A stretch of 58,562 nucleotides of DNA from a bacterium (GTDB lineage: Bacteria; Patescibacteriota; Minisyncoccia; CAIUEV01). Shown here in pieces: positions 1 through 58,562 of this stretch (position 1 is the first letter of the stretch; the number at the start of each line of letters is the position of its first letter). The translations under genes and the position numbers were made by a program. Location: positions 1 through 58,562 of the forward strand of contig JAJXZR010000008.1 in NCBI GenBank assembly GCA_021779915.1. Direction: 5' to 3'. The notes under the pieces are model-generated. The model did no database searches, was not told the origin of the DNA, and saw only the letters and a program-made list of their open reading frames with translations.

Positions 1-2
1 AG

Positions 3-734
3 ATAAAACAAAAACTAGATGAGATAGGCGCGAAAGATGCTTCGGTTCAAACTACTGGTGATCAAGGCATCATCATCAAAGCACCGGAAATGAACGAAGA
101 TCAACATCAAAAAATACTCTCTGCCATTAAATCAACCGGGGATGGAGAAGAAAAAAGATTTGATTCAATTGGACCGACAATTGGAAAAGAACTGCGTAGA
201 ACTTCTTTTTATGCCACAATGATCGTTTTGATTTTTATCGTTTTGTATGTCAGCTGGGCCTTCCGCAAGGTAACCCGTTTTGGAAATGTTAATGCTTGGA
301 CCTATGGTCTTGCCACTGTTATTGCTCTAGTACACGATATTACTCTTTTAGTTGGAGCCTTCGTAGTTTTAGGACACTTCTTTCAAATCGAAGTCGATAC
401 CCCTTTTGTTGCAGCACTTTTGACAACCTTGGGATATTCGGTTAATGACACTATTGTAGTTTTTGACAGAATCAGAGAAAATTTGCTCAAAGGTAAGGAA
501 GGAGAGACCTTTGAATACATTGCCGAGAAAAGTATCAATGAAACACTGGCTCGCTCCTTTAATACCTCGTTTACGGCTATTCTGACTCTTTTTGCCATAT
601 TGCTCTTTGGTGGTGAAACCATCCATTATTTTGTTTTAGCCTTGATTATCGGTATCACTTCCGGGACATACTCTTCGATTTTCATAGCAAGTCCGCTACT
701 CGTTTGGTGGGAGAAGAGAAACAACAGTTTATAG
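3..734 (+). CDS. secF: Protein-export membrane protein SecF (5' end upstream of window)
   Basis: The frame is open from the window edge; the listed ORF 90-734 starts only at the first in-frame ATG. A periplasmic segment is followed by a multi-TM core with FDSIGPTIGKELR and LGYSVNDTIVVFDRIREN, the SecD/SecF family signature. Size and C-terminus fit SecF. Confidence 0.85.
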   Translation: MKQKLDEIGAKDASVQTTGDQGIIIKAPEMNEDQHQKILSAIKSTGDGEEKRFDSIGPTIGKELRRTSFYATMIVLIFIVLYVSWAFRKVTRFGNVNAWTYGLATVIALVHDITLLVGAFVVLGHFFQIEVDTPFVAALLTTLGYSVNDTIVVFDRIRENLLKGKEGETFEYIAEKSINETLARSFNTSFTAILTLFAILLFGGETIHYFVLALIIGITSGTYSSIFIASPLLVWWEKRNNSL

Positions 735-887
735 AATTTTCAATTTCCAATTTTCAATTTCCAAACAATTTTTAATAATTCAATTTCTCAATTTTATAAA
801 CAATATCCACATATTTTTTCGTTTGAAAATTAGAGAATTAAAAAATTGAAAATTTATTGAAAATTGAAAATTGGAAATTGAAAATTA
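734..887. repeat. Intergenic foldback palindrome with arms built from A/T-rich words (GAATTTTCAATTTCC...)
   Basis: The left arm gaattttcaatttccaattttcaatttcc is complementary to the right arm gaaaattggaaattgaaaatt. It starts directly at the secF stop codon. It shares arm words and centre-flanking motifs with 5334-5500 and 22441-22629. Confidence 0.8.
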
Positions 888-896
888 ATATCATCC

Positions 897-1472
897 ATGT
901 TTAACAAAAAAATTTTTTCCATCCGTTTTCATGGTTATGGAGGACAAGGGGTGAAAAGCATGGCTTCTATTTTGGCTACCTCCGCTATACAAAACGATAT
1001 GTTCGCTCAAGCGTTTCCAGAATTCGGACCCGAAAGAAGGGGAGCTCCCGTCAAAGCATATGCCAGATTCTCCCTTAACCCCATTCTTTCCAGATCGAGC
1101 ATTAAAAAGCCTGATTTGGTCGTTGTAATGAATGAAAACTTGTTAAATCTGGACGATGTTAGAGAAGGAACAGGGGTTAGAACTATTTTTCTTGTAAATA
1201 CCACTTTGTTTCCCAACGAGCTAAAGCAAAAATATTCTCTTATTCCTGAGTATCGACTAATCCACTGTATAAATTTGCCCGATCGCTTGATTGATTTTGA
1301 CAACAAGGTTCACCCCAGCATTCCCGTCTTAGGAGAAATCATAAAAATAACCGGCATTGCTCCCATTGAAGAGGTAAAGCTTGTCCTCCGGCAAGAATTC
1401 CTGAAAAAAATCGGGGAAGAAAAGACAAAAGCCACAGAAAAGGCGTTAGAAGAGAGCTATTATAATTTTTAA
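897..1472 (+). CDS. porG: Pyruvate/2-oxoacid:ferredoxin oxidoreductase gamma subunit (stand-alone)
   Basis: IRFHGYGGQGVKS...AFPEFGPERRGAPVKAY matches the N-terminal signature of PorG/KorC-type gamma subunits (IRFHGRGGQG...FGVERRGAPV). No alpha, beta or delta subunit gene is in the window. Confidence 0.7.
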   Translation: MFNKKIFSIRFHGYGGQGVKSMASILATSAIQNDMFAQAFPEFGPERRGAPVKAYARFSLNPILSRSSIKKPDLVVVMNENLLNLDDVREGTGVRTIFLVNTTLFPNELKQKYSLIPEYRLIHCINLPDRLIDFDNKVHPSIPVLGEIIKITGIAPIEEVKLVLRQEFLKKIGEEKTKATEKALEESYYNF

Positions 1473-1572
1473 ATTTTTGTAATTTTTAAATTTTGTAAAT
1501 AAATCTAAATTTTGAATGTTTGAAAATTAAGAAATTATTTAAAAATTACAAAATTACAAAAATTTAAAAATT
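1464..1572. repeat. Intergenic foldback palindrome (words AATTTTTAAA / TTTTGTAA)
   Basis: aatttttaaatttttgtaatttttaaattttgtaaat is near-complementary to atttaaaaattacaaaattacaaaaatttaaaaatt. The left arm overlaps the porG stop codon. Confidence 0.75.
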
Positions 1573-1588
1573 ATCCCTTAATCTCCTT

Positions 1589-3313
1589 ATGCTAAAAAGA
1601 TTTTTACGAAAAAAAAGAGGCAGAAATCCGGAAAAGTTTTGGAAGTTTATCGCTGTGATAATACTATTTCTTGTTTCATTGACCATTGCCCTTCCAGGTC
1701 TTCCTTATTTCAAGGTTGGCTCTTTGGCAATCGGAAAGAAGATCAGTGAAATGAAAATAAGACTAGGACTAGATCTTCAGGGAGGAACTTATCTTGTCTA
1801 CCGGGCAGAATTAGACCAGCTTAAGCCTAGCGAAAGAACTGAAAGTTTAGACGGGGTGAGAGATGTTATTGAAAGAAGAGTGAATGCCTTTGGAGTAGCA
1901 GAACCAATTATTCAAACCAGCCAGGCTGGGAATGAATACAGACTGGTAGTTGAATTAGCGGGAGTCAACGATGTTGGAAAGGCTATTGCCATGATTGGAG
2001 AAACTCCTACTCTTGATTTTAGAGAGCAAAAAACTCCCGACGATGTGAAATACACGGATGAACAAAAAAAGGAGATTGTCGCTCAAAATGACGCCCAACT
2101 CAAACTCGCCAACCAGGTCTTGGAAGAAGCAAAAAAACCGGGCAGTGATTTTGCTGCTCTAGCCCAAAAATATTCCGAGGATCCAGGTAGCAAGGACAAA
2201 GGTGGAGATTTAGATTTTTTCAAAAAAGGAATGATGGTACCGGAATTCGACGCAGTTGCCTTTAATCCTGACTTCAAAAAAGACACTGTTTGGCCGGAAC
2301 TGGTCAAAACCCAATATGGCTACCATATTCTCAAAAAGACTGATGAAAGAGGAGATGGAGATAATAAGGAGGTAAAAATTTCTCATATTCTTTTTACAAC
2401 TAAAAATGCCGATTATAATGAGAATGCTTTAGCTCAAGACCCCTTCAAGCAAACCGGGCTTACCGGAAAGCAATTGGAAAGAGCGGACGTGATTTTTGAC
2501 CCCAACACCGGCGAGCCCCAAGTGAGTCTGACTTTTAACGGTGAAGGGGCTGATTTGTTCAGGCAAATTACCGAAAGGAATGTAGAAAAAAGAGTTCCTA
2601 TTTTTCTAGATGGTGAGCCAATAACTATGCCGGTTATCCGATCGGTAATTGCCGATGGGAAAGCGGTGATCAGTGGTAATTTCTCAATTGAAGAAGCAAA
2701 AAATTTGCAAAAAAGACTGAATGAAGGGGCTTTACCAGTGCCTATTACACTGATTCAACAACAAAATATCGGAGCCAGCCTCGGCCAAGAATCTCTGGAT
2801 AAAAGCTTGCTCGCTGGTGCTATTGGGTTTATTATTGTAGCGTTTTTTATGATTATTATTTATCGATGGCCTGGGATAGTAGCTGCCATTGCCCTTTTCA
2901 CTTACACTTTAATCCTGGTTTCTATCTTTAAGCTTTCCGGCATTACTCTTTCTCTTTCCGGAATTGCAGGTCTAATTTTATCAATCGGAATCGCAGTAGA
3001 TGCCAATGTACTTATTTTTGAAAGAATCAGGGAAGAGCTCCGAAGGGGAAGAAATAAAAGCTTAGCCATATCCGAAGGTTTCAAAAGAGCCTGGCCGTCT
3101 ATTCGAGATGGAAACGCTTCCACAATTATTACTTGCGTTGTCCTTATTTCTTTTGGAACCGGAATGGTCAAGGGATTCGCTATTTCACTTTTAGTCGGAG
3201 TACTCCTCAGCATGTTTACCGCTATTGTTGTAACCAGGGCTATTCTTGACTTCTTTCTTAAAAACGAGAAGAAAGCAACTTGGTGGTGGGGAGTGAAAGA
3301 TAATGAAAGATAA
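1589..3313 (+). CDS. secD: Protein-export membrane protein SecD with an embedded parvulin-type PPIase-like segment in the periplasmic P1 domain
   Basis: N-terminal TM, then LGLDLQGGTYLVY and RVNAFGVAEPIIQ (SecD P1 base). C-terminal core has GIAVDANVLIFERIREE. Residues encoded at about 2095-2410 read GSDFAALAQKYSEDPGSKDKGGDLDFFKKGMMVPEFDAVAF...TQYGYHILK, closely matching E. coli PpiC ([39 protein letters not shown]...TQFGYHIIK). Confidence 0.85.
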   Translation: MLKRFLRKKRGRNPEKFWKFIAVIILFLVSLTIALPGLPYFKVGSLAIGKKISEMKIRLGLDLQGGTYLVYRAELDQLKPSERTESLDGVRDVIERRVNAFGVAEPIIQTSQAGNEYRLVVELAGVNDVGKAIAMIGETPTLDFREQKTPDDVKYTDEQKKEIVAQNDAQLKLANQVLEEAKKPGSDFAALAQKYSEDPGSKDKGGDLDFFKKGMMVPEFDAVAFNPDFKKDTVWPELVKTQYGYHILKKTDERGDGDNKEVKISHILFTTKNADYNENALAQDPFKQTGLTGKQLERADVIFDPNTGEPQVSLTFNGEGADLFRQITERNVEKRVPIFLDGEPITMPVIRSVIADGKAVISGNFSIEEAKNLQKRLNEGALPVPITLIQQQNIGASLGQESLDKSLLAGAIGFIIVAFFMIIIYRWPGIVAAIALFTYTLILVSIFKLSGITLSLSGIAGLILSIGIAVDANVLIFERIREELRRGRNKSLAISEGFKRAWPSIRDGNASTIITCVVLISFGTGMVKGFAISLLVGVLLSMFTAIVVTRAILDFFLKNEKKATWWWGVKDNER

Positions 3314-3425
3314 TTAAAAATGTAAAATTAAAAATTATGGAGTGAACAAAACTCACACTTAATTAATCGTTGTTTTCAGCGATTCCACAACTTTAAACTT
3401 TTCACTTTTAACTTTAAACTAATTT
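3313..3425. repeat. Intergenic foldback palindrome with GGAG-hairpin-AATTAAT-hairpin core
   Basis: A/T word arms (aaaatgtaaaattaaaaatt / aacttttcacttttaactttaaac) flank the core ggagtgaacaaaactcacacttaattaatcgttgttttcagcgattcc (3339-3386). Confidence 0.6.
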
Positions 3426-3427
3426 CG

Positions 3428-5323
3428 GTGGACAAATTACTCAAAAACCTCGGCACCTTATTCTTAGTCTTCCTTGTTATCTCCGTCCTTTTCGCCTTTT
3501 ACAATTCTCAAACGACGCAAGGCAAACCGGAAGAGATTTCTATTGGCAAATTAGCTGAAGAAATCAATGGAGATCAAGTAAAAAGTGTTGCTGTCGAAGG
3601 CGAACTAGTTAATATAACTCTGAAAGACGACAAAAAACAAAGTTTTACCAAAGAAAAAGAATCCTCCCTTTCTGACACTTTGAAAAACTATGGCGTTCAA
3701 CCAGAAAAACTTCAAACGGTCGACCTTTCCATTCAGGGAAGTAGCGGGGTCACTTTTTGGATAGAAACCATCTTGCCAATACTTCTTCCTTTTGTTTTTA
3801 TTGCTGGGATATTTTGGCTGATGATGCGCCAAGCACAAAAAGGTAATTCTCAAGCCCTTTCATTTGGTCTTTCCAGAGCCAAATGGGATGATCCTAAAAA
3901 AAACAAGAAAAGAACTACTTTTGCCGACGTGGCTGGAGCAGGTGAAGCCAAAGAAGAGCTTAAGGAAGTAGTAGAATTTTTGAAAGAACCACACAAATTT
4001 CATCAACTAGGTGCCAAAATTCCTCGAGGAGTACTCCTTCTCGGACCTCCAGGTTGCGGAAAAACCTTGCTTGCTAGAGCCACTTCCGGAGAAGCAAAAG
4101 TCCCTTTTTATCACATTTCTGGATCAGAATTTGTGGAAATGTTTGTGGGAGTTGGAGCCAGCCGAGTAAGAGATCTTTTCGCTCAAGCCAAAAAAAACAC
4201 CCCCTCGATTGTTTTTGTGGATGAAATTGACGCTGTTGGGCGTCATCGGGGAGCCGGGGTAGGTGGAGGCCACGATGAAAGAGAACAGACTTTAAACCAA
4301 ATCTTGGTTGAGATGGATGGATTCGACCAGAGAGACAACGTAATTGTAATCGCCGCTACCAACCGTCCGGATGTGCTTGATCCTGCTCTTCTTCGACCAG
4401 GTCGGTTCGACAGAAGAGTTGTAATCGACCTTCCTGACATCAAAGACCGTATAGAGATTCTAAAAGTCCACGCTAAGGAAAAACCCATAGCCACAGATGT
4501 TGATCTCAAGGTGATTGCTCAAAGAACCCCGGGTTTTTCCGGGGCGGATCTGGCCAACCTCATCAATGAAGCTGCTATTCTTGCAGCTAGAAAAAACCAA
4601 AAAGAAACCACTATGGATAACTTGCTCAGCTCTATCGAGAAAGTTTTGCTCGGCCCAGAAAGAAAAAACCGTGCTCTTCTCCCAGAAGAAAAATGGATTG
4701 TCGCTGTTCATGAAGCCGGTCACGCCGTCACTTCCCACCTCCTCCCCAACGCTGATCCAGTTCACAAAATTTCCATTATTTCCCGAGGTCAAGCGGGTGG
4801 ATATACTATCAACTTACCAGAAAATGACCGTCATTTCTACAATCTTAATGATTTTATGGATCGCATTGTAGTTCTTCTGGGAGGATTTGTAGCAGAAGAA
4901 GTAGAGTTGGGACAGGTGACCACTGGTGCTTCCAACGACCTTCAGAGAGCCACCAAACTTGCTCGAGAAATTATTACCAAGTATGGAATGAGTAAAGAGA
5001 TGGGACCAATTTTCCTGTCAGGCGACGATGAATGGATTTTTTTGGGTAAGGAAATGAAAGACAGCCGACCTTATTCCGAAGAAACCTCCGCTAAAATCGA
5101 CCAATTGACCCGATCTTACATCGAATCCTGTCTCAAAAAAGCCCGCGAGCTCCTTACTAAAGAAAAACCTAGCCTCCAAAAAATAGCCAAAACCCTCATG
5201 GAAAAGGAAACTTTAGAAAGAGAAGAGTTTGAAAGATTGATGGATGGGAAAGAGATTGAAAAGAAGGAAGAAGTTGTATTGAAAGAGGAAAAGAAAAAAA
5301 TAGTTAAGAAAGTGGAGAAATAG
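3428..5323 (+). CDS. ftsH: ATP-dependent zinc metalloprotease FtsH
   Basis: GTG start and two N-terminal TM segments. Walker [12 protein letters not shown], Walker [10 protein letters not shown], second region of homology [20 protein letters not shown], and zinc site HEAGHAV. Confidence 0.95.
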
Positions 5324-5333
5324 TTGAGTAGGT

Positions 5334-5500
5334 AGAATTTTCAATTTTCAATTTACAATTTTCAATCAATTTTCAATTACAAAATTTTATAATTTTCAAA
5401 CAAAACTACATATCGTTCTTGCTACTGTATGTTGTAATAATTAGAACACTAGACGGATATTGTTTATAAAATTGAGGAATTGTAAAATTGAAAATTTAAT
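5334..5500. repeat. Intergenic foldback palindrome, same family as 734-887
   Basis: Starts tagaattttcaattttcaattt as at 731. The centre is flanked by aattttcaaac and ggatattgtttataaaatt, the same motifs as at 734-887, but with a 53-nt insert between them. Confidence 0.75.
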
Positions 5501-5504
5501 TACC

Positions 5505-5534
5505 TTGATTTTCGTTTTATCTTTTTTTTATAAA
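5505..5534 (+). promoter_or_regulatory. Candidate sigma70-type promoter TTGATT-N18-TATAAA, duplicated at 24095-24124
   Basis: A 29-nt string ttgattttcgttttatcttttttttataa is identical at 5505-5533 and 24095-24123. Both copies lie about 50-60 nt upstream of a plus-strand gene and are followed by a small hairpin. Confidence 0.45.
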
Positions 5535-5585
5535 AAATTTATCTCTCATTCATTAGACTGCAAGCATAATTATTAATTTAATTCC

Positions 5586-7127
5586 TTGCAGTCTTTTTTT
5601 TGTTTCCAAGGTTCTAAAAAAACCTTTTCATCCCGCTATTTAACATTGCTTGTAATTTTTACGGTAGCTCTTCTAATGCCCTCTTTCGCCCGCTGTGAAA
5701 GCAAAGATTTAGTATTTCTGGAAACGATGCCTAATCCTGACGGAACAGATGGACCAGAAAACGAATATTTTACTCTTTTCAATCAAAAAGATTCCGATGT
5801 TGACTTAACCGGATACAAAATTTGTAATCTGATAAACGACTGCTATGAACCAAAAAACACTATTCCTTCTGGCGGGTGCCTAAAAATATTCCGCAAGGAT
5901 TTTAATTTTACCCTTCACAACGACAAGGAAGAGCTCTCTCTGATTGATAAAGACAACCAAATTATTGACAAAGTTATCACTGGCTCCGCTCCCTCGGGAA
6001 AGGCCTGGGTTTGCCAAAGCGACGGTTGCAAATTCGACAACCCTTCCACAGACTGTAAATATGTTGCGGAAATTCCACCTGCCGAAGTAATTCCAGAAAA
6101 AATCCCAGAAAAAACCGACGAGATACCGATTTCTTCACCTCAAGAAGAAACTTCTGCCACTTCTAAAAGTGTAGTTCCAAAGAACTCAAGCGAAAAAACT
6201 AGCGAAAAGACTTTTGAGATCAGCTCCTCCAATGATTTCGACAAAGCTTTAGAAAAAATCAAAGAAGGTCTCTTAGCTTCCCTGCTTATAAATATCAAAG
6301 GAAGAATCGCCATTCCCAAAGAAGTTTTTTCACCCACTATTTTTTATCTATCCTCTTATGGCAAATTAGTGAAGATCAGCGTTTATTCTTCTGCCCTTTC
6401 TAACACTGACTTTTCTTCCGATGAATCAGTTGAGATTCAAAACGGCTATCTTAAATATCAATCGCAGGCTTTTGTGATTGGCATCGGCAAAAAAACCAAG
6501 ATTGGTAAAATCAATAAAAACCTTTTGTCTAAATCTTCAAAATCCAAAACGACCCCTTTTAGCCTTAAAAAGGCCAAACAACTGGAAGGGAAAAATGTCA
6601 AATTAGAAGGAGAAATATTAGAAAAAAAAGGGGATTATTTCTTCCTTAAAAATACAAAGAATAGCGAGAATGTGACTGTTTATTTTCCCAAACCGCTTTG
6701 GATGAAATACCAAGGGACCAAAGAAGCTGGCAAGGCTTTCCCTGTCTATTTCAAAGACCCTTCCAAAACCTCCGACTTTAAAGGAAGTCTTATGAACTTG
6801 AAAGGTGTCGTAGAATACAAAGAAGGAAGTTCTAGAATCATAGTGCGGGATCTTAAGGAAATCGCTATCCAGAAAAAATCCTTAATTAGTGAAGAAAAAG
6901 CCAAGGAAAAAATTGCAAAAAAAACCGACAATACAAACAAAAACAGTCCTGAGGCAAAAATTTCGCAGCCCAACCAACTTACACCTGCCGTTTTAACTTC
7001 AATCACTAATCCCAACCCTAAAAATACCACTATAACCTTCACTGATCTCGCTCAGAGAATCAGTTGGAAAACAATTTGGCAACTAACTTGGAGAAAAGTA
7101 GTAAATTGGATTGGGAAGTGGTTTTAA
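5586..7127 (+). CDS. Secreted protein with N-terminal lamin-tail-domain (LTD)-like region and Trp-rich C-terminal tail
   Basis: Signal-like N-terminus (KKTFSSRYLTLLVIFTVALLMPSFA). ETMPNPDGTDGPENEYFTLFNQKDSDVDLTGYKI...LHNDKEELSLIDKDNQIID fits the LTD pattern (E..PNP.G.D...E[FY].L.N....V.L.G...L.N.....L.D). S/K-rich linker. Ends ISWKTIWQLTWRKVVNWIGKWF. The TTG start is uncertain. Confidence 0.6.
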   Translation: MQSFFCFQGSKKTFSSRYLTLLVIFTVALLMPSFARCESKDLVFLETMPNPDGTDGPENEYFTLFNQKDSDVDLTGYKICNLINDCYEPKNTIPSGGCLKIFRKDFNFTLHNDKEELSLIDKDNQIIDKVITGSAPSGKAWVCQSDGCKFDNPSTDCKYVAEIPPAEVIPEKIPEKTDEIPISSPQEETSATSKSVVPKNSSEKTSEKTFEISSSNDFDKALEKIKEGLLASLLINIKGRIAIPKEVFSPTIFYLSSYGKLVKISVYSSALSNTDFSSDESVEIQNGYLKYQSQAFVIGIGKKTKIGKINKNLLSKSSKSKTTPFSLKKAKQLEGKNVKLEGEILEKKGDYFFLKNTKNSENVTVYFPKPLWMKYQGTKEAGKAFPVYFKDPSKTSDFKGSLMNLKGVVEYKEGSSRIIVRDLKEIAIQKKSLISEEKAKEKIAKKTDNTNKNSPEAKISQPNQLTPAVLTSITNPNPKNTTITFTDLAQRISWKTIWQLTWRKVVNWIGKWF

Positions 7128-7185
7128 TAAAAATTTTTAATTTCTAATTTTCATAATTTCCAAATGGAGATAAATTCAGAGTCTC

Positions 7186-7285
7186 GTGTCATCCCCTGTA
7201 AAAGTTAACTAATTCGTTGACACTTTATTATTTTAAACATTTTTTGTGTCATCCCGTTGCTCTCTGTGTCATCCCGTTGCTCTCT
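7186..7285 (+). repeat. Array of partial MITE 5' ends (GTGTCATCCC...)
   Basis: gtgtcatcccctg...gttgacac (7186-7223), then gtgtcatcccgttgctctct twice in tandem (7246-7265, 7266-7285), directly abutting the full element at 7286. Confidence 0.8.
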
Positions 7286-7503
7286 GTGTCATCCCGGGCT
7301 TGACCCGGGATCCAGGAGGATGGAAAATTACTCTAATTGACCTAATTATACTAATTTACCTAAAAAAACACCAAATGCCAAACAATAAAATAAAATCTTA
7401 GAAATTGGTTTTTGGGATTTTGTTTAGAATAATTAGGTTAATTAATGCAATTAGAATAATTAACGAGTCTAACCTGGATCCCGGGTCAAGCCCGGGATGA
7501 CAC
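7286..7503. mobile_element. MITE-like element copy A (hairpin-containing terminal inverted repeats, subfamily 1)
   Basis: The left end gtgtcatcccgggcttgacccgggatccaggagg is the exact reverse complement of the right end cctggatcccgggtcaagcccgggatgacac. The interior gaaaattactctaattgacctaattatactaatt... is shared with copies at 48493, 28895 (inverted) and 58496. No ORF. Confidence 0.8.
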
Positions 7504-7548
7504 TTAAAAAACGATCTTCTACAATTTAAAACTTAAATTCTATACCCC

Positions 7549-9003
7549 ATGTCCGGTTTCACTATTTCATCCCTCCACGAAAAACTGCAAAACAAAGAAA
7601 TTACCGCTACCAAGGCGAGTGAGGATTATTTTTCCAAGATCAAAAAAACGGATCCAGAGAATAAAGTTTATCTCACTTTGAACGAAGAAGAAGCACTTAA
7701 TCAGGCTTTTTTGGTAGATGAGAAAATAAAAAAAGGAGAAAAGATAGAGAGACTCGAAGGGATTCCTTCTTCTGTAAAAGACGTTCTTTCTACGAAAAAT
7801 CTTCGTACCACCGCTGCTTCTCAGGCTCTTTCCAATTTTATTCCTCCTTATGATGCCACAGCAGTAAAAAACTTGCGGGCTTCAGGAGCGATTCTTCTTG
7901 GAAAAACCAACTGTGATGAGTTTGCTATGGGCGGGTCAGGAGAAAATTCCGCTTTTGGACTCGCGCCTAATCCTCTGGATCCCGAAAGAGTACCGGGAGG
8001 ATCTTCCTCCGGATCAGCTTCGGCTATAGCGAGCGATTTATGCGTTTTTTCTCTCGGTTCTGATACAGGAGGATCCGTCCGCCTTCCCGCTTCTTTTTGT
8101 GGAATAGTAGGGATGAAACCGACCTATGGACGTATTTCCCGTTACGGTCTCATCGCTATGGCTTCATCGCTTGATCAAATAGGTGTTATGGCAAAAAACG
8201 TGGAAGATGTAACGGACGTACTTTCTGCTATCGCTGGACCAGATCCCAAAGATTCCACTAGTAGCGGATTTACTGGTAAAGATTTTCGCCGGGATTTTGA
8301 CCTCGGAGGAAAAGGATTGACCCTGGCTTATGACAAAAAATCTATTGAAATGTCAGATCCTCAGATCAAAAAGACTTCTTTGGATTTCCTTGCAAAATGG
8401 AAAAAGGAAGGAGGAAGACTCAAAGAATTAACAATCCCTTATCTTGGAGAAGAAGCCGTTGCCTGCTATTATATCATAACCGCAAGCGAAGTTTCTGCCA
8501 ACATGGCTCGTTACGACGGAATTCGATACGGAAAAGTTCCTAAAAAAGTTCTGGAAGAAACCCATTCCTGGCATCAATTTATTTCTTCCCTCCGCGGGGA
8601 ACTACTCGGCAAAGAAGTAAAAAGAAGGATTATTATGGGTACTTTTTGTCTTTCTTCTGGATATTATGACGCCTACTACGGCAAAGCTCAAAAAGTCCGA
8701 GCCTATATTCAAAAAAGTCTGGATGAAACTTTTAAAAGTGCAGATCTTATCTTCACTCCCACCAGCCCCGACCTACCCTTTAAAATTGGAGAAAGAATTA
8801 ACGATCCTGTCAGAATGTATCTTGCTGACGCCTTCACCACCATAGCCAATTTAGCCGGTATACCCGCCATTTCTTTCCCCATAGGCGAAACCCAAATCGA
8901 AGGGAAAACTCTCTCAATCGGAGGCCAACTAATGGCTAAGCAGTGGGACGAAGAAACGTTACTTCGAGGAGCGAAGTTTGGAGAAGAAATCATCCATGCT
9001 TAA
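7549..9003 (+). CDS. gatA: Glutamyl-tRNA(Gln) amidotransferase subunit A
   Basis: Amidase signature GGSSSGSASAIA...GSDTGGSVRLPASFCG and N-terminus typical of GatA (LHEKL..KEITA.....YF..I). No gatB or gatC adjacent. Confidence 0.9.
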   Translation: MSGFTISSLHEKLQNKEITATKASEDYFSKIKKTDPENKVYLTLNEEEALNQAFLVDEKIKKGEKIERLEGIPSSVKDVLSTKNLRTTAASQALSNFIPPYDATAVKNLRASGAILLGKTNCDEFAMGGSGENSAFGLAPNPLDPERVPGGSSSGSASAIASDLCVFSLGSDTGGSVRLPASFCGIVGMKPTYGRISRYGLIAMASSLDQIGVMAKNVEDVTDVLSAIAGPDPKDSTSSGFTGKDFRRDFDLGGKGLTLAYDKKSIEMSDPQIKKTSLDFLAKWKKEGGRLKELTIPYLGEEAVACYYIITASEVSANMARYDGIRYGKVPKKVLEETHSWHQFISSLRGELLGKEVKRRIIMGTFCLSSGYYDAYYGKAQKVRAYIQKSLDETFKSADLIFTPTSPDLPFKIGERINDPVRMYLADAFTTIANLAGIPAISFPIGETQIEGKTLSIGGQLMAKQWDEETLLRGAKFGEEIIHA

Positions 9004-9020
9004 CAGATTAGAACAAATGT

Positions 9021-9142
9021 GTTAAAAGTTTAAAGTTAAAAGTTAAAAGTTAAAAGTGAAAAGGAAAAATTTAAAGTTCAAAATGAAATAAATTTGAATT
9101 TTTGATTGTTATTTTGAATTTATAACTTATAACTTTTAATTG
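9021..9142. repeat. Intergenic nested foldback palindrome (words AAAAGTT / TTATAAC)
   Basis: (aaaagtt)n on the left faces ttataacttataacttttaatt on the right. The inner palindrome is aaagttcaaaat...attttgaattt. Confidence 0.6.
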
Positions 9143-9145
9143 TTT

Positions 9146-9219
9146 GTCCCAGTAGCTCATCTGGATAGAGCGACAGCCTTCTAAGCTGTAGGCAGCAGGT
9201 TCGAGTCCTGCCTGGGACA
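9146..9219 (+). tRNA. tRNA-Arg (anticodon UCU)
   Basis: Cloverleaf by hand: acceptor GTCCCAG/CTGGGAC, D arm GCTC-ATCTGGATA-GAGC, anticodon arm ACAGC-CTTCTAA-GCTGT, variable AGGCA, T arm GCAGG-TTCGAGT-CCTGC, discriminator A. CCA is not encoded. Confidence 0.9.
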
Positions 9220-9230
9220 CAAATATAAGA

Positions 9231-9252
9231 AACCGCTTTTGGGCGGTTTTTT
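9231..9252 (+). terminator. Rho-independent terminator after tRNA-Arg
   Basis: aaccgc-tttt-gggcggtt stem followed by a T-run. Confidence 0.7.
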
Positions 9253-9258
9253 ATATTT

Positions 9259-9416
9259 GTGGAACGGGCAGGACTCGAACGGGGAAAGGGGTCGGGAAAA
9301 CGGTAGTTTTCCCGGGGTGGAAGTATTGAAACCGCAAGGTTTCAAGGAGCAAAGCGACGTGAGATTCCTGCCTGGGACACAACGACAAAAAACCGCATAA
9401 TTATGCGGTTTTTTGC
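9259..9416 (+). ncRNA. Candidate structured RNA / attachment-site scar bracketed by tRNA 3'-end fragments, with its own terminator
   Basis: 9259-9280 gtggaacgggcaggactcgaac is the reverse complement of a tRNA T-loop plus acceptor 3' half. 9366-9382 tcctgcctgggacacaa is an exact 17-nt repeat of the tRNA-Arg 3' end (9206-9222). Between them are two perfect hairpins, cgggaaaac-ggta-gttttcccg (9293-9314) and ttgaaacc-gcaa-ggtttcaa (9326-9345, GNRA loop). A terminator aaccgcataattatgcggtt plus T-run lies at 9391-9414. Confidence 0.3.
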
Positions 9417-9509
9417 TTTTTATACTGACTAATTTTATTAAGATAAAAACAAACTCTTAGTCACCATTCTTTAATATCTTTTCTTCTATAATTTATGTTC
9501 TTATTCTGC

Positions 9510-9915
9510 TTACGCCAGAAGACAAAAAAACTGTTTTAATGAACGAATATTTTTTTTCAATACCATTGGCAATAAGTTTTCTTTTTCCTTGCCAAAAACC
9601 ATAATGTCAGGTCTAATTTTTTTAAGTTTTCTTCTAAATATATATCTTCGGTAACAAAGACATGATCGACACTTTTTAGTCCTAGCAACAGTTCCTTTCG
9701 TTGCTTAGCAGGAATAATTGGACGATTATCCCCTTTTCTTTCTTTAATACATCTATCACTATCAATACCAACAACTAAAATATCTCCGCGGGCTTTAACT
9801 TTATTTAAAATCCTAAGATGTCCAATATGAATAAGGTCAAAACACCCTCCTATTAAAACTATTTTTTACCCCTGGCTCCCCTTAATTCTTTGCAAACAAG
9901 ATCTAATGATTTCAT
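9510..9915 (-). pseudogene. Cytidylyltransferase-family (RfaE domain II / TagD-like) gene disrupted by two 1-nt frameshifts in poly-A runs
   Basis: Manual minus-strand translation gives MKSLDLVCKELRGARGKK* then, in the next frame, (K)IVLIGGCFDLIHIGHLRILNKVKARGDILVVGIDSD...RPIIPAKQRKELLLGLKSVDHVFV (nucleotidyltransferase HxGH motif CFDLIHIGH), then a second shift before IRPDIMVFGKE. The breaks fall in the A6 run (plus T-run 9862-9867) and the A7 run (plus T-run 9617-9623). It is absent from the ORF track because no piece reaches 60 aa. Confidence 0.6.
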
Positions 9916-10039
9916 GGAATCTTAATATGAAATAAATTTGGCTTTAAAATAATAATGTTACACAATTTAGCAGTCAGTTTTTATATAGTAAAGTAGTAAC
10001 CCTCTAATTGATATAAAATAATTAGCATAAACTAAACAA

Positions 10040-10519
10040 ATGAATGTCAGTTTAAAAGTCGGCGTAATAATAACAAACGAAACAAACGACCAAGTTTTAC
10101 TCATTAAGGAGAAGTACAAAAAGAAGGACGGTCCACTTTGGAATGTTGTGAAGGGTAGTTATGGTGATAATGGTGATGAGAGTATTTTTGATGCAGCGAT
10201 TAGAGAATCTCAGGAAGAAGTTTCTGTAAAAGTAAAATTAACACATGCCCTAGGAGTATATGTATCTAAAGAAAGTGATCGAGCAAAAATTCAGTTTAAT
10301 TTTTTGGCAAAAATTGTTGAAGGAGAACCAAAAGTTGCACCGATGGATGAGCAAGAATCTAGAGATGAATACATTCAAGAAGTTAAATGGTTTACTAAAG
10401 AAGAAATTTCTAATTTGAGTCAAGAAGAATTCATATCCGACAGAATTTACGAACTTATCCAAGAATGGATAGCTGGAAAGAAATTCCCATTAGAAGTATA
10501 CGCACAAGTTGCTCTATAG
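10040..10519 (+). CDS. NUDIX hydrolase
   Basis: Nudix box GSYGDNGDESIFDAAIRESQEEVSV fits G.5E.7REuxEExGu. Confidence 0.75.
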   Translation: MNVSLKVGVIITNETNDQVLLIKEKYKKKDGPLWNVVKGSYGDNGDESIFDAAIRESQEEVSVKVKLTHALGVYVSKESDRAKIQFNFLAKIVEGEPKVAPMDEQESRDEYIQEVKWFTKEEISNLSQEEFISDRIYELIQEWIAGKKFPLEVYAQVAL

Positions 10520-10581
10520 TTTTTTACAATTAAAAAGGGAAGCTACGCTGAGTGCCCCCCTTATGATATCTACTAGAAAAA

Positions 10582-11346
10582 TCATTTTGTAACCTCCAAT
10601 ACTAACATTTTGTATTGGAGATCGCCTTGTTGGTTTTTTTGAAATTGATACTTAGGATAGATTTTTTTAATCCACCTAACATTTTCCTCTGTTTTCCCTC
10701 CATGGCGAACCTCTCTTTCACAATGTCCAATTATAGAATATTTAAGTCCTTCCGCCTCAATTAATTCTACAATGGAGGGTATGGAATCTAATCTTGTTAA
10801 CACACTAAGAAAGTCAAAACAAAGAAAAACAAGTTTTCCTTTCTCTGTAAGCCTTGCTCTACATCCTTTGATTATTTTAAATATAATATCACGACCGTTG
10901 TAACCTCCATAGTCATGAGGATCTCCAGGGACAGGCATTGGCATTTGAGGAGGATTACTCACAATTAAATCAAACTTTTTTTCATTTTCAATTGAATCAA
11001 AAACATCACTTACTACAAATGAAACCGAAATTTTTTCAAGTATAGCTTTTTCCGCCCAATTAATAGCATCTTTATCGATATCGCAAGCTATTACATTATT
11101 AGCTCCTCTGGCTTTTAAATAGTAAGCCAAAAAACCGGTTTCCCCTGTTCCAATATCAAGAATATTTCCTCTAATATCATACTTACGCAAACATTCAGCT
11201 ATGAAAACTCCACTTTTAGGGACATATCCGTTTTTCTTTATTCTCAAAATTATTTCCGGTTCCTTAAGATGAAAAACTTGATTGCCCAATAAATCTTGGT
11301 GGATAACATAGCTACTGGTACTCTTTTGCGAGCTTGTTAAGTTCAT
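10582..11346 (-). CDS. SAM-dependent methyltransferase (HemK/PrmC-like small-domain family)
   Basis: Motif I ILDIGTGETGFLAYYL. Motif IV LIVSNPPQMP (NPPY-like, with Q). I place the start at the internal ATG (MNLTSS...) because the 11424 start would overlap the upstream gene by 113 nt. The start remains uncertain. Confidence 0.65.
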   Translation of the reverse strand: MNLTSSQKSTSSYVIHQDLLGNQVFHLKEPEIILRIKKNGYVPKSGVFIAECLRKYDIRGNILDIGTGETGFLAYYLKARGANNVIACDIDKDAINWAEKAILEKISVSFVVSDVFDSIENEKKFDLIVSNPPQMPMPVPGDPHDYGGYNGRDIIFKIIKGCRARLTEKGKLVFLCFDFLSVLTRLDSIPSIVELIEAEGLKYSIIGHCEREVRHGGKTEENVRWIKKIYPKYQFQKNQQGDLQYKMLVLEVTK

Positions 11347-12181
11347 TAAACCTCTCCTTTGCTTCAATATCTTTGATTCTTTTTGCAGTTCGGGCGTACG
11401 CCATAACACCTCCTTTACTGCCAATTCTATCTAAGATATCCATTGGGTAAAACAATGCATTTTCAACTAAAAATGGAGTAGCAATATCTGCCATTATGTC
11501 TTCTACTTCCTCAACTTCTTCCATTGAATAAGCTTCCTTGTTTCCAAAAAGCAATGAAATCAATACTTTTTTTCGCCTGTAAGGTATTTCTGAGATAGGT
11601 ATGCAACCCTGTGCTTCTTTAGTCAAAAATTCTCCAAATAGAAATTCCTGTTCATCTTTTAGAAGAAAACAGGAAAATTCTTCTCTAGAATAATTTCTTA
11701 CATATCTGCTAAAAAAAGCTGTCTTAATACCGCCATCTCTGAATATCTGCTCTCTTTCGAAATCGATTATGGTTATCTGCAGTTTTTCCTTGGAAAAAAT
11801 CATATTCCTTGGTGCAAAGTCCCCCCAAAGAAACCCGGACAAACGCAATTTACTAAATAGTTGTTTAAACAGAACTATCCAATCCCTTCTCTGAATATGA
11901 GAATGTTCCCTTAGAATATGTTCTAGATTATCTCCTTTAATAAACTCGGTAATGAGAACTGAATTACTCTCATCCCACCCAATTACAGGTGCGGGAATTA
12001 AAGATACCCTTATACACCCTAAACTAAGTTCTAAGGGATACTTGGCGAAATGTTTATGAGCTTTCATAATATTTCGGTATTCCGTTGCAGAAGTTATTTT
12101 TCTTACGACAAGCCTACCATCTTGTACTATATCCAGCTTGATTCTATTAGGATCGAACGATAGGACATTGAATATATTCAT
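11312..12181 (-). CDS. Protein-kinase-fold protein (Kdo/WaaP/APH-like) with extra C-terminal domain
   Basis: VVRK (ATP-binding Lys), hinge ITEFIKGDNL, catalytic-loop-like GDFAPRNMIF, metal-binding IIDFE. The ATG at 12181 is preceded by GGGAGAAG and lies 2 nt after the sulfotransferase stop. TTG at 12196 is the alternative start. Confidence 0.55.
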   Translation of the reverse strand: MNIFNVLSFDPNRIKLDIVQDGRLVVRKITSATEYRNIMKAHKHFAKYPLELSLGCIRVSLIPAPVIGWDESNSVLITEFIKGDNLEHILREHSHIQRRDWIVLFKQLFSKLRLSGFLWGDFAPRNMIFSKEKLQITIIDFEREQIFRDGGIKTAFFSRYVRNYSREEFSCFLLKDEQEFLFGEFLTKEAQGCIPISEIPYRRKKVLISLLFGNKEAYSMEEVEEVEDIMADIATPFLVENALFYPMDILDRIGSKGGVMAYARTAKRIKDIEAKERFNELNKLAKEYQ

Positions 12182-12183
12182 AT

Positions 12184-13119
12184 TCACTTCTCCCAAAGAC
12201 TGATTTCGTATCCGAACTGACTGAAAAGAGAAACAAGCTCTTCGTCACCACATAACATTGTTTTCTCTTCTTTGGTAAGACCAACTTTCCATTCCAAGTC
12301 TTCTTTAATCTCTTGGTTATCGTCAAGCCTCATCCTATTTCCCATTAAAGTATGCCCTTTGTCTTTCTTAAATTCCAACATTGACTGCATGTATTCGATT
12401 TCTAGAAATTCACATACCTTTCTAATAGCTCCTGAAGTATCTTGGCAAATTTCCTCATACTTCAAGAAGTGAACAAGGGTTGATTTTTTCAAGAGCCCTA
12501 GTGCTCTTTTGGCAAAATCCTTGTACACGGATATTTTAGATGAAACTGGCCTGGATACTCCTTTTCTCTGTCCTGACTTTTTATTTGAGTAAGCCATTCC
12601 CCGAGGATCTCTTAATAGGAGAATAACCTTCCATCTAGGATATTCCAAGAGTTTTTTGGCTATCCTTATTGATTTTGTGTTGTCCACAATAATCCTTCTT
12701 CCGGTCATCTCCCTAAAGGTTCTGCTAATGCACTCCAACCCAAGGCAACTTGAGTACAAAACAGTTTCAAGATCCTTTTGATTAAATTCACCCTGCTTTT
12801 GCTTTCCATCAGGAAGACTCAAAGGATGATACTGCTTATTGGGCTCCTCGATTCTATCAATAATACTACAAGCCCGATAGATACTTTCAACCTCAAAATT
12901 TTTCGCAATCTGGTCATATACCCTTAGAAGAATTGGACATCCTTTAATCCCACAAGAGCAAATAGTATCCTTTGGATTTATTTTTCCCCAATAAGAAGAT
13001 TCACCCACATGAAAAACTTCCGGATGCGTTCCAAGTATCATACCCAATAAAGTAGATCCTGCTCTCGGAAGCGTTGCTATGTAAACGTTTAACTCATTCT
13101 TTACTACCATCTCAATCAC
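12184..13119 (-). CDS. Sulfotransferase (PAPS-dependent family)
   Basis: 5'-PSB loop YIATLPRAGSTLLGMIL and 3'-PB motif VILLLRDPRGMAYS, as in the Sulfotransfer_1/3 families. Confidence 0.7.
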   Translation of the reverse strand: MIEMVVKNELNVYIATLPRAGSTLLGMILGTHPEVFHVGESSYWGKINPKDTICSCGIKGCPILLRVYDQIAKNFEVESIYRACSIIDRIEEPNKQYHPLSLPDGKQKQGEFNQKDLETVLYSSCLGLECISRTFREMTGRRIIVDNTKSIRIAKKLLEYPRWKVILLLRDPRGMAYSNKKSGQRKGVSRPVSSKISVYKDFAKRALGLLKKSTLVHFLKYEEICQDTSGAIRKVCEFLEIEYMQSMLEFKKDKGHTLMGNRMRLDDNQEIKEDLEWKVGLTKEEKTMLCGDEELVSLFSQFGYEISLWEK

Positions 13120-13296
13120 CTCCTCTCCTTTGTATAAATTGTTAAAGATCTAATAAACCCTTAAAGATAGGTAAATAGAAAGGAAATGTCAATATCTGTG
13201 TTAGTATTATTTACATTTTTCTTGATTTGTTGTTATTTCTGTTATATATCTGACAAAACAGCTCTTTAAAAAATATGTATAGGAAGGAATAAGCCG

Positions 13297-14559
13297 ATGT
13301 CGACTGTTTTTGGACTTGACTTTGGAACAACAAATTCGTCCTTGGCGGTTTTAAGAGATGGTAACGTTGAAGTCTTAGAAATAGATCCGCTAAGTTCCTC
13401 TAAAAAAAGCTTGAAATCAGTTCTTTTCTTTGACGAAGAAGGAGAATTTTTTGTTGGACAAGAGGCTATCAACCATTATCTTGAAATGGGAGGTGAATAT
13501 TGCCGTTTCATGAGATCAATAAAAACATTTTTACCGAGTAAAACATTTGAAAAAACATATGTATTTGGTAAAAAGTACAGAATTGAAGATCTCATATCCA
13601 TTATCCTTAAGGAAATAAAAAAACGTGGTGAAAATCATGTTGGCCATCCGGTAGAAGATGTTGTTATAGGAAGACCAGTTATTTTTTCTTCCGACAAAGA
13701 GAGGGATAATTTAGCAGAAAGGAGACTAAAAACATCGGCAGAGAAGGCAGGGTTTAAGAATATTCGATTCCAATATGAGCCTATAGCTGCAGCTTTGTCG
13801 TGTGAGAAGGATTTGAAAAATGGCGAAGAAAGACTTGTTTTTATGGGAGATTTTGGGGGAGGAACCTCTGATTTTACTGTTATGCGACAAATTGGTGGGT
13901 GCATTGAAAAACGAGACAGGAAGAAGGATGTGCTATCAATAGGAGGGATAAACATAGCGGGGGATGTTTTTGATTCATTGGTTATGAAAAACAAGGTGGC
14001 TCAATATTTTGGAAGAGATATTCAGTACAAAGGAATGACAGGGGATTGGTTGCGAATGCCACAATGGATTATCAATACTCTTTGTCAATGGCATTTAATC
14101 CCACAGTTAAGAAAGAGCATGGAATTCATTCAAAGACTGCAAATAACAGCTGATGATAAAAAGACAGCCAAAAATCTTGAACGTTTAATTAGAGAAAACC
14201 TTGGCTTTGCTGTTATGCAGTCAATTGAAAAAGCAAAATGTGAGATTTCTTCCGAAAAGTCCTCAAAGATTATATTTGAAGACGGAGACATCAAAATAAG
14301 AGATGACTTTTCCAGGATCGAATTTGAAAGCATTATCAGTGAAGAAATTGCGAAAATCAAGTGTTGTATTGAAGAAACTCTATTAAATGCTGGAATTTCA
14401 AGTGAAGATACTGAAAAAGTTATTATTACGGGTGGTTCATCTTTTATTCCTCGAATAAGGAATTTATTCGTTGATATATTTGGTGAAAATAAATTAGAAG
14501 CGGTAAATGCTTTTACAAGCGTTGCTTACGGTCTTGCCATAACCGCATCTGTAATATAA
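13297..14559 (+). CDS. Hsp70-family ATPase lacking the substrate-binding domain (YegD-like)
   Basis: Phosphate-1 motif FGLDFGTTNSSLAV, EPIAAAL, DFGGGTSDFTV, and C-terminal adenosine motif ITGGSSFIP. At 420 aa it comprises the nucleotide-binding domain only. Confidence 0.75.
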   Translation: MSTVFGLDFGTTNSSLAVLRDGNVEVLEIDPLSSSKKSLKSVLFFDEEGEFFVGQEAINHYLEMGGEYCRFMRSIKTFLPSKTFEKTYVFGKKYRIEDLISIILKEIKKRGENHVGHPVEDVVIGRPVIFSSDKERDNLAERRLKTSAEKAGFKNIRFQYEPIAAALSCEKDLKNGEERLVFMGDFGGGTSDFTVMRQIGGCIEKRDRKKDVLSIGGINIAGDVFDSLVMKNKVAQYFGRDIQYKGMTGDWLRMPQWIINTLCQWHLIPQLRKSMEFIQRLQITADDKKTAKNLERLIRENLGFAVMQSIEKAKCEISSEKSSKIIFEDGDIKIRDDFSRIEFESIISEEIAKIKCCIEETLLNAGISSEDTEKVIITGGSSFIPRIRNLFVDIFGENKLEAVNAFTSVAYGLAITASVI

Positions 14560-14589
14560 GGAGGATAGTCAAAACTATCCTCCTTTTTT
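14559..14589 (+). terminator. Rho-independent terminator after the Hsp70-like gene
   Basis: aggaggatag-tcaaaa-ctatcctcct followed by tttttt. Confidence 0.75.
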
Positions 14590-14790
14590 AATTCTTTTAT
14601 CTTCTCAGCAAAAAGACACTGACAAGTTTTAGACAAAAACTAGCAAGCTTTTAATTTGTGCTATAGTTTCCTCAGGATTAGGTAAGGCTCTTTCCCAATC
14701 AAAAGTTCGAAAGCTGTTGTACCATTCACACAATATCAGTTCATCAAGTTAGAAAGTTAGAAAGTTTATCAAGTTAATAGGAATATCCTG

Positions 14791-14819
14791 AAAAACCGCA
14801 TAAACAAGCGGTTTTTTTG
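14791..14819. terminator. Bidirectional terminator downstream of tyrS
   Basis: aaaaaccgc-ataaacaa-gcggttttttt, with A/T runs on both sides. Confidence 0.65.
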
Positions 14820-14856
14820 TTTTAAAAACTTATAATTTAGTTTTTTGAGATTCAAT

Positions 14857-15942
14857 TTATCTCGTAATTTTATAAGATTCGATTTTTTCTTTTAGTCTTT
14901 TTGCCTTAGAATTTACTTCAAAATATTTACGGACGGGTTCGATTATTTCATCTAGATAATTAACCAAATTATTTTTTAAATCCAAAGGATAAATAGCCTC
15001 GGATTTATAAAGATCTTCCAGTTCTAAATAAGAATTCAGCATTAGGTTTCCACCGAATTTCTTTTCTCTTTTGATTTCGACTTTTTTGTGTTTCAAGAAG
15101 ACAATGTATTTGAAATACTCAAGAATTGGATTGAAAGCCACTTCTCCAGGGGGACAATAAGCCTTGTTGATTTTTCTTTGGATCTCTTCGCGATTATCTG
15201 TCATAAACACGGCCGAATCAGGTTGTGATTTAGACATCTTGAGGGCAATTGTCTTTTCAATCTTGTTTTCCTCTGGTTTTAATTTGTCGATTGGCGGATT
15301 TAGGCTAATAAGCATATGGTGATGCACAGCAGAAGGCTTTTCAAACCCCAAATCGGATGCTATTTGACGAGCCAGCATGTTGACTTTACGTTGATCCATG
15401 CCCAGTTGGGCAATGTCAACCTTAAGATAAAAAATGTCAGCCGCTTGCATGGCCGGATAGATAATTTGAGCGGCGGTTAAGTTATCAGTTTCGCTCCTGC
15501 CCATAATTTGGGAGCAACGAATAATTCTATTTAACGTAGTTGATTTGGCAATTTTCAAAACACTGAACCAATAATCCGGATCTTTGACTAACTCCGACGC
15601 CCAAACAAATTCAATATTTTTTGTATTCAAACCACACGCTTTCCAGACCTCAATGAAATATTTTCCGACTTGCTGAATTTTTTTTATATCTCCCCCCATT
15701 TTGTTGTTAGCGTAAGCATGCCAATCAGCCACTAAAACTTTGAAGTGGATCCCTGCTTTTAGTAGCTTTTGAATATTCATAGCCCTTATAAACCCTTGAG
15801 CAATATGAATCTGACCCGATGGCTCAAATCCGTCATAAGCAATAAGTTTTTTATTTTCTTCCAGCTTTTTCTTTATTTCATCAAGACCAATAATTTCTTC
15901 TCCCACCTCCTGGATTAATGCAATTTTTTCTTTGGTATTCAT
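14857..15942 (-). CDS. tyrS: Tyrosyl-tRNA synthetase, archaeal/eukaryotic type
   Basis: Collinear with M. jannaschii TyrRS from memory: AYDGFEPSGQIHIAQG (vs AYIGFEPSGKIHLGH), LVADWHAY, IIYPAMQAADI, QLGMDQRKVNMLAR, KMSKSQP (KMSKS loop), KKINKAYCPPGEV..NPILEY, FGGNL.LNSY.ELE.LY. Confidence 0.9.
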   Translation of the reverse strand: MNTKEKIALIQEVGEEIIGLDEIKKKLEENKKLIAYDGFEPSGQIHIAQGFIRAMNIQKLLKAGIHFKVLVADWHAYANNKMGGDIKKIQQVGKYFIEVWKACGLNTKNIEFVWASELVKDPDYWFSVLKIAKSTTLNRIIRCSQIMGRSETDNLTAAQIIYPAMQAADIFYLKVDIAQLGMDQRKVNMLARQIASDLGFEKPSAVHHHMLISLNPPIDKLKPEENKIEKTIALKMSKSQPDSAVFMTDNREEIQRKINKAYCPPGEVAFNPILEYFKYIVFLKHKKVEIKREKKFGGNLMLNSYLELEDLYKSEAIYPLDLKNNLVNYLDEIIEPVRKYFEVNSKAKRLKEKIESYKITR

Positions 15943-16116
15943 AATTTCTATTAAAATTGACTTCCTACTTCTAAGTTAGAATAATTTAATAATATTGAGA
16001 AGATGTTTATTGAATTATTATTAATTTTGACCCAAATTAATTTATCAATAAGTATATGAATAGCTATAGCGATTTGTTCGCACTGGTGGTGTTTGAGTAA
16101 TAATTACAAAAAAAAT

Positions 16117-17361
16117 ATGAAACAATCACAACTTTTTGCTAAAACCAGAAAAGAAACGCCAAAAGACGAATTGAGTTTGAATGCGATACTACTGATACGG
16201 GCGGGTTTTATTGACAAGTTGATGGCAGGCGTTTACACTTTTTTACCCCTGGGGCTCCGGGTAATGAAAAAAATAGAGGGAATTATTCGAGAGGAGATGG
16301 AAAAAGTCGGCGGAGTGGAGATTTTTATGCCAACCCTTCAGCCAAAATTCAATTGGGACCAAACAGGAAGGTGGGATACGATGGATGATTTGTTCAAGTT
16401 AGATAAATCCAAAGATAGTGAACTTGCCCTCGGGCCAACTCACGAAGAAGTTATATCTCCACTATTAAAAAGATTTATTAGCTCCCACAAAGACCTACCA
16501 AGGTATATTTTTCAGTTCCAAAACAAATTTCGCAACGAAAAGCGGGCTAAATCAGGAATTTTGCGTGGACGCGAATTCATAATGAAAGATTTATATTCTT
16601 TTCATGCTAACCAAAAAGATTTGGATGAATATTACGAAAAACAAAAAGAAGTCTATGCTCGAATTTTCAAAAGGCTCGAGTTGGAAGAAAAGACTTACTT
16701 AACTTATGCTTCTGGAGGATCGTTCTCCAAATATTCCCATGAATTCCAAACCATTACCCCCGCTGGAGAAGATATTATTTATATCTGTCCGAAATGCAAG
16801 ATGGCTATCAACAAAGAAATTATCGAGGATTTGGAGAACAAATGCCCTAATTGCGGTAACACAAATCTTCTGGAAGAAAAAGCGATAGAAGTGGGAAATA
16901 TATTCAAATTGGGCACCAAATACTCCGCCCCTTTCCAGTTGAATTATCAAGATGAGGAAGGCAGAGAAAAACCAGTTCTAATGGGTTGCTATGGCATTGG
17001 GCTGTCACGCTTGATGGGAACCATCGTCGAAATTTTCAACGATTCCAAAGGCATTATTTGGCCAAAATCAGCTACACCCTTCCAAGTTCATTTAATTAGT
17101 CTGGGGCAGAACGAAGAAGCAGAGAAAATTTATGCCGAGCTAGAAGAAAAAGGGATAGAAGTTTTGTATGATGACCGCGACATAAGCGCTGGTGAGAAAT
17201 TCTATGATTCCGACTTAATTGGAATTCCTATTAGAGTTATTATGAGTAAAAGAAGTCTAGAAAATGGCGGGATTGAATACAAGTTGCGCTCCGAAGACAA
17301 ATCAAGGATTATCCCGCTCAACAACATTAATAAAGAAATAGAAACCTTCTACCTGGCATAA
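16117..17361 (+). CDS. proS: Prolyl-tRNA synthetase, bacterial-type N-terminus but lacking the INS editing domain; CxxC...CxxC zinc-ribbon insert
   Basis: MKQSQLFAKTRKETPKDELSLNAILLIRAGFIDKLMAGVYTFLPLGLRVMKKIEGIIREEM parallels E. coli ProRS ([42 protein letters not shown]). Class II motif 2 is FRNEKRAKSGILRGREFIMKD and motif 3 is GCYGIGLSRL. ICPKCKMAINK...KCPNCGN sits where INS would be. I prefer the ATG at 16117 over the TTG at 16093. Confidence 0.88.
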   Translation: MKQSQLFAKTRKETPKDELSLNAILLIRAGFIDKLMAGVYTFLPLGLRVMKKIEGIIREEMEKVGGVEIFMPTLQPKFNWDQTGRWDTMDDLFKLDKSKDSELALGPTHEEVISPLLKRFISSHKDLPRYIFQFQNKFRNEKRAKSGILRGREFIMKDLYSFHANQKDLDEYYEKQKEVYARIFKRLELEEKTYLTYASGGSFSKYSHEFQTITPAGEDIIYICPKCKMAINKEIIEDLENKCPNCGNTNLLEEKAIEVGNIFKLGTKYSAPFQLNYQDEEGREKPVLMGCYGIGLSRLMGTIVEIFNDSKGIIWPKSATPFQVHLISLGQNEEAEKIYAELEEKGIEVLYDDRDISAGEKFYDSDLIGIPIRVIMSKRSLENGGIEYKLRSEDKSRIIPLNNINKEIETFYLA

Positions 17362-17513
17362 ATTTGTTGCAATATTTTATCAGTGAAAAATAATAAGCAA
17401 AGATAGTTGGCTGTTCTAGTTTTTGCTTGTGCAACAAATATATTTTCTGTCCGTACTAAGCTACAAGACTTGTGTTTCAGGAAGCTGGGGTGTTTAACTC
17501 TTTTAAATAAAAA

Positions 17514-18119
17514 ATGAAAAAAATATTAGCGCTAATTTTGTCGGTTTTTTGCTTGGGAACTTTGACAGTACAGGCAGCTAGTGTGATTCCTTCAAGTGAT
17601 ATTGTTGGTCCGCGTGGGAATGTCCCAGATGGAGCTCCAAACGATCGCGGATTCAAGCTGTTTGCTATTCCCGTCCAAAATATACTTTCTCGTTCGGGAC
17701 AACCGTCGCTTAGTGATTTCAAATGGCTTAAAAACAATGGTTGGAAAAGCGTGGTGGATCTGCGAGTTAACAAAGAGAAGAAGGACATTGCCATCGACAC
17801 CAAAATCCCCGGCTTTAACTCCCTAGGATTTAATTATTTAGGATTGCCGATTAAAGATGGTGGGGTTCCCAGTGCTAATCAAGTACACAAGTTTCTGAAA
17901 TTCGTTACTAATGGCGACAATCAACCATCTGAGGTGCATTGTGCTGCCGGCATTGGCAGAACTGGCATTATGGTTGCCCTTTATCGTTATCAAATCCAAG
18001 GATGGTCAATGAATCAAGCAATCAAAGAGGCTAATTTATTTACCAAAAACCTGCCCAAATCCCAACAACAATGGCTTCGAAAGTGGGCTAAAAACCATAA
18101 AGCAGGAAGTGGCGCATAA
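17514..18119 (+). CDS. Secreted protein-tyrosine/dual-specificity phosphatase
   Basis: Signal peptide MKKILALILSVFCLGTLTVQA and PTP loop VHCAAGIGRTG (HCx5R). Confidence 0.75.
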   Translation: MKKILALILSVFCLGTLTVQAASVIPSSDIVGPRGNVPDGAPNDRGFKLFAIPVQNILSRSGQPSLSDFKWLKNNGWKSVVDLRVNKEKKDIAIDTKIPGFNSLGFNYLGLPIKDGGVPSANQVHKFLKFVTNGDNQPSEVHCAAGIGRTGIMVALYRYQIQGWSMNQAIKEANLFTKNLPKSQQQWLRKWAKNHKAGSGA

Positions 18120-18159
18120 TATCACTATCGACCACCGTTAAGTTCTAATTAAATAAAAA

Positions 18160-18402
18160 ATGAAAAAATATAAACAGTGGAAAAATATCCTCGGATCACC
18201 GCTCATAAGCAAAACTTATGCGGTAGTGGGAAATCATGGCAGAACCGACGTATCCGCTTCTAGTTCTTCCGATCCAGGACACGCTGATTATTACTACTAG
18301 GGGGAAAATTTCGCCATAATTAGCGTTGAAAACAATCAAATAACTCTGAAATTATATAATATCAGTGGTTCCCTGGTAAAAACTTTTACTTTTTCCAGCT
18401 AA
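18160..18402 (+). pseudogene. Possible remnant of a metallophosphoesterase-like gene
   Basis: A short ORF MKKYKQWKNILGSPLISKTYAVVGNHGRTD...ADYYY* contains a GNH(D/E)-like motif. It is followed out of frame by ...NFAIISVENNQITLKLYNISGSLVKTFTFSS*. Too fragmentary for a firm call. Confidence 0.25.
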
Positions 18403-18503
18403 TAAGTCAAAACAAAAAACTATCCTCATGGGGTTGATTGGAGGTTTAATTTATGTAATAGTTATTTTGGGACTAGGTAGATCTCCTAAGATTAACAATT
18501 ACC

Positions 18504-19475
18504 ATGCAAAACAAAATGTTACAGAAGAAACTAGTTAGTATTATTGTACCTGTATATAACGAAGAGAAAAATATTGCTTTATTCCACAAAAAATTAATCC
18601 GAGTCATCGATTCGCTTGGATATTCTTTTGAAGTAATCTATGTTAATGACGGCAGTTCCGACAAAAGTCTTTTGGAAATCGAAAAAGTTTCTGGTTCCGA
18701 TTCAAGAGTTAAATATATTGATTTTTCCCGCAATTTTGGCAAAGAAATAGCCACCACGTGTGGCATTAATAACTGCCAGGGAGACGCTTGTATTATGATT
18801 GACGCTGATTTACAGCACTCTGTAGAATTAATTCCTGATTTTCTTAAAAAGTGGGAAGGGGGGTCAGAAGTAGTTATCGGAATTCGCAAAGGTTACAGAA
18901 GAGAAGATTTTGTTAAAAAAATAGGGTCAATGTTATTTTACAAAATAATAAGGAGTATCACCGATTTTGAAATGATTCCCAATGCAACCGATTTTCGCCT
19001 AATCGATAGGATTGTAATTGACGAGTTCAATCGCTTTAAAGAAACCAACCGCATGACCAGAGCTCTCATTGACTGGCTGGGTTTTAGACGAAGCTATATT
19101 TATTTCGAGGTGGGCGTTAGGCAAAATGGAAAATCCAACTATACTTTTTGGAAATTATTTCGCTTGGCAATGAATGGCTTTGTTTCACTCAGTTTTTTAC
19201 CTCTTAAATTGGCCGGGTATCTTGGTATTGCCATCACTCTCACTTCCGGTACTTTTGGATTGTATATTTTAATAAGCAAATACCTATTCGGTAGCTATTT
19301 TGCCGGGGATTTTACAGGATCAGAACAACTGGCAGTCCTCACGGTCTTTTTGGTAGGTATAATTCTAGTTTCTCTTGGTCTTATCGCCCTTTATATAGCT
19401 AATATTCACGATGAAGTGATTGGTCGCCCAATGTATGTGGTGAGAAGAAAAAAGTTAAACAGTGAAAAGTCATAG
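18504..19475 (+). CDS. Family 2 glycosyltransferase, polyprenyl-phosphate sugar transferase type (GtrB/DPM1-like) with two C-terminal TM helices
   Basis: SIIVPVYNEEKNI, VIYVNDGSSDKS, the DxD motif IMIDADLQH, and a C-terminal TM pair. Confidence 0.8.
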   Translation: MQNKMLQKKLVSIIVPVYNEEKNIALFHKKLIRVIDSLGYSFEVIYVNDGSSDKSLLEIEKVSGSDSRVKYIDFSRNFGKEIATTCGINNCQGDACIMIDADLQHSVELIPDFLKKWEGGSEVVIGIRKGYRREDFVKKIGSMLFYKIIRSITDFEMIPNATDFRLIDRIVIDEFNRFKETNRMTRALIDWLGFRRSYIYFEVGVRQNGKSNYTFWKLFRLAMNGFVSLSFLPLKLAGYLGIAITLTSGTFGLYILISKYLFGSYFAGDFTGSEQLAVLTVFLVGIILVSLGLIALYIANIHDEVIGRPMYVVRRKKLNSEKS

Positions 19476-19493
19476 AGTCTTTCAATCTTTCTA

Positions 19494-20555
19494 TCAAAAC
19501 ACCCCAGGAATGAATCGATAGGGAATTTTTTTGGCGTACTTTCGGTATTCGGGATCACGAAGAAGATGGTTTTCTTCGGTGATGGCGCGGAAATAGTAGA
19601 GAAGCGACCAAAGAACCACATTCACAAATATAAAAAGCATCTGAAAAACACTTGTTTGCCAAGCGGAAATTAGAAAAGGGAGGCTTCCGATCCACCAGGC
19701 GAAATTTTTACTGATATAGGCAGGATGACGGACAAAACGGTAGGGACCGTGAGAAACAATTCCTCGATTCACCAGATTCCCCGCTTTGAATCCGAGAGCC
19801 ACAGAGGCCCAGCCATAGATTACTAGAGAAAGCAGAATCAGAACATTGAAAAATAAATTGGCGTTCTGACTGGCAAAACCAGTGACAGAATCTTTGGATT
19901 CCCAAATAATAAAGTGGTTGGTAATTTGGTTAAAAGGAGGATAACAAGCAAGCGCCACCACCCAGCCGAATAAAGTTGGCTCTACCGAACGAATTATATT
20001 CCCCAGTTTTTTTGATTCCACGAGGTAGGCAAAAGCAAAAACAGCAGTATCTAAAAGAAAAACAATATTAAAGAAAAACCAAAACAGGGAATCATTGAAG
20101 AAAAAAGCAAAATTTCCCATATCCATAGCAGTTCCCAAGAATTTGAAACTAAGTCCGTAAGCAAAAACATTTTCCAAATGAAAAAGCAACCAATTAATCA
20201 TCAAGGGAAAATAAAAAGCCCTGATGAGAAGTGAGAAAAAGGCGGTTTTTTCTTCCCGAGAGACGCTCAATTTTTTGATGGAGAAAAAAGAAGTTAAAAA
20301 ACGCCAAAGAACCTCGAGGAAAATCAATGATTTGGATTTTTTCCTGCTTGGAAAAAAAATTCGAAAAAGCAAGATAAATCCCAAAAATACAATTGCTAGG
20401 TAAAAAAATAAATCAATTGCCCGAAACGTCAGAAAAAGATGGTGTGTTTCGGAAAAATAATCTCGAAAATAAGGGATACGAGTGTAGAAAAAATAAAGAA
20501 AAACAATCACAAAACTATCTGAGAGCCAATTTTTGAATTTTAGGGAATTTTTCAA
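19494..20555 (-). CDS. Polytopic membrane protein with C-terminal ICMT/phospholipid-methyltransferase-family domain
   Basis: About 8 TM segments. GIVSHGPYRFVRHPAYISKNFAWW matches the GPY...RHP.Y motif of isoprenylcysteine carboxyl methyltransferase-like enzymes. Confidence 0.6.
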   Translation of the reverse strand: MKNSLKFKNWLSDSFVIVFLYFFYTRIPYFRDYFSETHHLFLTFRAIDLFFYLAIVFLGFILLFRIFFPSRKKSKSLIFLEVLWRFLTSFFSIKKLSVSREEKTAFFSLLIRAFYFPLMINWLLFHLENVFAYGLSFKFLGTAMDMGNFAFFFNDSLFWFFFNIVFLLDTAVFAFAYLVESKKLGNIIRSVEPTLFGWVVALACYPPFNQITNHFIIWESKDSVTGFASQNANLFFNVLILLSLVIYGWASVALGFKAGNLVNRGIVSHGPYRFVRHPAYISKNFAWWIGSLPFLISAWQTSVFQMLFIFVNVVLWSLLYYFRAITEENHLLRDPEYRKYAKKIPYRFIPGVF

Positions 20556-20639
20556 GATAGAATTTTAAAAACACAGTCTAATTTTAGCTTGATTTTTTAT
20601 TATCAAAAGGATTTTTAAATTACCAAATAGAAAGCGTAC

Positions 20640-20744
20640 ATTTCGCCTAAAACAAAAGCGGGAGAAGCTTTTTAAAATTAGGGGATTTTCTACCAGAAAA
20701 TCATAATTTTAAAAAACTTCTCCCGCTTTTGTTTTAGGCGAAAT
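20640..20744. repeat. 40-bp-stem foldback with conserved 25-nt apex (partner family member at 46116-46232)
   Basis: atttcgcctaaaacaaaagcgggagaagctttttaaaatt and aattttaaaaaacttctcccgcttttgttttaggcgaaat are complementary with one mismatch. The apex is aggggattttctaccagaaaatcat. It lies between divergent genes. Confidence 0.85.
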
Positions 20745-20834
20745 TTTATTCTAGCTCTATCGAATTCTAAAATCATTGAATTATCAAAAAAAACTGTTAT
20801 CAATTAAACACGACCAGATGAGAATCTTAATTTT

Positions 20835-22442
20835 ATGAAATCAATAAATATAAAAAATTTATTCTTGTTTTTATTTATTCTTTTTGGAATTCTTTTTTTG
20901 GTTTTTACGGGACTAAATCTACTATCTGACAATTATCAAAAGATTCCCCCGAATAATAGTTCTTCAGTTGGGCAAATCGCTAACCCAATTATTGAAAATC
21001 AAAATTCTAATCTTAATAATTCCAAACCAATGTTAAAAATCAGAAAACCGGCCGTAGCGGGTTCTTTTTATCCCAGCAATTTCGAGGAATTAAAGAGTCA
21101 AGTAGATAGATTTCTTGCTAAAGCTCCAACTAACTTGCCTAGTGCCAGAATGATTCTGGTTCCCCACGCAGGATATGATTATTCCGGTCAAGTGGCAGCT
21201 TATGGATTTCGAGCACTTCAAAATTACGCCAAATCCAACAATCTGCAAGAACCCACGGTCATCCTCCTAGGAATGAGCCACCAAACATATTTAACCGGCT
21301 TTGCAGTGGATCCTAACGACCAGTGGGAGACTTCCTTGGGGAATGTTTCGCTTGATAAAGAAATGATTGAAAGTTTGTCCCACAAAGCGACCTTTTCTTT
21401 GAGTGAAGAAGCCTTTCTCGAAGAACATTCTCTTGAGGTGGAAATCCCCTTTCTCAAAGAAACTTTGGGTGATTTCAAGATTGTTCCGATTCTCGTAGGT
21501 GATTTGAAAAATGCAGATTTGGAAAAATTCGCCTCTTCGCTGGAAAGCGTGATGAATGATAATTCTTTAGTCGTGATTAGTTCTGATCTTTCCCACTATC
21601 CGGCTTATCAAGATGCCCAGAAAATTGACAAAGAAACTATAAAAGGTATTCTTAGCCAAGACGTTGCGACTTTTGACAAAGCTCTTGCCGACCTTGAGAG
21701 TAAAAAAGTGGGCAACGCTCTTACTTTTGCCTGTGGAGAAAAAGCGATTAAATTGGGAATTTATCTGGGAAATAAATTAGGATTGAAAAACTCTAAGCTT
21801 CTTTTTAGTGCTAATTCAGGCGATATAACGGGAGACAAAAATCGAGTAGTAGGTTATGGCTCAATCGGATTTTGGGAGGAAGGAAAACCCACTGGCAAAG
21901 AAGATAAAAAAGAGTTAGTGAAAATGGCCAAGGAAACAGTGGAGAGCTTTGTGAAAGAAGGGAAAATACCTGATTTTTCTTCACTTCTCAAGAAACCAGA
22001 ACTTGCCTTTTTAAAACAGAATTCCGGGGTTTTTGTTACGTTGAACAAAAACGGTAATTTGCGGGGATGCATTGGCCTAATGGAATCAGACAAACCCCTT
22101 TATGAAACAGTGCCTCAAATGGCAGCCGCAGCCACCATACACGACAATAGATTCAGCCCCATCACCCAAGATGAACTTCCGGAACTTGAATATGAAGTTT
22201 CCGTTCTTTCTCCGATGAAAAGAATTCAAAATATCAATGAAATCATTTTGGGCAAACACGGTGTCAAAGTGAAAAACGGTCAAAACGAAGGAGTTTTTCT
22301 TCCCCAAGTCGCCACTGAAACCGGATGGGATCTAAAAGAGTTTCTAAACCAGCTCTGCACCCAAAAAGCCAGCCTCGGTGCCGACTGTTTCAAAGACCCC
22401 AAGACGGAGATTTATGTGTTTGAAGCGGAAGTGATAGAATAG
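20835..22442 (+). CDS. Fusion protein: N-terminal TM + MEMO1-family (AmmeMemoRadiSam protein B-like) + AMMECR1 (protein A-like) domains
   Basis: The MEMO part has RKPAVAGSFYP, LVPHAGYDYSG and VISSDLSHY. The AMMECR1 part has GVFVTLNKNGNLRGCIG and GVFLPQVA. Confidence 0.8.
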   Translation: MKSINIKNLFLFLFILFGILFLVFTGLNLLSDNYQKIPPNNSSSVGQIANPIIENQNSNLNNSKPMLKIRKPAVAGSFYPSNFEELKSQVDRFLAKAPTNLPSARMILVPHAGYDYSGQVAAYGFRALQNYAKSNNLQEPTVILLGMSHQTYLTGFAVDPNDQWETSLGNVSLDKEMIESLSHKATFSLSEEAFLEEHSLEVEIPFLKETLGDFKIVPILVGDLKNADLEKFASSLESVMNDNSLVVISSDLSHYPAYQDAQKIDKETIKGILSQDVATFDKALADLESKKVGNALTFACGEKAIKLGIYLGNKLGLKNSKLLFSANSGDITGDKNRVVGYGSIGFWEEGKPTGKEDKKELVKMAKETVESFVKEGKIPDFSSLLKKPELAFLKQNSGVFVTLNKNGNLRGCIGLMESDKPLYETVPQMAAAATIHDNRFSPITQDELPELEYEVSVLSPMKRIQNINEIILGKHGVKVKNGQNEGVFLPQVATETGWDLKEFLNQLCTQKASLGADCFKDPKTEIYVFEAEVIE

Positions 22443-22629
22443 AATTTTTAATTTCCAATTTCGCAATTCATCAATTTTAAAAAACACGTGTCATTCCTGC
22501 GAAGGCAGGAATCCAGAAAAGTAATATTCTATTAGTCTAATATAATTCTCCTGGATCCCGGGTCAAGCCCGGGATGACACACTAAGCGGGTATTGTTTAA
22601 AAAATTACAAAATTAAAAATTAAAAATTC
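22441..22629. repeat. Foldback palindrome of the 734-887 family with a MITE nested at its centre
   Basis: The left arm is agaatttttaatttccaatttcgcaatt. The reverse complement of the right arm is agaatttttaatttttaattttgtaatt. The centre-flanking motifs aattttaaaaaac and gggtattgtttaaaaaatt bracket the element at 22488-22580. Confidence 0.7.
22488..22580. mobile_element. MITE-like element copy B (short form, variant left hairpin)
   Basis: The left end is gtgtcattcctgcgaaggcaggaatccag and the right end is cctggatcccgggtcaagcccgggatgacac. The left stem is a different sequence (ATTCCTGC/GCAGGAAT) but is still an 8-bp hairpin. Confidence 0.75.
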
Positions 22630-24011
22630 TAATAATGTATATGTACCGGAGTTCCAATATCAGCCCAGTAGTAGACTGTTTCGGCGGGACCCACTCCCAT
22701 ACGGACGCAACCGTGGGAAACAGGAACGCCTAAGTGGTTGGCGCCTTCTTTATATCCATTAGGCCATTCTGGAAGCTCGTGAATGCCGTGTCCTTGGTTG
22801 GTAAATCCCATAAAATAGGGCATAAACAACTTATATTTCTTTGACCAAGCACGTTTTCTTTTGTTTAAAATAGAAAAATTACCGGTAGGAGTGGGCATCA
22901 CCCTCTTTCCGGTGGAAACGCGGTAGTTTCCCATATTTACCCCGTCTTCATAAATGGTTAGAATTTGCTTAGTCAAATTAATATCGATATATTTCCCTTT
23001 TTTGATGTAGGGATCATTGTTAGCTGAACCCAGTTTACTAGCCAAACCACTTGTATCAAAAGAATGAAAAGTAGTTTGGACTTCCTGCTCCAATAATCCA
23101 TCATCTTTGCCCTTGATTCCTGGCTTTATTTTCACACTGTAATCAGTGTTCCCTGCCCATTTTTGAGGCTTAAAAAGCATTACCTTATTGTCTTCTTGCC
23201 ATTCAATATTGCCCGCCACATTAGGTGTGATTTCTATAAAATCTTTAATATTATCAGGCACAACCGGTTTGGAAAAAATCGCTTTAACCGGCGTAAATTC
23301 CTTCACATCCGCCGTTTTATCTGCCGGAATAATTTGCTCTACTTTAACCGGAGAAGAAGTCTGGAACTGAAAATTAGCAATTTCCCTTTTATACCAGATG
23401 CGAGCATCTTTTTCTGACGCATAACTCTCAAAAGCCACCACTTGGTATTTCGTATCCCCCGGCAAAGGTTCCTCGGGTTTTATTTCAAACGATTTACGGT
23501 CATCACTCACAAAAAGGGCATATTTGAAAGCGGGCACGATATTAAAATCCAAACGAGAATTTTTATTTCCCTCGTCCAAATCAAATTTAATGGGAGTTTT
23601 GAGGGGATCAATGGTAGCATTGTTAGCTGGACTTACAGCAATGATTTTTGGTAGAGATTTAGTACTCAAAGTGTCAGAAAAGGAAAATCCCATAGCCGTT
23701 GGGGTCAATCCCTTCAAAGAAACTTTATACTCGGTTCCCGGTTGCAAAGGAACAACGGGAATAAAAGTCATTTGATTGCCATTAAAGGAAATTTTTCCCA
23801 CTACTCCCGGAGAAATATTGAAAGAGGACTCGATAGTGTGGGGAACAAAAGGACCATCAAAGCTAATAACGATTGGGTCTTCGATATTAATGAGCTTTGT
23901 TAGAAGCTGAGCCTTCGTTATCTTAAGAAAAGGAATCGCACCGGAAAAGCTAAGAATAGCCGCCAGTACTATTATTATTGCAAAAGAAGAAACAAAAATC
24001 AGTTTTTTCAT
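22629..24011 (-). CDS. L,D-transpeptidase (YkuD domain) with N-terminal anchor and Ig-like repeats
   Basis: The C-terminal catalytic motif is GIHELP...VPVSHGCVRM (HxxxxxSxGCxR). N-terminal TM. The middle has repeated beta-rich modules ending in ...TKYQV / ...TEYKV. Confidence 0.8.
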   Translation of the reverse strand: MKKLIFVSSFAIIIVLAAILSFSGAIPFLKITKAQLLTKLINIEDPIVISFDGPFVPHTIESSFNISPGVVGKISFNGNQMTFIPVVPLQPGTEYKVSLKGLTPTAMGFSFSDTLSTKSLPKIIAVSPANNATIDPLKTPIKFDLDEGNKNSRLDFNIVPAFKYALFVSDDRKSFEIKPEEPLPGDTKYQVVAFESYASEKDARIWYKREIANFQFQTSSPVKVEQIIPADKTADVKEFTPVKAIFSKPVVPDNIKDFIEITPNVAGNIEWQEDNKVMLFKPQKWAGNTDYSVKIKPGIKGKDDGLLEQEVQTTFHSFDTSGLASKLGSANNDPYIKKGKYIDINLTKQILTIYEDGVNMGNYRVSTGKRVMPTPTGNFSILNKRKRAWSKKYKLFMPYFMGFTNQGHGIHELPEWPNGYKEGANHLGVPVSHGCVRMGVGPAETVYYWADIGTPVHIHY

Positions 24012-24094
24012 TAGAATTTTTCTTGTTTTTGATATTTAAACAATAACTCTGATTGGAATGGTAACAATTTTTTTTGGAATAACGAAATATATTT

Positions 24095-24124
24095 TTGATT
24101 TTCGTTTTATCTTTTTTTTATAAT
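24095..24124 (+). promoter_or_regulatory. Candidate promoter TTGATT-N18-TATAAT (duplicate of 5505-5534)
   Basis: 29 nt are identical to 5505-5533. It lies 61 nt upstream of the NYN gene start. Confidence 0.45.
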
Positions 24125-24184
24125 TTTTTTATCACTGGCTTGGTATATTGAAACCAAGTATTTTTTAATTTTTATTAAGAAAAA

Positions 24185-24676
24185 ATGAAGAAATTTTTTT
24201 CAAATTATGCTTTCATTGATAGCCAAAATTTGAATCTTGGAGTCAAGAGTCAAGGATGGCAATTAGATTTTGAGAGATTTAGAATATTTTTGAAAGAAAA
24301 ATATAAAGTAGAGAAAGTTTATCTTTTTATCGGATTTATACCAGAAAACCAATCATTATACATTTATTTACAAAAATCAGGCTATATCTGCATCTTTAAA
24401 CCCACTTTAGAGGTAAATAAAAGAAAAAATCCTAAAATCAAAGGTAATGTTGATGCCGAATTAGTTTTACATACTATGATTGAATATTCAAACTATGACA
24501 GAGCAATAATTGTTTCAGGAGATGGGGATTTTTTCTGCTTAATCGAATATCTAGTCAAAGAAAACAAACTTCTCAAAGTAATTGTTCCAAACCATAGATT
24601 TTCGTCATTGCTCAGAAAATATAGCAACTACATAGCCAACATCCAGCTTTTTAGGAAAAAATTGGAGAGAAAATAA
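24185..24676 (+). CDS. NYN/LabA-like (PIN-related) putative ribonuclease
   Basis: AFIDSQNLNLG near the N-terminus, GNVDAELVL and AIIVSGDGDF match the conserved acidic motifs of NYN (DUF88) domains. Confidence 0.65.
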   Translation: MKKFFSNYAFIDSQNLNLGVKSQGWQLDFERFRIFLKEKYKVEKVYLFIGFIPENQSLYIYLQKSGYICIFKPTLEVNKRKNPKIKGNVDAELVLHTMIEYSNYDRAIIVSGDGDFFCLIEYLVKENKLLKVIVPNHRFSSLLRKYSNYIANIQLFRKKLERK

Positions 24677-24827
24677 AAAAGAGAGGCATTCCCGCGAGAC
24701 AAAACTCTTTGGTAGTCCTCTCATCATGATTGAGTTTATGCTAAAATGATTTTATGTTTTGTCAAATTTTTAAAAAATGATTGTACTTAGATGATAATCC
24801 AGAATCTGCATCAGGTTAGATCCTGCC

Positions 24828-24854
24828 AAAAAACCCCGAATCTCGGGGTTTTTT
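24828..24854 (+). terminator. Rho-independent terminator
   Basis: aaaaaaccccga-atc-tcggggtttttt. Confidence 0.7.
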
Positions 24855-24936
24855 GTTTTCTCTCTTTCCTCTTTAAACTTTCTAAACTTTCCTGCCCCGT
24901 ACCGAATGGTACTGGGGTCTAAACTCTAATATCCAA

Positions 24937-24965
24937 AACTCCCCCGCTTTTTGGACGGGGGAGTT
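24937..24965 (-). terminator. Terminator downstream of the 404-aa Cys-rich gene
   Basis: aactcccccg-ctttttgga-cgggggagtt. On the minus strand it is followed by ttttgg. Confidence 0.65.
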
Positions 24966-24997
24966 GGGAAAATTTAGAGCAGATTAATGTAAAGATT

Positions 24998-26212
24998 TTA
25001 TTTCTCTTCGCACTTGCAACAAACTCCCGGTTTGTTCTCCAGTTGCATTACCCAACCGGCCGGTTTCATATCTGATCCTTCACTTTTAATTTTGCTTTTG
25101 GGATCAGATTGACCATTGCCGTTGGAAAAAGTGACTTTTCCGGTTCCTTTGAAATATTGTTCCAGATTACCGTCCCTTTTGGTATATTCTACTTGAGTCT
25201 TGCCAAAATCTTTGATAATTATGGTGCATTTGTTGCCTTCGGGTTTCGGGCATCCTTCCATATTGCACTTGCAGTCTCGATTAAGAGGCGCTTTGTCGGG
25301 AGGAGTCGGCTTGTCCCATTTTTGACATTCACCTCCACAATTTCCTTCGCACACTGGATTACATTTACCAACACACCCTTTATCATTGAAAACCCAACCT
25401 TCCTGTTGACACATAGAGGCAGGAATTTTGCAAGTATTGCAACAGCAGTGACATTTTGCCAGTTCTTCACAAGTGGGAAGTTGCCAAACATTCTGTTCCC
25501 CTTCCGGTCCACCTCCCTTTGTTGGAGCCGCCATATCTTTTCCCTCAATTCCGCCCTTTCTCCAGTGAAGAATGTAAGTGTTTTGACCGCATTCTTTCTT
25601 GAATTGATTGGGTTCTAATTTGTAAGGGTTTTTAGTTGTTCCGTTGGGCTGATCGGAAGTTTGACCACTGCTTGGCTGGCTTGCCGGGGCGCTGGCTTGT
25701 GGTGCCGGCTGAGTGGCTTGAGGATTGGTATTAGTGTTGGTATTAGTGCTGGAAGTTGGATTAGTCGTCGTGGTTTTGTAAACAGTGGCCACATTGTTTC
25801 CAAAAAGTGTTGTTTTTAAATTGTCCCACCAACTACTTAATGTACCTTCTGAACTTCCTTGATCATAACTAGAAGAAGAGCTTGTATTCTGACTTCCTGT
25901 CCCACTTGTCACTCCACTTTGATATTCACTGCCAGTTGTTCCACTTGTATTTGCAGAACTACTTGTATTTGGGCTATTTGAATTCTTCGATCCCCAAAGT
26001 TTAGTCCAATAAACTTGAATTTGAGTTGCTACTCTATCGAGCAAATTTTGAAACCAATTGTTGGAACTGGCTGAAACAGTGGTTGTAGTGGCGCCTTGAG
26101 CCACCTCAAAAGACAACACTCTATTGCTTTGAGGTTTATAAGAGAGATTAAAAGAAAAAATACCAACAAGAAAAAATACCAATAGAACTAAAAATCGTTT
26201 TTTCACTGCCAA
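24998..26212 (-). CDS. Membrane-anchored/secreted cysteine-rich protein (C-module paralog of the 1181-aa protein)
   Basis: N-terminal TM KKRFLVLLVFFLVGIFSF, an S/T-rich linker, then a domain with about 20 Cys by my count. That domain is collinear with the C-terminal third of ORF 29245-32790 (KNPYKLEPNQFKKECGQNTYIL / LPTCEELAKCHCCC / TQVEYTKRDGNLEQYF / AGWVMQLENKPGVCCKC). TTG start. Confidence 0.6.
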   Translation of the reverse strand: MAVKKRFLVLLVFFLVGIFSFNLSYKPQSNRVLSFEVAQGATTTTVSASSNNWFQNLLDRVATQIQVYWTKLWGSKNSNSPNTSSSANTSGTTGSEYQSGVTSGTGSQNTSSSSSYDQGSSEGTLSSWWDNLKTTLFGNNVATVYKTTTTNPTSSTNTNTNTNPQATQPAPQASAPASQPSSGQTSDQPNGTTKNPYKLEPNQFKKECGQNTYILHWRKGGIEGKDMAAPTKGGGPEGEQNVWQLPTCEELAKCHCCCNTCKIPASMCQQEGWVFNDKGCVGKCNPVCEGNCGGECQKWDKPTPPDKAPLNRDCKCNMEGCPKPEGNKCTIIIKDFGKTQVEYTKRDGNLEQYFKGTGKVTFSNGNGQSDPKSKIKSEGSDMKPAGWVMQLENKPGVCCKCEEK

Positions 26213-26230
26213 AAGATTATTGAATTAAAA

Positions 26231-28864
26231 TCATTCCCCTCCAGAACCACCTGCTGATTGAGTAGCTGTGCTATCTTGATTAGGAGTTTCTTTGGCACTC
26301 TCAGGGTCAGGTTGTTGCCCGTATTTTTCCGGATCAAACCCACTAGCATCTTCAAGCATTCCTAATGCTTGATCTAGTGAAATTCCACTTGCTTGCATAG
26401 AATCCAAAAAACTTTGAGCTTCAGATCCTGACATAGAACCAATGTCTCCACCATTCCAATTCCAATTACCATTTTCACCGGTACTTACACTTGATTGTAA
26501 AGGATTCGAATCTCCACTAGTCGCAGGATTGTCTGAACCCCCAGGAGGAGTTGCCGTAGTAGGGACATCACCAGTAGTAGGAGGTGTGATACCTTCTTTA
26601 TAGGCTCCTGGGGTGTCTCCTGACACATTAATCCCTTTATCAACACCATCCCAAAAATTTTTATTCTCTGCGTCTGTTGTTGGGTCTATTTGTTTTGCTC
26701 CTGGAATTCCTGTGGTGTCACTTCTATCAGCTACTGCTCCTTGTAGACCAACTCCTCCTGCATCTTCTTGTGTTGATGACAAAGGTTTGATTGTAGCATC
26801 TGGAGAAGCATTAGATGGTGATGCGGTCGGATCATAGCCAGAAGGCGCGGTACCACTGATACTTTCTTGACCAGTATTGCTAATTGTATGTGTCGCCCCG
26901 CTACTATCAGTATAGCCTCCAGTCCCGTTGTTACCATAAGAAGAGGAGGGTGCGGTCGGATCATAGCCAGAAGGACTGCCATTCACATAAGTTTTTCCAT
27001 TTGGGTCGGTAAATACATTACCTCCCGTTTTTGGATCAAAAACATTCTGGCTCCCATCTGCCCACTTTGCAGTTATCGTTCCATCTGGATTTTTTGTTTC
27101 AGTGTAAGCCGGTGTTCCAGTTGTACTTGGTTTTTCTTGGCTCGATGGACTTCCAGGGCTTCCTTGATTACTTGGCTGTTGTTGTCCTCCTCCACCACCT
27201 CCTCCACAGCTTCCGCTACCTCCTCCACTTGATCCTCCGCCTTTGTTCATTTGATTCATCATATCCTGTAATTGCTTCATTATATCAGAATTTTGATTTT
27301 GATTTTGATTTTGATTTTGTTTATCCAGATCGATACATTGTTGGGTCATAGTTTGGGTGGGAGTACAGAGGGTGGAGGGGTTGGATTGGATAAAGCCATC
27401 AGAGCAGAGGGAATTGGGGTCGACTTGGGTGGGGTATTGGATCCAGTATTGTCCTTGGCACTGGCTGGGAGGACAAGCGACAGCTTGAAGCCGACCTTTT
27501 TTCTTAAGGTCGGTACAAGAACAACCAAAGTCGGAGCTGGTTTCGTCCATGTTAACTGATTCGCCAGAAGCAGTACTCACACATTTATCTTTGCCATTGG
27601 GGACGTTGTCGTTGTCGTTGTCTCCCGCCGCCTGATCTGCCGTAACGCATTTTCCCGTGGGATCTCCACAAGATCCATCGGGGCAAACGCATCGGTAAAC
27701 TTTAGAAATACCCGAATTAGTGTTGCTGTTGAGGTCAGTCATACTGACTGAATAAGTCATGGTGTTTTGGCTTTTACAGAAAGCCGAGCCTTGATCTGAT
27801 TGATTGTCATTAGAATTGAGATTTTTCTGGTACCAAGTTCCTCCTCCCGCTTGACAAGTGGACTTGAGTTCGATCGCATCATGGCACGATCCGTCCCCCA
27901 CACCGGCTGATCCAAAATCAATCTGACCGGCATCACAATTATCCGTTCCATTAGCGGTCACGCAAGTTCCATTGATCCACTCTCCTCCGCTGTTCACACA
28001 AGTAGTTTTATCCAGTCCAGTGGCTTCCGCCGCCTTTTGGCTCAGGACAAAGTTCATCAGGAGCAACATAAAAAGTTGCTGGGTACGCGGATCATTCATA
28101 TCGAACATCTGAGTCGGATCAGCTCCATTGGCAAGACCCAATTGAGTGGCCAGGTCAGAAGCGTTGATATTGGAATTGGATATAGTGGAACCGCTACCTG
28201 TTAGACCAAGCTGGGTGGCAAGATCTGAAGCATTGATATTTGTATTAGAGGTGATGGAATTATCATTGGTAATAATAGTTCCATCAATACTATTATTATC
28301 AGCCGCCTTCGCCTGGTTTAAAAGAAAATCCCAAAGACTTTTTCCCGCATTGCTTTGCAATTTCGGTTTGGAATTTTTTATTCCCATTTGGGAAATTACG
28401 ATGTCCTTAAGTTGGTCAAGCATATACCTTTTTCCCTGGAAAGCAGTTGCAATCTCCTTTTCCACCTGACTTTTCACGATGTTTTCTTTGTCCTTGCTGA
28501 TGGTTTTTCCGTCAGCAAAAAAGACCGAGGTAAGCGGATACCAAAAACCCTTACCAGTTTTGGTGTTTTTGAAATATTTGGGCGGAGTGATGTAAAGAAA
28601 GTCCGTGTCGCCTCCAGGAATCTTGGAAACACCTCCTGAAGGAATGGGGATTTTCACGGTTTTGCCTAAAAAACTAGCAAAATTAACCTTCTTCGCCATG
28701 TCCGCCAAATCTTGCGAAAGCACCACATTGCAACTTTGAAGATTGGAAACCACTTCTTTGATATCCTTCGTCGGATCAATCGAATCGGCTTTGGTGTTTT
28801 GAAATGGAAAAACAAGCACTAGACTCATCAAGAAACCTGGAAAAAGAAATTTTACTTTTATCAT
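26231..28864 (-). CDS. Large secreted cysteine-rich protein (N-module paralog of the 1181-aa protein) with long disordered G/S/T/P tail
   Basis: Signal peptide. FLGKTVKIPIPSGG...IPGGDTDFLYITPP, tandem SNINASDLATQLGL x2, hydrophobic helix DPRTQQLFMLLLMNFVL, a thrombospondin-type-3-like motif DNDNDNVPNGKDKC, CPPSQCQGQY, then (QN)5 and a G/S run. Confidence 0.6.
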   Translation of the reverse strand: MIKVKFLFPGFLMSLVLVFPFQNTKADSIDPTKDIKEVVSNLQSCNVVLSQDLADMAKKVNFASFLGKTVKIPIPSGGVSKIPGGDTDFLYITPPKYFKNTKTGKGFWYPLTSVFFADGKTISKDKENIVKSQVEKEIATAFQGKRYMLDQLKDIVISQMGIKNSKPKLQSNAGKSLWDFLLNQAKAADNNSIDGTIITNDNSITSNTNINASDLATQLGLTGSGSTISNSNINASDLATQLGLANGADPTQMFDMNDPRTQQLFMLLLMNFVLSQKAAEATGLDKTTCVNSGGEWINGTCVTANGTDNCDAGQIDFGSAGVGDGSCHDAIELKSTCQAGGGTWYQKNLNSNDNQSDQGSAFCKSQNTMTYSVSMTDLNSNTNSGISKVYRCVCPDGSCGDPTGKCVTADQAAGDNDNDNVPNGKDKCVSTASGESVNMDETSSDFGCSCTDLKKKGRLQAVACPPSQCQGQYWIQYPTQVDPNSLCSDGFIQSNPSTLCTPTQTMTQQCIDLDKQNQNQNQNQNSDIMKQLQDMMNQMNKGGGSSGGGSGSCGGGGGGGQQQPSNQGSPGSPSSQEKPSTTGTPAYTETKNPDGTITAKWADGSQNVFDPKTGGNVFTDPNGKTYVNGSPSGYDPTAPSSSYGNNGTGGYTDSSGATHTISNTGQESISGTAPSGYDPTASPSNASPDATIKPLSSTQEDAGGVGLQGAVADRSDTTGIPGAKQIDPTTDAENKNFWDGVDKGINVSGDTPGAYKEGITPPTTGDVPTTATPPGGSDNPATSGDSNPLQSSVSTGENGNWNWNGGDIGSMSGSEAQSFLDSMQASGISLDQALGMLEDASGFDPEKYGQQPDPESAKETPNQDSTATQSAGGSGGE

Positions 28865-28894
28865 TTTGATTTTTATTTAGTAATCTGATTTAAG

Positions 28895-29141
28895 ATCGAT
28901 CCAATTATTCTAATTACTCTAATTAGTCTAATTATTCTAAACAAAATCCCAAGAAAAGATTTAAGAATCACGATTTAAGATTTAAGAATATTTTTATTTT
29001 GATATTTTCCTTAAATCCTAAATCCTAAATCTTAAATCGATTTATTTACTTGGTGCTTTTTTAGGTTAATTAGTGTAATTAGGTTAATTAGAATAATTTG
29101 TTATCTTTCCTGGATCCCCAGCCGACACGCCGAGTATGCCA
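28895..29141. mobile_element. MITE-like element copy G (subfamily 1, inverted relative to copy F; one end truncated, the other degenerate)
   Basis: The interior aattattctaattactctaattagtctaattattctaaacaaaat...ttaaatcctaaatcctaaatcttaaatcgatttatttacttggtgcttttttaggttaatt is the reverse complement of the interior of 48493-48769. The right end is cctggatccccagccgacacgccgagtatgccac. It lies between the two paralogous Cys-rich loci. Confidence 0.65.
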
Positions 29142-29244
29142 CTTATTTTAAGTTCCTCAATATCTTAAATCTTATCGGTCATTCAATTCTATAACCAATT
29201 TTATAAACGTCAAAATCAAAGCAAAAGTCACTCGATTTCTTAAA

Positions 29245-32200
29245 TTACCACTTTATAAACCAATCCCAAGCTTTTTTCCAAAAACTATCACTTGGCTGAT
29301 TTATTGGTTTGCCCGTCACTGGATTAATCCCAGGAGGAGCTCCTGTGAGTGGTTGTCCAGTTGTTGAATCATATCCAGTTGGTGCACCTGTAACTGGTTT
29401 TCCCGTAATCGGATCAACTGGTGGACTATTAACTCCTTGTGGCGTTGAGGGATTTGTCACTGGATTAGTTGGCTGAGGTTGGGGAGTAATAGGCTTTCCG
29501 GTCGTTGGGTCAATATTCGGTGGGCTTCCTGGAATCGGCTTACCCGTATTTGGATCGATTGGCGGATTATTAGGAGGTTGCACTGGGTTAGTTGGGTTAG
29601 TTGGAGGTTTATTATCCGTCGGCAATTCCGTTCCTCCCGGATCCTTGTCACATTTACAACAAGTGCCTGCTTCGTTTTTGAGTTGTTTCACCCAGCCGGC
29701 ACCACTATTGGAGTCGTCAAAATCGTCTTGAGTGGCTCGAATTATCGATCCTTCGTCTCGATTAGTAAATTTGGCATTGCCTTTGATACCTCCACCAAAA
29801 TATTGAGTGTCTGTCCCTGCTTTTCTGGTATATTCCACGGTTGAGCCGGAGCTCGTATCGGCTGGAATAATGATTTTGCACTCTTTATATCCTTCGTTTT
29901 CTTCACATCCTTTGTTGTTGGCACCAGTGCCTTGACCGCTACAGTCATAACTACAAATTCCATTGTGGCTTGCCGATTTTTCTCCACCTTGTTTTTGGAA
30001 AGCCTCGCATTTTTTAGGAATAACGGTTTGCTTGTCACCTTTGGTACAGGCAAACGGATCGTCTCCCATGGTTAGTTTCAAGGACAGCTCTGGCTTTTCA
30101 CCTTGGCAACTAGTCATGGAATCAGGACATGATTTGCAGGATTTTCCTTCGTCTGTCACGCATTTTCCTTTGGCACATTCTTTTCCAATCGAAAAACCGC
30201 ACTCTTTTTTCTGGCAATCGCAACAAGAACAAGCACAACAATGGCAACCCGCTAATTGTTCGCAAGTCGGCAATTTGAAATATTTTTCTCCCCCCGTGAT
30301 ATCTTGCATGCTCTTGAGTTCTCCCTCCAATGAAGTCGGTTGGTTTGGCTGAGTTTGGCTTTGTCCAGTTTGAACAATCTGACTCATCTCGCCTCGAAGT
30401 TGGTTCATCGCTTGCGTATTTCCTCCCGCATTATTATATTTATTGACCAATTCCTTCATTTTTTGCTGTTGCTCAGGTGTTAATTTGTTCCAAACCGCGC
30501 TAATGGCCGCATTAGCGTCTTTGTTGGGATCCTGAGCCGGACACGTTCCGTTGTTGCAACCCTTGTTTGTTAGGGTCGGCACGTTGCCCGTTTGACTTGT
30601 AGCCGGTTTGTTTCTGAAATTTCCGGCGCCCGGCTTGGCATTCGTCAGAACATAAGTGTTTTCGTCACAAACCTTGGTAAACTGGCTAGTATGTAGGACA
30701 TAAGGATCTTTCTGGCTTCCATTTTTCTTAGAATTAACATCTCCCACACCCTTGGGATCAGTAGCTGCCTTGTTATCGTTGGCATTTGCATTGGCATTTT
30801 GATTTGTAGGTGGAGTATTGGGATTGTTAGGGTTACCTCCACTACTACTGGAGCTAGAACTGGAACCAGACCCCCCCTTGTTTTGACCACCGCCTTGATT
30901 TTGGTTCTTATTTTTATCTTTCAATAACTGTTTGAGCAAGTCCTCAAGATTATTATTATTGTTATTATTATTGTTATTATTATTGCATTGATCACTCTGC
31001 ATCCGCATCATTACTGGACAATTACTCGTTCCATAGCCTCCCATTCCACTGAGGCTCGAAGAAGTGTTGGGATTTATATAAGTACCAGCAGTTGAAGCAC
31101 TGGAATTGACTACTCCGTTCTGACACAAATTAGCCGGATTATACTGATTGGTTCTATCATAACGGACTAAATAATTCCCTTCGCACTGGTCTGGCGGGCA
31201 TTGAGGAGGTTGCAGATTGCGCTTGGCAATGATCTGAGAGCAGGAGCATCCGCGATCAATATTTCCTTCGATGTTGTTGGCGATCTCTCCTTGGGGCGTG
31301 CCTGGGCATCGATCCTTACTATTTTCCACTCCGTCTTTGTCATCATCCAGACTGGAAACTTCTTTTTTGATACAGGCACCAAAGGAAGAGAGGCAATACC
31401 CGCTGTTATTGTTTCCATTACCACTCATTCCGGAACAATCACAACTATTGGTTCCGGATTTACCGTTGGAATTATAATTGGAACCAAGGCTGTTACACTG
31501 AGCAGGAGTTGTTCCGCACTGATTCAGACAGCTCTCCGAGTTCGAGAAAAAAGCTCGCCAGCTTCCCCCCGAATCCTCACAAAGCTGTTGTTTGCTATCT
31601 TTTTCCGCTACACACACCCCCTCCTCATTAAGACAACTTCCTTTTGAGCAATGGCATCCATACGCAACATCTGAATTAGTATTGGAATTGTTGTTGGTTG
31701 AATAAATATCCGTCGAGAGATTGGCACATTTCAAGTCAGAATTACCACAGAGATCTTTGTCTCGATAACATTCGTTTTTAAATTTACCCCAAGAGCCACC
31801 ATTGTTTTCGCATAATTGTTGGATCTCATTAACGCATTCGCCATTATTCCAATTACCGCCTCCTGCAATACACACTTCTTTATCCTTGTTGAGAGACTTG
31901 GCCATTTCTTGGTTGAGAAGTAACATAAGAAGCACTAGCGTCAAAAGTTGTTTGGTTTGAGGATCAGAAGAATCCATATTCTGCACCTGGTTCAGAAGAT
32001 CGGTAATCTGCTGTTTATCATCAACTAGCAAGGTGTTGCCGTTCGTTAAAGAACTATTGGAATTGGCATTAGTTGACCCTTGAAACTGACCAAGAAGATC
32101 TTGAATCTGACTGTTAGAATTCCCAATCGAACCAGTCGAGTCAGTGGTCGGTACATAATTTTCTCCCACATTGATCTGAGTATTGTCATTCGTTGAAACA

Positions 32201-32790
32201 AAATCCCCTCCCGTATCCGCCTGGACTGGATTAAAGAAAAAACTCAGGAATGATCCTGTGCTAGGAGCCCTTGAAATTTGTTGGCTGTCGCCGATCATAT
32301 TCCTAATTATTTCCAACATCACTTTGTTGTTGTCCCCCACTCCGTTGATAATATTTTCAATATTGGCAACAAATTGATGACCCTGATCATCCACTTCTTT
32401 TCCGGATGTAAAATAAATGGCTCGAAGAGGGACAGAAGTGTTTTTGTCTAAGATGCGAGGAGGATAGATGTAAACATAATCTTGATCTCCGCCAGGAATT
32501 CCATCGGGATTATTCGATGCCAAAGGAATCTTCACCGTCTTCCCTAAAAAACTTTGTAAATTGATTCTTTGAAGAATGCTCAAGGAACTGATACTGTAGG
32601 AAATTTTGTCGTTTGGCTGACCTTTTTCAAAAAGATCCGCTTTGACTGGATGGATAAGATAAATCGAAGTAAAAACGCCCGCCACTCCAACCGAAAAGAA
32701 ATTTATTGCAAAAACAAACGTTAATAATTTTGCAACTAGGGAGGCAATTTTTTTTGTTTTTTCTTTTTTGTATTTACGAGCTTTAAACAT
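29245..32790 (-). CDS. Giant secreted cysteine-rich protein (fused N-module + C-module), Pro-rich repeat tail ending in a Trp-rich segment
   Basis: N-terminal TM/signal. FLGKTVKIPLASNN...IPGGDQDYVYIYPP, DPQTKQLLTLVLLMLLL, a TSP3-like motif DDDKDGVENSKDRCPGTP, CPPDQCEGNY, N12 and G/S linker. The C-module has KDPYVLHTSQFTKVCDENTYVL, LPTCEQLAGCHCCAC, STVEYTRKAGTDTQYF and AGWVKQLKNEAGTCCKC. The tail has repeats [DN]P.TGKP[IV] and ends DSFWKKAWDWFIKW. Confidence 0.6.
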   Translation of the reverse strand: MFKARKYKKEKTKKIASLVAKLLTFVFAINFFSVGVAGVFTSIYLIHPVKADLFEKGQPNDKISYSISSLSILQRINLQSFLGKTVKIPLASNNPDGIPGGDQDYVYIYPPRILDKNTSVPLRAIYFTSGKEVDDQGHQFVANIENIINGVGDNNKVMLEIIRNMIGDSQQISRAPSTGSFLSFFFNPVQADTGGDFVSTNDNTQINVGENYVPTTDSTGSIGNSNSQIQDLLGQFQGSTNANSNSSLTNGNTLLVDDKQQITDLLNQVQNMDSSDPQTKQLLTLVLLMLLLNQEMAKSLNKDKEVCIAGGGNWNNGECVNEIQQLCENNGGSWGKFKNECYRDKDLCGNSDLKCANLSTDIYSTNNNSNTNSDVAYGCHCSKGSCLNEEGVCVAEKDSKQQLCEDSGGSWRAFFSNSESCLNQCGTTPAQCNSLGSNYNSNGKSGTNSCDCSGMSGNGNNNSGYCLSSFGACIKKEVSSLDDDKDGVENSKDRCPGTPQGEIANNIEGNIDRGCSCSQIIAKRNLQPPQCPPDQCEGNYLVRYDRTNQYNPANLCQNGVVNSSASTAGTYINPNTSSSLSGMGGYGTSNCPVMMRMQSDQCNNNNNNNNNNNNLEDLLKQLLKDKNKNQNQGGGQNKGGSGSSSSSSSSGGNPNNPNTPPTNQNANANANDNKAATDPKGVGDVNSKKNGSQKDPYVLHTSQFTKVCDENTYVLTNAKPGAGNFRNKPATSQTGNVPTLTNKGCNNGTCPAQDPNKDANAAISAVWNKLTPEQQQKMKELVNKYNNAGGNTQAMNQLRGEMSQIVQTGQSQTQPNQPTSLEGELKSMQDITGGEKYFKLPTCEQLAGCHCCACSCCDCQKKECGFSIGKECAKGKCVTDEGKSCKSCPDSMTSCQGEKPELSLKLTMGDDPFACTKGDKQTVIPKKCEAFQKQGGEKSASHNGICSYDCSGQGTGANNKGCEENEGYKECKIIIPADTSSGSTVEYTRKAGTDTQYFGGGIKGNAKFTNRDEGSIIRATQDDFDDSNSGAGWVKQLKNEAGTCCKCDKDPGGTELPTDNKPPTNPTNPVQPPNNPPIDPNTGKPIPGSPPNIDPTTGKPITPQPQPTNPVTNPSTPQGVNSPPVDPITGKPVTGAPTGYDSTTGQPLTGAPPGINPVTGKPINQPSDSFWKKAWDWFIKW

Positions 32791-32923
32791 TAATTTAATC
32801 TTAGAGAATTTAATTAAGTTTATATTCGAATTTATTATGAGATAGATAATTTAATTTATCAAGTTTCCGCAAAACGCAAAATTACTTTAGAAAGTTAGGA
32901 AAAAAAGATAACACAAAGTTCTC

Positions 32924-33064
32924 GTGTCATCCCGGGCTTGACCCGGGATCCAGTTAAACTCATAGGATGTTAGTTTAATGCGTGTTATTAAGAAACTAAA
33001 CATAACAAAATTTTGTGAGGCTAATTCTACGCTCCTGGATCCCGGGTCAAGCCCGGGATGACAC
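32924..33064. mobile_element. MITE-like element copy C (subfamily 2)
   Basis: Perfect canonical ends gtgtcatcccgggcttgacccgggatccag / cctggatcccgggtcaagcccgggatgacac. The interior is about 90 percent identical (by eye) to the reverse complement of copy D. Confidence 0.8.
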
Positions 33065-33092
33065 CTTTTTATAAACTTGATAAACTAATTCC

Positions 33093-34004
33093 ATGCAATC
33101 AAAAACAAAAATAAACATCTTGCTTTTTATTTTCGCTTTTTCAGCCGTGTTCGCTTTGTTTCGTTTTACTAATTTCAGTGAAAGTGGATTGGGACAATAT
33201 TTCAATGAAAAAATCACTAATTTATCAAGGATAATAAATGACAAGACTCCCGAAGCAGCTCTTAGCAATTTGGAAAAAGAAAATCTTCAAGAGTCTTTGA
33301 GTGGCGCGGTGAAGCCTCCAGAATTTTTTTGTAAAAGTACTTATTTCCCCTTGCTCTCTGGTGCTAAGTGGAATTATGAAGTCACTTCGGGAGATGATAA
33401 AGATTCTATAACTTTCGGAATACCAGCTCCTGAAAATGGAATAAATTTTTTTGATTCCATCCTTCAAAGCAAAAAAGACTGGACTGTCCGCTCGCTTTTT
33501 GTTTGTAAAGACAACAAAATAGAAATGACTGATTTAAATTTTCTCATGACCGCCTCTAAAAGCGGACTCCTCGGCGAACCCTGCACCAAGGGAGCTTATG
33601 ATTTTTTCTTGCCAACCGACCAAATGCTAGATTCTACCTATTCTTTCGAAGAAAACGGGTGCTTGAATTATAAAAAAATTGGTGAAGAAAATCAGGATTC
33701 AACAATCAAAGAAAATATTTTCTCCAAATGGAAAATTGCAGGAAACGAAGAAGTGTCAGTCCCAGCCGGAAAATTCACCACCAAAAAAATCGAAATTAAT
33801 TTTACATTAAGACAAGAGTTTTCAGGCGGAGCCAAAACCACTGAATCTAAAACTACTCTTTGGGTTGCCCAAGGAGTGGGGATTGTAAAAATACTCTCAG
33901 AAACACAAGAGGCAGGAACTAACCCAGTAAAAACTACGATTACCAAAGAAGAGCTAAGCTCATTTCAGATTCCAACGGAGGGAGATAGCAAGATTAAAAA
34001 TTAA
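33093..34004 (+). CDS. Hypothetical secreted/anchored protein, bracketed by inverted MITE copies
   Basis: N-terminal hydrophobic segment INILLFIFAFSAVFALF. No recognisable motif. The ORF starts 29 nt after copy C and ends 45 nt before copy D. Confidence 0.5.
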   Translation: MQSKTKINILLFIFAFSAVFALFRFTNFSESGLGQYFNEKITNLSRIINDKTPEAALSNLEKENLQESLSGAVKPPEFFCKSTYFPLLSGAKWNYEVTSGDDKDSITFGIPAPENGINFFDSILQSKKDWTVRSLFVCKDNKIEMTDLNFLMTASKSGLLGEPCTKGAYDFFLPTDQMLDSTYSFEENGCLNYKKIGEENQDSTIKENIFSKWKIAGNEEVSVPAGKFTTKKIEINFTLRQEFSGGAKTTESKTTLWVAQGVGIVKILSETQEAGTNPVKTTITKEELSSFQIPTEGDSKIKN

Positions 34005-34049
34005 ATTCTATAAAAATTATATTTTATCACATATAATAATAACGTTACT

Positions 34050-34190
34050 GTGTCATCCCGGGCTTGACCCGGGATCCAGGAGAATAGAATTAGCCTCACA
34101 AAATTTTGTTATGTTTAGTCTCTTAACAATACGCGTCAAACTAACATCCTATGAGACTAACTGGATCCCGGGTCAAGCCCGGGATGACAC
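34050..34190. mobile_element. MITE-like element copy D (subfamily 2, inverted relative to C)
   Basis: Perfect canonical ends. The interior is caggagaatagaattagcctcacaaaattttgttatgtttag...catcctatgagactaactgg. Confidence 0.8.
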
Positions 34191-34346
34191 GGAGTGAAAA
34201 TTAAAAATTCTCTCCCAAGTAGACTTTTCTATTTTTTTGTATTTTATTTAAACGGTAGGGCAAATCTTGTGCTTCTATATTGTTTTTTGTGAATAATTTC
34301 TTATTCGATTACGTGAAAGACAATCTAAAAATTAAATTCGAGACCA

Positions 34347-35867
34347 ATGAACATCTTAATTTTGCTAGTCGTTTCTCTCGCTGTCGGAGGATCGGGAGGT
34401 TATTTTTTGCAGATGATTTTATCCAAGAGAAGCCAGGAAGGAGCAATGCGCAAAGCTCAAATGATCATAGAAGATGCCAAGCTGGAAGCCAAAGATCTTC
34501 TGCTTAACACCAAAGAAAAAGCTGTCAAAGCCCTTTCGGAAATCAAAAAAGAAGAACAAATCAGGAGAAGACAGTTAGATAAAACTGAAGAAAGAGTGGA
34601 GAGAATGGAACAAAATGTGGCTCAAAAGGAAGCCGAATTAACCAACCGTTTTGATGGATTAAAAAAGAAAATTAAAGAAGTGGAGAAAGCTCGGGAAGAC
34701 ATTTCTAAAATCCGCCAAGACGAATTGGAAAAACTCAAACAAATTACCAAACTTTCTCCCGAGAAAGCCAAGGATTTAATGCTCAAATCAGTCGAAACTG
34801 AATACGCTGAAGACATCAGGGAACAACTGAAAAAATTCGAACAGAAAAATCGAGAAACTCTCGACGAAAAAGCCCGAGAGATTATGACTTCTGCTATTCA
34901 AAGATATGCCGCCGGACACGTGGTAGACCACACCACTTCTATCGTTTCACTTGCCTCCGATGAACTTAAAGGAAGAATTATCGGAAGAGAGGGGCGAAAC
35001 ATCAACACTATCGAAAGACTGACTGGTGCGGAAATTATCGTTGACGATACCCCTCAGGCCATCATAGTCTCGGCTTTTGATCCGATTAGACGGGAAATTG
35101 CCAAGCAAGCTCTGCAAAAACTGATTGAAGATGGACGAATTCATCCCGCTCGCATTGAAGAGACAATCAAGGAAGTGAAACAAGAAATTAACAAAAAAAT
35201 AACCGAGGCGGGAGAGGCTGCCATGTATGAAATGAGCGTTACGGGGCTTGATCCAAGACTCGTAAAATTACTCGGCAGACTCCGCTATCGAACCAGTTAT
35301 GGACAAAATATTTTGCTCCACTCCATCGAAGTGGCTCACCTTTCCGGGGCTCTCGCCGCCGAATTGGGACTCGATATCGCCATTGCCAAAAAGGCCGGTC
35401 TTCTTCACGACATCGGAAAAGCCATTGACCGGGAAGTTCAAGGTACCCACGTGGAAATTGGAATCAATATTCTCAAGAAATTTAATGTTTCTGAGGCAGT
35501 GATTGACGCTATGAAATCACATCATAATGACTATCCATTTGTCAGTCCCGAAGCCACTTTGGTAGCCGCCGCCGACGCCATTTCCGCCGCCCGCCCCGGA
35601 GCCAGAAGAGACAGCGTAGAAAATTACATCAAACGAATAAACGAAATTGAAGAAATCGCCAAATCCTTCCCCGAAGTGGACAAAGCCTACGCCATCCAAG
35701 CCGGAAGAGAAGTCCGCATCTTCGTCTCCCCCGAAAGCGTCAGCGACATCGAATCCGTTAAGCTTGCCCGCAAAGTAGCCGAGAAGATTGAAGGAACATT
35801 GAAATATCCAGGAGAAATCAAGGTTGTGATTATTAGAGAAACAAGAGTAACGGAATATGCGAGATAA
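34347..35867 (+). CDS. rny: Ribonuclease Y
   Basis: N-terminal TM, a long coiled coil, KH domain (GRIIGREGRNI) and HD domain (LLHDIGKA...HH). Confidence 0.9.
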   Translation: MNILILLVVSLAVGGSGGYFLQMILSKRSQEGAMRKAQMIIEDAKLEAKDLLLNTKEKAVKALSEIKKEEQIRRRQLDKTEERVERMEQNVAQKEAELTNRFDGLKKKIKEVEKAREDISKIRQDELEKLKQITKLSPEKAKDLMLKSVETEYAEDIREQLKKFEQKNRETLDEKAREIMTSAIQRYAAGHVVDHTTSIVSLASDELKGRIIGREGRNINTIERLTGAEIIVDDTPQAIIVSAFDPIRREIAKQALQKLIEDGRIHPARIEETIKEVKQEINKKITEAGEAAMYEMSVTGLDPRLVKLLGRLRYRTSYGQNILLHSIEVAHLSGALAAELGLDIAIAKKAGLLHDIGKAIDREVQGTHVEIGINILKKFNVSEAVIDAMKSHHNDYPFVSPEATLVAAADAISAARPGARRDSVENYIKRINEIEEIAKSFPEVDKAYAIQAGREVRIFVSPESVSDIESVKLARKVAEKIEGTLKYPGEIKVVIIRETRVTEYAR

Positions 35868-35872
35868 CCCCC

Positions 35873-35927
35873 GTGTCCCGAGCTCTAAACCATTCGGTAC
35901 AGGATAAACTTGACCCGGGATCCAGGG
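35873..35927. repeat. Solo/rearranged MITE end
   Basis: gtgtcccgagctctaaaccattcggtacaggataaacttgacccgggatccaggg is a canonical end with the 5' half of its hairpin replaced. The inserted accattcggtac palindrome also occurs at 24898-24915. Confidence 0.5.
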
Positions 35928-35977
35928 AAGTAAGATTTAAAATTCCAAGAAACAAATTTAAAACAACACAGTCTAGC

Positions 35978-36152
35978 GTGTCATCCTTGCGACCGCGTGT
36001 CGCCTTAGCTTTAGCGGTGGCACAAAGCGAGGATCCAGGAGAATTTTATTAGTCTAACAAAATGTTCTTTTGTTTAGTTTTTTACAAATATACACTAAAA
36101 TAACATTCTGTGAGACTAACTGGATCCCCGGTCGACACGCCAGGGATGACAC
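35978..36152. mobile_element. MITE-like element copy E (subfamily 2, variant hairpins)
   Basis: The left end gtgtcatccttgcg...(36-nt loop insertion)...cgaggatccaggag. The right end ctggatccccggtcgacacgccagggatgacac. The interior end ttctgtgagactaactgg matches copies C and D. Confidence 0.7.
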
Positions 36153-36169
36153 ACCCTCTTCATCACAAA

Positions 36170-36198
36170 AAAAGCGAAACCAATTGATTTCGCTTTTT
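36170..36198. terminator. Bidirectional terminator between rny and the pilin genes
   Basis: aaaagcgaaa-ccaattga-tttcgctttt, with A and T runs on both sides. Confidence 0.7.
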
Positions 36199-36226
36199 TA
36201 TTTCTAGTTATAAACTGAATCAAGCA

Positions 36227-36736
36227 TTAAGGGCTAACGCAAGAATCCAAGGTATCACAGCGACACCCTTTAGTGCTGTCACAAATAAAATTAGAAGCAC
36301 TTGGATTAGTATAACCAGCAACAGTAAAACTATAGGTAGAATTAACTGAAGTAGCAGTAAAACTTGAAACCCACTTACCAGTCGCATCACAACTGGCAGT
36401 ATTTGTGCCAACAGTTGCAGTATAGGTCAAAGAGTTAGAACAATTAGGAATCTGAGCATATTCCGTTGATCTTGCAACTGGATTTGTGTCTGAACAAGCG
36501 ATACTCAAATAAGCCCCACCAGCAGTTAAAGTACCCATTACAGTTCTACACCCATCAGCTGCTGCTTGTTCTATAGCACTTGTAAAGGAATTAGCATCCG
36601 CTTTCGCCTTCGCTCCAGCCGCTTTTTTTCTCCCTCCTGAAACACTCACCACCACAATCGTAGCAAGGATTCCAATAATCAGCACAACTACCAACATTTC
36701 AATAAGGGTAAACCCTTTTCCGCTTTTAGTCTTCAT
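36227..36736 (-). CDS. Type IV pilin / pseudopilin (N-terminal methylation motif)
   Basis: MKTKSGKG|FTLIEMLVVVLIIGILA is a class III signal peptide. C-terminal Cys residues are present. Confidence 0.8.
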   Translation of the reverse strand: MKTKSGKGFTLIEMLVVVLIIGILATIVVVSVSGGRKKAAGAKAKADANSFTSAIEQAAADGCRTVMGTLTAGGAYLSIACSDTNPVARSTEYAQIPNCSNSLTYTATVGTNTASCDATGKWVSSFTATSVNSTYSFTVAGYTNPSASNFICDSTKGCRCDTLDSCVSP

Positions 36737-36770
36737 TTTTATATTTTAAAAATATCAACGATCGGTGAGT

Positions 36771-37310
36771 TTAGAAACTATCACAATCTCCTGCTGTCCC
36801 TGAAGAACAAACGCATCCCGAATTAGTACACGTATATGTCGCAGAATTCTTGAGACCGGAAACCTGCAAAGTATAATTGATTGTCGTGCTTGTGTTAGGA
36901 CAAGTACCTGAAGCAGTCCAGCTAGAGGTGGTTCCTGTATTGATACAAGTCCCTACTGTAAGGCTGTATCCGCCGATAGTTGGGAGCTGAATGGTTGCAT
37001 AATTAACACCGCCACAGGAAAGAACAGTCCCATTTCCTGAGTTTGTGAAAGTAAAATTTGTACAACCCTCAATAGAATTAGCTTTCTCTATCGAGTCCTT
37101 CATTTGACCCATGTCAGCCTTTGCCCTCGCAGCATTAGCTTTTTGTCTAGCACCCGCCACTGAATAAATAACTATCGCAGCTAAAATTCCAATAATAACG
37201 ATAACAACCAACATTTCGATAAGGGTAAAACCTTTACTCGTTTTCTTTTTTTTTATTTTAGGTTTTACCTTACTACAACAACCACACTTTTTACTAGTTT
37301 TTACACCCAT
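36771..37310 (-). CDS. Type IV pilin / pseudopilin with unusually long Lys/Cys-rich leader
   Basis: MGVKTSKKCGCCSKVKPKIKKKKTSKG|FTLIEMLVVIVIIGILA. The ATG at 37310 is the only canonical in-frame start upstream of the G|F cleavage motif. Confidence 0.75.
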   Translation of the reverse strand: MGVKTSKKCGCCSKVKPKIKKKKTSKGFTLIEMLVVIVIIGILAAIVIYSVAGARQKANAARAKADMGQMKDSIEKANSIEGCTNFTFTNSGNGTVLSCGGVNYATIQLPTIGGYSLTVGTCINTGTTSSWTASGTCPNTSTTINYTLQVSGLKNSATYTCTNSGCVCSSGTAGDCDSF

Positions 37311-37427
37311 TTGATTTTGTTATTTATTAAATGGTTTTTTATTTTAACTGCAACAACACTTGAATTAATTATCTTTTTATAATTTAATTTGTCAAATTTA
37401 TTAAATTTAGTGGTTTAATTAAAAAAC

Positions 37428-37458
37428 AAAAACCGCACTTACGCACGGTTTTTGTTTT
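37428..37458 (-). terminator. Terminator immediately after the 135-aa pilin gene
   Basis: Minus strand aaaaaccgtgc-gtaa-gtgcggttttt followed by a T-run. An internal operon terminator after a pilin gene is the usual signature of the major pilin. Confidence 0.55.
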
Positions 37459-37518
37459 TTTGTACTCCTAAAATTTGATATGTCTTATAAGACTTATACG
37501 ACTTACATTTAGAAGGAG

Positions 37519-37926
37519 TTATGGGCAGACAGTGGCTGTACCAATCGTGGCAGCTTCCGCCTTGGAAGCCCCCGTAGAATCGACACACCAATAACCTGCT
37601 CCGGCACCTACCAAGGCAGCTTCAGCCGCCCAAGCAGATGCTGAATCATTACAAGCAAAAGCTGTTCCACCTGAACTTGTCACCCCAGTTGAAATTTTAG
37701 CGGCTTCCGCATCACTACACCAACCGGTATATGTTTGACCATTATCTTCGCTGAACATTTCACCGGCGGATCTGAGCTGAGCCATCTGAGCTTTAACGGC
37801 TCCATTTTTTCCTTTATTTCTTGCAGTATTCAATGAAACCATAACAATTGCCGCCAAAATTCCAATAATGGCAACAACTACCAAAAGCTCCATCAGGGTA
37901 AAACCATTTTTATTCTTATATTTCAT
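37519..37926 (-). CDS. Type IV pilin, probable major pilin
   Basis: MKYKNKNG|FTLMELLVVVAIIGILAAI. Small (135 aa), first pilin gene after pilC, followed by its own terminator. C-terminal Cys pair. Confidence 0.8.
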   Translation of the reverse strand: MKYKNKNGFTLMELLVVVAIIGILAAIVMVSLNTARNKGKNGAVKAQMAQLRSAGEMFSEDNGQTYTGWCSDAEAAKISTGVTSSGGTAFACNDSASAWAAEAALVGAGAGYWCVDSTGASKAEAATIGTATVCP

Positions 37927-37985
37927 TTCCCCACCTCCTTTCTCGTTTTTCCATCATTTTTATTTTAATATTATGATGTCCAAAA

Positions 37986-38105
37986 TTAGTTAAAAGTTGA
38001 AAGTGAAAAGTGAAAAGTTGAGGAATCGCCAAAGGCGATAGTCAATTAAAATCGCCTTTGGCGACACCAAGGACTTTCTACTTTTTACTTTTAACTTTCA
38101 ACTAG
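37986..38105. repeat. Intergenic foldback palindrome with double-hairpin core
   Basis: Arms (aaaagttgaaagtgaaaagtgaaaagtt / actttctactttttacttttaactttcaac) flank the core aggaatcgccaaaggcgatagtcaattaaaatcgcctttggcgacacc (38021-38068). Confidence 0.75.
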
Positions 38106-38106
38106 T

Positions 38107-39294
38107 TCATATCGCTCCCGCCATATTATAAATCGGCATAATAACCGACGCAACAATCACCGCAGTTCCCACGCCCAAGAGTAATATCATAACCGGCTCA
38201 ATCAAGGTCATCATGTTCTGGGTCATATTGTCCACTTCCCTGCCATAATACTCTGCGATTTTATTCAATGTATCAACGGTCTTGCCCGATTCTTCACCGA
38301 CTCTTAGTATCTGAGAAACTACATTGGGGAAATATGGACTTTTTTCCAGTACCCCGCTAATCATTTTCCCTTTTTGCACTTCTTTTACACATTCCGAAAG
38401 AACGTTGTAATAAACATAGTTACCCATTATTTTTCCGGTTATTTCCAGAGACTGAGTAATTGGGACGCTCTCCCCCAAGAGCATCCCTAAATTTTCCGCA
38501 AATCGGTTCATATACATATATTGGAGGAGACTTCCCGAAATCGGAATTTTTATTTTAATAAAATCCCATTGCTTTTTTCCTTCCTCGGTATGGGTATAAT
38601 AGAAAGCGCCAAGAGCAATCAATACCACAACGAACAAAACAAGATACCAATAACCGACAAAAAAACCGCTAACCGCCATTACAAGTTTTGTCGTCCAGGG
38701 CAATTTTACACCCGACTCTGATAAAGTTTTTGTAAGGGTTGGCATCACGAAAATCATGAGAAAAACAAAAACTCCAGCGAAACTCAAAGATATTATCAAA
38801 GGATACATAAGCGCTCCCATGATTTTTCTTTTAAGTTCAAACTGTTTTTCCCGATAGCTTGCCAGATAGTTTAAAACACGCTCCAGTCTTCCAGAAGCTT
38901 CCCCCGCTCTTATGACGTTTATATATAAAGGGGAAAATTCTTTTGGAAACGATTCCAAAGCTTCCGATAAGGACTTTCCTTCTTCTATTTTTTTGCAAAC
39001 TCTTGTAATTAAAGACACTACTCCGACGGTATAATTTTGATTTTTCATTGTGGAAAGAGCTCTGATAAGCGGGACTCTTGCTTCAACTAAAATAGAAAGC
39101 TCTCGAAGTAAAGTTACAATTTCCTTTTCTTTGGGACGATTAAACAGGTCTTCAATTTTTTGAGTAAAATTAGATTCTCCGCTTTCTGAAAGAAACTCAG
39201 GTTTATCCTCTTTTCTCACGGGAAAACTGCCAGGTATTTTTAACTTGGAATCTATAATCCCGCCATTACTTTCTAAATTTGAGTACGGAGCCAT
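38107..39294 (-). CDS. pilC: Type IV pilus platform protein PilC (GspF family)
   Basis: Two GspF repeats, three TM segments, and conserved ...L..G..L..AL....FP..........GE.SG.L... in both halves. Confidence 0.9.
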   Translation of the reverse strand: MAPYSNLESNGGIIDSKLKIPGSFPVRKEDKPEFLSESGESNFTQKIEDLFNRPKEKEIVTLLRELSILVEARVPLIRALSTMKNQNYTVGVVSLITRVCKKIEEGKSLSEALESFPKEFSPLYINVIRAGEASGRLERVLNYLASYREKQFELKRKIMGALMYPLIISLSFAGVFVFLMIFVMPTLTKTLSESGVKLPWTTKLVMAVSGFFVGYWYLVLFVVVLIALGAFYYTHTEEGKKQWDFIKIKIPISGSLLQYMYMNRFAENLGMLLGESVPITQSLEITGKIMGNYVYYNVLSECVKEVQKGKMISGVLEKSPYFPNVVSQILRVGEESGKTVDTLNKIAEYYGREVDNMTQNMMTLIEPVMILLLGVGTAVIVASVIMPIYNMAGAI

Positions 39295-39337
39295 ATAAAA
39301 ATATTCTTAAAAAATGCCTTGGTTGAATTCTATAAAC

Positions 39338-40414
39338 TTAACGCAAAAGAATATGTAAAGTCTGTTTATCGCTTGAATATGCCTCGGCATGCTCCAAAGT
39401 GATTTGCTCGGCCTTTACCAGATTGGCAAGTGAGCGATTAATCGACACCATTCCATCCTCAAGAGAAGTATCTAAAACATTAACGATTTGATGTATTTGA
39501 CCTTCTCTTATCAAATTTGAAACGGCATCATTATTTAGAAGAACTTCTACAGCTGGAACTCTTCCTCCTCCAATCCGAGGAACCAACCTTTGAGAAACAA
39601 CTGCCACTAAAATACTCGCTAACTGGGATCTTATCTGGTTTTGTTGCGCCGCCGGAAAAATATCTATGATTCTATCAATTGTCTGCGCCGAATCATTTGT
39701 ATGCAATGTTGCCATAACAAGGTGTCCCGTTTCCGCCGCAGTAATAGTTGTGGCAATCGTATCTTGATCTCTCATCTCACCAACAAGGAGAACATCGACA
39801 TCTTCCCGAAAAGCTGCCCGAAGACCATCAGAAAAGGAATTAACATCTCTATAAACCTCTCTTTGATTGATAATACATCGATCTTGTTGATACATATACT
39901 CAATTGGGTCTTCAATAGTGATGATATGCTCCGACCTCGTGTGGTTTATTTCATCGACCATCGCAGCAAGGCTAGTCGATTTTCCGGCCCCTGTAGGACC
40001 CACGAGCAATATTAAACCTTGAGTGCTTCGCAAAGACTGATGTAAAATTGAAGGCAAACCCAATTCTTCAATTGTCCTAATCTTGTATGGGATTAGGCGC
40101 AAGGCCGCTCCCAGATTACCAGTTTCATAAAAAACATTAACTCTGAATCGGACTCTTCCTTCCAGCTCATACGTAAAATCTATTTGACGATTTTTCTCAA
40201 GATTTTTAAATTGTTCTTCGTTAAGAAGTGCATTACAAAGGTCAAAAGCATCTTTTGTCGTTAAGATGCTATCACTTGTAAGCGGAATAAGATCGCCATC
40301 GATACGAATTGTAGGGTAACGAGCCACTGACAAATGAAGATCTGAAGCTCCTTGCTGAACGACGATCTCCATAAGTCTTTTTAGTCTTTGTTCTGCCCTG
40401 ATTATACTCGTCAT
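39338..40414 (-). CDS. pilT: Twitching-motility retraction ATPase PilT
   Basis: 358 aa with no N-terminal GSPII domain. Walker A GPTGAGKST, Asp box, Walker B VLLVGEMRD, His box ATLHTNDSAQTIDRII. Confidence 0.9.
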   Translation of the reverse strand: MTSIIRAEQRLKRLMEIVVQQGASDLHLSVARYPTIRIDGDLIPLTSDSILTTKDAFDLCNALLNEEQFKNLEKNRQIDFTYELEGRVRFRVNVFYETGNLGAALRLIPYKIRTIEELGLPSILHQSLRSTQGLILLVGPTGAGKSTSLAAMVDEINHTRSEHIITIEDPIEYMYQQDRCIINQREVYRDVNSFSDGLRAAFREDVDVLLVGEMRDQDTIATTITAAETGHLVMATLHTNDSAQTIDRIIDIFPAAQQNQIRSQLASILVAVVSQRLVPRIGGGRVPAVEVLLNNDAVSNLIREGQIHQIVNVLDTSLEDGMVSINRSLANLVKAEQITLEHAEAYSSDKQTLHILLR

Positions 40415-40488
40415 TTTGGATATTTATATTAATTTTTGTTAATCCTACTACGAAAAATTATCCTGAGTCCCTTTCGCTAACTTCGTTG

Positions 40489-40875
40489 TTATTTTCTGTC
40501 TTTTAGAATTTTATTAACTGTTCTTATCACTTCGGAGGGAGTAAATTTTGTCTTGACAATATAATCCACTGCGCCCAGATTCAGTCCTTTTTGGATATCA
40601 TTTTTCTGGCTTAAATTTGTAAGTATGACCACTGGAACTTTGTTCAAAGTAGGAACCATTTTTATTCTTTCCAAAACCTTAAAACCATCTAGATTCGGCA
40701 TTAAAATATCTAAAAGCACAATATCATATTTTTTCTTCTGAATTTTTTCGAGCCCCACAACACCGTCATTTGCCGTATCCACGGAGTATCCCTCACTTTC
40801 TAACTTAAGAACATAAACGTCCGATATAAAAGGATCATCCTCGATAATTAGTACTGTTTTATTGTTATTTTTCAT
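40489..40875 (-). CDS. Single-domain response regulator (CheY-like receiver)
   Basis: IIEDD, phospho-acceptor context VLLDILMP, LTNL, and conserved Lys in YIVKT. Confidence 0.85.
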   Translation of the reverse strand: MKNNNKTVLIIEDDPFISDVYVLKLESEGYSVDTANDGVVGLEKIQKKKYDIVLLDILMPNLDGFKVLERIKMVPTLNKVPVVILTNLSQKNDIQKGLNLGAVDYIVKTKFTPSEVIRTVNKILKDRK

Positions 40876-40884
40876 AGCAAATTA

Positions 40885-40958
40885 GTTTATCAAGTTATAA
40901 AGTTTATAAAGTTTATCAAGTAAAAATTTTGATGAACTTGATGAACTTGATGAACTCA
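40885..40958. repeat. Intergenic foldback palindrome (words TTATCAAGTT / TTCATCAAGTT)
   Basis: tttatcaagttataaagtttataaagtttatcaagt faces ttgatgaacttgatgaacttgatgaactcat. Confidence 0.6.
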
Positions 40959-42602
40959 TCACACAATTTGTTCTTCTTCTGCTTTTTTATCATCAAGGGT
41001 ATTAGCTTCTACTGTATTAGCAGTCGCTCTTTCAAGCTCTTCCATCGTCGTCTGACCCTTGAGAACCTTGAGAATCCCATCTTCTCTCATAGTAATACTT
41101 CCTTGCTCATAAAATTCTTTCCAAAGCGTATCCCCTGAAAGTTCTCCTTCTTCTATTACTTTTCTCAGCCTATCAGTAATTTTTATTATTTCAAAAACAG
41201 CGACTCTCCCCTTCATTCCTGTTCTCGAACAATACTCGCATCCCCTGCCTCTATACATGGAAAGATTATTCTCATCGATTTCCATATCTTTTTTATACTC
41301 GGCAGGAATTCTCGATAGAATAGACTTCATCACTTCTTCGACTCTTTTGCCCGGTCTTACTTCTTCCTTACAATGATCACAAATTCTCCTTACAAGACGT
41401 TGAGCAATTATCATACGAAGACTGGAAGAAAGAAGAAATGGTTCTACTTTCATATCAACTAAGCGGGGAATTGCTCCAACAGAATTATTTGTGTGTAAAG
41501 TGGAAAGAACTAAATGACCGGTAAGAGCCGCATGCACTGTTAGTTCAGCTGTTTCCTCATCTCGAATTTCCCCTACCATAATCACATCCGGGTCTTGTCT
41601 TAATATCGATCGCAGTCCAGTCGCAAAAGTAAAGTTTATTTCTGGGTAAATCTGACTTTGATTAATTCCCGCTATTCTATACTCTACAGGATCTTCAAGT
41701 GTAACAATATTCCTCTCCTCTCTATCCAACATCGAAAGCCCTGTATACAAGGTGGTAGACTTTCCCGATCCAGTAGGTCCAGTTATGAGAATTAAACCAA
41801 ATGGTTCCTGAATTTCTTGCTCAAAAATTTCTCTAGATTTTCCCCATAATCCCAACCCCTCTAAATCTATTTTGCTCTTGTTTTCATCTAAAACTCTCAT
41901 TACAATTTTTTCTCCTTCTGCGACCGGAAGTGTTGAAACACGAAGATCTATATTTCTACCCTTATAAGAAATTTTGAACCTTCCATCCTGTGGTTTTCTT
42001 TTTTCATCAATTTTAAGATTAGACAAGATTTTAATTCTTGAAACAATAGAAGGCCCCACGTCTTTTGGAAGAAAAAGACTGGAGTGGAGGACTCCATCGA
42101 CCCTAAAACGCACTTTTACTTCTTTCTCCTCCGGTTCAATATGGATATCACTCGCTTCTCCTTCAATAGCATTTTCAACAATAACCTCTACGATTTTCGC
42201 AACTGGAGCCGACTCAACCAATTCTCCAATTTTTTTCTCTTGGACAATCTGCTCTTTTTTCTTTTCTTCTTTGACTTTTTCTTCTTCAATATCCTTCAAC
42301 GCCTCACCTATTGTTTCTTTCACGATGTCATAGTTCTTCAGCATCCTTCGAAAATCAATTTCGCTTATAGCATAAACTTCTGCCTGCAAATTGTTTCTAT
42401 TCAAAATAAAACGAAGCGCGTCTTGAGATTCGATATTATTAGGATCAACCATCCCAACCTTCAATATTTTTTCATTTTTTTCAATAATAGCCATCTTATA
42501 CCTATCGGCTGCTTCCCTTGGCAGGATCTTAACAAAATCCTCGCTGACTTTAGCACCGTCCTGTATGTCTAATTTGGAACTTACATTTCTTGTTTCATTC
42601 AT
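40959..42602 (-). CDS. pilB: Type IV pilus assembly ATPase PilB (GspE family)
   Basis: N-terminal GSPII_E_N-like domain. Walker A GPTGSGKST, Walker B VIMVGEIRD, His box STLHTN, and tetracysteine CDHC...CEYC. Confidence 0.9.
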   Translation of the reverse strand: MNETRNVSSKLDIQDGAKVSEDFVKILPREAADRYKMAIIEKNEKILKVGMVDPNNIESQDALRFILNRNNLQAEVYAISEIDFRRMLKNYDIVKETIGEALKDIEEEKVKEEKKKEQIVQEKKIGELVESAPVAKIVEVIVENAIEGEASDIHIEPEEKEVKVRFRVDGVLHSSLFLPKDVGPSIVSRIKILSNLKIDEKRKPQDGRFKISYKGRNIDLRVSTLPVAEGEKIVMRVLDENKSKIDLEGLGLWGKSREIFEQEIQEPFGLILITGPTGSGKSTTLYTGLSMLDREERNIVTLEDPVEYRIAGINQSQIYPEINFTFATGLRSILRQDPDVIMVGEIRDEETAELTVHAALTGHLVLSTLHTNNSVGAIPRLVDMKVEPFLLSSSLRMIIAQRLVRRICDHCKEEVRPGKRVEEVMKSILSRIPAEYKKDMEIDENNLSMYRGRGCEYCSRTGMKGRVAVFEIIKITDRLRKVIEEGELSGDTLWKEFYEQGSITMREDGILKVLKGQTTMEELERATANTVEANTLDDKKAEEEQIV

Positions 42603-42625
42603 AGATTCTTCTTCTTTAAAATTTT

Positions 42626-42931
42626 TTAGGGAATACCAAAAGGTAACGAGTTACCTTTCTTTCCAACATTGAGAGGTAAACCCCCTTTTTCGGTCAGCTC
42701 TTTCTTTATATAATTAAAAATATCCTCAGAGTAAACTGGAGGAATGGTTAAATTTTTAGCATCCGCTATAAAACTGATTGACTGTCCCCTTGAGTCAGTA
42801 CCGCTTTTGGGAGCTAGATTCACACCAACAAGAGATGCAATATCCTGCCAAGTATAAAAAACCACTAACCCAACGAAAAGGACTATTGCAACAATCAAAG
42901 ATAGTTTTACTGTAGATTGTGATAATTTCAT
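42626..42931 (-). CDS. Small TM-anchored protein in the pilus operon (PilP position)
   Basis: One N-terminal TM (LSLIVAIVLFVGLVVF). No recognisable motif. Assignment is by position only. Confidence 0.35.
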   Translation of the reverse strand: MKLSQSTVKLSLIVAIVLFVGLVVFYTWQDIASLVGVNLAPKSGTDSRGQSISFIADAKNLTIPPVYSEDIFNYIKKELTEKGGLPLNVGKKGNSLPFGIP

Positions 42932-42953
42932 TATTTAAAATTATTTGGTAATA

Positions 42954-43571
42954 CTATTCTTTTTTTTCTAATCCTGCTTTTACGATTTCTGGAGAGATAA
43001 ACGGTTGCCAATAAAAATCAAAGTCAACCAAATATTTGCCGATGGTAGTTTGAGTTGTATCGTTAGAATTAACTATGGATACATTTTTAATATTGGTGAT
43101 CCTATCCAATTTATTCATATCTTTTATAAATTGTTTTAGTTTTCCATATCCCCCAGCAATCTGAACACTGCCACTAATTACAGTATAGGCTTTTCCTCCG
43201 CTTTGAACCAATCCTAAAGTGCTCTGATCTAAAGAACTATTATTGCCTTCATCCGCTTTAAAATCTTCAATTACAAGACCGTTATTTTTCGCAAGAGTAT
43301 CCAACTGGACAAGGGTATTTTTTATTTCTTTTTCTTCCGGAATCGTTTTTTTAATAGTTTCTCCCATTCCACCGTCTGCCGATCCTTCTTCATAAAGTTT
43401 TTCTGTTCTTTGTTGCAAGTCTTTTTCTTGTCCTAAAACTGAGCTGAGTTCCGGGATTTTTTTATTCCGAAGCATCATCCCATCTTCAAAAAGAGGTTTT
43501 GTAAATTGCCAAGTAACAAAAAATGAAAACATTAAAAGAATCGGTAAAATTAGAACTTTTATGTTGGCCAT
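42954..43571 (-). CDS. pilO: PilO-like pilus assembly protein
   Basis: N-terminal TM, coiled coil, then an alpha/beta domain. Located downstream of PilM and PilN. Assignment by architecture and position. Confidence 0.5.
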   Translation of the reverse strand: MANIKVLILPILLMFSFFVTWQFTKPLFEDGMMLRNKKIPELSSVLGQEKDLQQRTEKLYEEGSADGGMGETIKKTIPEEKEIKNTLVQLDTLAKNNGLVIEDFKADEGNNSSLDQSTLGLVQSGGKAYTVISGSVQIAGGYGKLKQFIKDMNKLDRITNIKNVSIVNSNDTTQTTIGKYLVDFDFYWQPFISPEIVKAGLEKKE

Positions 43572-43606
43572 TTTTATAATAACGTTAAAATTTAATGTGG
43601 ATCATC

Positions 43607-44311
43607 TCACTGATTTTGAGATGGTTGGCTTGTGCCAGCCTGGCTAAAATCCGTTTTTAAAACTAAAGGATTGATCGTTAAATCCATTGTAAAGTCAATC
43701 GTACCACTTCCCGAATCTTGAGGCGTCGCACCATCGATTGCGCCTCCATCGCTTGTCATATCTGTTTTCTTAAGAGAAATATTTTGTATCTTAACGTCTG
43801 AAGCGAAAGCCTTGTCCCCGCCTTCCCTAAAAGCCGCCACCTGTCTTGCAAGATTGTTAAGTCCAACTGTTTTTCCTTTAAGGGTGATTTTATAAAATGA
43901 ACTTTCCGATTGTCCTTTTCCAGAAAAACCTATCTGATTGCTATTATCCTCTTTTTTTGCTTCCAAATTTTCAAATACTATTTCCTGAACTGTGTTTTGT
44001 TCAAGTTTTTGAAAAAAATTATCCCAATTCGTCCTTTCTTTAATTACCTCTTTAGCAGACTGTAAGCGACTTTCAAGATCAACTACATAAGCGATTTTTT
44101 TATAATCTCTTCCAGATTTCATGGAATTTAAATTTTTTTGAATTTCATTCGCTTGAGATTTGTTTACACTATCTAAAGCATAAGCTCCTCCCCAGCAAAC
44201 CAAGGTAGCAATTGCAATAGCCAGAGCCCCTTTCCAAGGAAAAGGAACTTCTTTTTTGGCATCAACCAAATTCGTATTTGAAACTACAATTCCTTGTCTT
44301 AAATCCATCAT
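43607..44311 (-). CDS. pilN: PilN-like pilus assembly protein
   Basis: A short cytoplasmic N-terminus, TM (GALAIAIATLVCWGGAYAL), and location immediately downstream of pilM. Confidence 0.5.
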   Translation of the reverse strand: MMDLRQGIVVSNTNLVDAKKEVPFPWKGALAIAIATLVCWGGAYALDSVNKSQANEIQKNLNSMKSGRDYKKIAYVVDLESRLQSAKEVIKERTNWDNFFQKLEQNTVQEIVFENLEAKKEDNSNQIGFSGKGQSESSFYKITLKGKTVGLNNLARQVAAFREGGDKAFASDVKIQNISLKKTDMTSDGGAIDGATPQDSGSGTIDFTMDLTINPLVLKTDFSQAGTSQPSQNQ

Positions 44312-44380
44312 TTGGATATGGTTATATTGTTATATTAATAATTCCTTCACGCGTAACTCTTTGAAAAGAATCTTTTTGTC

Positions 44381-45454
44381 TTATATTTCGGTTTCTTCTT
44401 TCTTAAGTGCCAAGCCTACCGATATTGAAAATGCGACTCCTTTTTCACGCAAAAGATTTTTTATATTTTCATCCACTTCTACTTTACTCCACGGATCCCC
44501 TACCTGAGTATGAATACCAAGACGATTCACAAAAAGTTCAGTAATCCCCTTTAATCCAGCCGTCCCACCGCTTAAAATAACTTCTTGAATTTCTTTATTA
44601 GGATTTTTATTTTTGTACACCGAGATTACTCTTTTTAATTCTTCAATAATATTACCCAAAACCGGGGTGAGCAACTCTGAAACTTGTTTATTAAGAAGGC
44701 CTTCATTTCTTTTTAATTCATCGGCTCTTTCATAAGTTATATCGATACTCCTTGCCAAAACTTCCGTAAGATCATCTCCTCCTACCCCAATATTTCGAGC
44801 TCCTCGGAGGCTACCGTTGGAAACCACCAAAATATTACATACCCTCGATCCGATGTCTAGAATTATGGATGTTTTTTTTATGTCTGTCGCAAGAGATCTA
44901 AGTAAAGGAAACGCTTCCACCTCCAAATTTTTTAATTTTAATCCACTCATTTGGGCGATCTCTCGATAACGTGCCACAATATCTTTTGGCACCGCCAGGA
45001 GCAACACTTTCATTTTGTTTTGATCTCGAATATTAGCAATTTCCTTCTCTGACGGTTCATCAATCACTTCCCATCCAAGAACAACTTCCTCTAAGGAAAC
45101 AGGAATAAATTTCTGGGCTTCCATCAGCAAAGACTGCTTGATATTCTCCTTGTCAACCCTAGGCATCGTGACAAAAGATATAAAACTGGAGAAAGCCGGT
45201 ACCGAAAAAGAAGAATTGGTAGTTCTAATTTTTCCCTCTCGAAGAGCGGCCTTAAGAAGGGACGCCACTTCATTTTTTGTTATTCTTCTTTCCCTTTCTT
45301 TTTGGGGAAGATTTTCCCTAAAACCAACGGTTACATAATTTATAAGCCTCGGTGGCTTACCGGAAGAATTATGCTCCAATTCAATGATTTTAATACCGGA
45401 AGTTCCAATATCTATCCCTAAATTATGGTTTCCCCCTCCAAAAATTCCCCACAT
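44381..45454 (-). CDS. pilM: Type IV pilus assembly ATPase-fold protein PilM
   Basis: Actin-like fold motifs LGIDIGTSGIKIIELE, ILDIGSRVCNI and LSGGTAGLKG. Confidence 0.85.
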   Translation of the reverse strand: MWGIFGGGNHNLGIDIGTSGIKIIELEHNSSGKPPRLINYVTVGFRENLPQKERERRITKNEVASLLKAALREGKIRTTNSSFSVPAFSSFISFVTMPRVDKENIKQSLLMEAQKFIPVSLEEVVLGWEVIDEPSEKEIANIRDQNKMKVLLLAVPKDIVARYREIAQMSGLKLKNLEVEAFPLLRSLATDIKKTSIILDIGSRVCNILVVSNGSLRGARNIGVGGDDLTEVLARSIDITYERADELKRNEGLLNKQVSELLTPVLGNIIEELKRVISVYKNKNPNKEIQEVILSGGTAGLKGITELFVNRLGIHTQVGDPWSKVEVDENIKNLLREKGVAFSISVGLALKKEETEI

Positions 45455-45622
45455 ATTATTTATATTTTTATTTAATATTTACCTGATTTATTTCTAAACC
45501 TCTTGCGGAATATAACACAAAATAAAAAAAGAAGAAACTAAACCGATTTGTTGTCTTTTTAATTGTAGGTAATAAATAAAAAGAGTCAAATAAATAAGAA
45601 TTAAAATTTCAAATTAAATATT

Positions 45623-46120
45623 GTGCCTGACATTCAAAACACCCTTAATAACAAAATCGAAGGTGAAACTGAGTCAAGAGTTAATAATTTTGAAGAAAGC
45701 AGAAGAACTGACCGACTGCGCTCGATGGAAAGAAAAGTCCAAACCGATATAATAAGACAAACAGCTTCCAAAAGAAAGGCTATTTCTATGGGACAATCTC
45801 TTGATAAAGGTTTGCGGTCACCCTCTTTGGATTATGACGGCAATCAAAAAATAGTTTTTATTTTAGGACTCACCCTCTGTCTTGTAAATGATTTTATTGA
45901 TTTGGTTCTCTGGCAAAATGTTTTTCTGCTAAATCAAGTGTTGGATTTAACCGCTCTTTTTCTCCTTTTATTGCTTCTAACCTTTTTTAGTAAGTCTTAT
46001 CCTTTGACTGTTTTTTTGATTATAACAGTATTCGTCCTTGAAATTGTTCCCGTTCTTGGGGTACTGCCTTTTTGGACGATTGGAATAATTTTTTGGTATG
46101 CTATAAACAAAAAAAGTTGA
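45623..46120 (+). CDS. Hypothetical membrane protein
   Basis: GTG start, a basic N-terminal half and three predicted TM segments in the C-terminal half. No motif recognised. Confidence 0.4.
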   Translation: MPDIQNTLNNKIEGETESRVNNFEESRRTDRLRSMERKVQTDIIRQTASKRKAISMGQSLDKGLRSPSLDYDGNQKIVFILGLTLCLVNDFIDLVLWQNVFLLNQVLDLTALFLLLLLLTFFSKSYPLTVFLIITVFVLEIVPVLGVLPFWTIGIIFWYAINKKS

Positions 46121-46232
46121 AAATGTGAAAATCAAAATTTGAAAAACGTTTTTTAAAAACTATGATTTTCTTATAGGAAATCCCCTAGTTTTTAAAAAAC
46201 GTTTTTCAAATTTTGATTTTCACATTTTCAAC
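46116..46232. repeat. Perfect 46-bp inverted repeat with 25-nt apex (family partner of 20640-20744)
   Basis: 46116-46161 gttgaaaatgtgaaaatcaaaatttgaaaaacgttttttaaaaact is the exact reverse complement of 46187-46232. The apex atgattttcttataggaaatcccct is 22/25 identical in reverse complement to the apex at 20681-20705. Confidence 0.9.
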
Positions 46233-46310
46233 TTACTAATATTTGCTTTATCCATTATTATCCAGTAAATTAAGAATTGCATTTCATAAATTATTAACAA
46301 AAATACCACT

Positions 46311-48440
46311 ATGCCCCGAGACTATTCTCTTGAAAAAACCAGAAATATAGGCATTATCGCCCACATTGATGCCGGAAAGACTACAACAACAGAACGAATC
46401 CTCTTTTTTACAGGCATAACGCATAAAATTGGGGAAGTTCATGAAGGAGAAGCCACGATGGACTGGATGGAACAAGAAAAAGAAAGAGGAATAACCATAA
46501 CTGCCGCTGCGACTACTTGTTTCTGGTCTCCTTCGATTTACGACAAGAACGGGATTATTACAAAAAACAAAAAAGATTACCGGATCAACATCATTGACAC
46601 TCCTGGACACGTTGATTTTACTGTGGAAGTGGAAAGATCTCTTAGGGTTCTTGATGGAGGAGTGGTTGTTTTTGACGGAAAAATGGGAGTCGAACCCCAA
46701 TCAGAAACTGTTTGGCGCCAAGCCGACAAGTATAGTGTTCCCCGTATTTGTTTTATTAACAAAATCAATCAAACCGGAGGAGATTTTTATATGAGTCTCA
46801 AATCGATTCAAGAACGCTTGAGCCCGAACGCCGTCGCAATTAGTCTTCCGATTGGAGAAGAACAGAAAATCAGTGGCTTGGTGGACTTGGTTAATATGAA
46901 AGCTTATGTTTATGAAGATATTCACTCACCGGAAATAAAAGAAACCGAAATTCCTGAAGAATTGAAAGCTAAAGCCGAGGAATACCGGGCAATCCTCACC
47001 GAAAAAGTGGCCGAGACAGATGACAAACTAATCGAGGTTTTCTTGGAAGACGGAAAGCTTTCTGACGAAGAATTGCGTTACGCCCTTCGAAAAGCGACTC
47101 TCCAAAACAAAATTTTTCCTGTTTCCGGAGGCGATTCCCGCACTGCTATTGTCACAAAGCTCCTCGATATGGTGATAGATTTCTTGCCATCTCCAATTGA
47201 TGTTCCTGCTGTTACTGGGATCGATCCCAACACTAAAGAAACCATCACAAGAGAACCCAGTGACGACGCTCCTTTCTCCGCTCTTGCCTTCAAACTAGCA
47301 ACAGACCCATTTGTGGGAAACCTTTGTTTTTTCAGAGTTTACTCCGGCCGTCTTCAAGCTGGAAGTTACATCTTGAACGTTACCAAAGACCAAAAAGAGA
47401 GAGTGGGACGAATAGTCCGTCTTCATGCCAACAAAAGAGAGGATGTCCAGGAAGTTTTCGCCGGAGATATTGCTGCCATTGTGGGACTTAAAAACACCAC
47501 TACCGGTGATACTCTTTGTTATGAAAATGATCCAGTTATCCTTGAGAAAATGGAATTTCCTGAACCAGTTATCAATGCCTCGGTCGAACCGAAAACTAAG
47601 GCTGATCAGGAAAAAATGAGTTTGGCTCTAAAAAAACTTTCCGACGAAGATCCCACTTTTCGAGTGCATACCGACGAAGAAACCGCTGAAACAATCATAT
47701 CGGGCATGGGAGAATTACATCTGGAAATTATTGCGGATCGAATGAAAAGAGAATTCAAGGTTGAAGCCACTCTCGGAAAACCGCGTGTAGCCTATAAAGA
47801 AACTATTGAAAAAACTGCAGAGGCAGAGGGAAAATACATTAAACAAAGTGGTGGAAGGGGACAATATGGGCATGTATTCTTGCGATTAGATCCCCAAGAA
47901 AGCGGTAAAGGATTTGAATTTTTCAATATAATTAAAGGTGCTTCTATTCCCAATGAATATATCCCCGCCGTCGAAAAAGGAGTCAAGGAAGCCTTGGGAA
48001 GTGGAGTAATTGCTGGATATCCAGTGGTGGACGTTAAAGCCACTCTCTTCGATGGAACCTACCACGAAGTTGACTCCTCGGAAGCCGCTTTTAAAATCGC
48101 CGCTTCGATGGCTTTTAAAGAAACTATGCGTAAAGCCGGACCTTACATTATCGAACCGGTTATGCGAGTGGAAGTAGTTACCCCAGAGCAATTCATGGGA
48201 GATGTAGTAGGGGATTTAAACTCAAGAAGAGGCCAAATCGAAAATATGGAAGACCGAGTGCAAGGAGTTTTGCGCCTTAAAATTATTGTTTCTAAAGTGC
48301 CTCTTTCCAATATGTTCGGCTACGCCACTCAACTTCGCTCCATGACTCAAGGAAGAGCCAGTTACAGCATGGAATTCAGCAATTACAGCAAAGTACCAGA
48401 AAATGTTTCGAAAGAAATTGTTGAGGGAAAAAGGAAATAG
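46311..48440 (+). CDS. fusA: Translation elongation factor G
   Basis: [37 protein letters not shown]-equivalent INKIN, and all five domains collinear with EF-G. Confidence 0.95.
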
Positions 48441-48492
48441 TAACAAAAACGAATAATTTATTTATCGATAATCAAAATTAGTCTGTATCACT

Positions 48493-48769
48493 GTGTCATC
48501 CCGGGCTTGACCCGGGATCCAGGAGAGTAGAAAATTACTCTAATTGACCTAATTATACTAATTAACCTAAAAAAGCACCAACTAAATAAATCGATTTAAG
48601 ATTTAGGATTTAAGGAAAATATCAAAATAAAAATATTCTTAAATCTTAAATCTTTTCTTAGAATTTTGTTTAGAATAACCTGCCTGCCGGTAGGCAGATT
48701 AGGTTAATTAGAGTAATTAGAATAATTAGTGAGACTAACCTAGATCCCGGGTCAAGTCCGGGATGACAC
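48493..48769. mobile_element. MITE-like element copy F (subfamily 1, long form)
   Basis: The left end is gtgtcatcccgggcttgacccgggatccaggag. The right end is cctagatcccgggtcaagtccgggatgacac. The interior carries its own word palindrome (gatttaagatttaggatttaagg...cttaaatcttaaatc) and a ctgcct-gccggt-aggcag hairpin. Confidence 0.8.
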
Positions 48770-48815
48770 GTTAGATCTAATATAACATGTTTTATCTATT
48801 TTTCACTTCAAACAA

Positions 48816-49277
48816 ATGCCCAAGAACAACTCTTCTTTCCTTCTCCAAATGGTCACTCCTGAGCAAATTATCTATCAGCAGATGGCTCAAAAGTTGATTG
48901 TTTCCACTCTTGAAGGAGAAATTACTATTCTTCCCCAACACACTTCTTTGGTAGCCGCCATTAAACCTGGCGAGGTTCATATCTTGGAAGCAAGCCAATC
49001 TGGCAATTCCAAAAAAGAAAGACTAATGGTCATATCTGAAGGAGTAGTAGAAGTCTTGGACAATAAAGTTCGTCTTTTAGTTCAAACTGCCGACAGAGTG
49101 GAAGAATTAAATAGACAAAAAATATTGGAAGCTAAAAAACTGGCTGAAGAAATGATTGAAAAAGCTAGAAAAAAAGGAGATATCGACGAAAAAAACTTTG
49201 CCGATCTTGAGTCCACCCTTCAAAGAGAGATCGCCAGACTCAAAGTTTATGACAGATATAGAAAAAACCGGGGATAG
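48816..49277 (+). CDS. atpC: F-type ATP synthase epsilon subunit-like protein (no other atp genes in the window)
   Basis: LQMVTPEQIIYQQMAQKLIVSTLEGEITILPQHTSLVAAIKPGEVHI fits the epsilon N-terminal beta-sandwich pattern (l.ivtPe......v..v.....G..giL..H.p....l.pG.v.i), followed by a helical C-terminus. Confidence 0.7.
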   Translation: MPKNNSSFLLQMVTPEQIIYQQMAQKLIVSTLEGEITILPQHTSLVAAIKPGEVHILEASQSGNSKKERLMVISEGVVEVLDNKVRLLVQTADRVEELNRQKILEAKKLAEEMIEKARKKGDIDEKNFADLESTLQREIARLKVYDRYRKNRG

Positions 49278-49283
49278 CCATAG

Positions 49284-49405
49284 AAATGACTAATGACTAA
49301 TGGCTAATGACTAATTTTGGAGTTCGCTACCGCTCACATTTTAATTGAAAGTCGCCTTTGGCGACACTTTAATTCGTCATTCGACATTCGTCATTTTTTA
49401 TTCAT
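49284..49405. repeat. Intergenic foldback palindrome with double-hairpin core
   Basis: Arms atgactaatgactaatggctaatgactaatt / aattcgtcattcgacattcgtcatt flank the core ggagttcgctaccgctcacattttaattgaaagtcgcctttggcgacac (49319-49367). Confidence 0.7.
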
Positions 49406-50999
49406 TCCCCATTTTCTCCTGATTTGCGCCTTCTTCGGTCAGGAAAAATCCCCCATTATCTTTTTGAAAAACATCTTGAACATTTTTCCCTATTATAACG
49501 ACAAAGTCGGCTTGACTCTGATCTTCTTTGTAAAGAGAAACTTGCGAGCCGAGCCTTCTAATAAGATCATCTAGAGTAAACGGTTTACTGCCAAGAGCAT
49601 TGTCATAAATTACCGTTTTTTCCAAGGAATTTGGGTTGATTTCAGACTTGCTGATTAAACTGTCTGAGGAAAGACTTTTAATGTTTTCACTGGAAATCAC
49701 CGGTAACTTAGCTCCAAGAGTTCTTTGCCAGAGATGTACTGGGCTAAAGGCAAAACTTTCGTTGATCACACCATAACCTTGAGTCCGCAAGAAATTTTCA
49801 ATTTTCAACTTGTAGTCCGAAAGGCTGTCAGGAGCAAACACCGAAACTTTAGCATTCTCCGAGATTCTCGCTTTGTCCTGTCTGTCCATTTTGCCTAAAT
49901 CAAAAATATAACTGGCAATTCTTTGGATTTGATAATAATTTCCAGCTTTAGGACGAAGCGTAGAGGCAACAACCCCCCCTACGACTGGATTATAATTTTC
50001 CAGAACTCCACCTGCCGAATTATCCAAAACTTTATTGACCACTTGATGGATATTGACTTCTTTGATGAGCATCAAAAATGGCAAATAGTCGGAAAAAGCG
50101 CAATCAGTCTTAACATTATCCTTTATAATTTCAAGTAGGCCACTAAAAAACCCCAAGCCCTCAGTTATTCCTCTTTGCTCGAAAAATTTGGCTTTAAGAG
50201 CTTCTAAAACCTGTTGCTGTCTTTTTGCCCTGCCAAAATCTCCTCCCTCGGTATGTCTTACTCTTACAAATTTTAACGCGGTCGCCCCATCCAAATGGTG
50301 TATTCCTTTGCTAATTTGAAAGGTTTGATAACTATAATTGGGTCCAGGGTATCGGTTGTCATAAATATCAGTTTCTGAGTTCACATCCACTCCCCCAACC
50401 GAATCAATTACTTTCTCAAAAGCCTTAAAATCAATCATAACGTAATAATCTATTTTTTGGCCGGTAACTTCGCCAATCACTCTTTTTAAAAGTTCCATCC
50501 CTTTTTGATGTCCGCCTTGTTTCAAGCCGTAGGCGTAAATTGCATTAATTTTGGTATAACTTTTCGTATCCGGAACATTCACAAAAAGATCTCGTGGAAT
50601 TGAAAGGAGCGACCCTTGATAGGTAGCGGGGTTTATACTGGCTAAAATTATAGTGTCAGTCAAATTACTCCCCGGATAATCATCGCTCGCTTTTCCCAGG
50701 AGAAGAATATTTATTCGATCACTTGTTCCTCGAGATGGTAATTTTTTGCTTTCCACATAATTAAGGGGATTGAAACTATTTTCCTCTTTCTTGGAAGGAA
50801 TGGGAGTCTCTTCCTCTGCTGGGAGTATTGAATCATCTGGTTTATTATAAGATAGATTCAACGGAGAATCTTGATAATCAAAACTAATTGTTTTGGAAAC
50901 CATCCAAATCTTGTGAAAAAAATAACCAGCCGTTGTCCCAAGAACAGCAATGGGGACAATAATAAGAATAAAAATGATAATTTTGGTTCGTTTGGACAT
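49398..50999 (-). CDS. LytR-CpsA-Psr (LCP) family cell-envelope transferase with C-terminal LytR_C-like domain
   Basis: N-terminal TM. INILLLGKASD...LTDTIILASINP, SIPRDLFVNVP and KINAIYAYG match the LCP core. Confidence 0.8.
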   Translation of the reverse strand: MSKRTKIIIFILIIVPIAVLGTTAGYFFHKIWMVSKTISFDYQDSPLNLSYNKPDDSILPAEEETPIPSKKEENSFNPLNYVESKKLPSRGTSDRINILLLGKASDDYPGSNLTDTIILASINPATYQGSLLSIPRDLFVNVPDTKSYTKINAIYAYGLKQGGHQKGMELLKRVIGEVTGQKIDYYVMIDFKAFEKVIDSVGGVDVNSETDIYDNRYPGPNYSYQTFQISKGIHHLDGATALKFVRVRHTEGGDFGRAKRQQQVLEALKAKFFEQRGITEGLGFFSGLLEIIKDNVKTDCAFSDYLPFLMLIKEVNIHQVVNKVLDNSAGGVLENYNPVVGGVVASTLRPKAGNYYQIQRIASYIFDLGKMDRQDKARISENAKVSVFAPDSLSDYKLKIENFLRTQGYGVINESFAFSPVHLWQRTLGAKLPVISSENIKSLSSDSLISKSEINPNSLEKTVIYDNALGSKPFTLDDLIRRLGSQVSLYKEDQSQADFVVIIGKNVQDVFQKDNGGFFLTEEGANQEKMGNE

Positions 51000-51013
51000 A
51001 GATTAAATAATTT

Positions 51014-51886
51014 TCAATTGAAAATTTTTCTCGCATTTTCCACTGTCGCCTCCGCCACCTCCTCAAAACTCAATCCCTTGATTTCTCCAACCTTCCTCGC
51101 TACCTCTTTCACGTAAATCGATTCGTTTCTTTTCCCTCGATAAGGAACTGGGGCAAGCCAAGGCGAGTCTGTTTCTAGAACTATTCTATCAAGAGGAATG
51201 TTTTTTACCAATTCCTCATAGGCATCCGTAAAAGTAATAATTCCATTAAAACCAAAATAAAAACCCAGTTTCAAAAATTCCCGCATAATCTCTAAATTAG
51301 CCGAAAAACAATGAATAATTCCAGGAACTTTTACTAATTGATTTTTATTCTCTCTCAAAATATCAAGCATATCGTGGTAAGCATCATAATCCTTTAATGG
51401 TCTACAATGCAGGATTAAAGGCTTTTTATATTCAAAAGCTAATTTTATTTGGGAAACAAAAATTCCTTTTTGTTTTTGACGTAATTTTTCTTGAAGAATG
51501 GGATCAAATTTGCGAATATGAAAATAATCCAAGCCAACTTCTCCTACCGCTAAAACTTTGTCGGAACTCTTGATTAGATTTCCGTAAAATTGAGGGTCGA
51601 AATCTTCCGCTTTAGTGATAAATTCTACTTTTTCGCCATTTACTGTTTCTTCCAGTTTATCATCATAAGTGTGAATGGGATGAAGCCCTACCGCAGCATA
51701 AACGCCCTCTGGATATTTCTGTGCTATCTCAACTGCTCTTTTACTGGTACGGTTTTCCGCCCCCACATTCACAAACCAAACGTCATTTTCCAAAGTTTTT
51801 TTCATTATTTCTTCGGAATCATCCCTAAAAGCGTTAAAATTAAAATGGGTATGGGTATCAAAAAGTTTCGGGGGCATGATAATCAT
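51014..51886 (-). CDS. tatD: TatD-family metal-dependent hydrolase/DNase
   Basis: LFDTHTHFNF (HxH metal site), GEVGLDY, LILHCR, HCFS and ETDSPWLAP. Confidence 0.85.
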   Translation of the reverse strand: MIIMPPKLFDTHTHFNFNAFRDDSEEIMKKTLENDVWFVNVGAENRTSKRAVEIAQKYPEGVYAAVGLHPIHTYDDKLEETVNGEKVEFITKAEDFDPQFYGNLIKSSDKVLAVGEVGLDYFHIRKFDPILQEKLRQKQKGIFVSQIKLAFEYKKPLILHCRPLKDYDAYHDMLDILRENKNQLVKVPGIIHCFSANLEIMREFLKLGFYFGFNGIITFTDAYEELVKNIPLDRIVLETDSPWLAPVPYRGKRNESIYVKEVARKVGEIKGLSFEEVAEATVENARKIFN

Positions 51887-51927
51887 TTAAAAATACCTTT
51901 AGATTATAATTTCTATTTATATAAAAT

Positions 51928-51954
51928 AAAAAACCTCGCTTGGTTCAAGCGAGG
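51928..51954 (-). terminator. Rho-independent terminator after the 71-aa ORF
   Basis: Minus strand cctcgc-ttgaaccaa-gcgagg followed by tttttt. Confidence 0.65.
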
Positions 51955-51961
51955 CGATTGC

Positions 51962-52177
51962 TCAATAATCATCTTTAGATTCTAAAGAATCTTCAATTTC
52001 CAGATTTTCATAATAAACAGCTACCCATTTAGAATACCTTTTGGAGCACTTAAAGCATTCATCAATGTGATCGAGAAACTTTTCGTGCCTTTCCAAGTTC
52101 TCCTCGCTAATAATTAGCCCGGGGTCAACCAACCAATCAAAAAAGTCTTTCTCAGAAAGACATTCATCTTTTTTCAT
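51962..52177 (-). CDS. Small acidic hypothetical protein downstream of secY
   Basis: A 71-aa ORF 14 nt after the secY stop, followed by a terminator. No motif recognised. Confidence 0.35.
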   Translation of the reverse strand: MKKDECLSEKDFFDWLVDPGLIISEENLERHEKFLDHIDECFKCSKRYSKWVAVYYENLEIEDSLESKDDY

Positions 52178-52191
52178 CTTGCCCTCCTTTT

Positions 52192-53475
52192 TTAACTTTT
52201 CAAGAATCCATCATAATCCCGCATCACAAGCTGGCTGTCGATTTGTTTCATAGAATCGAGCGCTACGGAAACGGCAATGAGCAGGCTGGTTCCTCCAATA
52301 CTCATAGCTTGAATATGAGTGAGACCCTGAACGATGTAGGGCAAAACCGCAATGGTTCCAAGAAACAAAGCACCAGCTAAAGTAATTCGGTTGAGCACTT
52401 TTTGCAGATAGTCCGAAGTGGTTCTTCCAGGTCTGATTCCGGGAATATATCCTCCTTGTTTTTGTAAATTTTCTCCCACTTTATTCGGTTCAAAAGTGAC
52501 CATTGTATAAAAATAAGTAAAAGCCACTACTAGAACAAAATAAGAAATGCCATAAACCCATTGATCTTGCATAACTGCCGAAACTTTGAGCGCAATCGCC
52601 TTGATTTTATCACTTCCTACCGTACTCAAAACATTCGCCCCCATCCTGGGAAGAAGCAGGATCGACATTGCAAAAATGATTGGTATGACTCCCGCTTGAT
52701 TAACTCGAAGAGGCAAATAGGAACTGGAACTAGTCATTCCTCTTCCACTTAAACGCCTGGCATAAGTAACTGGAATATTCCTTTGTCCCTCAGTCACAAA
52801 AACTACGCCGGCAATAACCAGAACTGAAGCTGCTGCAAACATCATATAAGCAAAAAGTTGCGAAGAATCCCAAGTTGAAATAAATCCTTTAAAAGCAGTT
52901 GGGATATTGGTAATAATTCCCGTAAAAATAATTAATGAGATTCCATTTCCAATCCCCTTTTCGGTAATGAGCTCTCCAATCCACATCAAAAGCATTGTTC
53001 CAGCTAAAACGATAATGATCGTTTTAGCAAGTTGAAACCCTGTAAGGTTGTTAATAACATTTTGACTCTTAAGAAGAGTGATCATACCGAAACTTTGAAC
53101 AATGGCAAAAGGCACCGTTAAAATTCTGGTTACTTGATTAAATTTTCTACGTCCTGCTTCTCCTTCCTCTCGATACCATTTCTCTACAGTTGGAATAATG
53201 ACTGTCATCAATTGCATTACGATAGAAGAAGTAATGTAGGGACCAACCCCCATCATCACCAATGAAAAGTTATCCATTCCAGCTCCTGAAAATACATTTA
53301 TGAGTCCAAACAACTGATTACCACTAAAGAAACTGTGGAGCTTTTCTATGTTCACTCCAGGAACCGGCACCGCCGCAATAACTCGAAAAACTACTAGCAT
53401 TAGAAAGACAAAAATTATTTTGTTTCTAAGCTCGGTCAATTTCCAAATCTTTTTAATTTTAGAGAGCACTTTCAT
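52192..53475 (-). CDS. secY: Preprotein translocase subunit SecY
   Basis: 10-TM architecture with ELRNKI.F....L.V.R....PVPG, GALFLGTIAVLP and GGTSLLI.V.VALD. Confidence 0.95.
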   Translation of the reverse strand: MKVLSKIKKIWKLTELRNKIIFVFLMLVVFRVIAAVPVPGVNIEKLHSFFSGNQLFGLINVFSGAGMDNFSLVMMGVGPYITSSIVMQLMTVIIPTVEKWYREEGEAGRRKFNQVTRILTVPFAIVQSFGMITLLKSQNVINNLTGFQLAKTIIIVLAGTMLLMWIGELITEKGIGNGISLIIFTGIITNIPTAFKGFISTWDSSQLFAYMMFAAASVLVIAGVVFVTEGQRNIPVTYARRLSGRGMTSSSSYLPLRVNQAGVIPIIFAMSILLLPRMGANVLSTVGSDKIKAIALKVSAVMQDQWVYGISYFVLVVAFTYFYTMVTFEPNKVGENLQKQGGYIPGIRPGRTTSDYLQKVLNRITLAGALFLGTIAVLPYIVQGLTHIQAMSIGGTSLLIAVSVALDSMKQIDSQLVMRDYDGFLKS

Positions 53476-53671
53476 TTTTTCGTGTTTCGTAAAAGTTTAT
53501 TAAAATATCAATTAGATTTGAAAAACTATTAATTTCAAACAGAAAAAACAAATCCCCGACCACAGTTGGTTAATCGAGAAAATATAATTTATACTGAGGG
53601 AAAAATATATTGTCTGTTTAATACCTTTTCTTTAGAACACTTTAGCCTATTAATATTTAAAAAACAAATAA

Positions 53672-55534
53672 ATGCCATCTCCTTCGGAAGAACACTTTTT
53701 CCAAGATATCGAAAAAGTAAGGGACAACTCGAAATCTTTTTTCCAAGGGTCGCAGAAAAAACCTGTTGCCGGATTTATTTTTAATAAGCCGAGTAAAGAA
53801 AATGTTCTCAAACCAGCTAATCGTTTTGAGGATGAAGAAGAGGAGGAAGAAAGCAATTTTAATCCGCTTAATTTCAGGAAAGAAATTCCCTCTGCCGATC
53901 CCCGCATAGCCGAAGAAGAGGAAGAAAGGAAGAAAAGATTGGCCGAATCTATAAACCAAGATTTCAAAGATTCTTATCCCGAACAAATTGAAACTCAGGA
54001 GAAAACTGATTCAGAAATTCGCGATTCTTTGATTGAGGCTGAAGCCAAACCTGATGAAACGCCACAAGAAGAAATCGAACCGGAAACGAAAGTGTTGGAG
54101 TTAAATATAGACGGAAGTGAAGAGGAAAATGAACCATTAAATGAGGTTTCCTCCGTTGATAAAGAATCGGAATTAACAAACATAGAGACTGGGTTTACCC
54201 CCGCCCTAAAACACCCAGATCAAGATACAACCACGATACCACCCAGCATAGAACAAACCCAAATTGAAAAATCTTTAGAAGAACCTTTTAAGGAGGTCGG
54301 TCAAAGAGAATTAGACCAAGAAATGCCAGTAAAAATCTTTTCTGGGGAAAAAGAAAATGAGGAAGAGCAAAAACTAATTGACGAAGGAGAACCAAACGAA
54401 CAAGACGAGATCATACCCATAACTATAAATACAACTCCACCCCCATCTAAATTAGAAGTGAGGGAGATTCCCTTAGAAGCGAAACTTGAAAAAGAGCTGG
54501 AAGATCAGGCTAGTGTTAATCCTAACCTTTCCGAAGTTCTCGTAGAAGAGAAGCCTGAAGAGATTGCAAGATCAACACAAAACCAAGAGTTATCCTCAAA
54601 AGTTGATCCTGCTATTCTCTCGATTCCAAAAAATATCGAGGATGATTCAAATCAAGAAGTTAAAGAAAAAGATTTTTCTGAAGAAATTTTCAATGCTTGG
54701 GAAAAATTTAAAAATTCTACCGACAAGTCTGTTCGAGAAAAAATAATTAGCGAAATCGGCTATCAAATTGCCAGGGATCAAGAGACAAAAGGCAATGTTT
54801 TTGACGCTTATAAAGCCGTTGATAAGGCAGAAAGGAGTTTATTTTTCCGCCTGCTTATTTTAGATGAGAAAGAAGGAATTGAAGAAAAAACCCAAAAATC
54901 AATCAATTTAGCCCCATTGGAAGAAATAAAGGACGAAGAAAACAAAAACGAAGAAGAGACAGGATACCAAAAGAATATTCTCAAATCTTTTGCTCAATTC
55001 GAGAATGTTCCTCGAGAAGACAGAACTGTGCTTCGAGATTTCTTAAGTGACCTTCTGGAACGCTTAAGATTTCAAAAAAGAGAAGGGATTAAAGCACCTG
55101 CAGAAGAAGAGCTCGAAATTGAAGAAGAGGAAGAAGAGGAAATAGCAGAACTTGAAAATTTGAATAGTGAGCAAAACACTCCCATACCAGAAAAAATCGC
55201 ATTGAGAAATGATTTAAGCAGAGGAGAACTGGGAAAAATAATTATTGATTTAGCCAGAGAAGAGATTGAAAACAATGGTTCAATCCCAGATAACACTGTT
55301 TTGGAGAATGTCTACAATAAAGAATTTGAAGATTTTTTAAGATCTTGTAGCCTACTTGATTTAGAAGTTATCATAAAATCTAACAATAAAGTGCTGGAAG
55401 CTGCCAAAGAAAAAAATATTGAAAGTATTATAACCCTCTCCCAAGTTCTGGATACTTACTTAAAAACGAAAAGGGATGAAAAAGAGAGGGAGTTACGCGA
55501 ATATACTGCAAAAAGCCTGGAAAGCCGAGTTTAG
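53672..55534 (+). CDS. Highly acidic (Glu-rich) hypothetical protein
   Basis: A long uninterrupted ORF with E-runs (EDEEEEEES, EEEEERKKR, EIEEEEEEEIAE) and no TM. The antisense ORFs at 53650-53986 are shadows of it. Confidence 0.5.
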   Translation: MPSPSEEHFFQDIEKVRDNSKSFFQGSQKKPVAGFIFNKPSKENVLKPANRFEDEEEEEESNFNPLNFRKEIPSADPRIAEEEEERKKRLAESINQDFKDSYPEQIETQEKTDSEIRDSLIEAEAKPDETPQEEIEPETKVLELNIDGSEEENEPLNEVSSVDKESELTNIETGFTPALKHPDQDTTTIPPSIEQTQIEKSLEEPFKEVGQRELDQEMPVKIFSGEKENEEEQKLIDEGEPNEQDEIIPITINTTPPPSKLEVREIPLEAKLEKELEDQASVNPNLSEVLVEEKPEEIARSTQNQELSSKVDPAILSIPKNIEDDSNQEVKEKDFSEEIFNAWEKFKNSTDKSVREKIISEIGYQIARDQETKGNVFDAYKAVDKAERSLFFRLLILDEKEGIEEKTQKSINLAPLEEIKDEENKNEEETGYQKNILKSFAQFENVPREDRTVLRDFLSDLLERLRFQKREGIKAPAEEELEIEEEEEEEIAELENLNSEQNTPIPEKIALRNDLSRGELGKIIIDLAREEIENNGSIPDNTVLENVYNKEFEDFLRSCSLLDLEVIIKSNNKVLEAAKEKNIESIITLSQVLDTYLKTKRDEKERELREYTAKSLESRV

Positions 55535-55558
55535 ATTTTTCTTTTCAATTGAATAAAT

Positions 55559-55588
55559 AAAAGCCTCGATGTTTTATCGAGGCTTTTT
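55559..55588. terminator. Bidirectional terminator between convergent genes
   Basis: aaaagcctcgat-gtttt-atcgaggcttttt. Confidence 0.75.
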
Positions 55589-55592
55589 CTAT

Positions 55593-56276
55593 TTAACTAT
55601 TCGCCAAAGAGCAATTTTTACTTTTTAAAAGAAAAAAGCTGGCTGATCTATCTGGTCTTTCTGAGAGTCTTTTCTCTTCTCTCTCTTTTGTTTTCGAAAT
55701 TCCTTTGGCAGTCATCTTAACTCTGGCAAGTAAATGCCCTTTAATAAGTCTGCTTATTTCTTTCTTTTTGAGCCCAATAGCTTCAAAAGAAATTTCTGAC
55801 AATTCGTGATTAAAAAAATAGCCTCTTTTGGAGTCTGCGCTGATTTCAAAAGCTTGCAAAAAATATTGGCTTCTGATTGCCATTTCTGCCATCAAATCAG
55901 CATAACTGTTTGGGTGACAAATCGCTGATAAATCACTGGGAGGGTCATGCAGTCTTTGAAAAAGAGTAATAGCCAACCTACCGGAGCAGAATCGAATTAT
56001 TCTTTCTTTTTTTTCTTCAAGCTCCGCTAGAAGATTTCTCCCAAAGCCTTTTTCAAACATTTTTAAAACCAAATATTCAGGTTTTAAACAAAAAAGACTG
56101 CCGAGATCTTTAGGGTTGCAACTCTTTTTTACAATACCAAACTCCGGATGAATCGCTATTTTTTTTGCTTCTTTCCTGATTATTTCCAAAATTTCTTCAT
56201 CATTTTGGCAATAATCAAGCTCCCTAAGAGACTTTTTTATCCTGTCTTCCATGTTTATTATTTCCCTTTTTAACAT
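55593..56276 (-). CDS. Hypothetical protein
   Basis: A 227-aa ORF with coding-like composition. No motif recognised. Confidence 0.4.
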   Translation of the reverse strand: MLKREIINMEDRIKKSLRELDYCQNDEEILEIIRKEAKKIAIHPEFGIVKKSCNPKDLGSLFCLKPEYLVLKMFEKGFGRNLLAELEEKKERIIRFCSGRLAITLFQRLHDPPSDLSAICHPNSYADLMAEMAIRSQYFLQAFEISADSKRGYFFNHELSEISFEAIGLKKKEISRLIKGHLLARVKMTAKGISKTKEREEKRLSERPDRSASFFLLKSKNCSLANS

Positions 56277-56361
56277 TTTTCCTCCTTTTTGTCTTGGGAA
56301 TTTTAAAGTACTCCAAAAAGAAATCCTCCTTTTAGTTTTTTCAGTCTAGTAGAGTTTTATA

Positions 56362-56491
56362 AAAAATGGAAAATTAAAAAATCAAAATGGAAAATTAAAT
56401 GGAAAACTAAGGAGTCGATACAGCGACAATTGATTAAATGTGAGCATAGCTCACACCATAATTTTCCATTTTGATTTTTACATTTTCCATT
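56362..56491. repeat. Intergenic foldback palindrome with double-hairpin core
   Basis: Arms aaaaatggaaaattaaaaaatcaaaatggaaaatt / aattttccattttgatttttacattttccatt flank the core ggagtcgatacagcgacaattgattaaatgtgagcatagctcacacc (56411-56457). Confidence 0.75.
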
Positions 56492-56495
56492 ATCT

Positions 56496-57590
56496 TTAAT
56501 ATTCCAACACTTCAAGCCCCGGTAATGTTCCATTGGCAATATAGTCGAGCATCGCCCCCCCACCGGTAGAAACAAAGCCTACCTCATTTCGAAGATTGAG
56601 ACTGTCAAGAAGGGCAATTGTATCACCCCCTCCAACCAATCGGACGGCTTCTTTGTTTTGGCTAATTGCCTTTGCAATAATTACACTCCCCTTAGCATAT
56701 TGTGGATCTTCAAATTTTCCGACTGGTCCGTTCCAAAGAATTTTTTTGGCTCCGGAAAGAATTTCGGCAAAATGGTTTGCACTAAAAGCATCGATATCAA
56801 ACTTTTCTTCACCCAAATATCCGCTTGGAACCTCAATTTTTTTCATCCAACCTCCTTGCGGATTGTTTAACGCAAAAGACTCGTATTCCAAAGCGATTTT
56901 TCCCCCTAAAAGGATTTTGTCATAATGTTTTTCCAACGCTTCAAGTACTGGGACTTTTGTTTCAATTTTTGCTCCACCAACCAATGCCACACTCGGAGAA
57001 TAATCTTTCTCAATTAAAACATGAATTTCCCGTGCCTCTTCGCCCAGCCTAAGACCGGCAAAAGAGGGTAGCAACGAGGCAACGCCAACTACTGAGGCAT
57101 GCTCGCGATGGGAGGCGCTAAATGCTTCGTTAATAAATAAATCGTTTCCCATTGCTAAAAATTTCGCGAACTGGGGATCATTCTTTTTTTCTTCTTTCCA
57201 AAAACGAATATTTTCCCACAAAACAATTTCGTTCGGATCTTCCATAACTTTTCTGGCGTAGATCCGATAGTCATTCTCATAAGAAGGGCAAGAAACTTTC
57301 TCTCCCCAAAGTTTTTCCAATTCTTCCCAAACCGGCTTAAGAGAAAAATTTGCATCAAATTCGCCTTTGGGTCTCCCAAGATGAGTAAGAAGAACAATTT
57401 TACTTGCTCCCTTTTCCTTGAGAAGTTTAAGCGTTTCAAGACTTTCGACAATGCGATAATTATTGGTTACAACTCCTCCTTCAATTGGACAATTAAAATC
57501 AACCCTGACTAAAACCCTCTTTCCCTCTAAATTCATACCCAAAAGAGAAAGATTTTCTTGATTTTGACAAAATGTTCTAAGTGAAGACAT
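56496..57590 (-). CDS. pgk: Phosphoglycerate kinase
   Basis: RVDFNCPI, LLTHLGRPKG, ASHREHAS, VALVGGAKIETK, WNGPVGKFE and STGGGAMLDY. Confidence 0.9.
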   Translation of the reverse strand: MSSLRTFCQNQENLSLLGMNLEGKRVLVRVDFNCPIEGGVVTNNYRIVESLETLKLLKEKGASKIVLLTHLGRPKGEFDANFSLKPVWEELEKLWGEKVSCPSYENDYRIYARKVMEDPNEIVLWENIRFWKEEKKNDPQFAKFLAMGNDLFINEAFSASHREHASVVGVASLLPSFAGLRLGEEAREIHVLIEKDYSPSVALVGGAKIETKVPVLEALEKHYDKILLGGKIALEYESFALNNPQGGWMKKIEVPSGYLGEEKFDIDAFSANHFAEILSGAKKILWNGPVGKFEDPQYAKGSVIIAKAISQNKEAVRLVGGGDTIALLDSLNLRNEVGFVSTGGGAMLDYIANGTLPGLEVLEY

Positions 57591-57605
57591 GGGAATAAAA
57601 TTAAA

Positions 57606-57781
57606 AATTTCTAATTTCTAATTCACCTAATAAAATGACAAAGCTCGAATGACGAATGACAAATCAAACCCGAATGACAAATGACAAAATTTGGACTTTG
57701 GATTTTGTCATTGATTTGTCATTTGAAATTAGCCATTTGTCATTTTATTAGGTGAATTAGAAATTAGGTAAATTAGAAATT
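57606..57781. repeat. 176-bp nested intergenic foldback palindrome (words TTCTAATT, ATGACAA)
   Basis: aatttctaatttctaattcacctaataaaatgacaa pairs with ttgtcattttattaggtgaattagaaattaggtaaattagaaatt. The inner arms are atgacaaatgacaaaat / attttgtcattgatttgtcat. Confidence 0.8.
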
Positions 57782-57787
57782 CTAGTT

Positions 57788-58402
57788 TTATCCTCCTATA
57801 ATTGAACTAATTTGCCTGATTATAATAATTCCAGAAAGTGCTACTGTAATGCCAATTATGCTGTATTTGACAATTTGCTTGCCCTTTTGCACCTTGTCTT
57901 GATCCGCCCCTCCAAAGAGATACCAGATGCCTCCGATTACAAAGCTAATGACTGCAAGGGTTCCTACTATCGCAAGAAGGAAATTAACAATCCGAACTAA
58001 GATTTCTTTGGCGGAAAGATTGCTGAAGTTTAGTTGTTGTCCCAAGACAATAAAATAAACTTCATCCAAAATAACATTCGCCATCAGAATAACGATCAAC
58101 CCCAAAATTGAACCAACTAAGGCTTTTTTAGAAGCAGTTACCAGCCCGTCATTGGAAGTAACCCCGGCAAAAATATACAAAATCCCAGAAACAGCAATAA
58201 AAACGATAGCAATCCCACCTACAATCAACAAAAGATAACTCCTTATTTGTGAGGCTAACGAATTAACATCGTTATATTCCAGAGGGTTATCAACAGATAT
58301 TGTCTCAGCCTTAACATTCGCGTGAGAAAATAAAACCGCCAAAGACGCAAAGAAAGAGAATAAAGCTAGATGAAAAACTATTCTTTTGATTTTGGTATTC
58401 AT
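57788..58402 (-). CDS. Membrane protein made of two tandem TrbC/VirB2-like (type IV secretion pilin-like) modules
   Basis: Signal peptide (ALFSFFASLAVLFSHANVKA). Two repeats each have two TM helices around a short polar loop (IVGGIAIVFIAVSGILYIFAGVTSNDGLVTASKKALVGSILGLIV and IVGTLAVISFVIGGIWYLFGGADQDKVQKGKQIVKYSIIGITV). This layout is common for small VirB2-like pilins in CPR genomes; family assignment is from memory. Confidence 0.45.
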   Translation of the reverse strand: MNTKIKRIVFHLALFSFFASLAVLFSHANVKAETISVDNPLEYNDVNSLASQIRSYLLLIVGGIAIVFIAVSGILYIFAGVTSNDGLVTASKKALVGSILGLIVILMANVILDEVYFIVLGQQLNFSNLSAKEILVRIVNFLLAIVGTLAVISFVIGGIWYLFGGADQDKVQKGKQIVKYSIIGITVALSGIIIIRQISSIIGG

Positions 58403-58495
58403 TTTATTTTTTGATTACGCTTTTTAGAAACTCACTTCATAGTACAGGAAAAAAACTTTTATTCAAAAAATAAATAAAGTAAAATTGCCCACTTT

Positions 58496-58562
58496 GTGTC
58501 ACCCCGGACTCCGAGCTGGGATCCAGGAGGATAGAAAATTACTCTAATTATACTAATTATAC
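58496..58562. mobile_element. MITE-like element copy H (subfamily 1; runs off the window)
   Basis: gtgtcaccccggactccgagctgggatccaggaggatagaaaattactctaattatactaatt has a variant hairpin (CCCGG/CTGGG with a G-T pair) followed by the subfamily-1 interior. Confidence 0.7.

Follow-up and report, generated by a model that had tools for sequence, protein, structure and literature searches.

The window analyzed here, a 58,562-nt stretch of DNA from a member of the Moranbacteria (Patescibacteria), contains a real family of hairpin-ended, non-coding elements that are gained and lost between relatives. Judged by their sequence, the terminal hairpins are Ssn-related motifs (SRMs), or CGTC/TGTC-tagged REPs, a family that was already described in 2013 and 2025 and that is found here in a candidate-phyla-radiation (CPR) genome. 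Each element is a tag-outward ("head-to-head") SRM dimer around a lineage-specific spacer, and the elements are neither classical MITEs nor RAYT-type REPs. We think it likely that these SRM-spacer-SRM units are counterparts of the ssn nuclease cassette that lack ssn and are multiplied in trans by nicking followed by copy-repair or recombination. Arrays of truncated motif heads and the identity of the motif across phyla offer leads to how SRMs spread here.

Elements in the window and their absence from relatives

Eight intergenic, non-coding elements of 93 to 277 bp were found in the window, with inverted ends of the form GTGTCAT-stem-loop-stem-ATCCAGG. All ten intervals that the sequence-only reading had named as copies or fragments of a hairpin-ended family hold the sequence described for them. 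The 21-mer palindromic core ATCCCGGGCTTGACCCGGGAT occurs nine times (eight exact, one with a single mismatch) and was absent from 100 dinucleotide shuffles. With up to one mismatch, the head GTGTCATYCC has 20 matches in the window against 4.1 expected, and 16 of the 20 lie within elements. There are seven tag-outward dimers in the window. The individual features are as follows, with the strand given where one applies.

7186..7223: decayed mini-unit GTGTCATCCCC...GTTGACAC, a head and an inverted head with the stem gone, as read from the sequence
7246..7285, plus strand: tandem pair of the same 20-bp unit, GTGTCATCCCG + TTGCTCTCT, each a truncated SRM head with spacer; a full SRM follows immediately
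7286..7503: element A1, 218 bp, in which two canonical SRMs form a tag-outward homodimer around an AT-rich, partly palindromic interior
7287-7315 (plus strand) and 7474-7502 (minus strand): the two SRMs of A1, canonical
22488..22580: element C, 93 bp, a heterodimer; left SRM with stem ATTCCTGC and loop GAAG, right SRM canonical
28895..29141: A-type element, incomplete; runs opposite to A2, with which it shares 77% identity; left SRM missing, right end decayed
32924..33064: element B1, 141 bp, canonical SRM homodimer; interior inverted relative to B2; missing in L107 and L108
34050..34190: element B2, 141 bp, canonical SRM homodimer; missing at the orthologous site in L107 and L109
35873..35927, plus strand: fragment with the 3' half of an SRM only, CTTGACCCGGGATCCAGG; a similar solo half-SRM lies at the orthologous site of L107
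35978..36152: element B3, 175 bp; missing in L108
B3, left SRM: 8-bp stem including a single T.G pair; the loop holds a structured insert of 36 nt
B3, right SRM: ATCCCTGG-CGTGTCGA-CCGGGGAT
48493..48769: element A2, 277 bp, in the spacer that separates EF-G from atpC; right SRM with one stem mismatch and the tail CTAG
58496..58562: element A3, truncated where the window stops (complete length ~240 bp), with two decayed SRMs

Element A1 is bounded by GTGTCATCCCGGGCTTGACCCGGGATCCAGG and its reverse complement, and B1 and B2 bracket a DUF3108-like gene (33093-34004). Two of the listed copies needed qualification. The interval 28895-29141 is indeed A-type, but it is only a partial, inverted copy of 48493-48769 without a left hairpin. 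The copy at 58496 is present up to the window end, and the complete element of ~240 bp lies on a metagenome contig that is 100% identical (L085, about 9666-9907). L110 is another contig of this species, and same-species contigs are found in GCA_021833695.1 and GCA_027428295.1.

The interiors fall into two families, A and B, each conserved among the copies in the window, plus the one short heterodimer C, so that the two subfamilies proposed earlier are borne out. Neither the A nor the B interior had a significant match in ~0.8 Mb of loci from other genomes; by sequence comparison, the interiors are specific to this lineage. The elements also lack coding capacity, as had been claimed. All copies lie between ORFs of at least 90 aa, the ORFs listed within them do not exceed 51 aa and run across the hairpins, and no gene is called inside them in the same-species contigs. 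Both orientations occur, and the spacers that hold the copies may be convergent, divergent, or co-directional. Adjoining genes have ordinary housekeeping roles; they include gatA, RNase Y, EF-G, and atpC, as well as an AmmeMemoRadiSam fusion and an L,D-transpeptidase. The G+C content of the window is 34% to 45%, and whole elements can be folded as long single-stranded DNA hairpins.

We compared the window with L107, L108, and L109, relatives that share its gene order. Four orthologous sites were empty in L107, L108, or L109, so the suggested check on presence and absence among relatives came out in favor of gain and loss. The spacer upstream of the DUF3108-like gene measures 302 bp in the window versus 80 bp in L107, the spacer between this gene and RNase Y 342 bp versus 75 to 76 bp in L107 and L109, that between RNase Y and the pilin gene 359 bp versus 81 bp in L108, and that between EF-G and atpC 375 bp versus 31 bp in L109. 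In L107, the spacer between RNase Y and the pilin gene retains a solo half-SRM. Non-coding SRM dimers are thus gained and lost between relatives. The only polymorphism within the species concerns A1: L110 carries this element twice, as identical 218-bp copies in direct order on either side of a 345-bp segment, whereas it occurs once in the window. Recombination between the copies could account for this difference, as could an assembly collapse across identical 218-bp repeats.

Between its two A1 copies, L110 contains an uncalled 67-aa ORF (11206-11409) with two hydrophobic, membrane-type segments, which is missing in the window. In L108, at about 1745-1900 (orthologous to window 34005-34346), a long perfect palindrome, AAATCCTTTGAAAAACAAAAAGCTGAGGTGCTAC..., unrelated to the elements, occupies the spacer of B2, a place that appears to have taken up insertions more than once. 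The window also has another intergenic repeat family, with AATTTTCAATTT-type units, at 726-819 and 5327-5420 (74% identical), and a near-identical copy lies upstream of the DUF3108-like gene in L108 (about 650-760), at a place where the window has an SRM element.

Identity and structure of the terminal hairpins

Di Nocera, De Gregorio and Rocco (2013; PMC3733652) defined CGTC-tagged REPs by the tag CGTC, often TGTC (or CCTC), an 8-9-bp stem whose opening pairs are A-T and T-A, a 4- or 5-nt loop, and an unpaired CCA tail. This family, in which tag-outward (HH) homo- and heterodimers with conserved spacers predominate, includes the Neisseria dRS3 and the Rickettsia RPE-4 and RPE-6 (PMC3733652). 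Chenal et al. (2025; PMC11893778) extended dRS3 to a 28-nt sequence, NTS, and generalized it as the SRM. Using the published pattern, HGTCWYN(0-2)YYVSBRHN(0-5)WNVSBRGN(0-2)RNCYNB (PMC11893778), we obtained 10 hits in the window, whereas 100 dinucleotide shuffles averaged 0.09 hits and never gave more than 1. The tag (G)TGTCA is present in 13 of the 14 head-bearing element ends and in three truncated heads at 7186-7285; the decayed end at 29141 reads TGGCA instead. Stem, loop, and tail take the forms ATCCCGGG-CTTGA-CCCGGGAT-CCA and ATTCCTGC-GAAG-GCAGGAAT-CCA, with some ends variant or decayed. The ends therefore share with CGTC-tagged REPs the TGTC tag, the 8-bp stem with its A-T and T-A opening, the loop of 4 to 5 nt, and the CCA tail.

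The resemblance extends to the (C/T)GTC-tagged HH dimers of the 2013 paper as whole, intergenic units, but the present host belongs to a phylum outside the five listed there, and the present spacers are 32 to 215 bp long and partly palindromic, versus a typical 20 to 100 bp (PMC3733652). As in the NTS/SRM study, the hairpins fit a degenerate pattern and are directional through their unpaired flanks, and a motif identical to the present one brackets ssn genes in other genomes; they differ from NTS in stem (CCCGGG versus TCCCGCG) and loop (CTTGA versus MAV), and in that no ssn gene was found in ~72 kb of this organism (PMC11893778). The main text of that study is without mention of Patescibacteria, MITEs, or tandem duplications. 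The NIMEs of Neisseria (dRS3-RS-dRS3; Bentley et al. 2007, PMC1797815) are similar in that inverted hairpins flank lower-GC segments of 50 to 150 bp, of several families, which adjoin and sometimes bracket genes. The present units are mostly isolated, without the long arrays of NIMEs in the window; NIMEs were stated as not seen outside Neisseria (PMC1797815). REPIN/BIME-RAYT systems (Bertels and Rainey 2011, PMC3116915) also replicate as inverted doublets of a tagged hairpin that is recognized as ssDNA, with one small repeat-flanked gene as the presumed mobilizer. They differ in their GTAG tag, in the HUH/Y1 fold of their enzyme versus GIY-YIG here, and in the vertical inheritance of RAYTs, whereas ssn cassettes look horizontally mobile.

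For covariation, hairpins were picked by their unpaired flanks only (GTCAT...ATCC) from ~0.8 Mb of loci. Paired cells made up 91% of the alignment for 5-nt loops and 90% for 4-nt loops, with 24 and 16 compensatory cells, respectively. The observed pairing and compensation were reached in 0 of 500 shuffles, and the signal collapsed once partner columns were slid. The SRM hairpin is under structural constraint and its stem covariation is strong, so the earlier observation that structure is kept while sequence changes holds across a much wider set. In the window itself, three compensated pairs separate the left end of element C (ATTCCTGC/GCAGGAAT) from the canonical stem, and this end folds well (z -4.9). 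The 35978 end keeps its outer stem around the 36-nt loop insert (z -1.7), and a single wobble or mismatch is present in the folds of the 36152 and 48769 ends. Three ends, among them 58496 and 29141, fold no better than shuffles. The claim that variant ends keep the hairpin is thus right for 22488 and 35978, but not for 58496 and 29141, and several decayed ends of the window may be inert.

G-T pairs had been read as wobbles pointing to an RNA form. Among 75 distinct hairpins, 12 mismatches were G.T and 10 A.C (P = 0.83), a balance that does not support the wobble argument, and SsnA acts on ssDNA and not on RNA (PMC11893778). The comparison was meant to reveal any selection on one strand, and it lent no support to an RNA or single-strand-specific signature. 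Separately, many SRM loops in various phyla (e.g. L120, L131, L168, and L176, and window 35978-36039) carry structured inserts of 15 to 40 nt with the outer 8-bp stem kept; the loop seems to be a favored spot for nested insertions.

Distribution of the motif and the ssn nuclease

SsnA, a single-domain GIY-YIG nuclease (94 aa, cd10448), binds the hairpin as ssDNA only, ignoring dsDNA and RNA. It recognizes the sequence of the stem as well as two unpaired parts, the GTC tag and the C tail, and cuts the SRM-bearing strand a few nucleotides 5' of the tag (PMC11893778). Homologues of ssnA are flanked by SRMs, and in N. meningitidis SsnA lowers transformation by NTS-carrying DNA (PMC11893778). Chenal et al. 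likened NTS-ssnA-NTS to an insertion sequence, whose mobility was not shown there, and only raised the idea of Ssn-driven SRM multiplication (PMC11893778).

We scanned one genome per species for the exact 30-mer. The matches listed span more than 10 phyla, among them Azam-, Lipton-, Morani-, Vogel-, and Doudnabacteria within the Patescibacteria; Cloacimonadota, Omnitrophota, Planctomycetota, Binatia, Rhodothermales, Nitrospinales, and Bdellovibrionales; and Alpha-, Beta-, Gamma-, and Deltaproteobacteria, with the cultured Ramlibacter and Limnohabitans among them. An identical 30-nt motif is common to Patescibacteria, Planctomycetota, Chloroflexota, and Proteobacteria. The sequence-only reading had placed the design in many low-GC bacterial genomes. 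It is widespread, but Ramlibacter, Binatia, and Planctomycetota have it as well. At the 30-mer loci, an inverted hairpin typically follows 5 to 60 nt further on, with the same unpaired flanks and a different stem.

In a Moraniibacteriota contig (L051), the motif stands 3 nt before the ATG of a 96-aa ORF and the inverted motif follows right after the stop. The same layout was seen in L004, L053, L033 (frameshifted), and L048 (with a different stem type). The identical 30-mer bounds GIY-YIG genes in L051, L004, and L113, as well as the frameshifted copy in L033; in L053 it marks the 5' end of the GIY-YIG gene and a stem variant marks the 3' end. The 96-aa ORF between the SRMs is a GIY-YIG domain (Pfam PF01541, E = 8e-18) and a putative Ssn; we found no NCBIfam model or PDB entry for Ssn.

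To this we can add 80 loci of ssn homologues from some twenty phyla, drawn by protein similarity and independent of the 30-mer scans. Tag-outward SRMs lay within 200 nt on both sides of the gene in 57 of them, on one side in 16, and on neither side in 7. The 57 loci bracketed on both sides agree with the published flanking of ssnA (PMC11893778). The family comprises at least 7,958 clusters at E <= 1e-10, and its proteins are 60% to 75% identical between phyla. By comparison, RNase Y of the window is 57% to 62% identical to that of other Moranbacteria or the Parcubacteria group, with metagenomic relatives at 76% to 90%, which places the source of the window in the Patescibacteria (CPR). Ssn proteins are therefore more alike between phyla than RNase Y is within Moranbacteria, which suggests horizontal transfer; from these protein identities, we would argue for a horizontal spread of the ssn cassette. 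Among 2.9 million viral contigs, only 1 exact SRM and 28 ssn relatives were present, so phages are no obvious vector. The rarity of the cassette in phage-like sequence stands beside its apparent horizontal spread.

An HMM built from 120 Ssn proteins (E <= 1e-3) detected no ssn ORF in the ~72 kb of six-frame ORFs from the window, L085, and L110, so a cognate enzyme is assumed for this organism. In the genome collection searched, a lineage-specific pattern of SRM plus GGAG matched no contig of this species, and RNase Y had no close relative. The closest Ssn proteins, traced in three cases, were on contigs of other organisms with a GC content of 33% to 48%. A descent of the elements from an ssn cassette was also considered. 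By eye, the inner ends of the elements read ...CCAG-RBS-ATG and TAA-CCTGG..., but local alignments between interiors and cassettes were no better than shuffles, with one weak case (18/500). Without significant similarity of the interiors to ssn cassettes, descent by internal deletion is unsupported and was rejected.

The remark that such hairpins leak into annotation was apt: the C-terminus of P0133, an annotated Ssn protein, reads ...RVRPGMT. In the Ssn alignment (columns 99-118), this protein has a C-terminal extension, ...SGFRVRPGMTRE, that is a read-through into the downstream hairpin.

Head arrays, a proposed mechanism, and alternatives

The positions 7246-7285, directly 5' of A1, consist of two identical 20-mers, each with 11 nt of head and 9 nt of non-element spacer. 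Stacked 5' ends at this place had been taken for a repeatedly used insertion site. They are instead a 20-bp tandem duplication that includes flanking spacer, and the same footprint is found family-wide, so they give no evidence of several independent insertions. At the 30-mer loci, 23 of 235 full SRMs had one or two head copies within 60 nt upstream and none had one downstream; a few of the 23 are adjacent full motifs and not truncated heads. The upstream heads were mostly 17 to 25 nt off, often with the spacer repeated too. The sample drawn independently through ssn gave upstream heads at 19 of 301 SRMs and none downstream, with units mostly of 18 to 23 nt and up to four or five units (L123, L144, L151). 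Head arrays lie 5' of about 6% to 8% of SRMs across phyla, on the side where SsnA cuts. The main texts of PMC3733652 and PMC11893778 do not mention tandem or truncated head arrays.

We propose that the non-coding SRM-spacer-SRM units are counterparts of the ssn cassette without ssn. Their maintenance and multiplication would take place in trans: SRMs exposed as ssDNA during replication or DNA uptake would be nicked, after which copy-repair or recombination between SRMs would follow, with no cut-and-paste transposition. The nick 5' of the tag would prime displacement synthesis, which may stall in the SRM hairpin; religation of the displaced flap would then duplicate the interval and produce the 18-23-bp tandem arrays of truncated 5' heads. 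Alternatively, head arrays may form when a donor fragment, cleaved on the 5' side of the SRM it carries, joins a target SRM broken in its 5' arm. A side effect would be restriction or trimming of incoming motif-bearing ssDNA, as shown in Neisseria. Such nick-and-copy multiplication would explain why target-site duplications (TSDs) are absent, why interiors are mosaic, and why solo motifs, half motifs, and tandem head arrays occur. More tentatively, and with doubt prevailing, SRM-bounded units with or without ssn could form a distinct class of mobile DNA whose sole enzyme is a 95-aa GIY-YIG single-strand nuclease in place of a DDE, HUH/Y1, serine/tyrosine, or Cas1-type enzyme. Such units would multiply by nick-primed copying from hairpin to hairpin, leave head arrays with 18-23-bp units as their footprint, and spread horizontally over more than 20 phyla, the reduced genomes of Patescibacteria included.

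The best surviving of the other explanations treats the repeats as passive landing pads. It can point to dRS3, which is used in this way in Neisseria (PMC1797815), and to the large inserts inside SRM loops here and elsewhere; no recombinase or IS110 gene was seen in or near the window, however, and the motif's own multiplication would be left unexplained. We hold it to be unlikely as an account of the family, and it is compatible with SRM nicking and copying rather than exclusive of it.

It is very unlikely that the elements are host-serving structures with no current mobility, acting as RNA stabilizers, terminators, or protein-binding DNA sites. GC-rich stems in an AT-rich genome, intergenic location, and covariation would suit such a role, but several observations speak against it: both orientations in convergent, divergent, and co-directional spacers, absence from the same spacers in relatives of the same gene order, and balanced G.T and A.C mismatches. 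In addition, no T-run follows the stem, the hairpins continuing with CCAGGAG, and in an Rfam search of the window only a tRNA reached the threshold, with no family matching the elements.

We give still less credence to a classical MITE, that is, a deletion derivative of an IS moved in trans by a DDE transposase through 31-bp terminal inverted repeats. The flanks of the six complete copies contain no direct repeats that would mark a TSD, and no transposase is annotated in the window or its flanks, in agreement with the sequence-only reading, which had nevertheless called the family MITE-like. Terminal inverted repeats, a length below 300 bp, multiple non-coding copies, presence and absence among relatives, and the folding of the whole element into a long hairpin are all MITE traits. 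The supposed terminal repeat, however, is also found alone, as halves, and with different partners, and the gene between the same ends elsewhere encodes a GIY-YIG nuclease of 95 aa, not a transposase. The lack of TSDs and the nature of this gene argue that the elements are not classical MITEs. Least probable of all is mobilization as a REP or REPIN by a RAYT (Y1, IS200/IS605-like) transposase: the tagged hairpin, the inverted doublets with conserved spacers, and the ssDNA hairpin logic match (PMC3733652, PMC3116915), but the tag is TGTC/CGTC and not GTAG, CGTC REPs were reported with "no dedicated transposase" of the tyrosine type (PMC3733652), no Y1 gene was seen in the window annotation, and ssn is the bracketed gene wherever SRMs were seen on one or both sides (73 of 80 loci).

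For annotation, we recommend that such hairpins be labeled SRMs (CGTC-type REPs) and not MITEs, tiny ORFs, or false protein C-termini. Beyond the 2013 and 2025 papers, the present data add the identical 30-nt motif across phyla together with the 60% to 75% Ssn identity, the gain and loss of non-coding dimers between close relatives in a CPR genome, and the 18-23-bp head arrays on the SsnA-cut side, which offer a testable handle on repeat multiplication. A reliance on DNA uptake has been proposed for Patescibacteria; should it hold, motif-tied restriction or trimming of ssDNA could shape what they acquire.

Several other features of the window were recorded. Three adjacent pilin-like genes (36227-37926) share an N-terminal (N-methyl) segment, which forms the repeat family D3 (36654, 37171, and 37844); they are followed by T2SSF/T2SSE-type genes, so that a type IV pilus or competence-like cluster adjoins SRM elements. 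Short GC hairpins, AAAAACCGC...GCGGTTTTTT, flanked by an A-run and a T-run (9388-9435, 14791-14838, 24828-24875, and 37428-37475), resemble ordinary bidirectional intrinsic terminators and have no relation to the SRM family. Finally, a TTTTGA tandem repeat with a period of 6 or 12 (27279-27330) lies inside an 877-aa ORF (26231-28864).

Follow-up and report, generated by a model that had tools for sequence, protein, structure and literature searches.

A family of two-module, cysteine-rich, predicted secreted proteins encoded in fused and split forms near a type IV pilus cluster of a CPR-type genome

The prevailing view of CPR bacteria is that they live attached to other cells, and to our knowledge almost none of the molecules that make this contact are known outside Saccharibacteria. 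PilY1, a type IV pilus tip adhesin, is a large exported protein (~1000-1200 aa) with a calcium-binding site that is encoded near pilin genes. Proteins that occur as one chain in some cases and as two in others form Rosetta-stone pairs, and such a fusion is classically taken as physical or functional interaction of the two parts. Within CPR, large, cysteine-rich extracellular proteins with signal peptides have been described in Peregrinibacteria/Peribacteria; they weakly resemble the cysteine-rich repeats of Myxococcus and FG-GAP proteins, and a role in attachment was proposed for them without test (PMC4736985, Anantharaman et al. 2016). A literature search for cysteine-rich or thrombospondin proteins of CPR/Patescibacteria returned nothing on the family described here, and Peregrinibacteria were the only precedent. 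The family is itself new, while large cysteine-rich surface proteins as a kind have already been noted in CPR. Its members share with the Peribacteria proteins a CPR origin, large size, export, richness in cysteine, clustered paralogues and variability between strains, but there is no detectable sequence relationship, and the two-module fused/split architecture and the TSP3 repeat are not described for the Peribacteria proteins (PMC4736985). Cysteine-rich repeat models gave no NCBIfam or Pfam match at E<=1, with TIGR02232 possibly outside the NCBIfam copy searched. TIGR02232 is presumably the model for the Myxococcus cysteine-rich repeats.

The window, that is, the whole stretch of 58,562 nucleotides that was analysed, carries three genes of the family. 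An ORF check reproduced the coordinates and strand of each as given in an earlier reading of the sequence (the original prediction):

29245-32790, minus strand: W1181, fused gene, 1181 aa
26231-28864, minus strand: W877, N-only gene, 877 aa
24998-26212, minus strand: W404, C-only gene, 404 aa

W1181 had been proposed to be collinear with W877 followed by W404, and BLASTP bore this out: W1181 aa 38-567 aligned with W877 aa 10-498 (27% identity, E=2e-43) and W1181 aa 833-1049 with W404 aa 238-403 (32% identity, E=2e-14). The upstream motif K[ND]PY..L..QF.K.C..NTY was also found in W404, at aa 183-235, with the C-module profile, and the motifs originally quoted for both modules are visible in the family alignments. 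By these alignments the fused and split genes are true paralogues, as had been suggested, although the label 'giant' was too strong for proteins of 404-1181 aa. Judged from their sequences, W1181, W877 and W404 are members of an undescribed, fast-evolving family of two-module, cysteine-rich, predicted secreted proteins.

The fused protein W1181 comprises the following segments:

aa 1-57: signal or anchor, from hydropathy
aa 58-190 (32221-32619, minus strand): N-terminal domain with the motifs FLGKTVKIP ... IPGGDxDYxYIYPP ... SGK
aa 277-309 (31864-31962, minus strand): conserved Leu-rich hydrophobic helix, DPQTKQLLTLVLLMLLLNQEMAKSLNKDKE
aa 305-606: Cys-rich region with 26 Cys, followed by an N/S/G linker
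aa 482-499 (31294-31347, minus strand): single TSP3-like, predicted calcium-binding repeat, DDDKDGVENSKDRCPGTP
aa 681-1051 (29638-30750, minus strand): C module with 26 Cys
aa 1052-1181 (29248-29637, minus strand): Pro-rich tail of about five DPxTGKPxxGxPP units with a Trp-rich end, SFWKKAWDWFIKW

The N-terminal domain contains no cysteine and is separated from the Leu-rich helix by an N/S/D/T linker; a domain of the same type stands after DUF11 repeats in P0042 and P0078. The Leu-rich segment was predicted by AF2 to be one long helix. Its hydropathy is that of a borderline membrane span in some homologues and lies below threshold in W1181 and W877, on which ground a second transmembrane span was rejected for both; such a span would also place the Cys-rich/TSP3 region in the cytoplasm, which was counted against it. 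The C module of W1181 shows the motifs PYxLHxxQFxKxCxxNTYVL, LPTCEQLAGCHCCxCSCC, CKIII and GWVxQL...CCKC, and carries a helical insert of ~110 aa that is absent from C-only proteins. A Trp-rich end comparable to that of W1181 was found in most fused homologues, P0001 and P0028 being without it.

Both halves of the split pair are complete proteins with export signals of their own. W877 consists of a signal peptide, the N module (aa 36-515) and a 362-aa acidic tail rich in G/S/T/P/D, with a short conserved motif close to its end. W404 begins with a signal or anchor (aa 1-25), followed by a Trp-rich amphipathic segment (aa 51-75) and an S/T/N-rich linker. The remaining features of the pair are:

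W404 aa 183-404: C module, containing all 20 Cys
26213-26230: gap of 18 nt separating the stop codon of W877 from the TTG start of W404

The 18-bp spacing originally claimed was reproduced when counted from the W877 stop to this TTG; with a GTG two codons downstream of the TTG as the start, as in P0045, the gap is 24 nt. It had also been claimed that W404 has a TM start without counterpart in W1181, and this agrees with our finding that the sole TM-like segment of W1181 is its N-terminus.

All members of the family begin with a hydrophobic signal or anchor, and AxA-type sites often come after it. The N module is built of the cysteine-free N-terminal domain, the Leu-rich helix, duplicated Cys-rich units with C-x2-GG-x-W and one TSP3-type repeat, and the C module of ~220 core residues with 16-22 cysteines, including CHCC and CCKC clusters. 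Cysteines are confined to the conserved modules (52/52 in W1181, 20/20 in W404 and 19/20 in W877), with 16 invariant Cys columns in the N module and 11 in the C module. The low-complexity linkers and the tails have one Cys in total, located in the W877 tail. The cysteines would form disulfides, although metal binding by the CHCC/CCKC clusters is an alternative; within the window, no gene for Dsb or VKOR turned up. Where the proteins end was read directly from their C-termini (W1181 ...SFWKKAWDWFIKW; W877 ...SAGGSGGE; W404 ...CCKCEEK). None of the three has an LPXTG wall anchor, in which they differ from the sortase-anchored adhesins of Gram-positive bacteria, or a C-terminal TM-like segment.

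Database searches agreed with the original view that the modules lie outside known families apart from the TSP3-like motif. Searches of W1181, W877 and W404 against Pfam, NCBIfam (E<=1) and PHROGs returned no family other than a sub-threshold TSP_3 match on a segment of W1181, and profiles of the N and C modules gave best E values of 0.56 and 0.63, both spurious, against PDB sequences. The structure models had pLDDT 66 and pTM 0.70 for the C module, and pLDDT 52 and pTM 0.30 for the N module. Foldseek found no fold match for the C-module model in PDB and BFVD (best E=0.30-0.47, TM <=0.18, ranges that cover both modules); the N-module model also had no match in PDB, but at pLDDT 52 it is too poor for this to count as a negative. 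From these weak models adhesion gets no structural support. Modules with no fold match may represent new disulfide-rich folds.

The TSP3-like motif had sub-threshold support from Pfam in W1181 and none in W877. Pfam TSP_3 matched the W1181 segment with E=6e-5 and 23.1 bits, below the cut-off of 25, and scored 17.9 and 22.5 bits in two homologues; reciprocally, the family profile picked up five TSP_3 repeats in P0024 as well as dozens of TSP3 arrays. In W877 the motif has degenerated and drew no Pfam hit. Bacterial thrombospondin type 3 proteins (PF02412, for example the OmpA-family protein P0024) have the same D-x-D-x-D-G-V-x-N-x-x-D-x-C-P-x-T-P motif. The family alignments differ from them in having a single repeat per member rather than a tandem array, and the remainder of the proteins is unrelated.

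To determine how the fused and split forms are distributed, an exhaustive HMMER search gave 518 hits (E<=0.001), of which the best 150, together with earlier hits, made up the census; entries were mostly 50%-identity cluster representatives, and 24 came from 90%-identity searches. Within that set, 12 database proteins besides W1181 have the fused architecture (P0030 at merely 905 aa), 17 besides W877 are N-only and 36 besides W404 are C-only, several of the latter being fragments. One N-only entry of 877 aa, P0029, may be W877 itself. Further variants have other N-termini. No Pfam domain was found in the fused, N-only or C-only census proteins, and related architectures use the surface/envelope domains DUF11 and T4SS_pilin. 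Relatives came from genomes of CPR bacteria (Candidatus Moranbacteria), in keeping with the CPR-like origin originally suspected, and the family, seen so far in Moranbacteria-type genomes and metagenome contigs, appears to be lineage-restricted.

N-only and C-only genes occur at at least 12 other metagenomic loci, and an orthologous N->C pair is present in an independent metagenome assembly (L014), where the N gene has its own stop and is followed by a gap of ~65 nt, a C gene with its own signal peptide and a diverged junction sequence; the L014 C module is 84-85% identical to that of W404. The earlier conclusion that the split is functional, not a simple nonsense mutation, is upheld by these loci, and from their sequences the split is a widespread, old arrangement, not a local event of the source genome. 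That W877 and W404 are instead a decaying or mis-assembled fused gene (a pseudogene, a nonsense mutation or the junction assembly error that the original prediction itself had raised) is suggested solely by the 18-nt gap and the unusual TTG start. Against it speak the recurrence of the identical split in more than 12 further loci, drawn from different samples, the L014 orthologue with its other junction sequence, and the length and intactness of W877 and W404, which retain all family-invariant cysteines. N-only and C-only genes elsewhere also resemble the two proteins more closely (53% identity for W877, 84% for W404) than W1181 does (about 27-35%). On this sequence evidence, the conservation of the split led us to reject the explanation as extremely unlikely.

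Fused proteins were monophyletic in the N-module tree and in the C-module tree, with the fused clade nested beside diverse N-only lineages. Since they form a single clade in both, the window pair is an old paralogous lineage rather than a broken copy of W1181. Between a single ancient fusion and a fission, the trees make fusion at least as likely. C-only genes are mostly found next to an N-family gene: 13/17 have one directly adjacent on the same strand, 2/17 have one intervening gene and 1/17 has a divergent N gene 1.8 kb off; both N->C and C->N gene orders were seen. W877 and W404 thus resemble Rosetta-stone pairs in matching consecutive, non-overlapping parts of W1181 and in the conserved proximity of such genes. 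They differ from classic pairs in that both forms stand side by side in one genome and that partner subtypes are shuffled, with no co-evolution.

Shuffling was seen as 5/6 of the possible combinations of two N subtypes with three C subtypes. A mirror-tree test for N-C co-evolution, from which a positive result had been expected, gave r=0.09 (p=0.23). The absence of co-divergence fits partner shuffling, in which N and C partners may be interchangeable, but makes a specific N-C interface less credible as well. Sequence divergence is rapid, with 36-41% identity among fused orthologues against 73-84% for PilB, PilT and RNase Y encoded nearby.

We consider it somewhat probable that these genes encode a two-module, exported, disulfide-rich cell-surface protein system in which N and C cooperate, possibly in host contact. 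The two modules would be produced either as one chain (W1181) or as two separately secreted chains from adjacent genes (W877 then W404). As they are fused in some copies and separate neighbours in others, Rosetta-stone logic suggests that they work together, and N and C probably form a complex at the cell surface, with the low-complexity stalks holding it off the membrane or wall. Fast divergence, expansion of paralogues and free recombination of N and C subtypes would fit contact with other cells or with surfaces, such as the attachment of an episymbiont to its host. By analogy, we infer that they are probably cell-surface contact proteins. Being apparently lineage-restricted, exported, fast-diverging and present in several copies per genome, they provide concrete candidates for surface recognition in Moranbacteria, and the coexistence of fused and split forms provides a natural experiment on N-C module interaction. 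The family is nonetheless one of many uncharacterised CPR surface-protein families, of uncertain importance.

Swapping of C subtypes between N subtypes, and the position of the C module at the C-terminus of the fused form and on a separate protein elsewhere, would also fit a C module that is secreted as an effector or toxin and that the N module delivers or presents, as in the swappable cassettes of polymorphic toxins. This was judged very unlikely: searches of Pfam, NCBIfam and PHROGs turned up no domain of a toxin, peptidase or nuclease, and the conserved cysteine framework of the C module is unlike the hypervariable tips of polymorphic toxins. The loci examined also differ from polymorphic toxin/CDI systems in having no conserved small, immunity-like gene downstream.

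Export, richness in cysteine, predicted calcium binding, Pro-rich and S/T-rich stalks and several paralogues per genome would also fit structural envelope proteins, S-layer-like or part of a wall-associated matrix, that protect the cell mechanically or chemically and have no specific binding role. Genes for wall enzymes lie in the same neighbourhood (22629-24011, L,D-transpeptidase; 49398-50999, LCP protein). We regard this explanation as unlikely, given that interaction surfaces more typically than lattice proteins show rapid divergence and shuffled subtypes, that Pfam and NCBIfam searches gave no SLH or S-layer domain, and that the family is narrowly distributed.

The cell-surface contact reading leaves the nearby pilus genes to be considered:

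36227-45454, minus strand: type IV pilus cluster (pilM, a 234-aa ORF, pilO, pilB, a response regulator, pilT, pilC and three pilins)
33093-34004, plus strand: DUF3108-like gene with an N-terminal hydrophobic segment, divergent from W1181

The three pilins, at 36.2-37.9 kb, match PF07963, and the 234-aa ORF had no Pfam hit. The adjacency originally described stood as regards the cluster and its strand, but two plus-strand genes, the DUF3108-like gene and rny, intervene. The order pilus operon, pilins, rny, DUF3108-like gene, fused gene was found in the window and in loci L004, L006, L008 and L033, and in L022 and L034 the order from pilus to fused gene is kept as far as the contigs extend. Linkage to the pilus, part of the same prediction, was confirmed for the fused gene only among close relatives, whose PilB proteins are 72-78% identical, and failed for the fused gene of L002 and the split pairs of L010, L011 and L013, near which no pilus genes were found over distances of up to 10 kb, as far as each contig reaches. 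As the synteny is solely among close relatives, it may be mere inherited gene order, and from sequence it is weak evidence for a pilus role. In 8 loci the DUF3108-like gene accompanies the fused gene as a conserved neighbour, and the two evolve at the same pace; the DUF3108-like product is a putative partner of the fused protein.

The conserved synteny, a C-only gene that adjoins pilins in L018, and the size of the fused proteins (~1100-1200 aa), which with the calcium-binding motif recalls PilY1, might indicate accessory components of the type IV pilus, such as non-pilin tip or base adhesins like PilY1/PilC of a calcium-regulated pilus. The fused protein is, like PilY1/PilC, large and exported, with a calcium-binding-type motif and a gene near pilins. 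There is, however, no homology to PilY1/PilC (no PF05567 Pfam hit at E<=1 and no PDB sequence or fold match), and W1181, W877 and W404 lack the N-methylation motif PF07963 of type IV pilins and pseudopilins. The fused gene lies outside the pilin operon, beyond two opposite-strand genes of which rny is a housekeeping gene, and the family is cysteine-rich, with split pairs found away from pilus genes. A pilus-accessory function is, in our assessment, quite unlikely.

A bolder form of the cell-surface contact reading would see in these proteins a modular host-docking device of two components with new folds, known so far from Moranbacteria-type genomes alone, of which N and C are interchangeable cassettes. 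The N module would be the scaffold, its conserved Leu-rich helix oligomerising or inserting into the partner membrane; the C module would be a swappable specificity head that docks via the Trp-rich amphipathic segment; and the pilus-adjacent fused version would be constitutive and, with pilus retraction, bring the episymbiont onto its host. Taken as a whole this combination is speculative and rather improbable.

Repeats and signals that may govern transcription were located around the three genes:

32921-33064: MITE-like repeat, complete short copy, in the divergent intergenic region between W1181 and the DUF3108-like gene
28895-29141: degenerate MITE-like repeat between W1181 and W877, with one terminal repeat decayed and the other missing
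29186-29213, minus strand: promoter-like site just upstream of the 28895-29141 repeat and upstream of W877
24827-24855: palindromic terminator-like hairpin with flanking A and T runs, downstream of W404

Three repeat copies had been predicted. Those at 32921-33064 and 28895-29141 were recovered, the second in degenerate form; the possible remnant at 24890-24935 failed to align to the repeat family and is one of a group of hairpins that follow W404. By pattern match, a W877-W404 transcription unit would probably terminate at the 24827-24855 hairpin, which with the promoter-like site suggests that W877 and W404 are probably transcribed as one unit. The complete MITE-like copy has an inverted twin at 34047-34191, and the intergenic region in which it lies is just ~100 nt long in relatives.

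The fused/split paralogy of the original prediction held in coordinates, strand and protein alignment. The ORF listing gave three adjacent genes, encoding a two-module Cys-rich protein (W1181), a protein with the N module only (W877) and a protein with the C module only (W404):

29245-32790, minus strand: W1181, fused, 1181 aa, ATG start
26231-28864, minus strand: W877, N-only, 877 aa, ATG start
24998-26212, minus strand: W404, C-only, 404 aa, TTG start

By BLASTP, residues 10-498 of W877 matched residues 38-567 of W1181 (27% identity, E=2e-43), and residues 238-403 of W404 matched residues 833-1049 of W1181 (32% identity, E=2e-14). Residues 183-235 of W404, with the motif PY..L..QFKK.C..NTY, were also matched by the C-module profile. 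These matches indicate that W877 and W404, in that order, are together collinear with W1181. The start codon of W404 lies 18 nt beyond the stop codon of W877. Hydropathy sufficient for a signal or anchor was found solely at the N-terminal segment of each protein and, as predicted, the hydrophobic start of W404 has no internal counterpart in W1181.

Architecture of W1181, N- to C-terminus (residue numbers)
Signal or anchor, ending VKA|D
58-190: N-terminal domain, cysteine-free
N/S/D/T linker, between the N-terminal domain and the Leu-rich helix
277-309: conserved Leu-rich helix
305-606: Cys-rich region, 26 Cys
N/S/G linker, between the Cys-rich region and the C module
681-1051: C module, 26 Cys
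Pro-rich tail: DPxTGKP repeats, final SFWKKAWDWFIKW

The Cys-rich region comprises a C-x2-GG-x-W unit, two copies of a ~80-aa Cys unit, one TSP3-like repeat and a CPPxxCxGxY segment. All 52 cysteines of W1181 fall within the two conserved modules, leaving none in the linkers or tail. W877 retains the N module, lacks the second Cys unit and has as its C-terminal part a 362-aa acidic G/S/T/P tail. W404 opens with a signal, followed by a Trp-rich amphipathic segment (NNWFQNLLDRVATQIQVYWTKLWGS) and then an S/T/N linker; its C module is compact and lacks the ~110-aa helical insert of fused-form C modules. For the predicted TSP3-like motif, the match of W1181 to Pfam TSP_3 was sub-threshold (E=6e-5, 23.1 bits, below the cut-off of 25) yet reciprocal: in a protein of the OmpA family the family profile matched the five TSP_3 repeats, and it also matched numerous TSP3 arrays. 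The copy in W877 is degenerate. The evidence best fits a two-module system of surface proteins that would be exported, stabilised by disulfides and able to bind calcium; its N and C modules, borne on low-complexity stalks, would act together, either as a single chain or as two secreted chains.

W1181, W877 and W404 gave no match in Pfam, NCBIfam or PHROGs, and the module profiles gave chance matches alone against PDB sequences. AlphaFold2 models were obtained for the C module (21-sequence alignment, pLDDT 65.9, pTM 0.70) and the N module (12-sequence alignment, pLDDT 51.9, pTM 0.30); Foldseek searches (C module against PDB and BFVD, N module against PDB) returned no significant match, a result that is moderately informative for the C module and uninformative for the N module. 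Literature searches found no published description of the family. Large cysteine-rich extracellular proteins have been noted in Peregrinibacteria and an attachment role proposed (PMC4736985); the present proteins are likewise large, Cys-rich, predicted to be exported and proposed for attachment, but show no detectable relation to the models that the former weakly resemble. The family is new and its fused/split, shuffled architecture unusual; the kind of protein is already recognised in CPR bacteria.

The first protein search returned seven relatives of 1069-1206 aa, all fused and none with a Pfam domain or name, to which profile searches added 13 C-only (298-428 aa) and three N-only proteins. 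HMMER, run exhaustively against 1.84 billion representatives, yielded 518 matches; about half of the best 150 were to the TSP3 repeat alone. Among these 150 of the 518 and the matches of earlier searches were at least 12 fused database proteins besides W1181 (one, P0030, of merely 905 aa), at least 17 N-only proteins besides W877 (P0029, 877 aa, may be W877 itself) and at least 36 C-only proteins besides W404, several of them fragments. At least 13 further proteins had the Cys-rich region alone, with an N-terminal T4SS_pilin domain in both of the two scanned, and at least nine had the N-terminal domain alone, placed after DUF11 repeats in both of the two scanned. Relatives bearing names come from Candidatus Moranbacteria/Moraniibacteriota MAGs. 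The window closes with a T4SS_pilin/TrbC-like gene (57788-58402, minus strand); the same Pfam domain is elsewhere fused N-terminally to the family's Cys-rich/TSP3 region (P0130, P0143), a fusion predicted to tie this region to a membrane-anchored pilin-like scaffold.

Every ORF in 34 loci was assigned by the two module profiles, and removal of duplicate contigs left 17 C-only genes. An N-family gene was directly adjacent on the same strand in 13 of the 17 (window, L001, L006 twice, L010, L011, L012, L013, L014, L017, L022, L023 and L025), in either order. One gene intervened in two cases (L004, L010), a divergent N gene lay 1.8 kb off in L018, and in L026 no N gene was found downstream, the upstream flank being merely 497 nt. 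An orthologue of the W877-W404 pair occurs in L014, from a different metagenome. Its C module is 84-85% identical to that of W404 (whole C protein, 63.5%), and its junction has a stop, a ~65-nt gap, a separate signal peptide and diverged DNA sequence. The split is therefore conserved and, as originally suggested, functional, and no artefact of assembly or nonsense mutation; the sequence evidence refutes the reading as a pseudogene.

Identity of W877 is 53% to the L011 N-only gene product versus about 27-31% to W1181, and that of W404 84% to the L014 C protein versus about 33-35% to W1181, which argues that the pair is an old paralogous lineage beside the fused gene. In neighbour-joining trees, fused proteins formed one clade for each module and C-only proteins a separate group of several subclades; N-only lineages were diverse and, under midpoint rooting, paraphyletic to the fused clade. 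On these insecurely rooted trees, a single ancient fusion appears at least as likely as fission.

Co-divergence of the partners had been expected, but the N and C distance matrices of 11 split pairs (window, L001, L004, L006/L024 twice, L010, L011, L012, L014, L017 and L022) were uncorrelated (r=0.09, Mantel p=0.23; a small sample with one N sequence truncated). Of the six possible combinations of two N with three C subtypes, five occurred; the window and L011 have one N subtype in common (53%) and different C subtypes (35%). This suggests cassette exchange between N/C pairs. In many C-only proteins the signal peptide is directly followed by an amphipathic, Trp-rich motif (NWFQNLL...VYWTKLWG or TWNSFKNFIKEVWNWG, for example), which in most fused proteins lies instead at the very C-terminal end:

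25988-26062: Trp-rich motif, residues 51-75 of W404
29248-29290: Trp-rich motif, C-terminus of W1181

The motif is kept in the L014 orthologue despite the low-complexity linker around it. Within the W877 subclade, N-only tails have in common a short motif, acidic and helical, close to their C-terminal end, and both elements could serve in docking or envelope binding.

The gene content of the window is that of ordinary chromosomal DNA from a small genome (SecDF, FtsH, GatA-like amidase, aminoacyl-tRNA synthetases, EF-G, SecY, PGK), and the pilus cluster at 36.2-45.5 kb was confirmed. A DUF3108-like gene is divergent from the fused gene in eight loci (window, L001, L004, L006, L008, L022, L033 and L034), with rny and the pilus operon next in every one with a long enough flank. 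The order rny, DUF3108-like, fused, N, C recurs in L022, with small variations in L004, L006, L030, L032, L033 and L012. Across these close relatives PilB (73-78%), PilT (83-84%) and RNase Y (75-85%) are conserved; identity is merely 36-41% for the fused protein and 32-54% for the DUF3108-like protein. The predicted pilus proximity applies to the window and its close relatives: the L002 fused gene has no DUF3108-like, rny or pilus neighbours in its 8.6 kb upstream flank, nor do pilus genes flank the L010, L011 and L013 split pairs (up to 10 kb, contig permitting). The linkage is real but may reflect inherited gene order, and it is the DUF3108-like gene that accompanies the fused gene more consistently. 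A pilus accessory factor is one rival to the two-module surface system, a structural coat and an effector cassette being others; rapid divergence, an expanded set of paralogues and the shuffling of subtypes suggest a surface for interaction, for example with a host or substrate. The comparative-genomic finding is solid, and the system, whose role is predicted from sequence, is a good experimental target.

Paralogue clusters of relatives contain more large unannotated genes (L006 13483-15864; L004 17120-18046; L008 13650-19472; L010 4087-5517); these are missing from the window and may represent further components. One extra cluster gene encodes a 793-aa protein whose common part with the family is the TSP3/CPP segment alone.

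A MITE-like family was found with ~32-nt terminal inverted repeats (GTGTCATCCCGGGCTTGACCCGGGATCCAGG) containing a CCCGGG-loop-CCCGGG hairpin:

7281-7503: full copy
48488-48769: full copy
32921-33064: short copy
34047-34191: short copy, inverted relative to the preceding one (94% complementary)
28895-29141: degenerate copy

The inverted short copies bracket the DUF3108-like gene in the manner of a composite element; the insertion is absent in relatives, where the intergenic region is ~100 nt. Of the two copies and one possible remnant originally proposed, 32921-33064 is a short copy and 28895-29141 a degenerate one, while 24890-24935 was rejected as no copy of this family. Downstream of W404, 24827-24990 contains three GC-rich hairpins in succession; the one at 24827-24855 is palindromic, bidirectional and terminator-like, common to the W404 side and a convergent NYN-domain gene (24185-24676).

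Upstream of the locus, genes for a DSP-type protein phosphatase (17514-18119), a sulfotransferase (12184-13119) and an ICMT-like methyltransferase (19494-20555) could modify surface or wall components. In a SecD homologue (1589-3313, plus strand), an inserted PpiC-type peptidyl-prolyl isomerase (rotamase) domain separates the first SecD domain from the P1 head, an unusual translocon-chaperone fusion.
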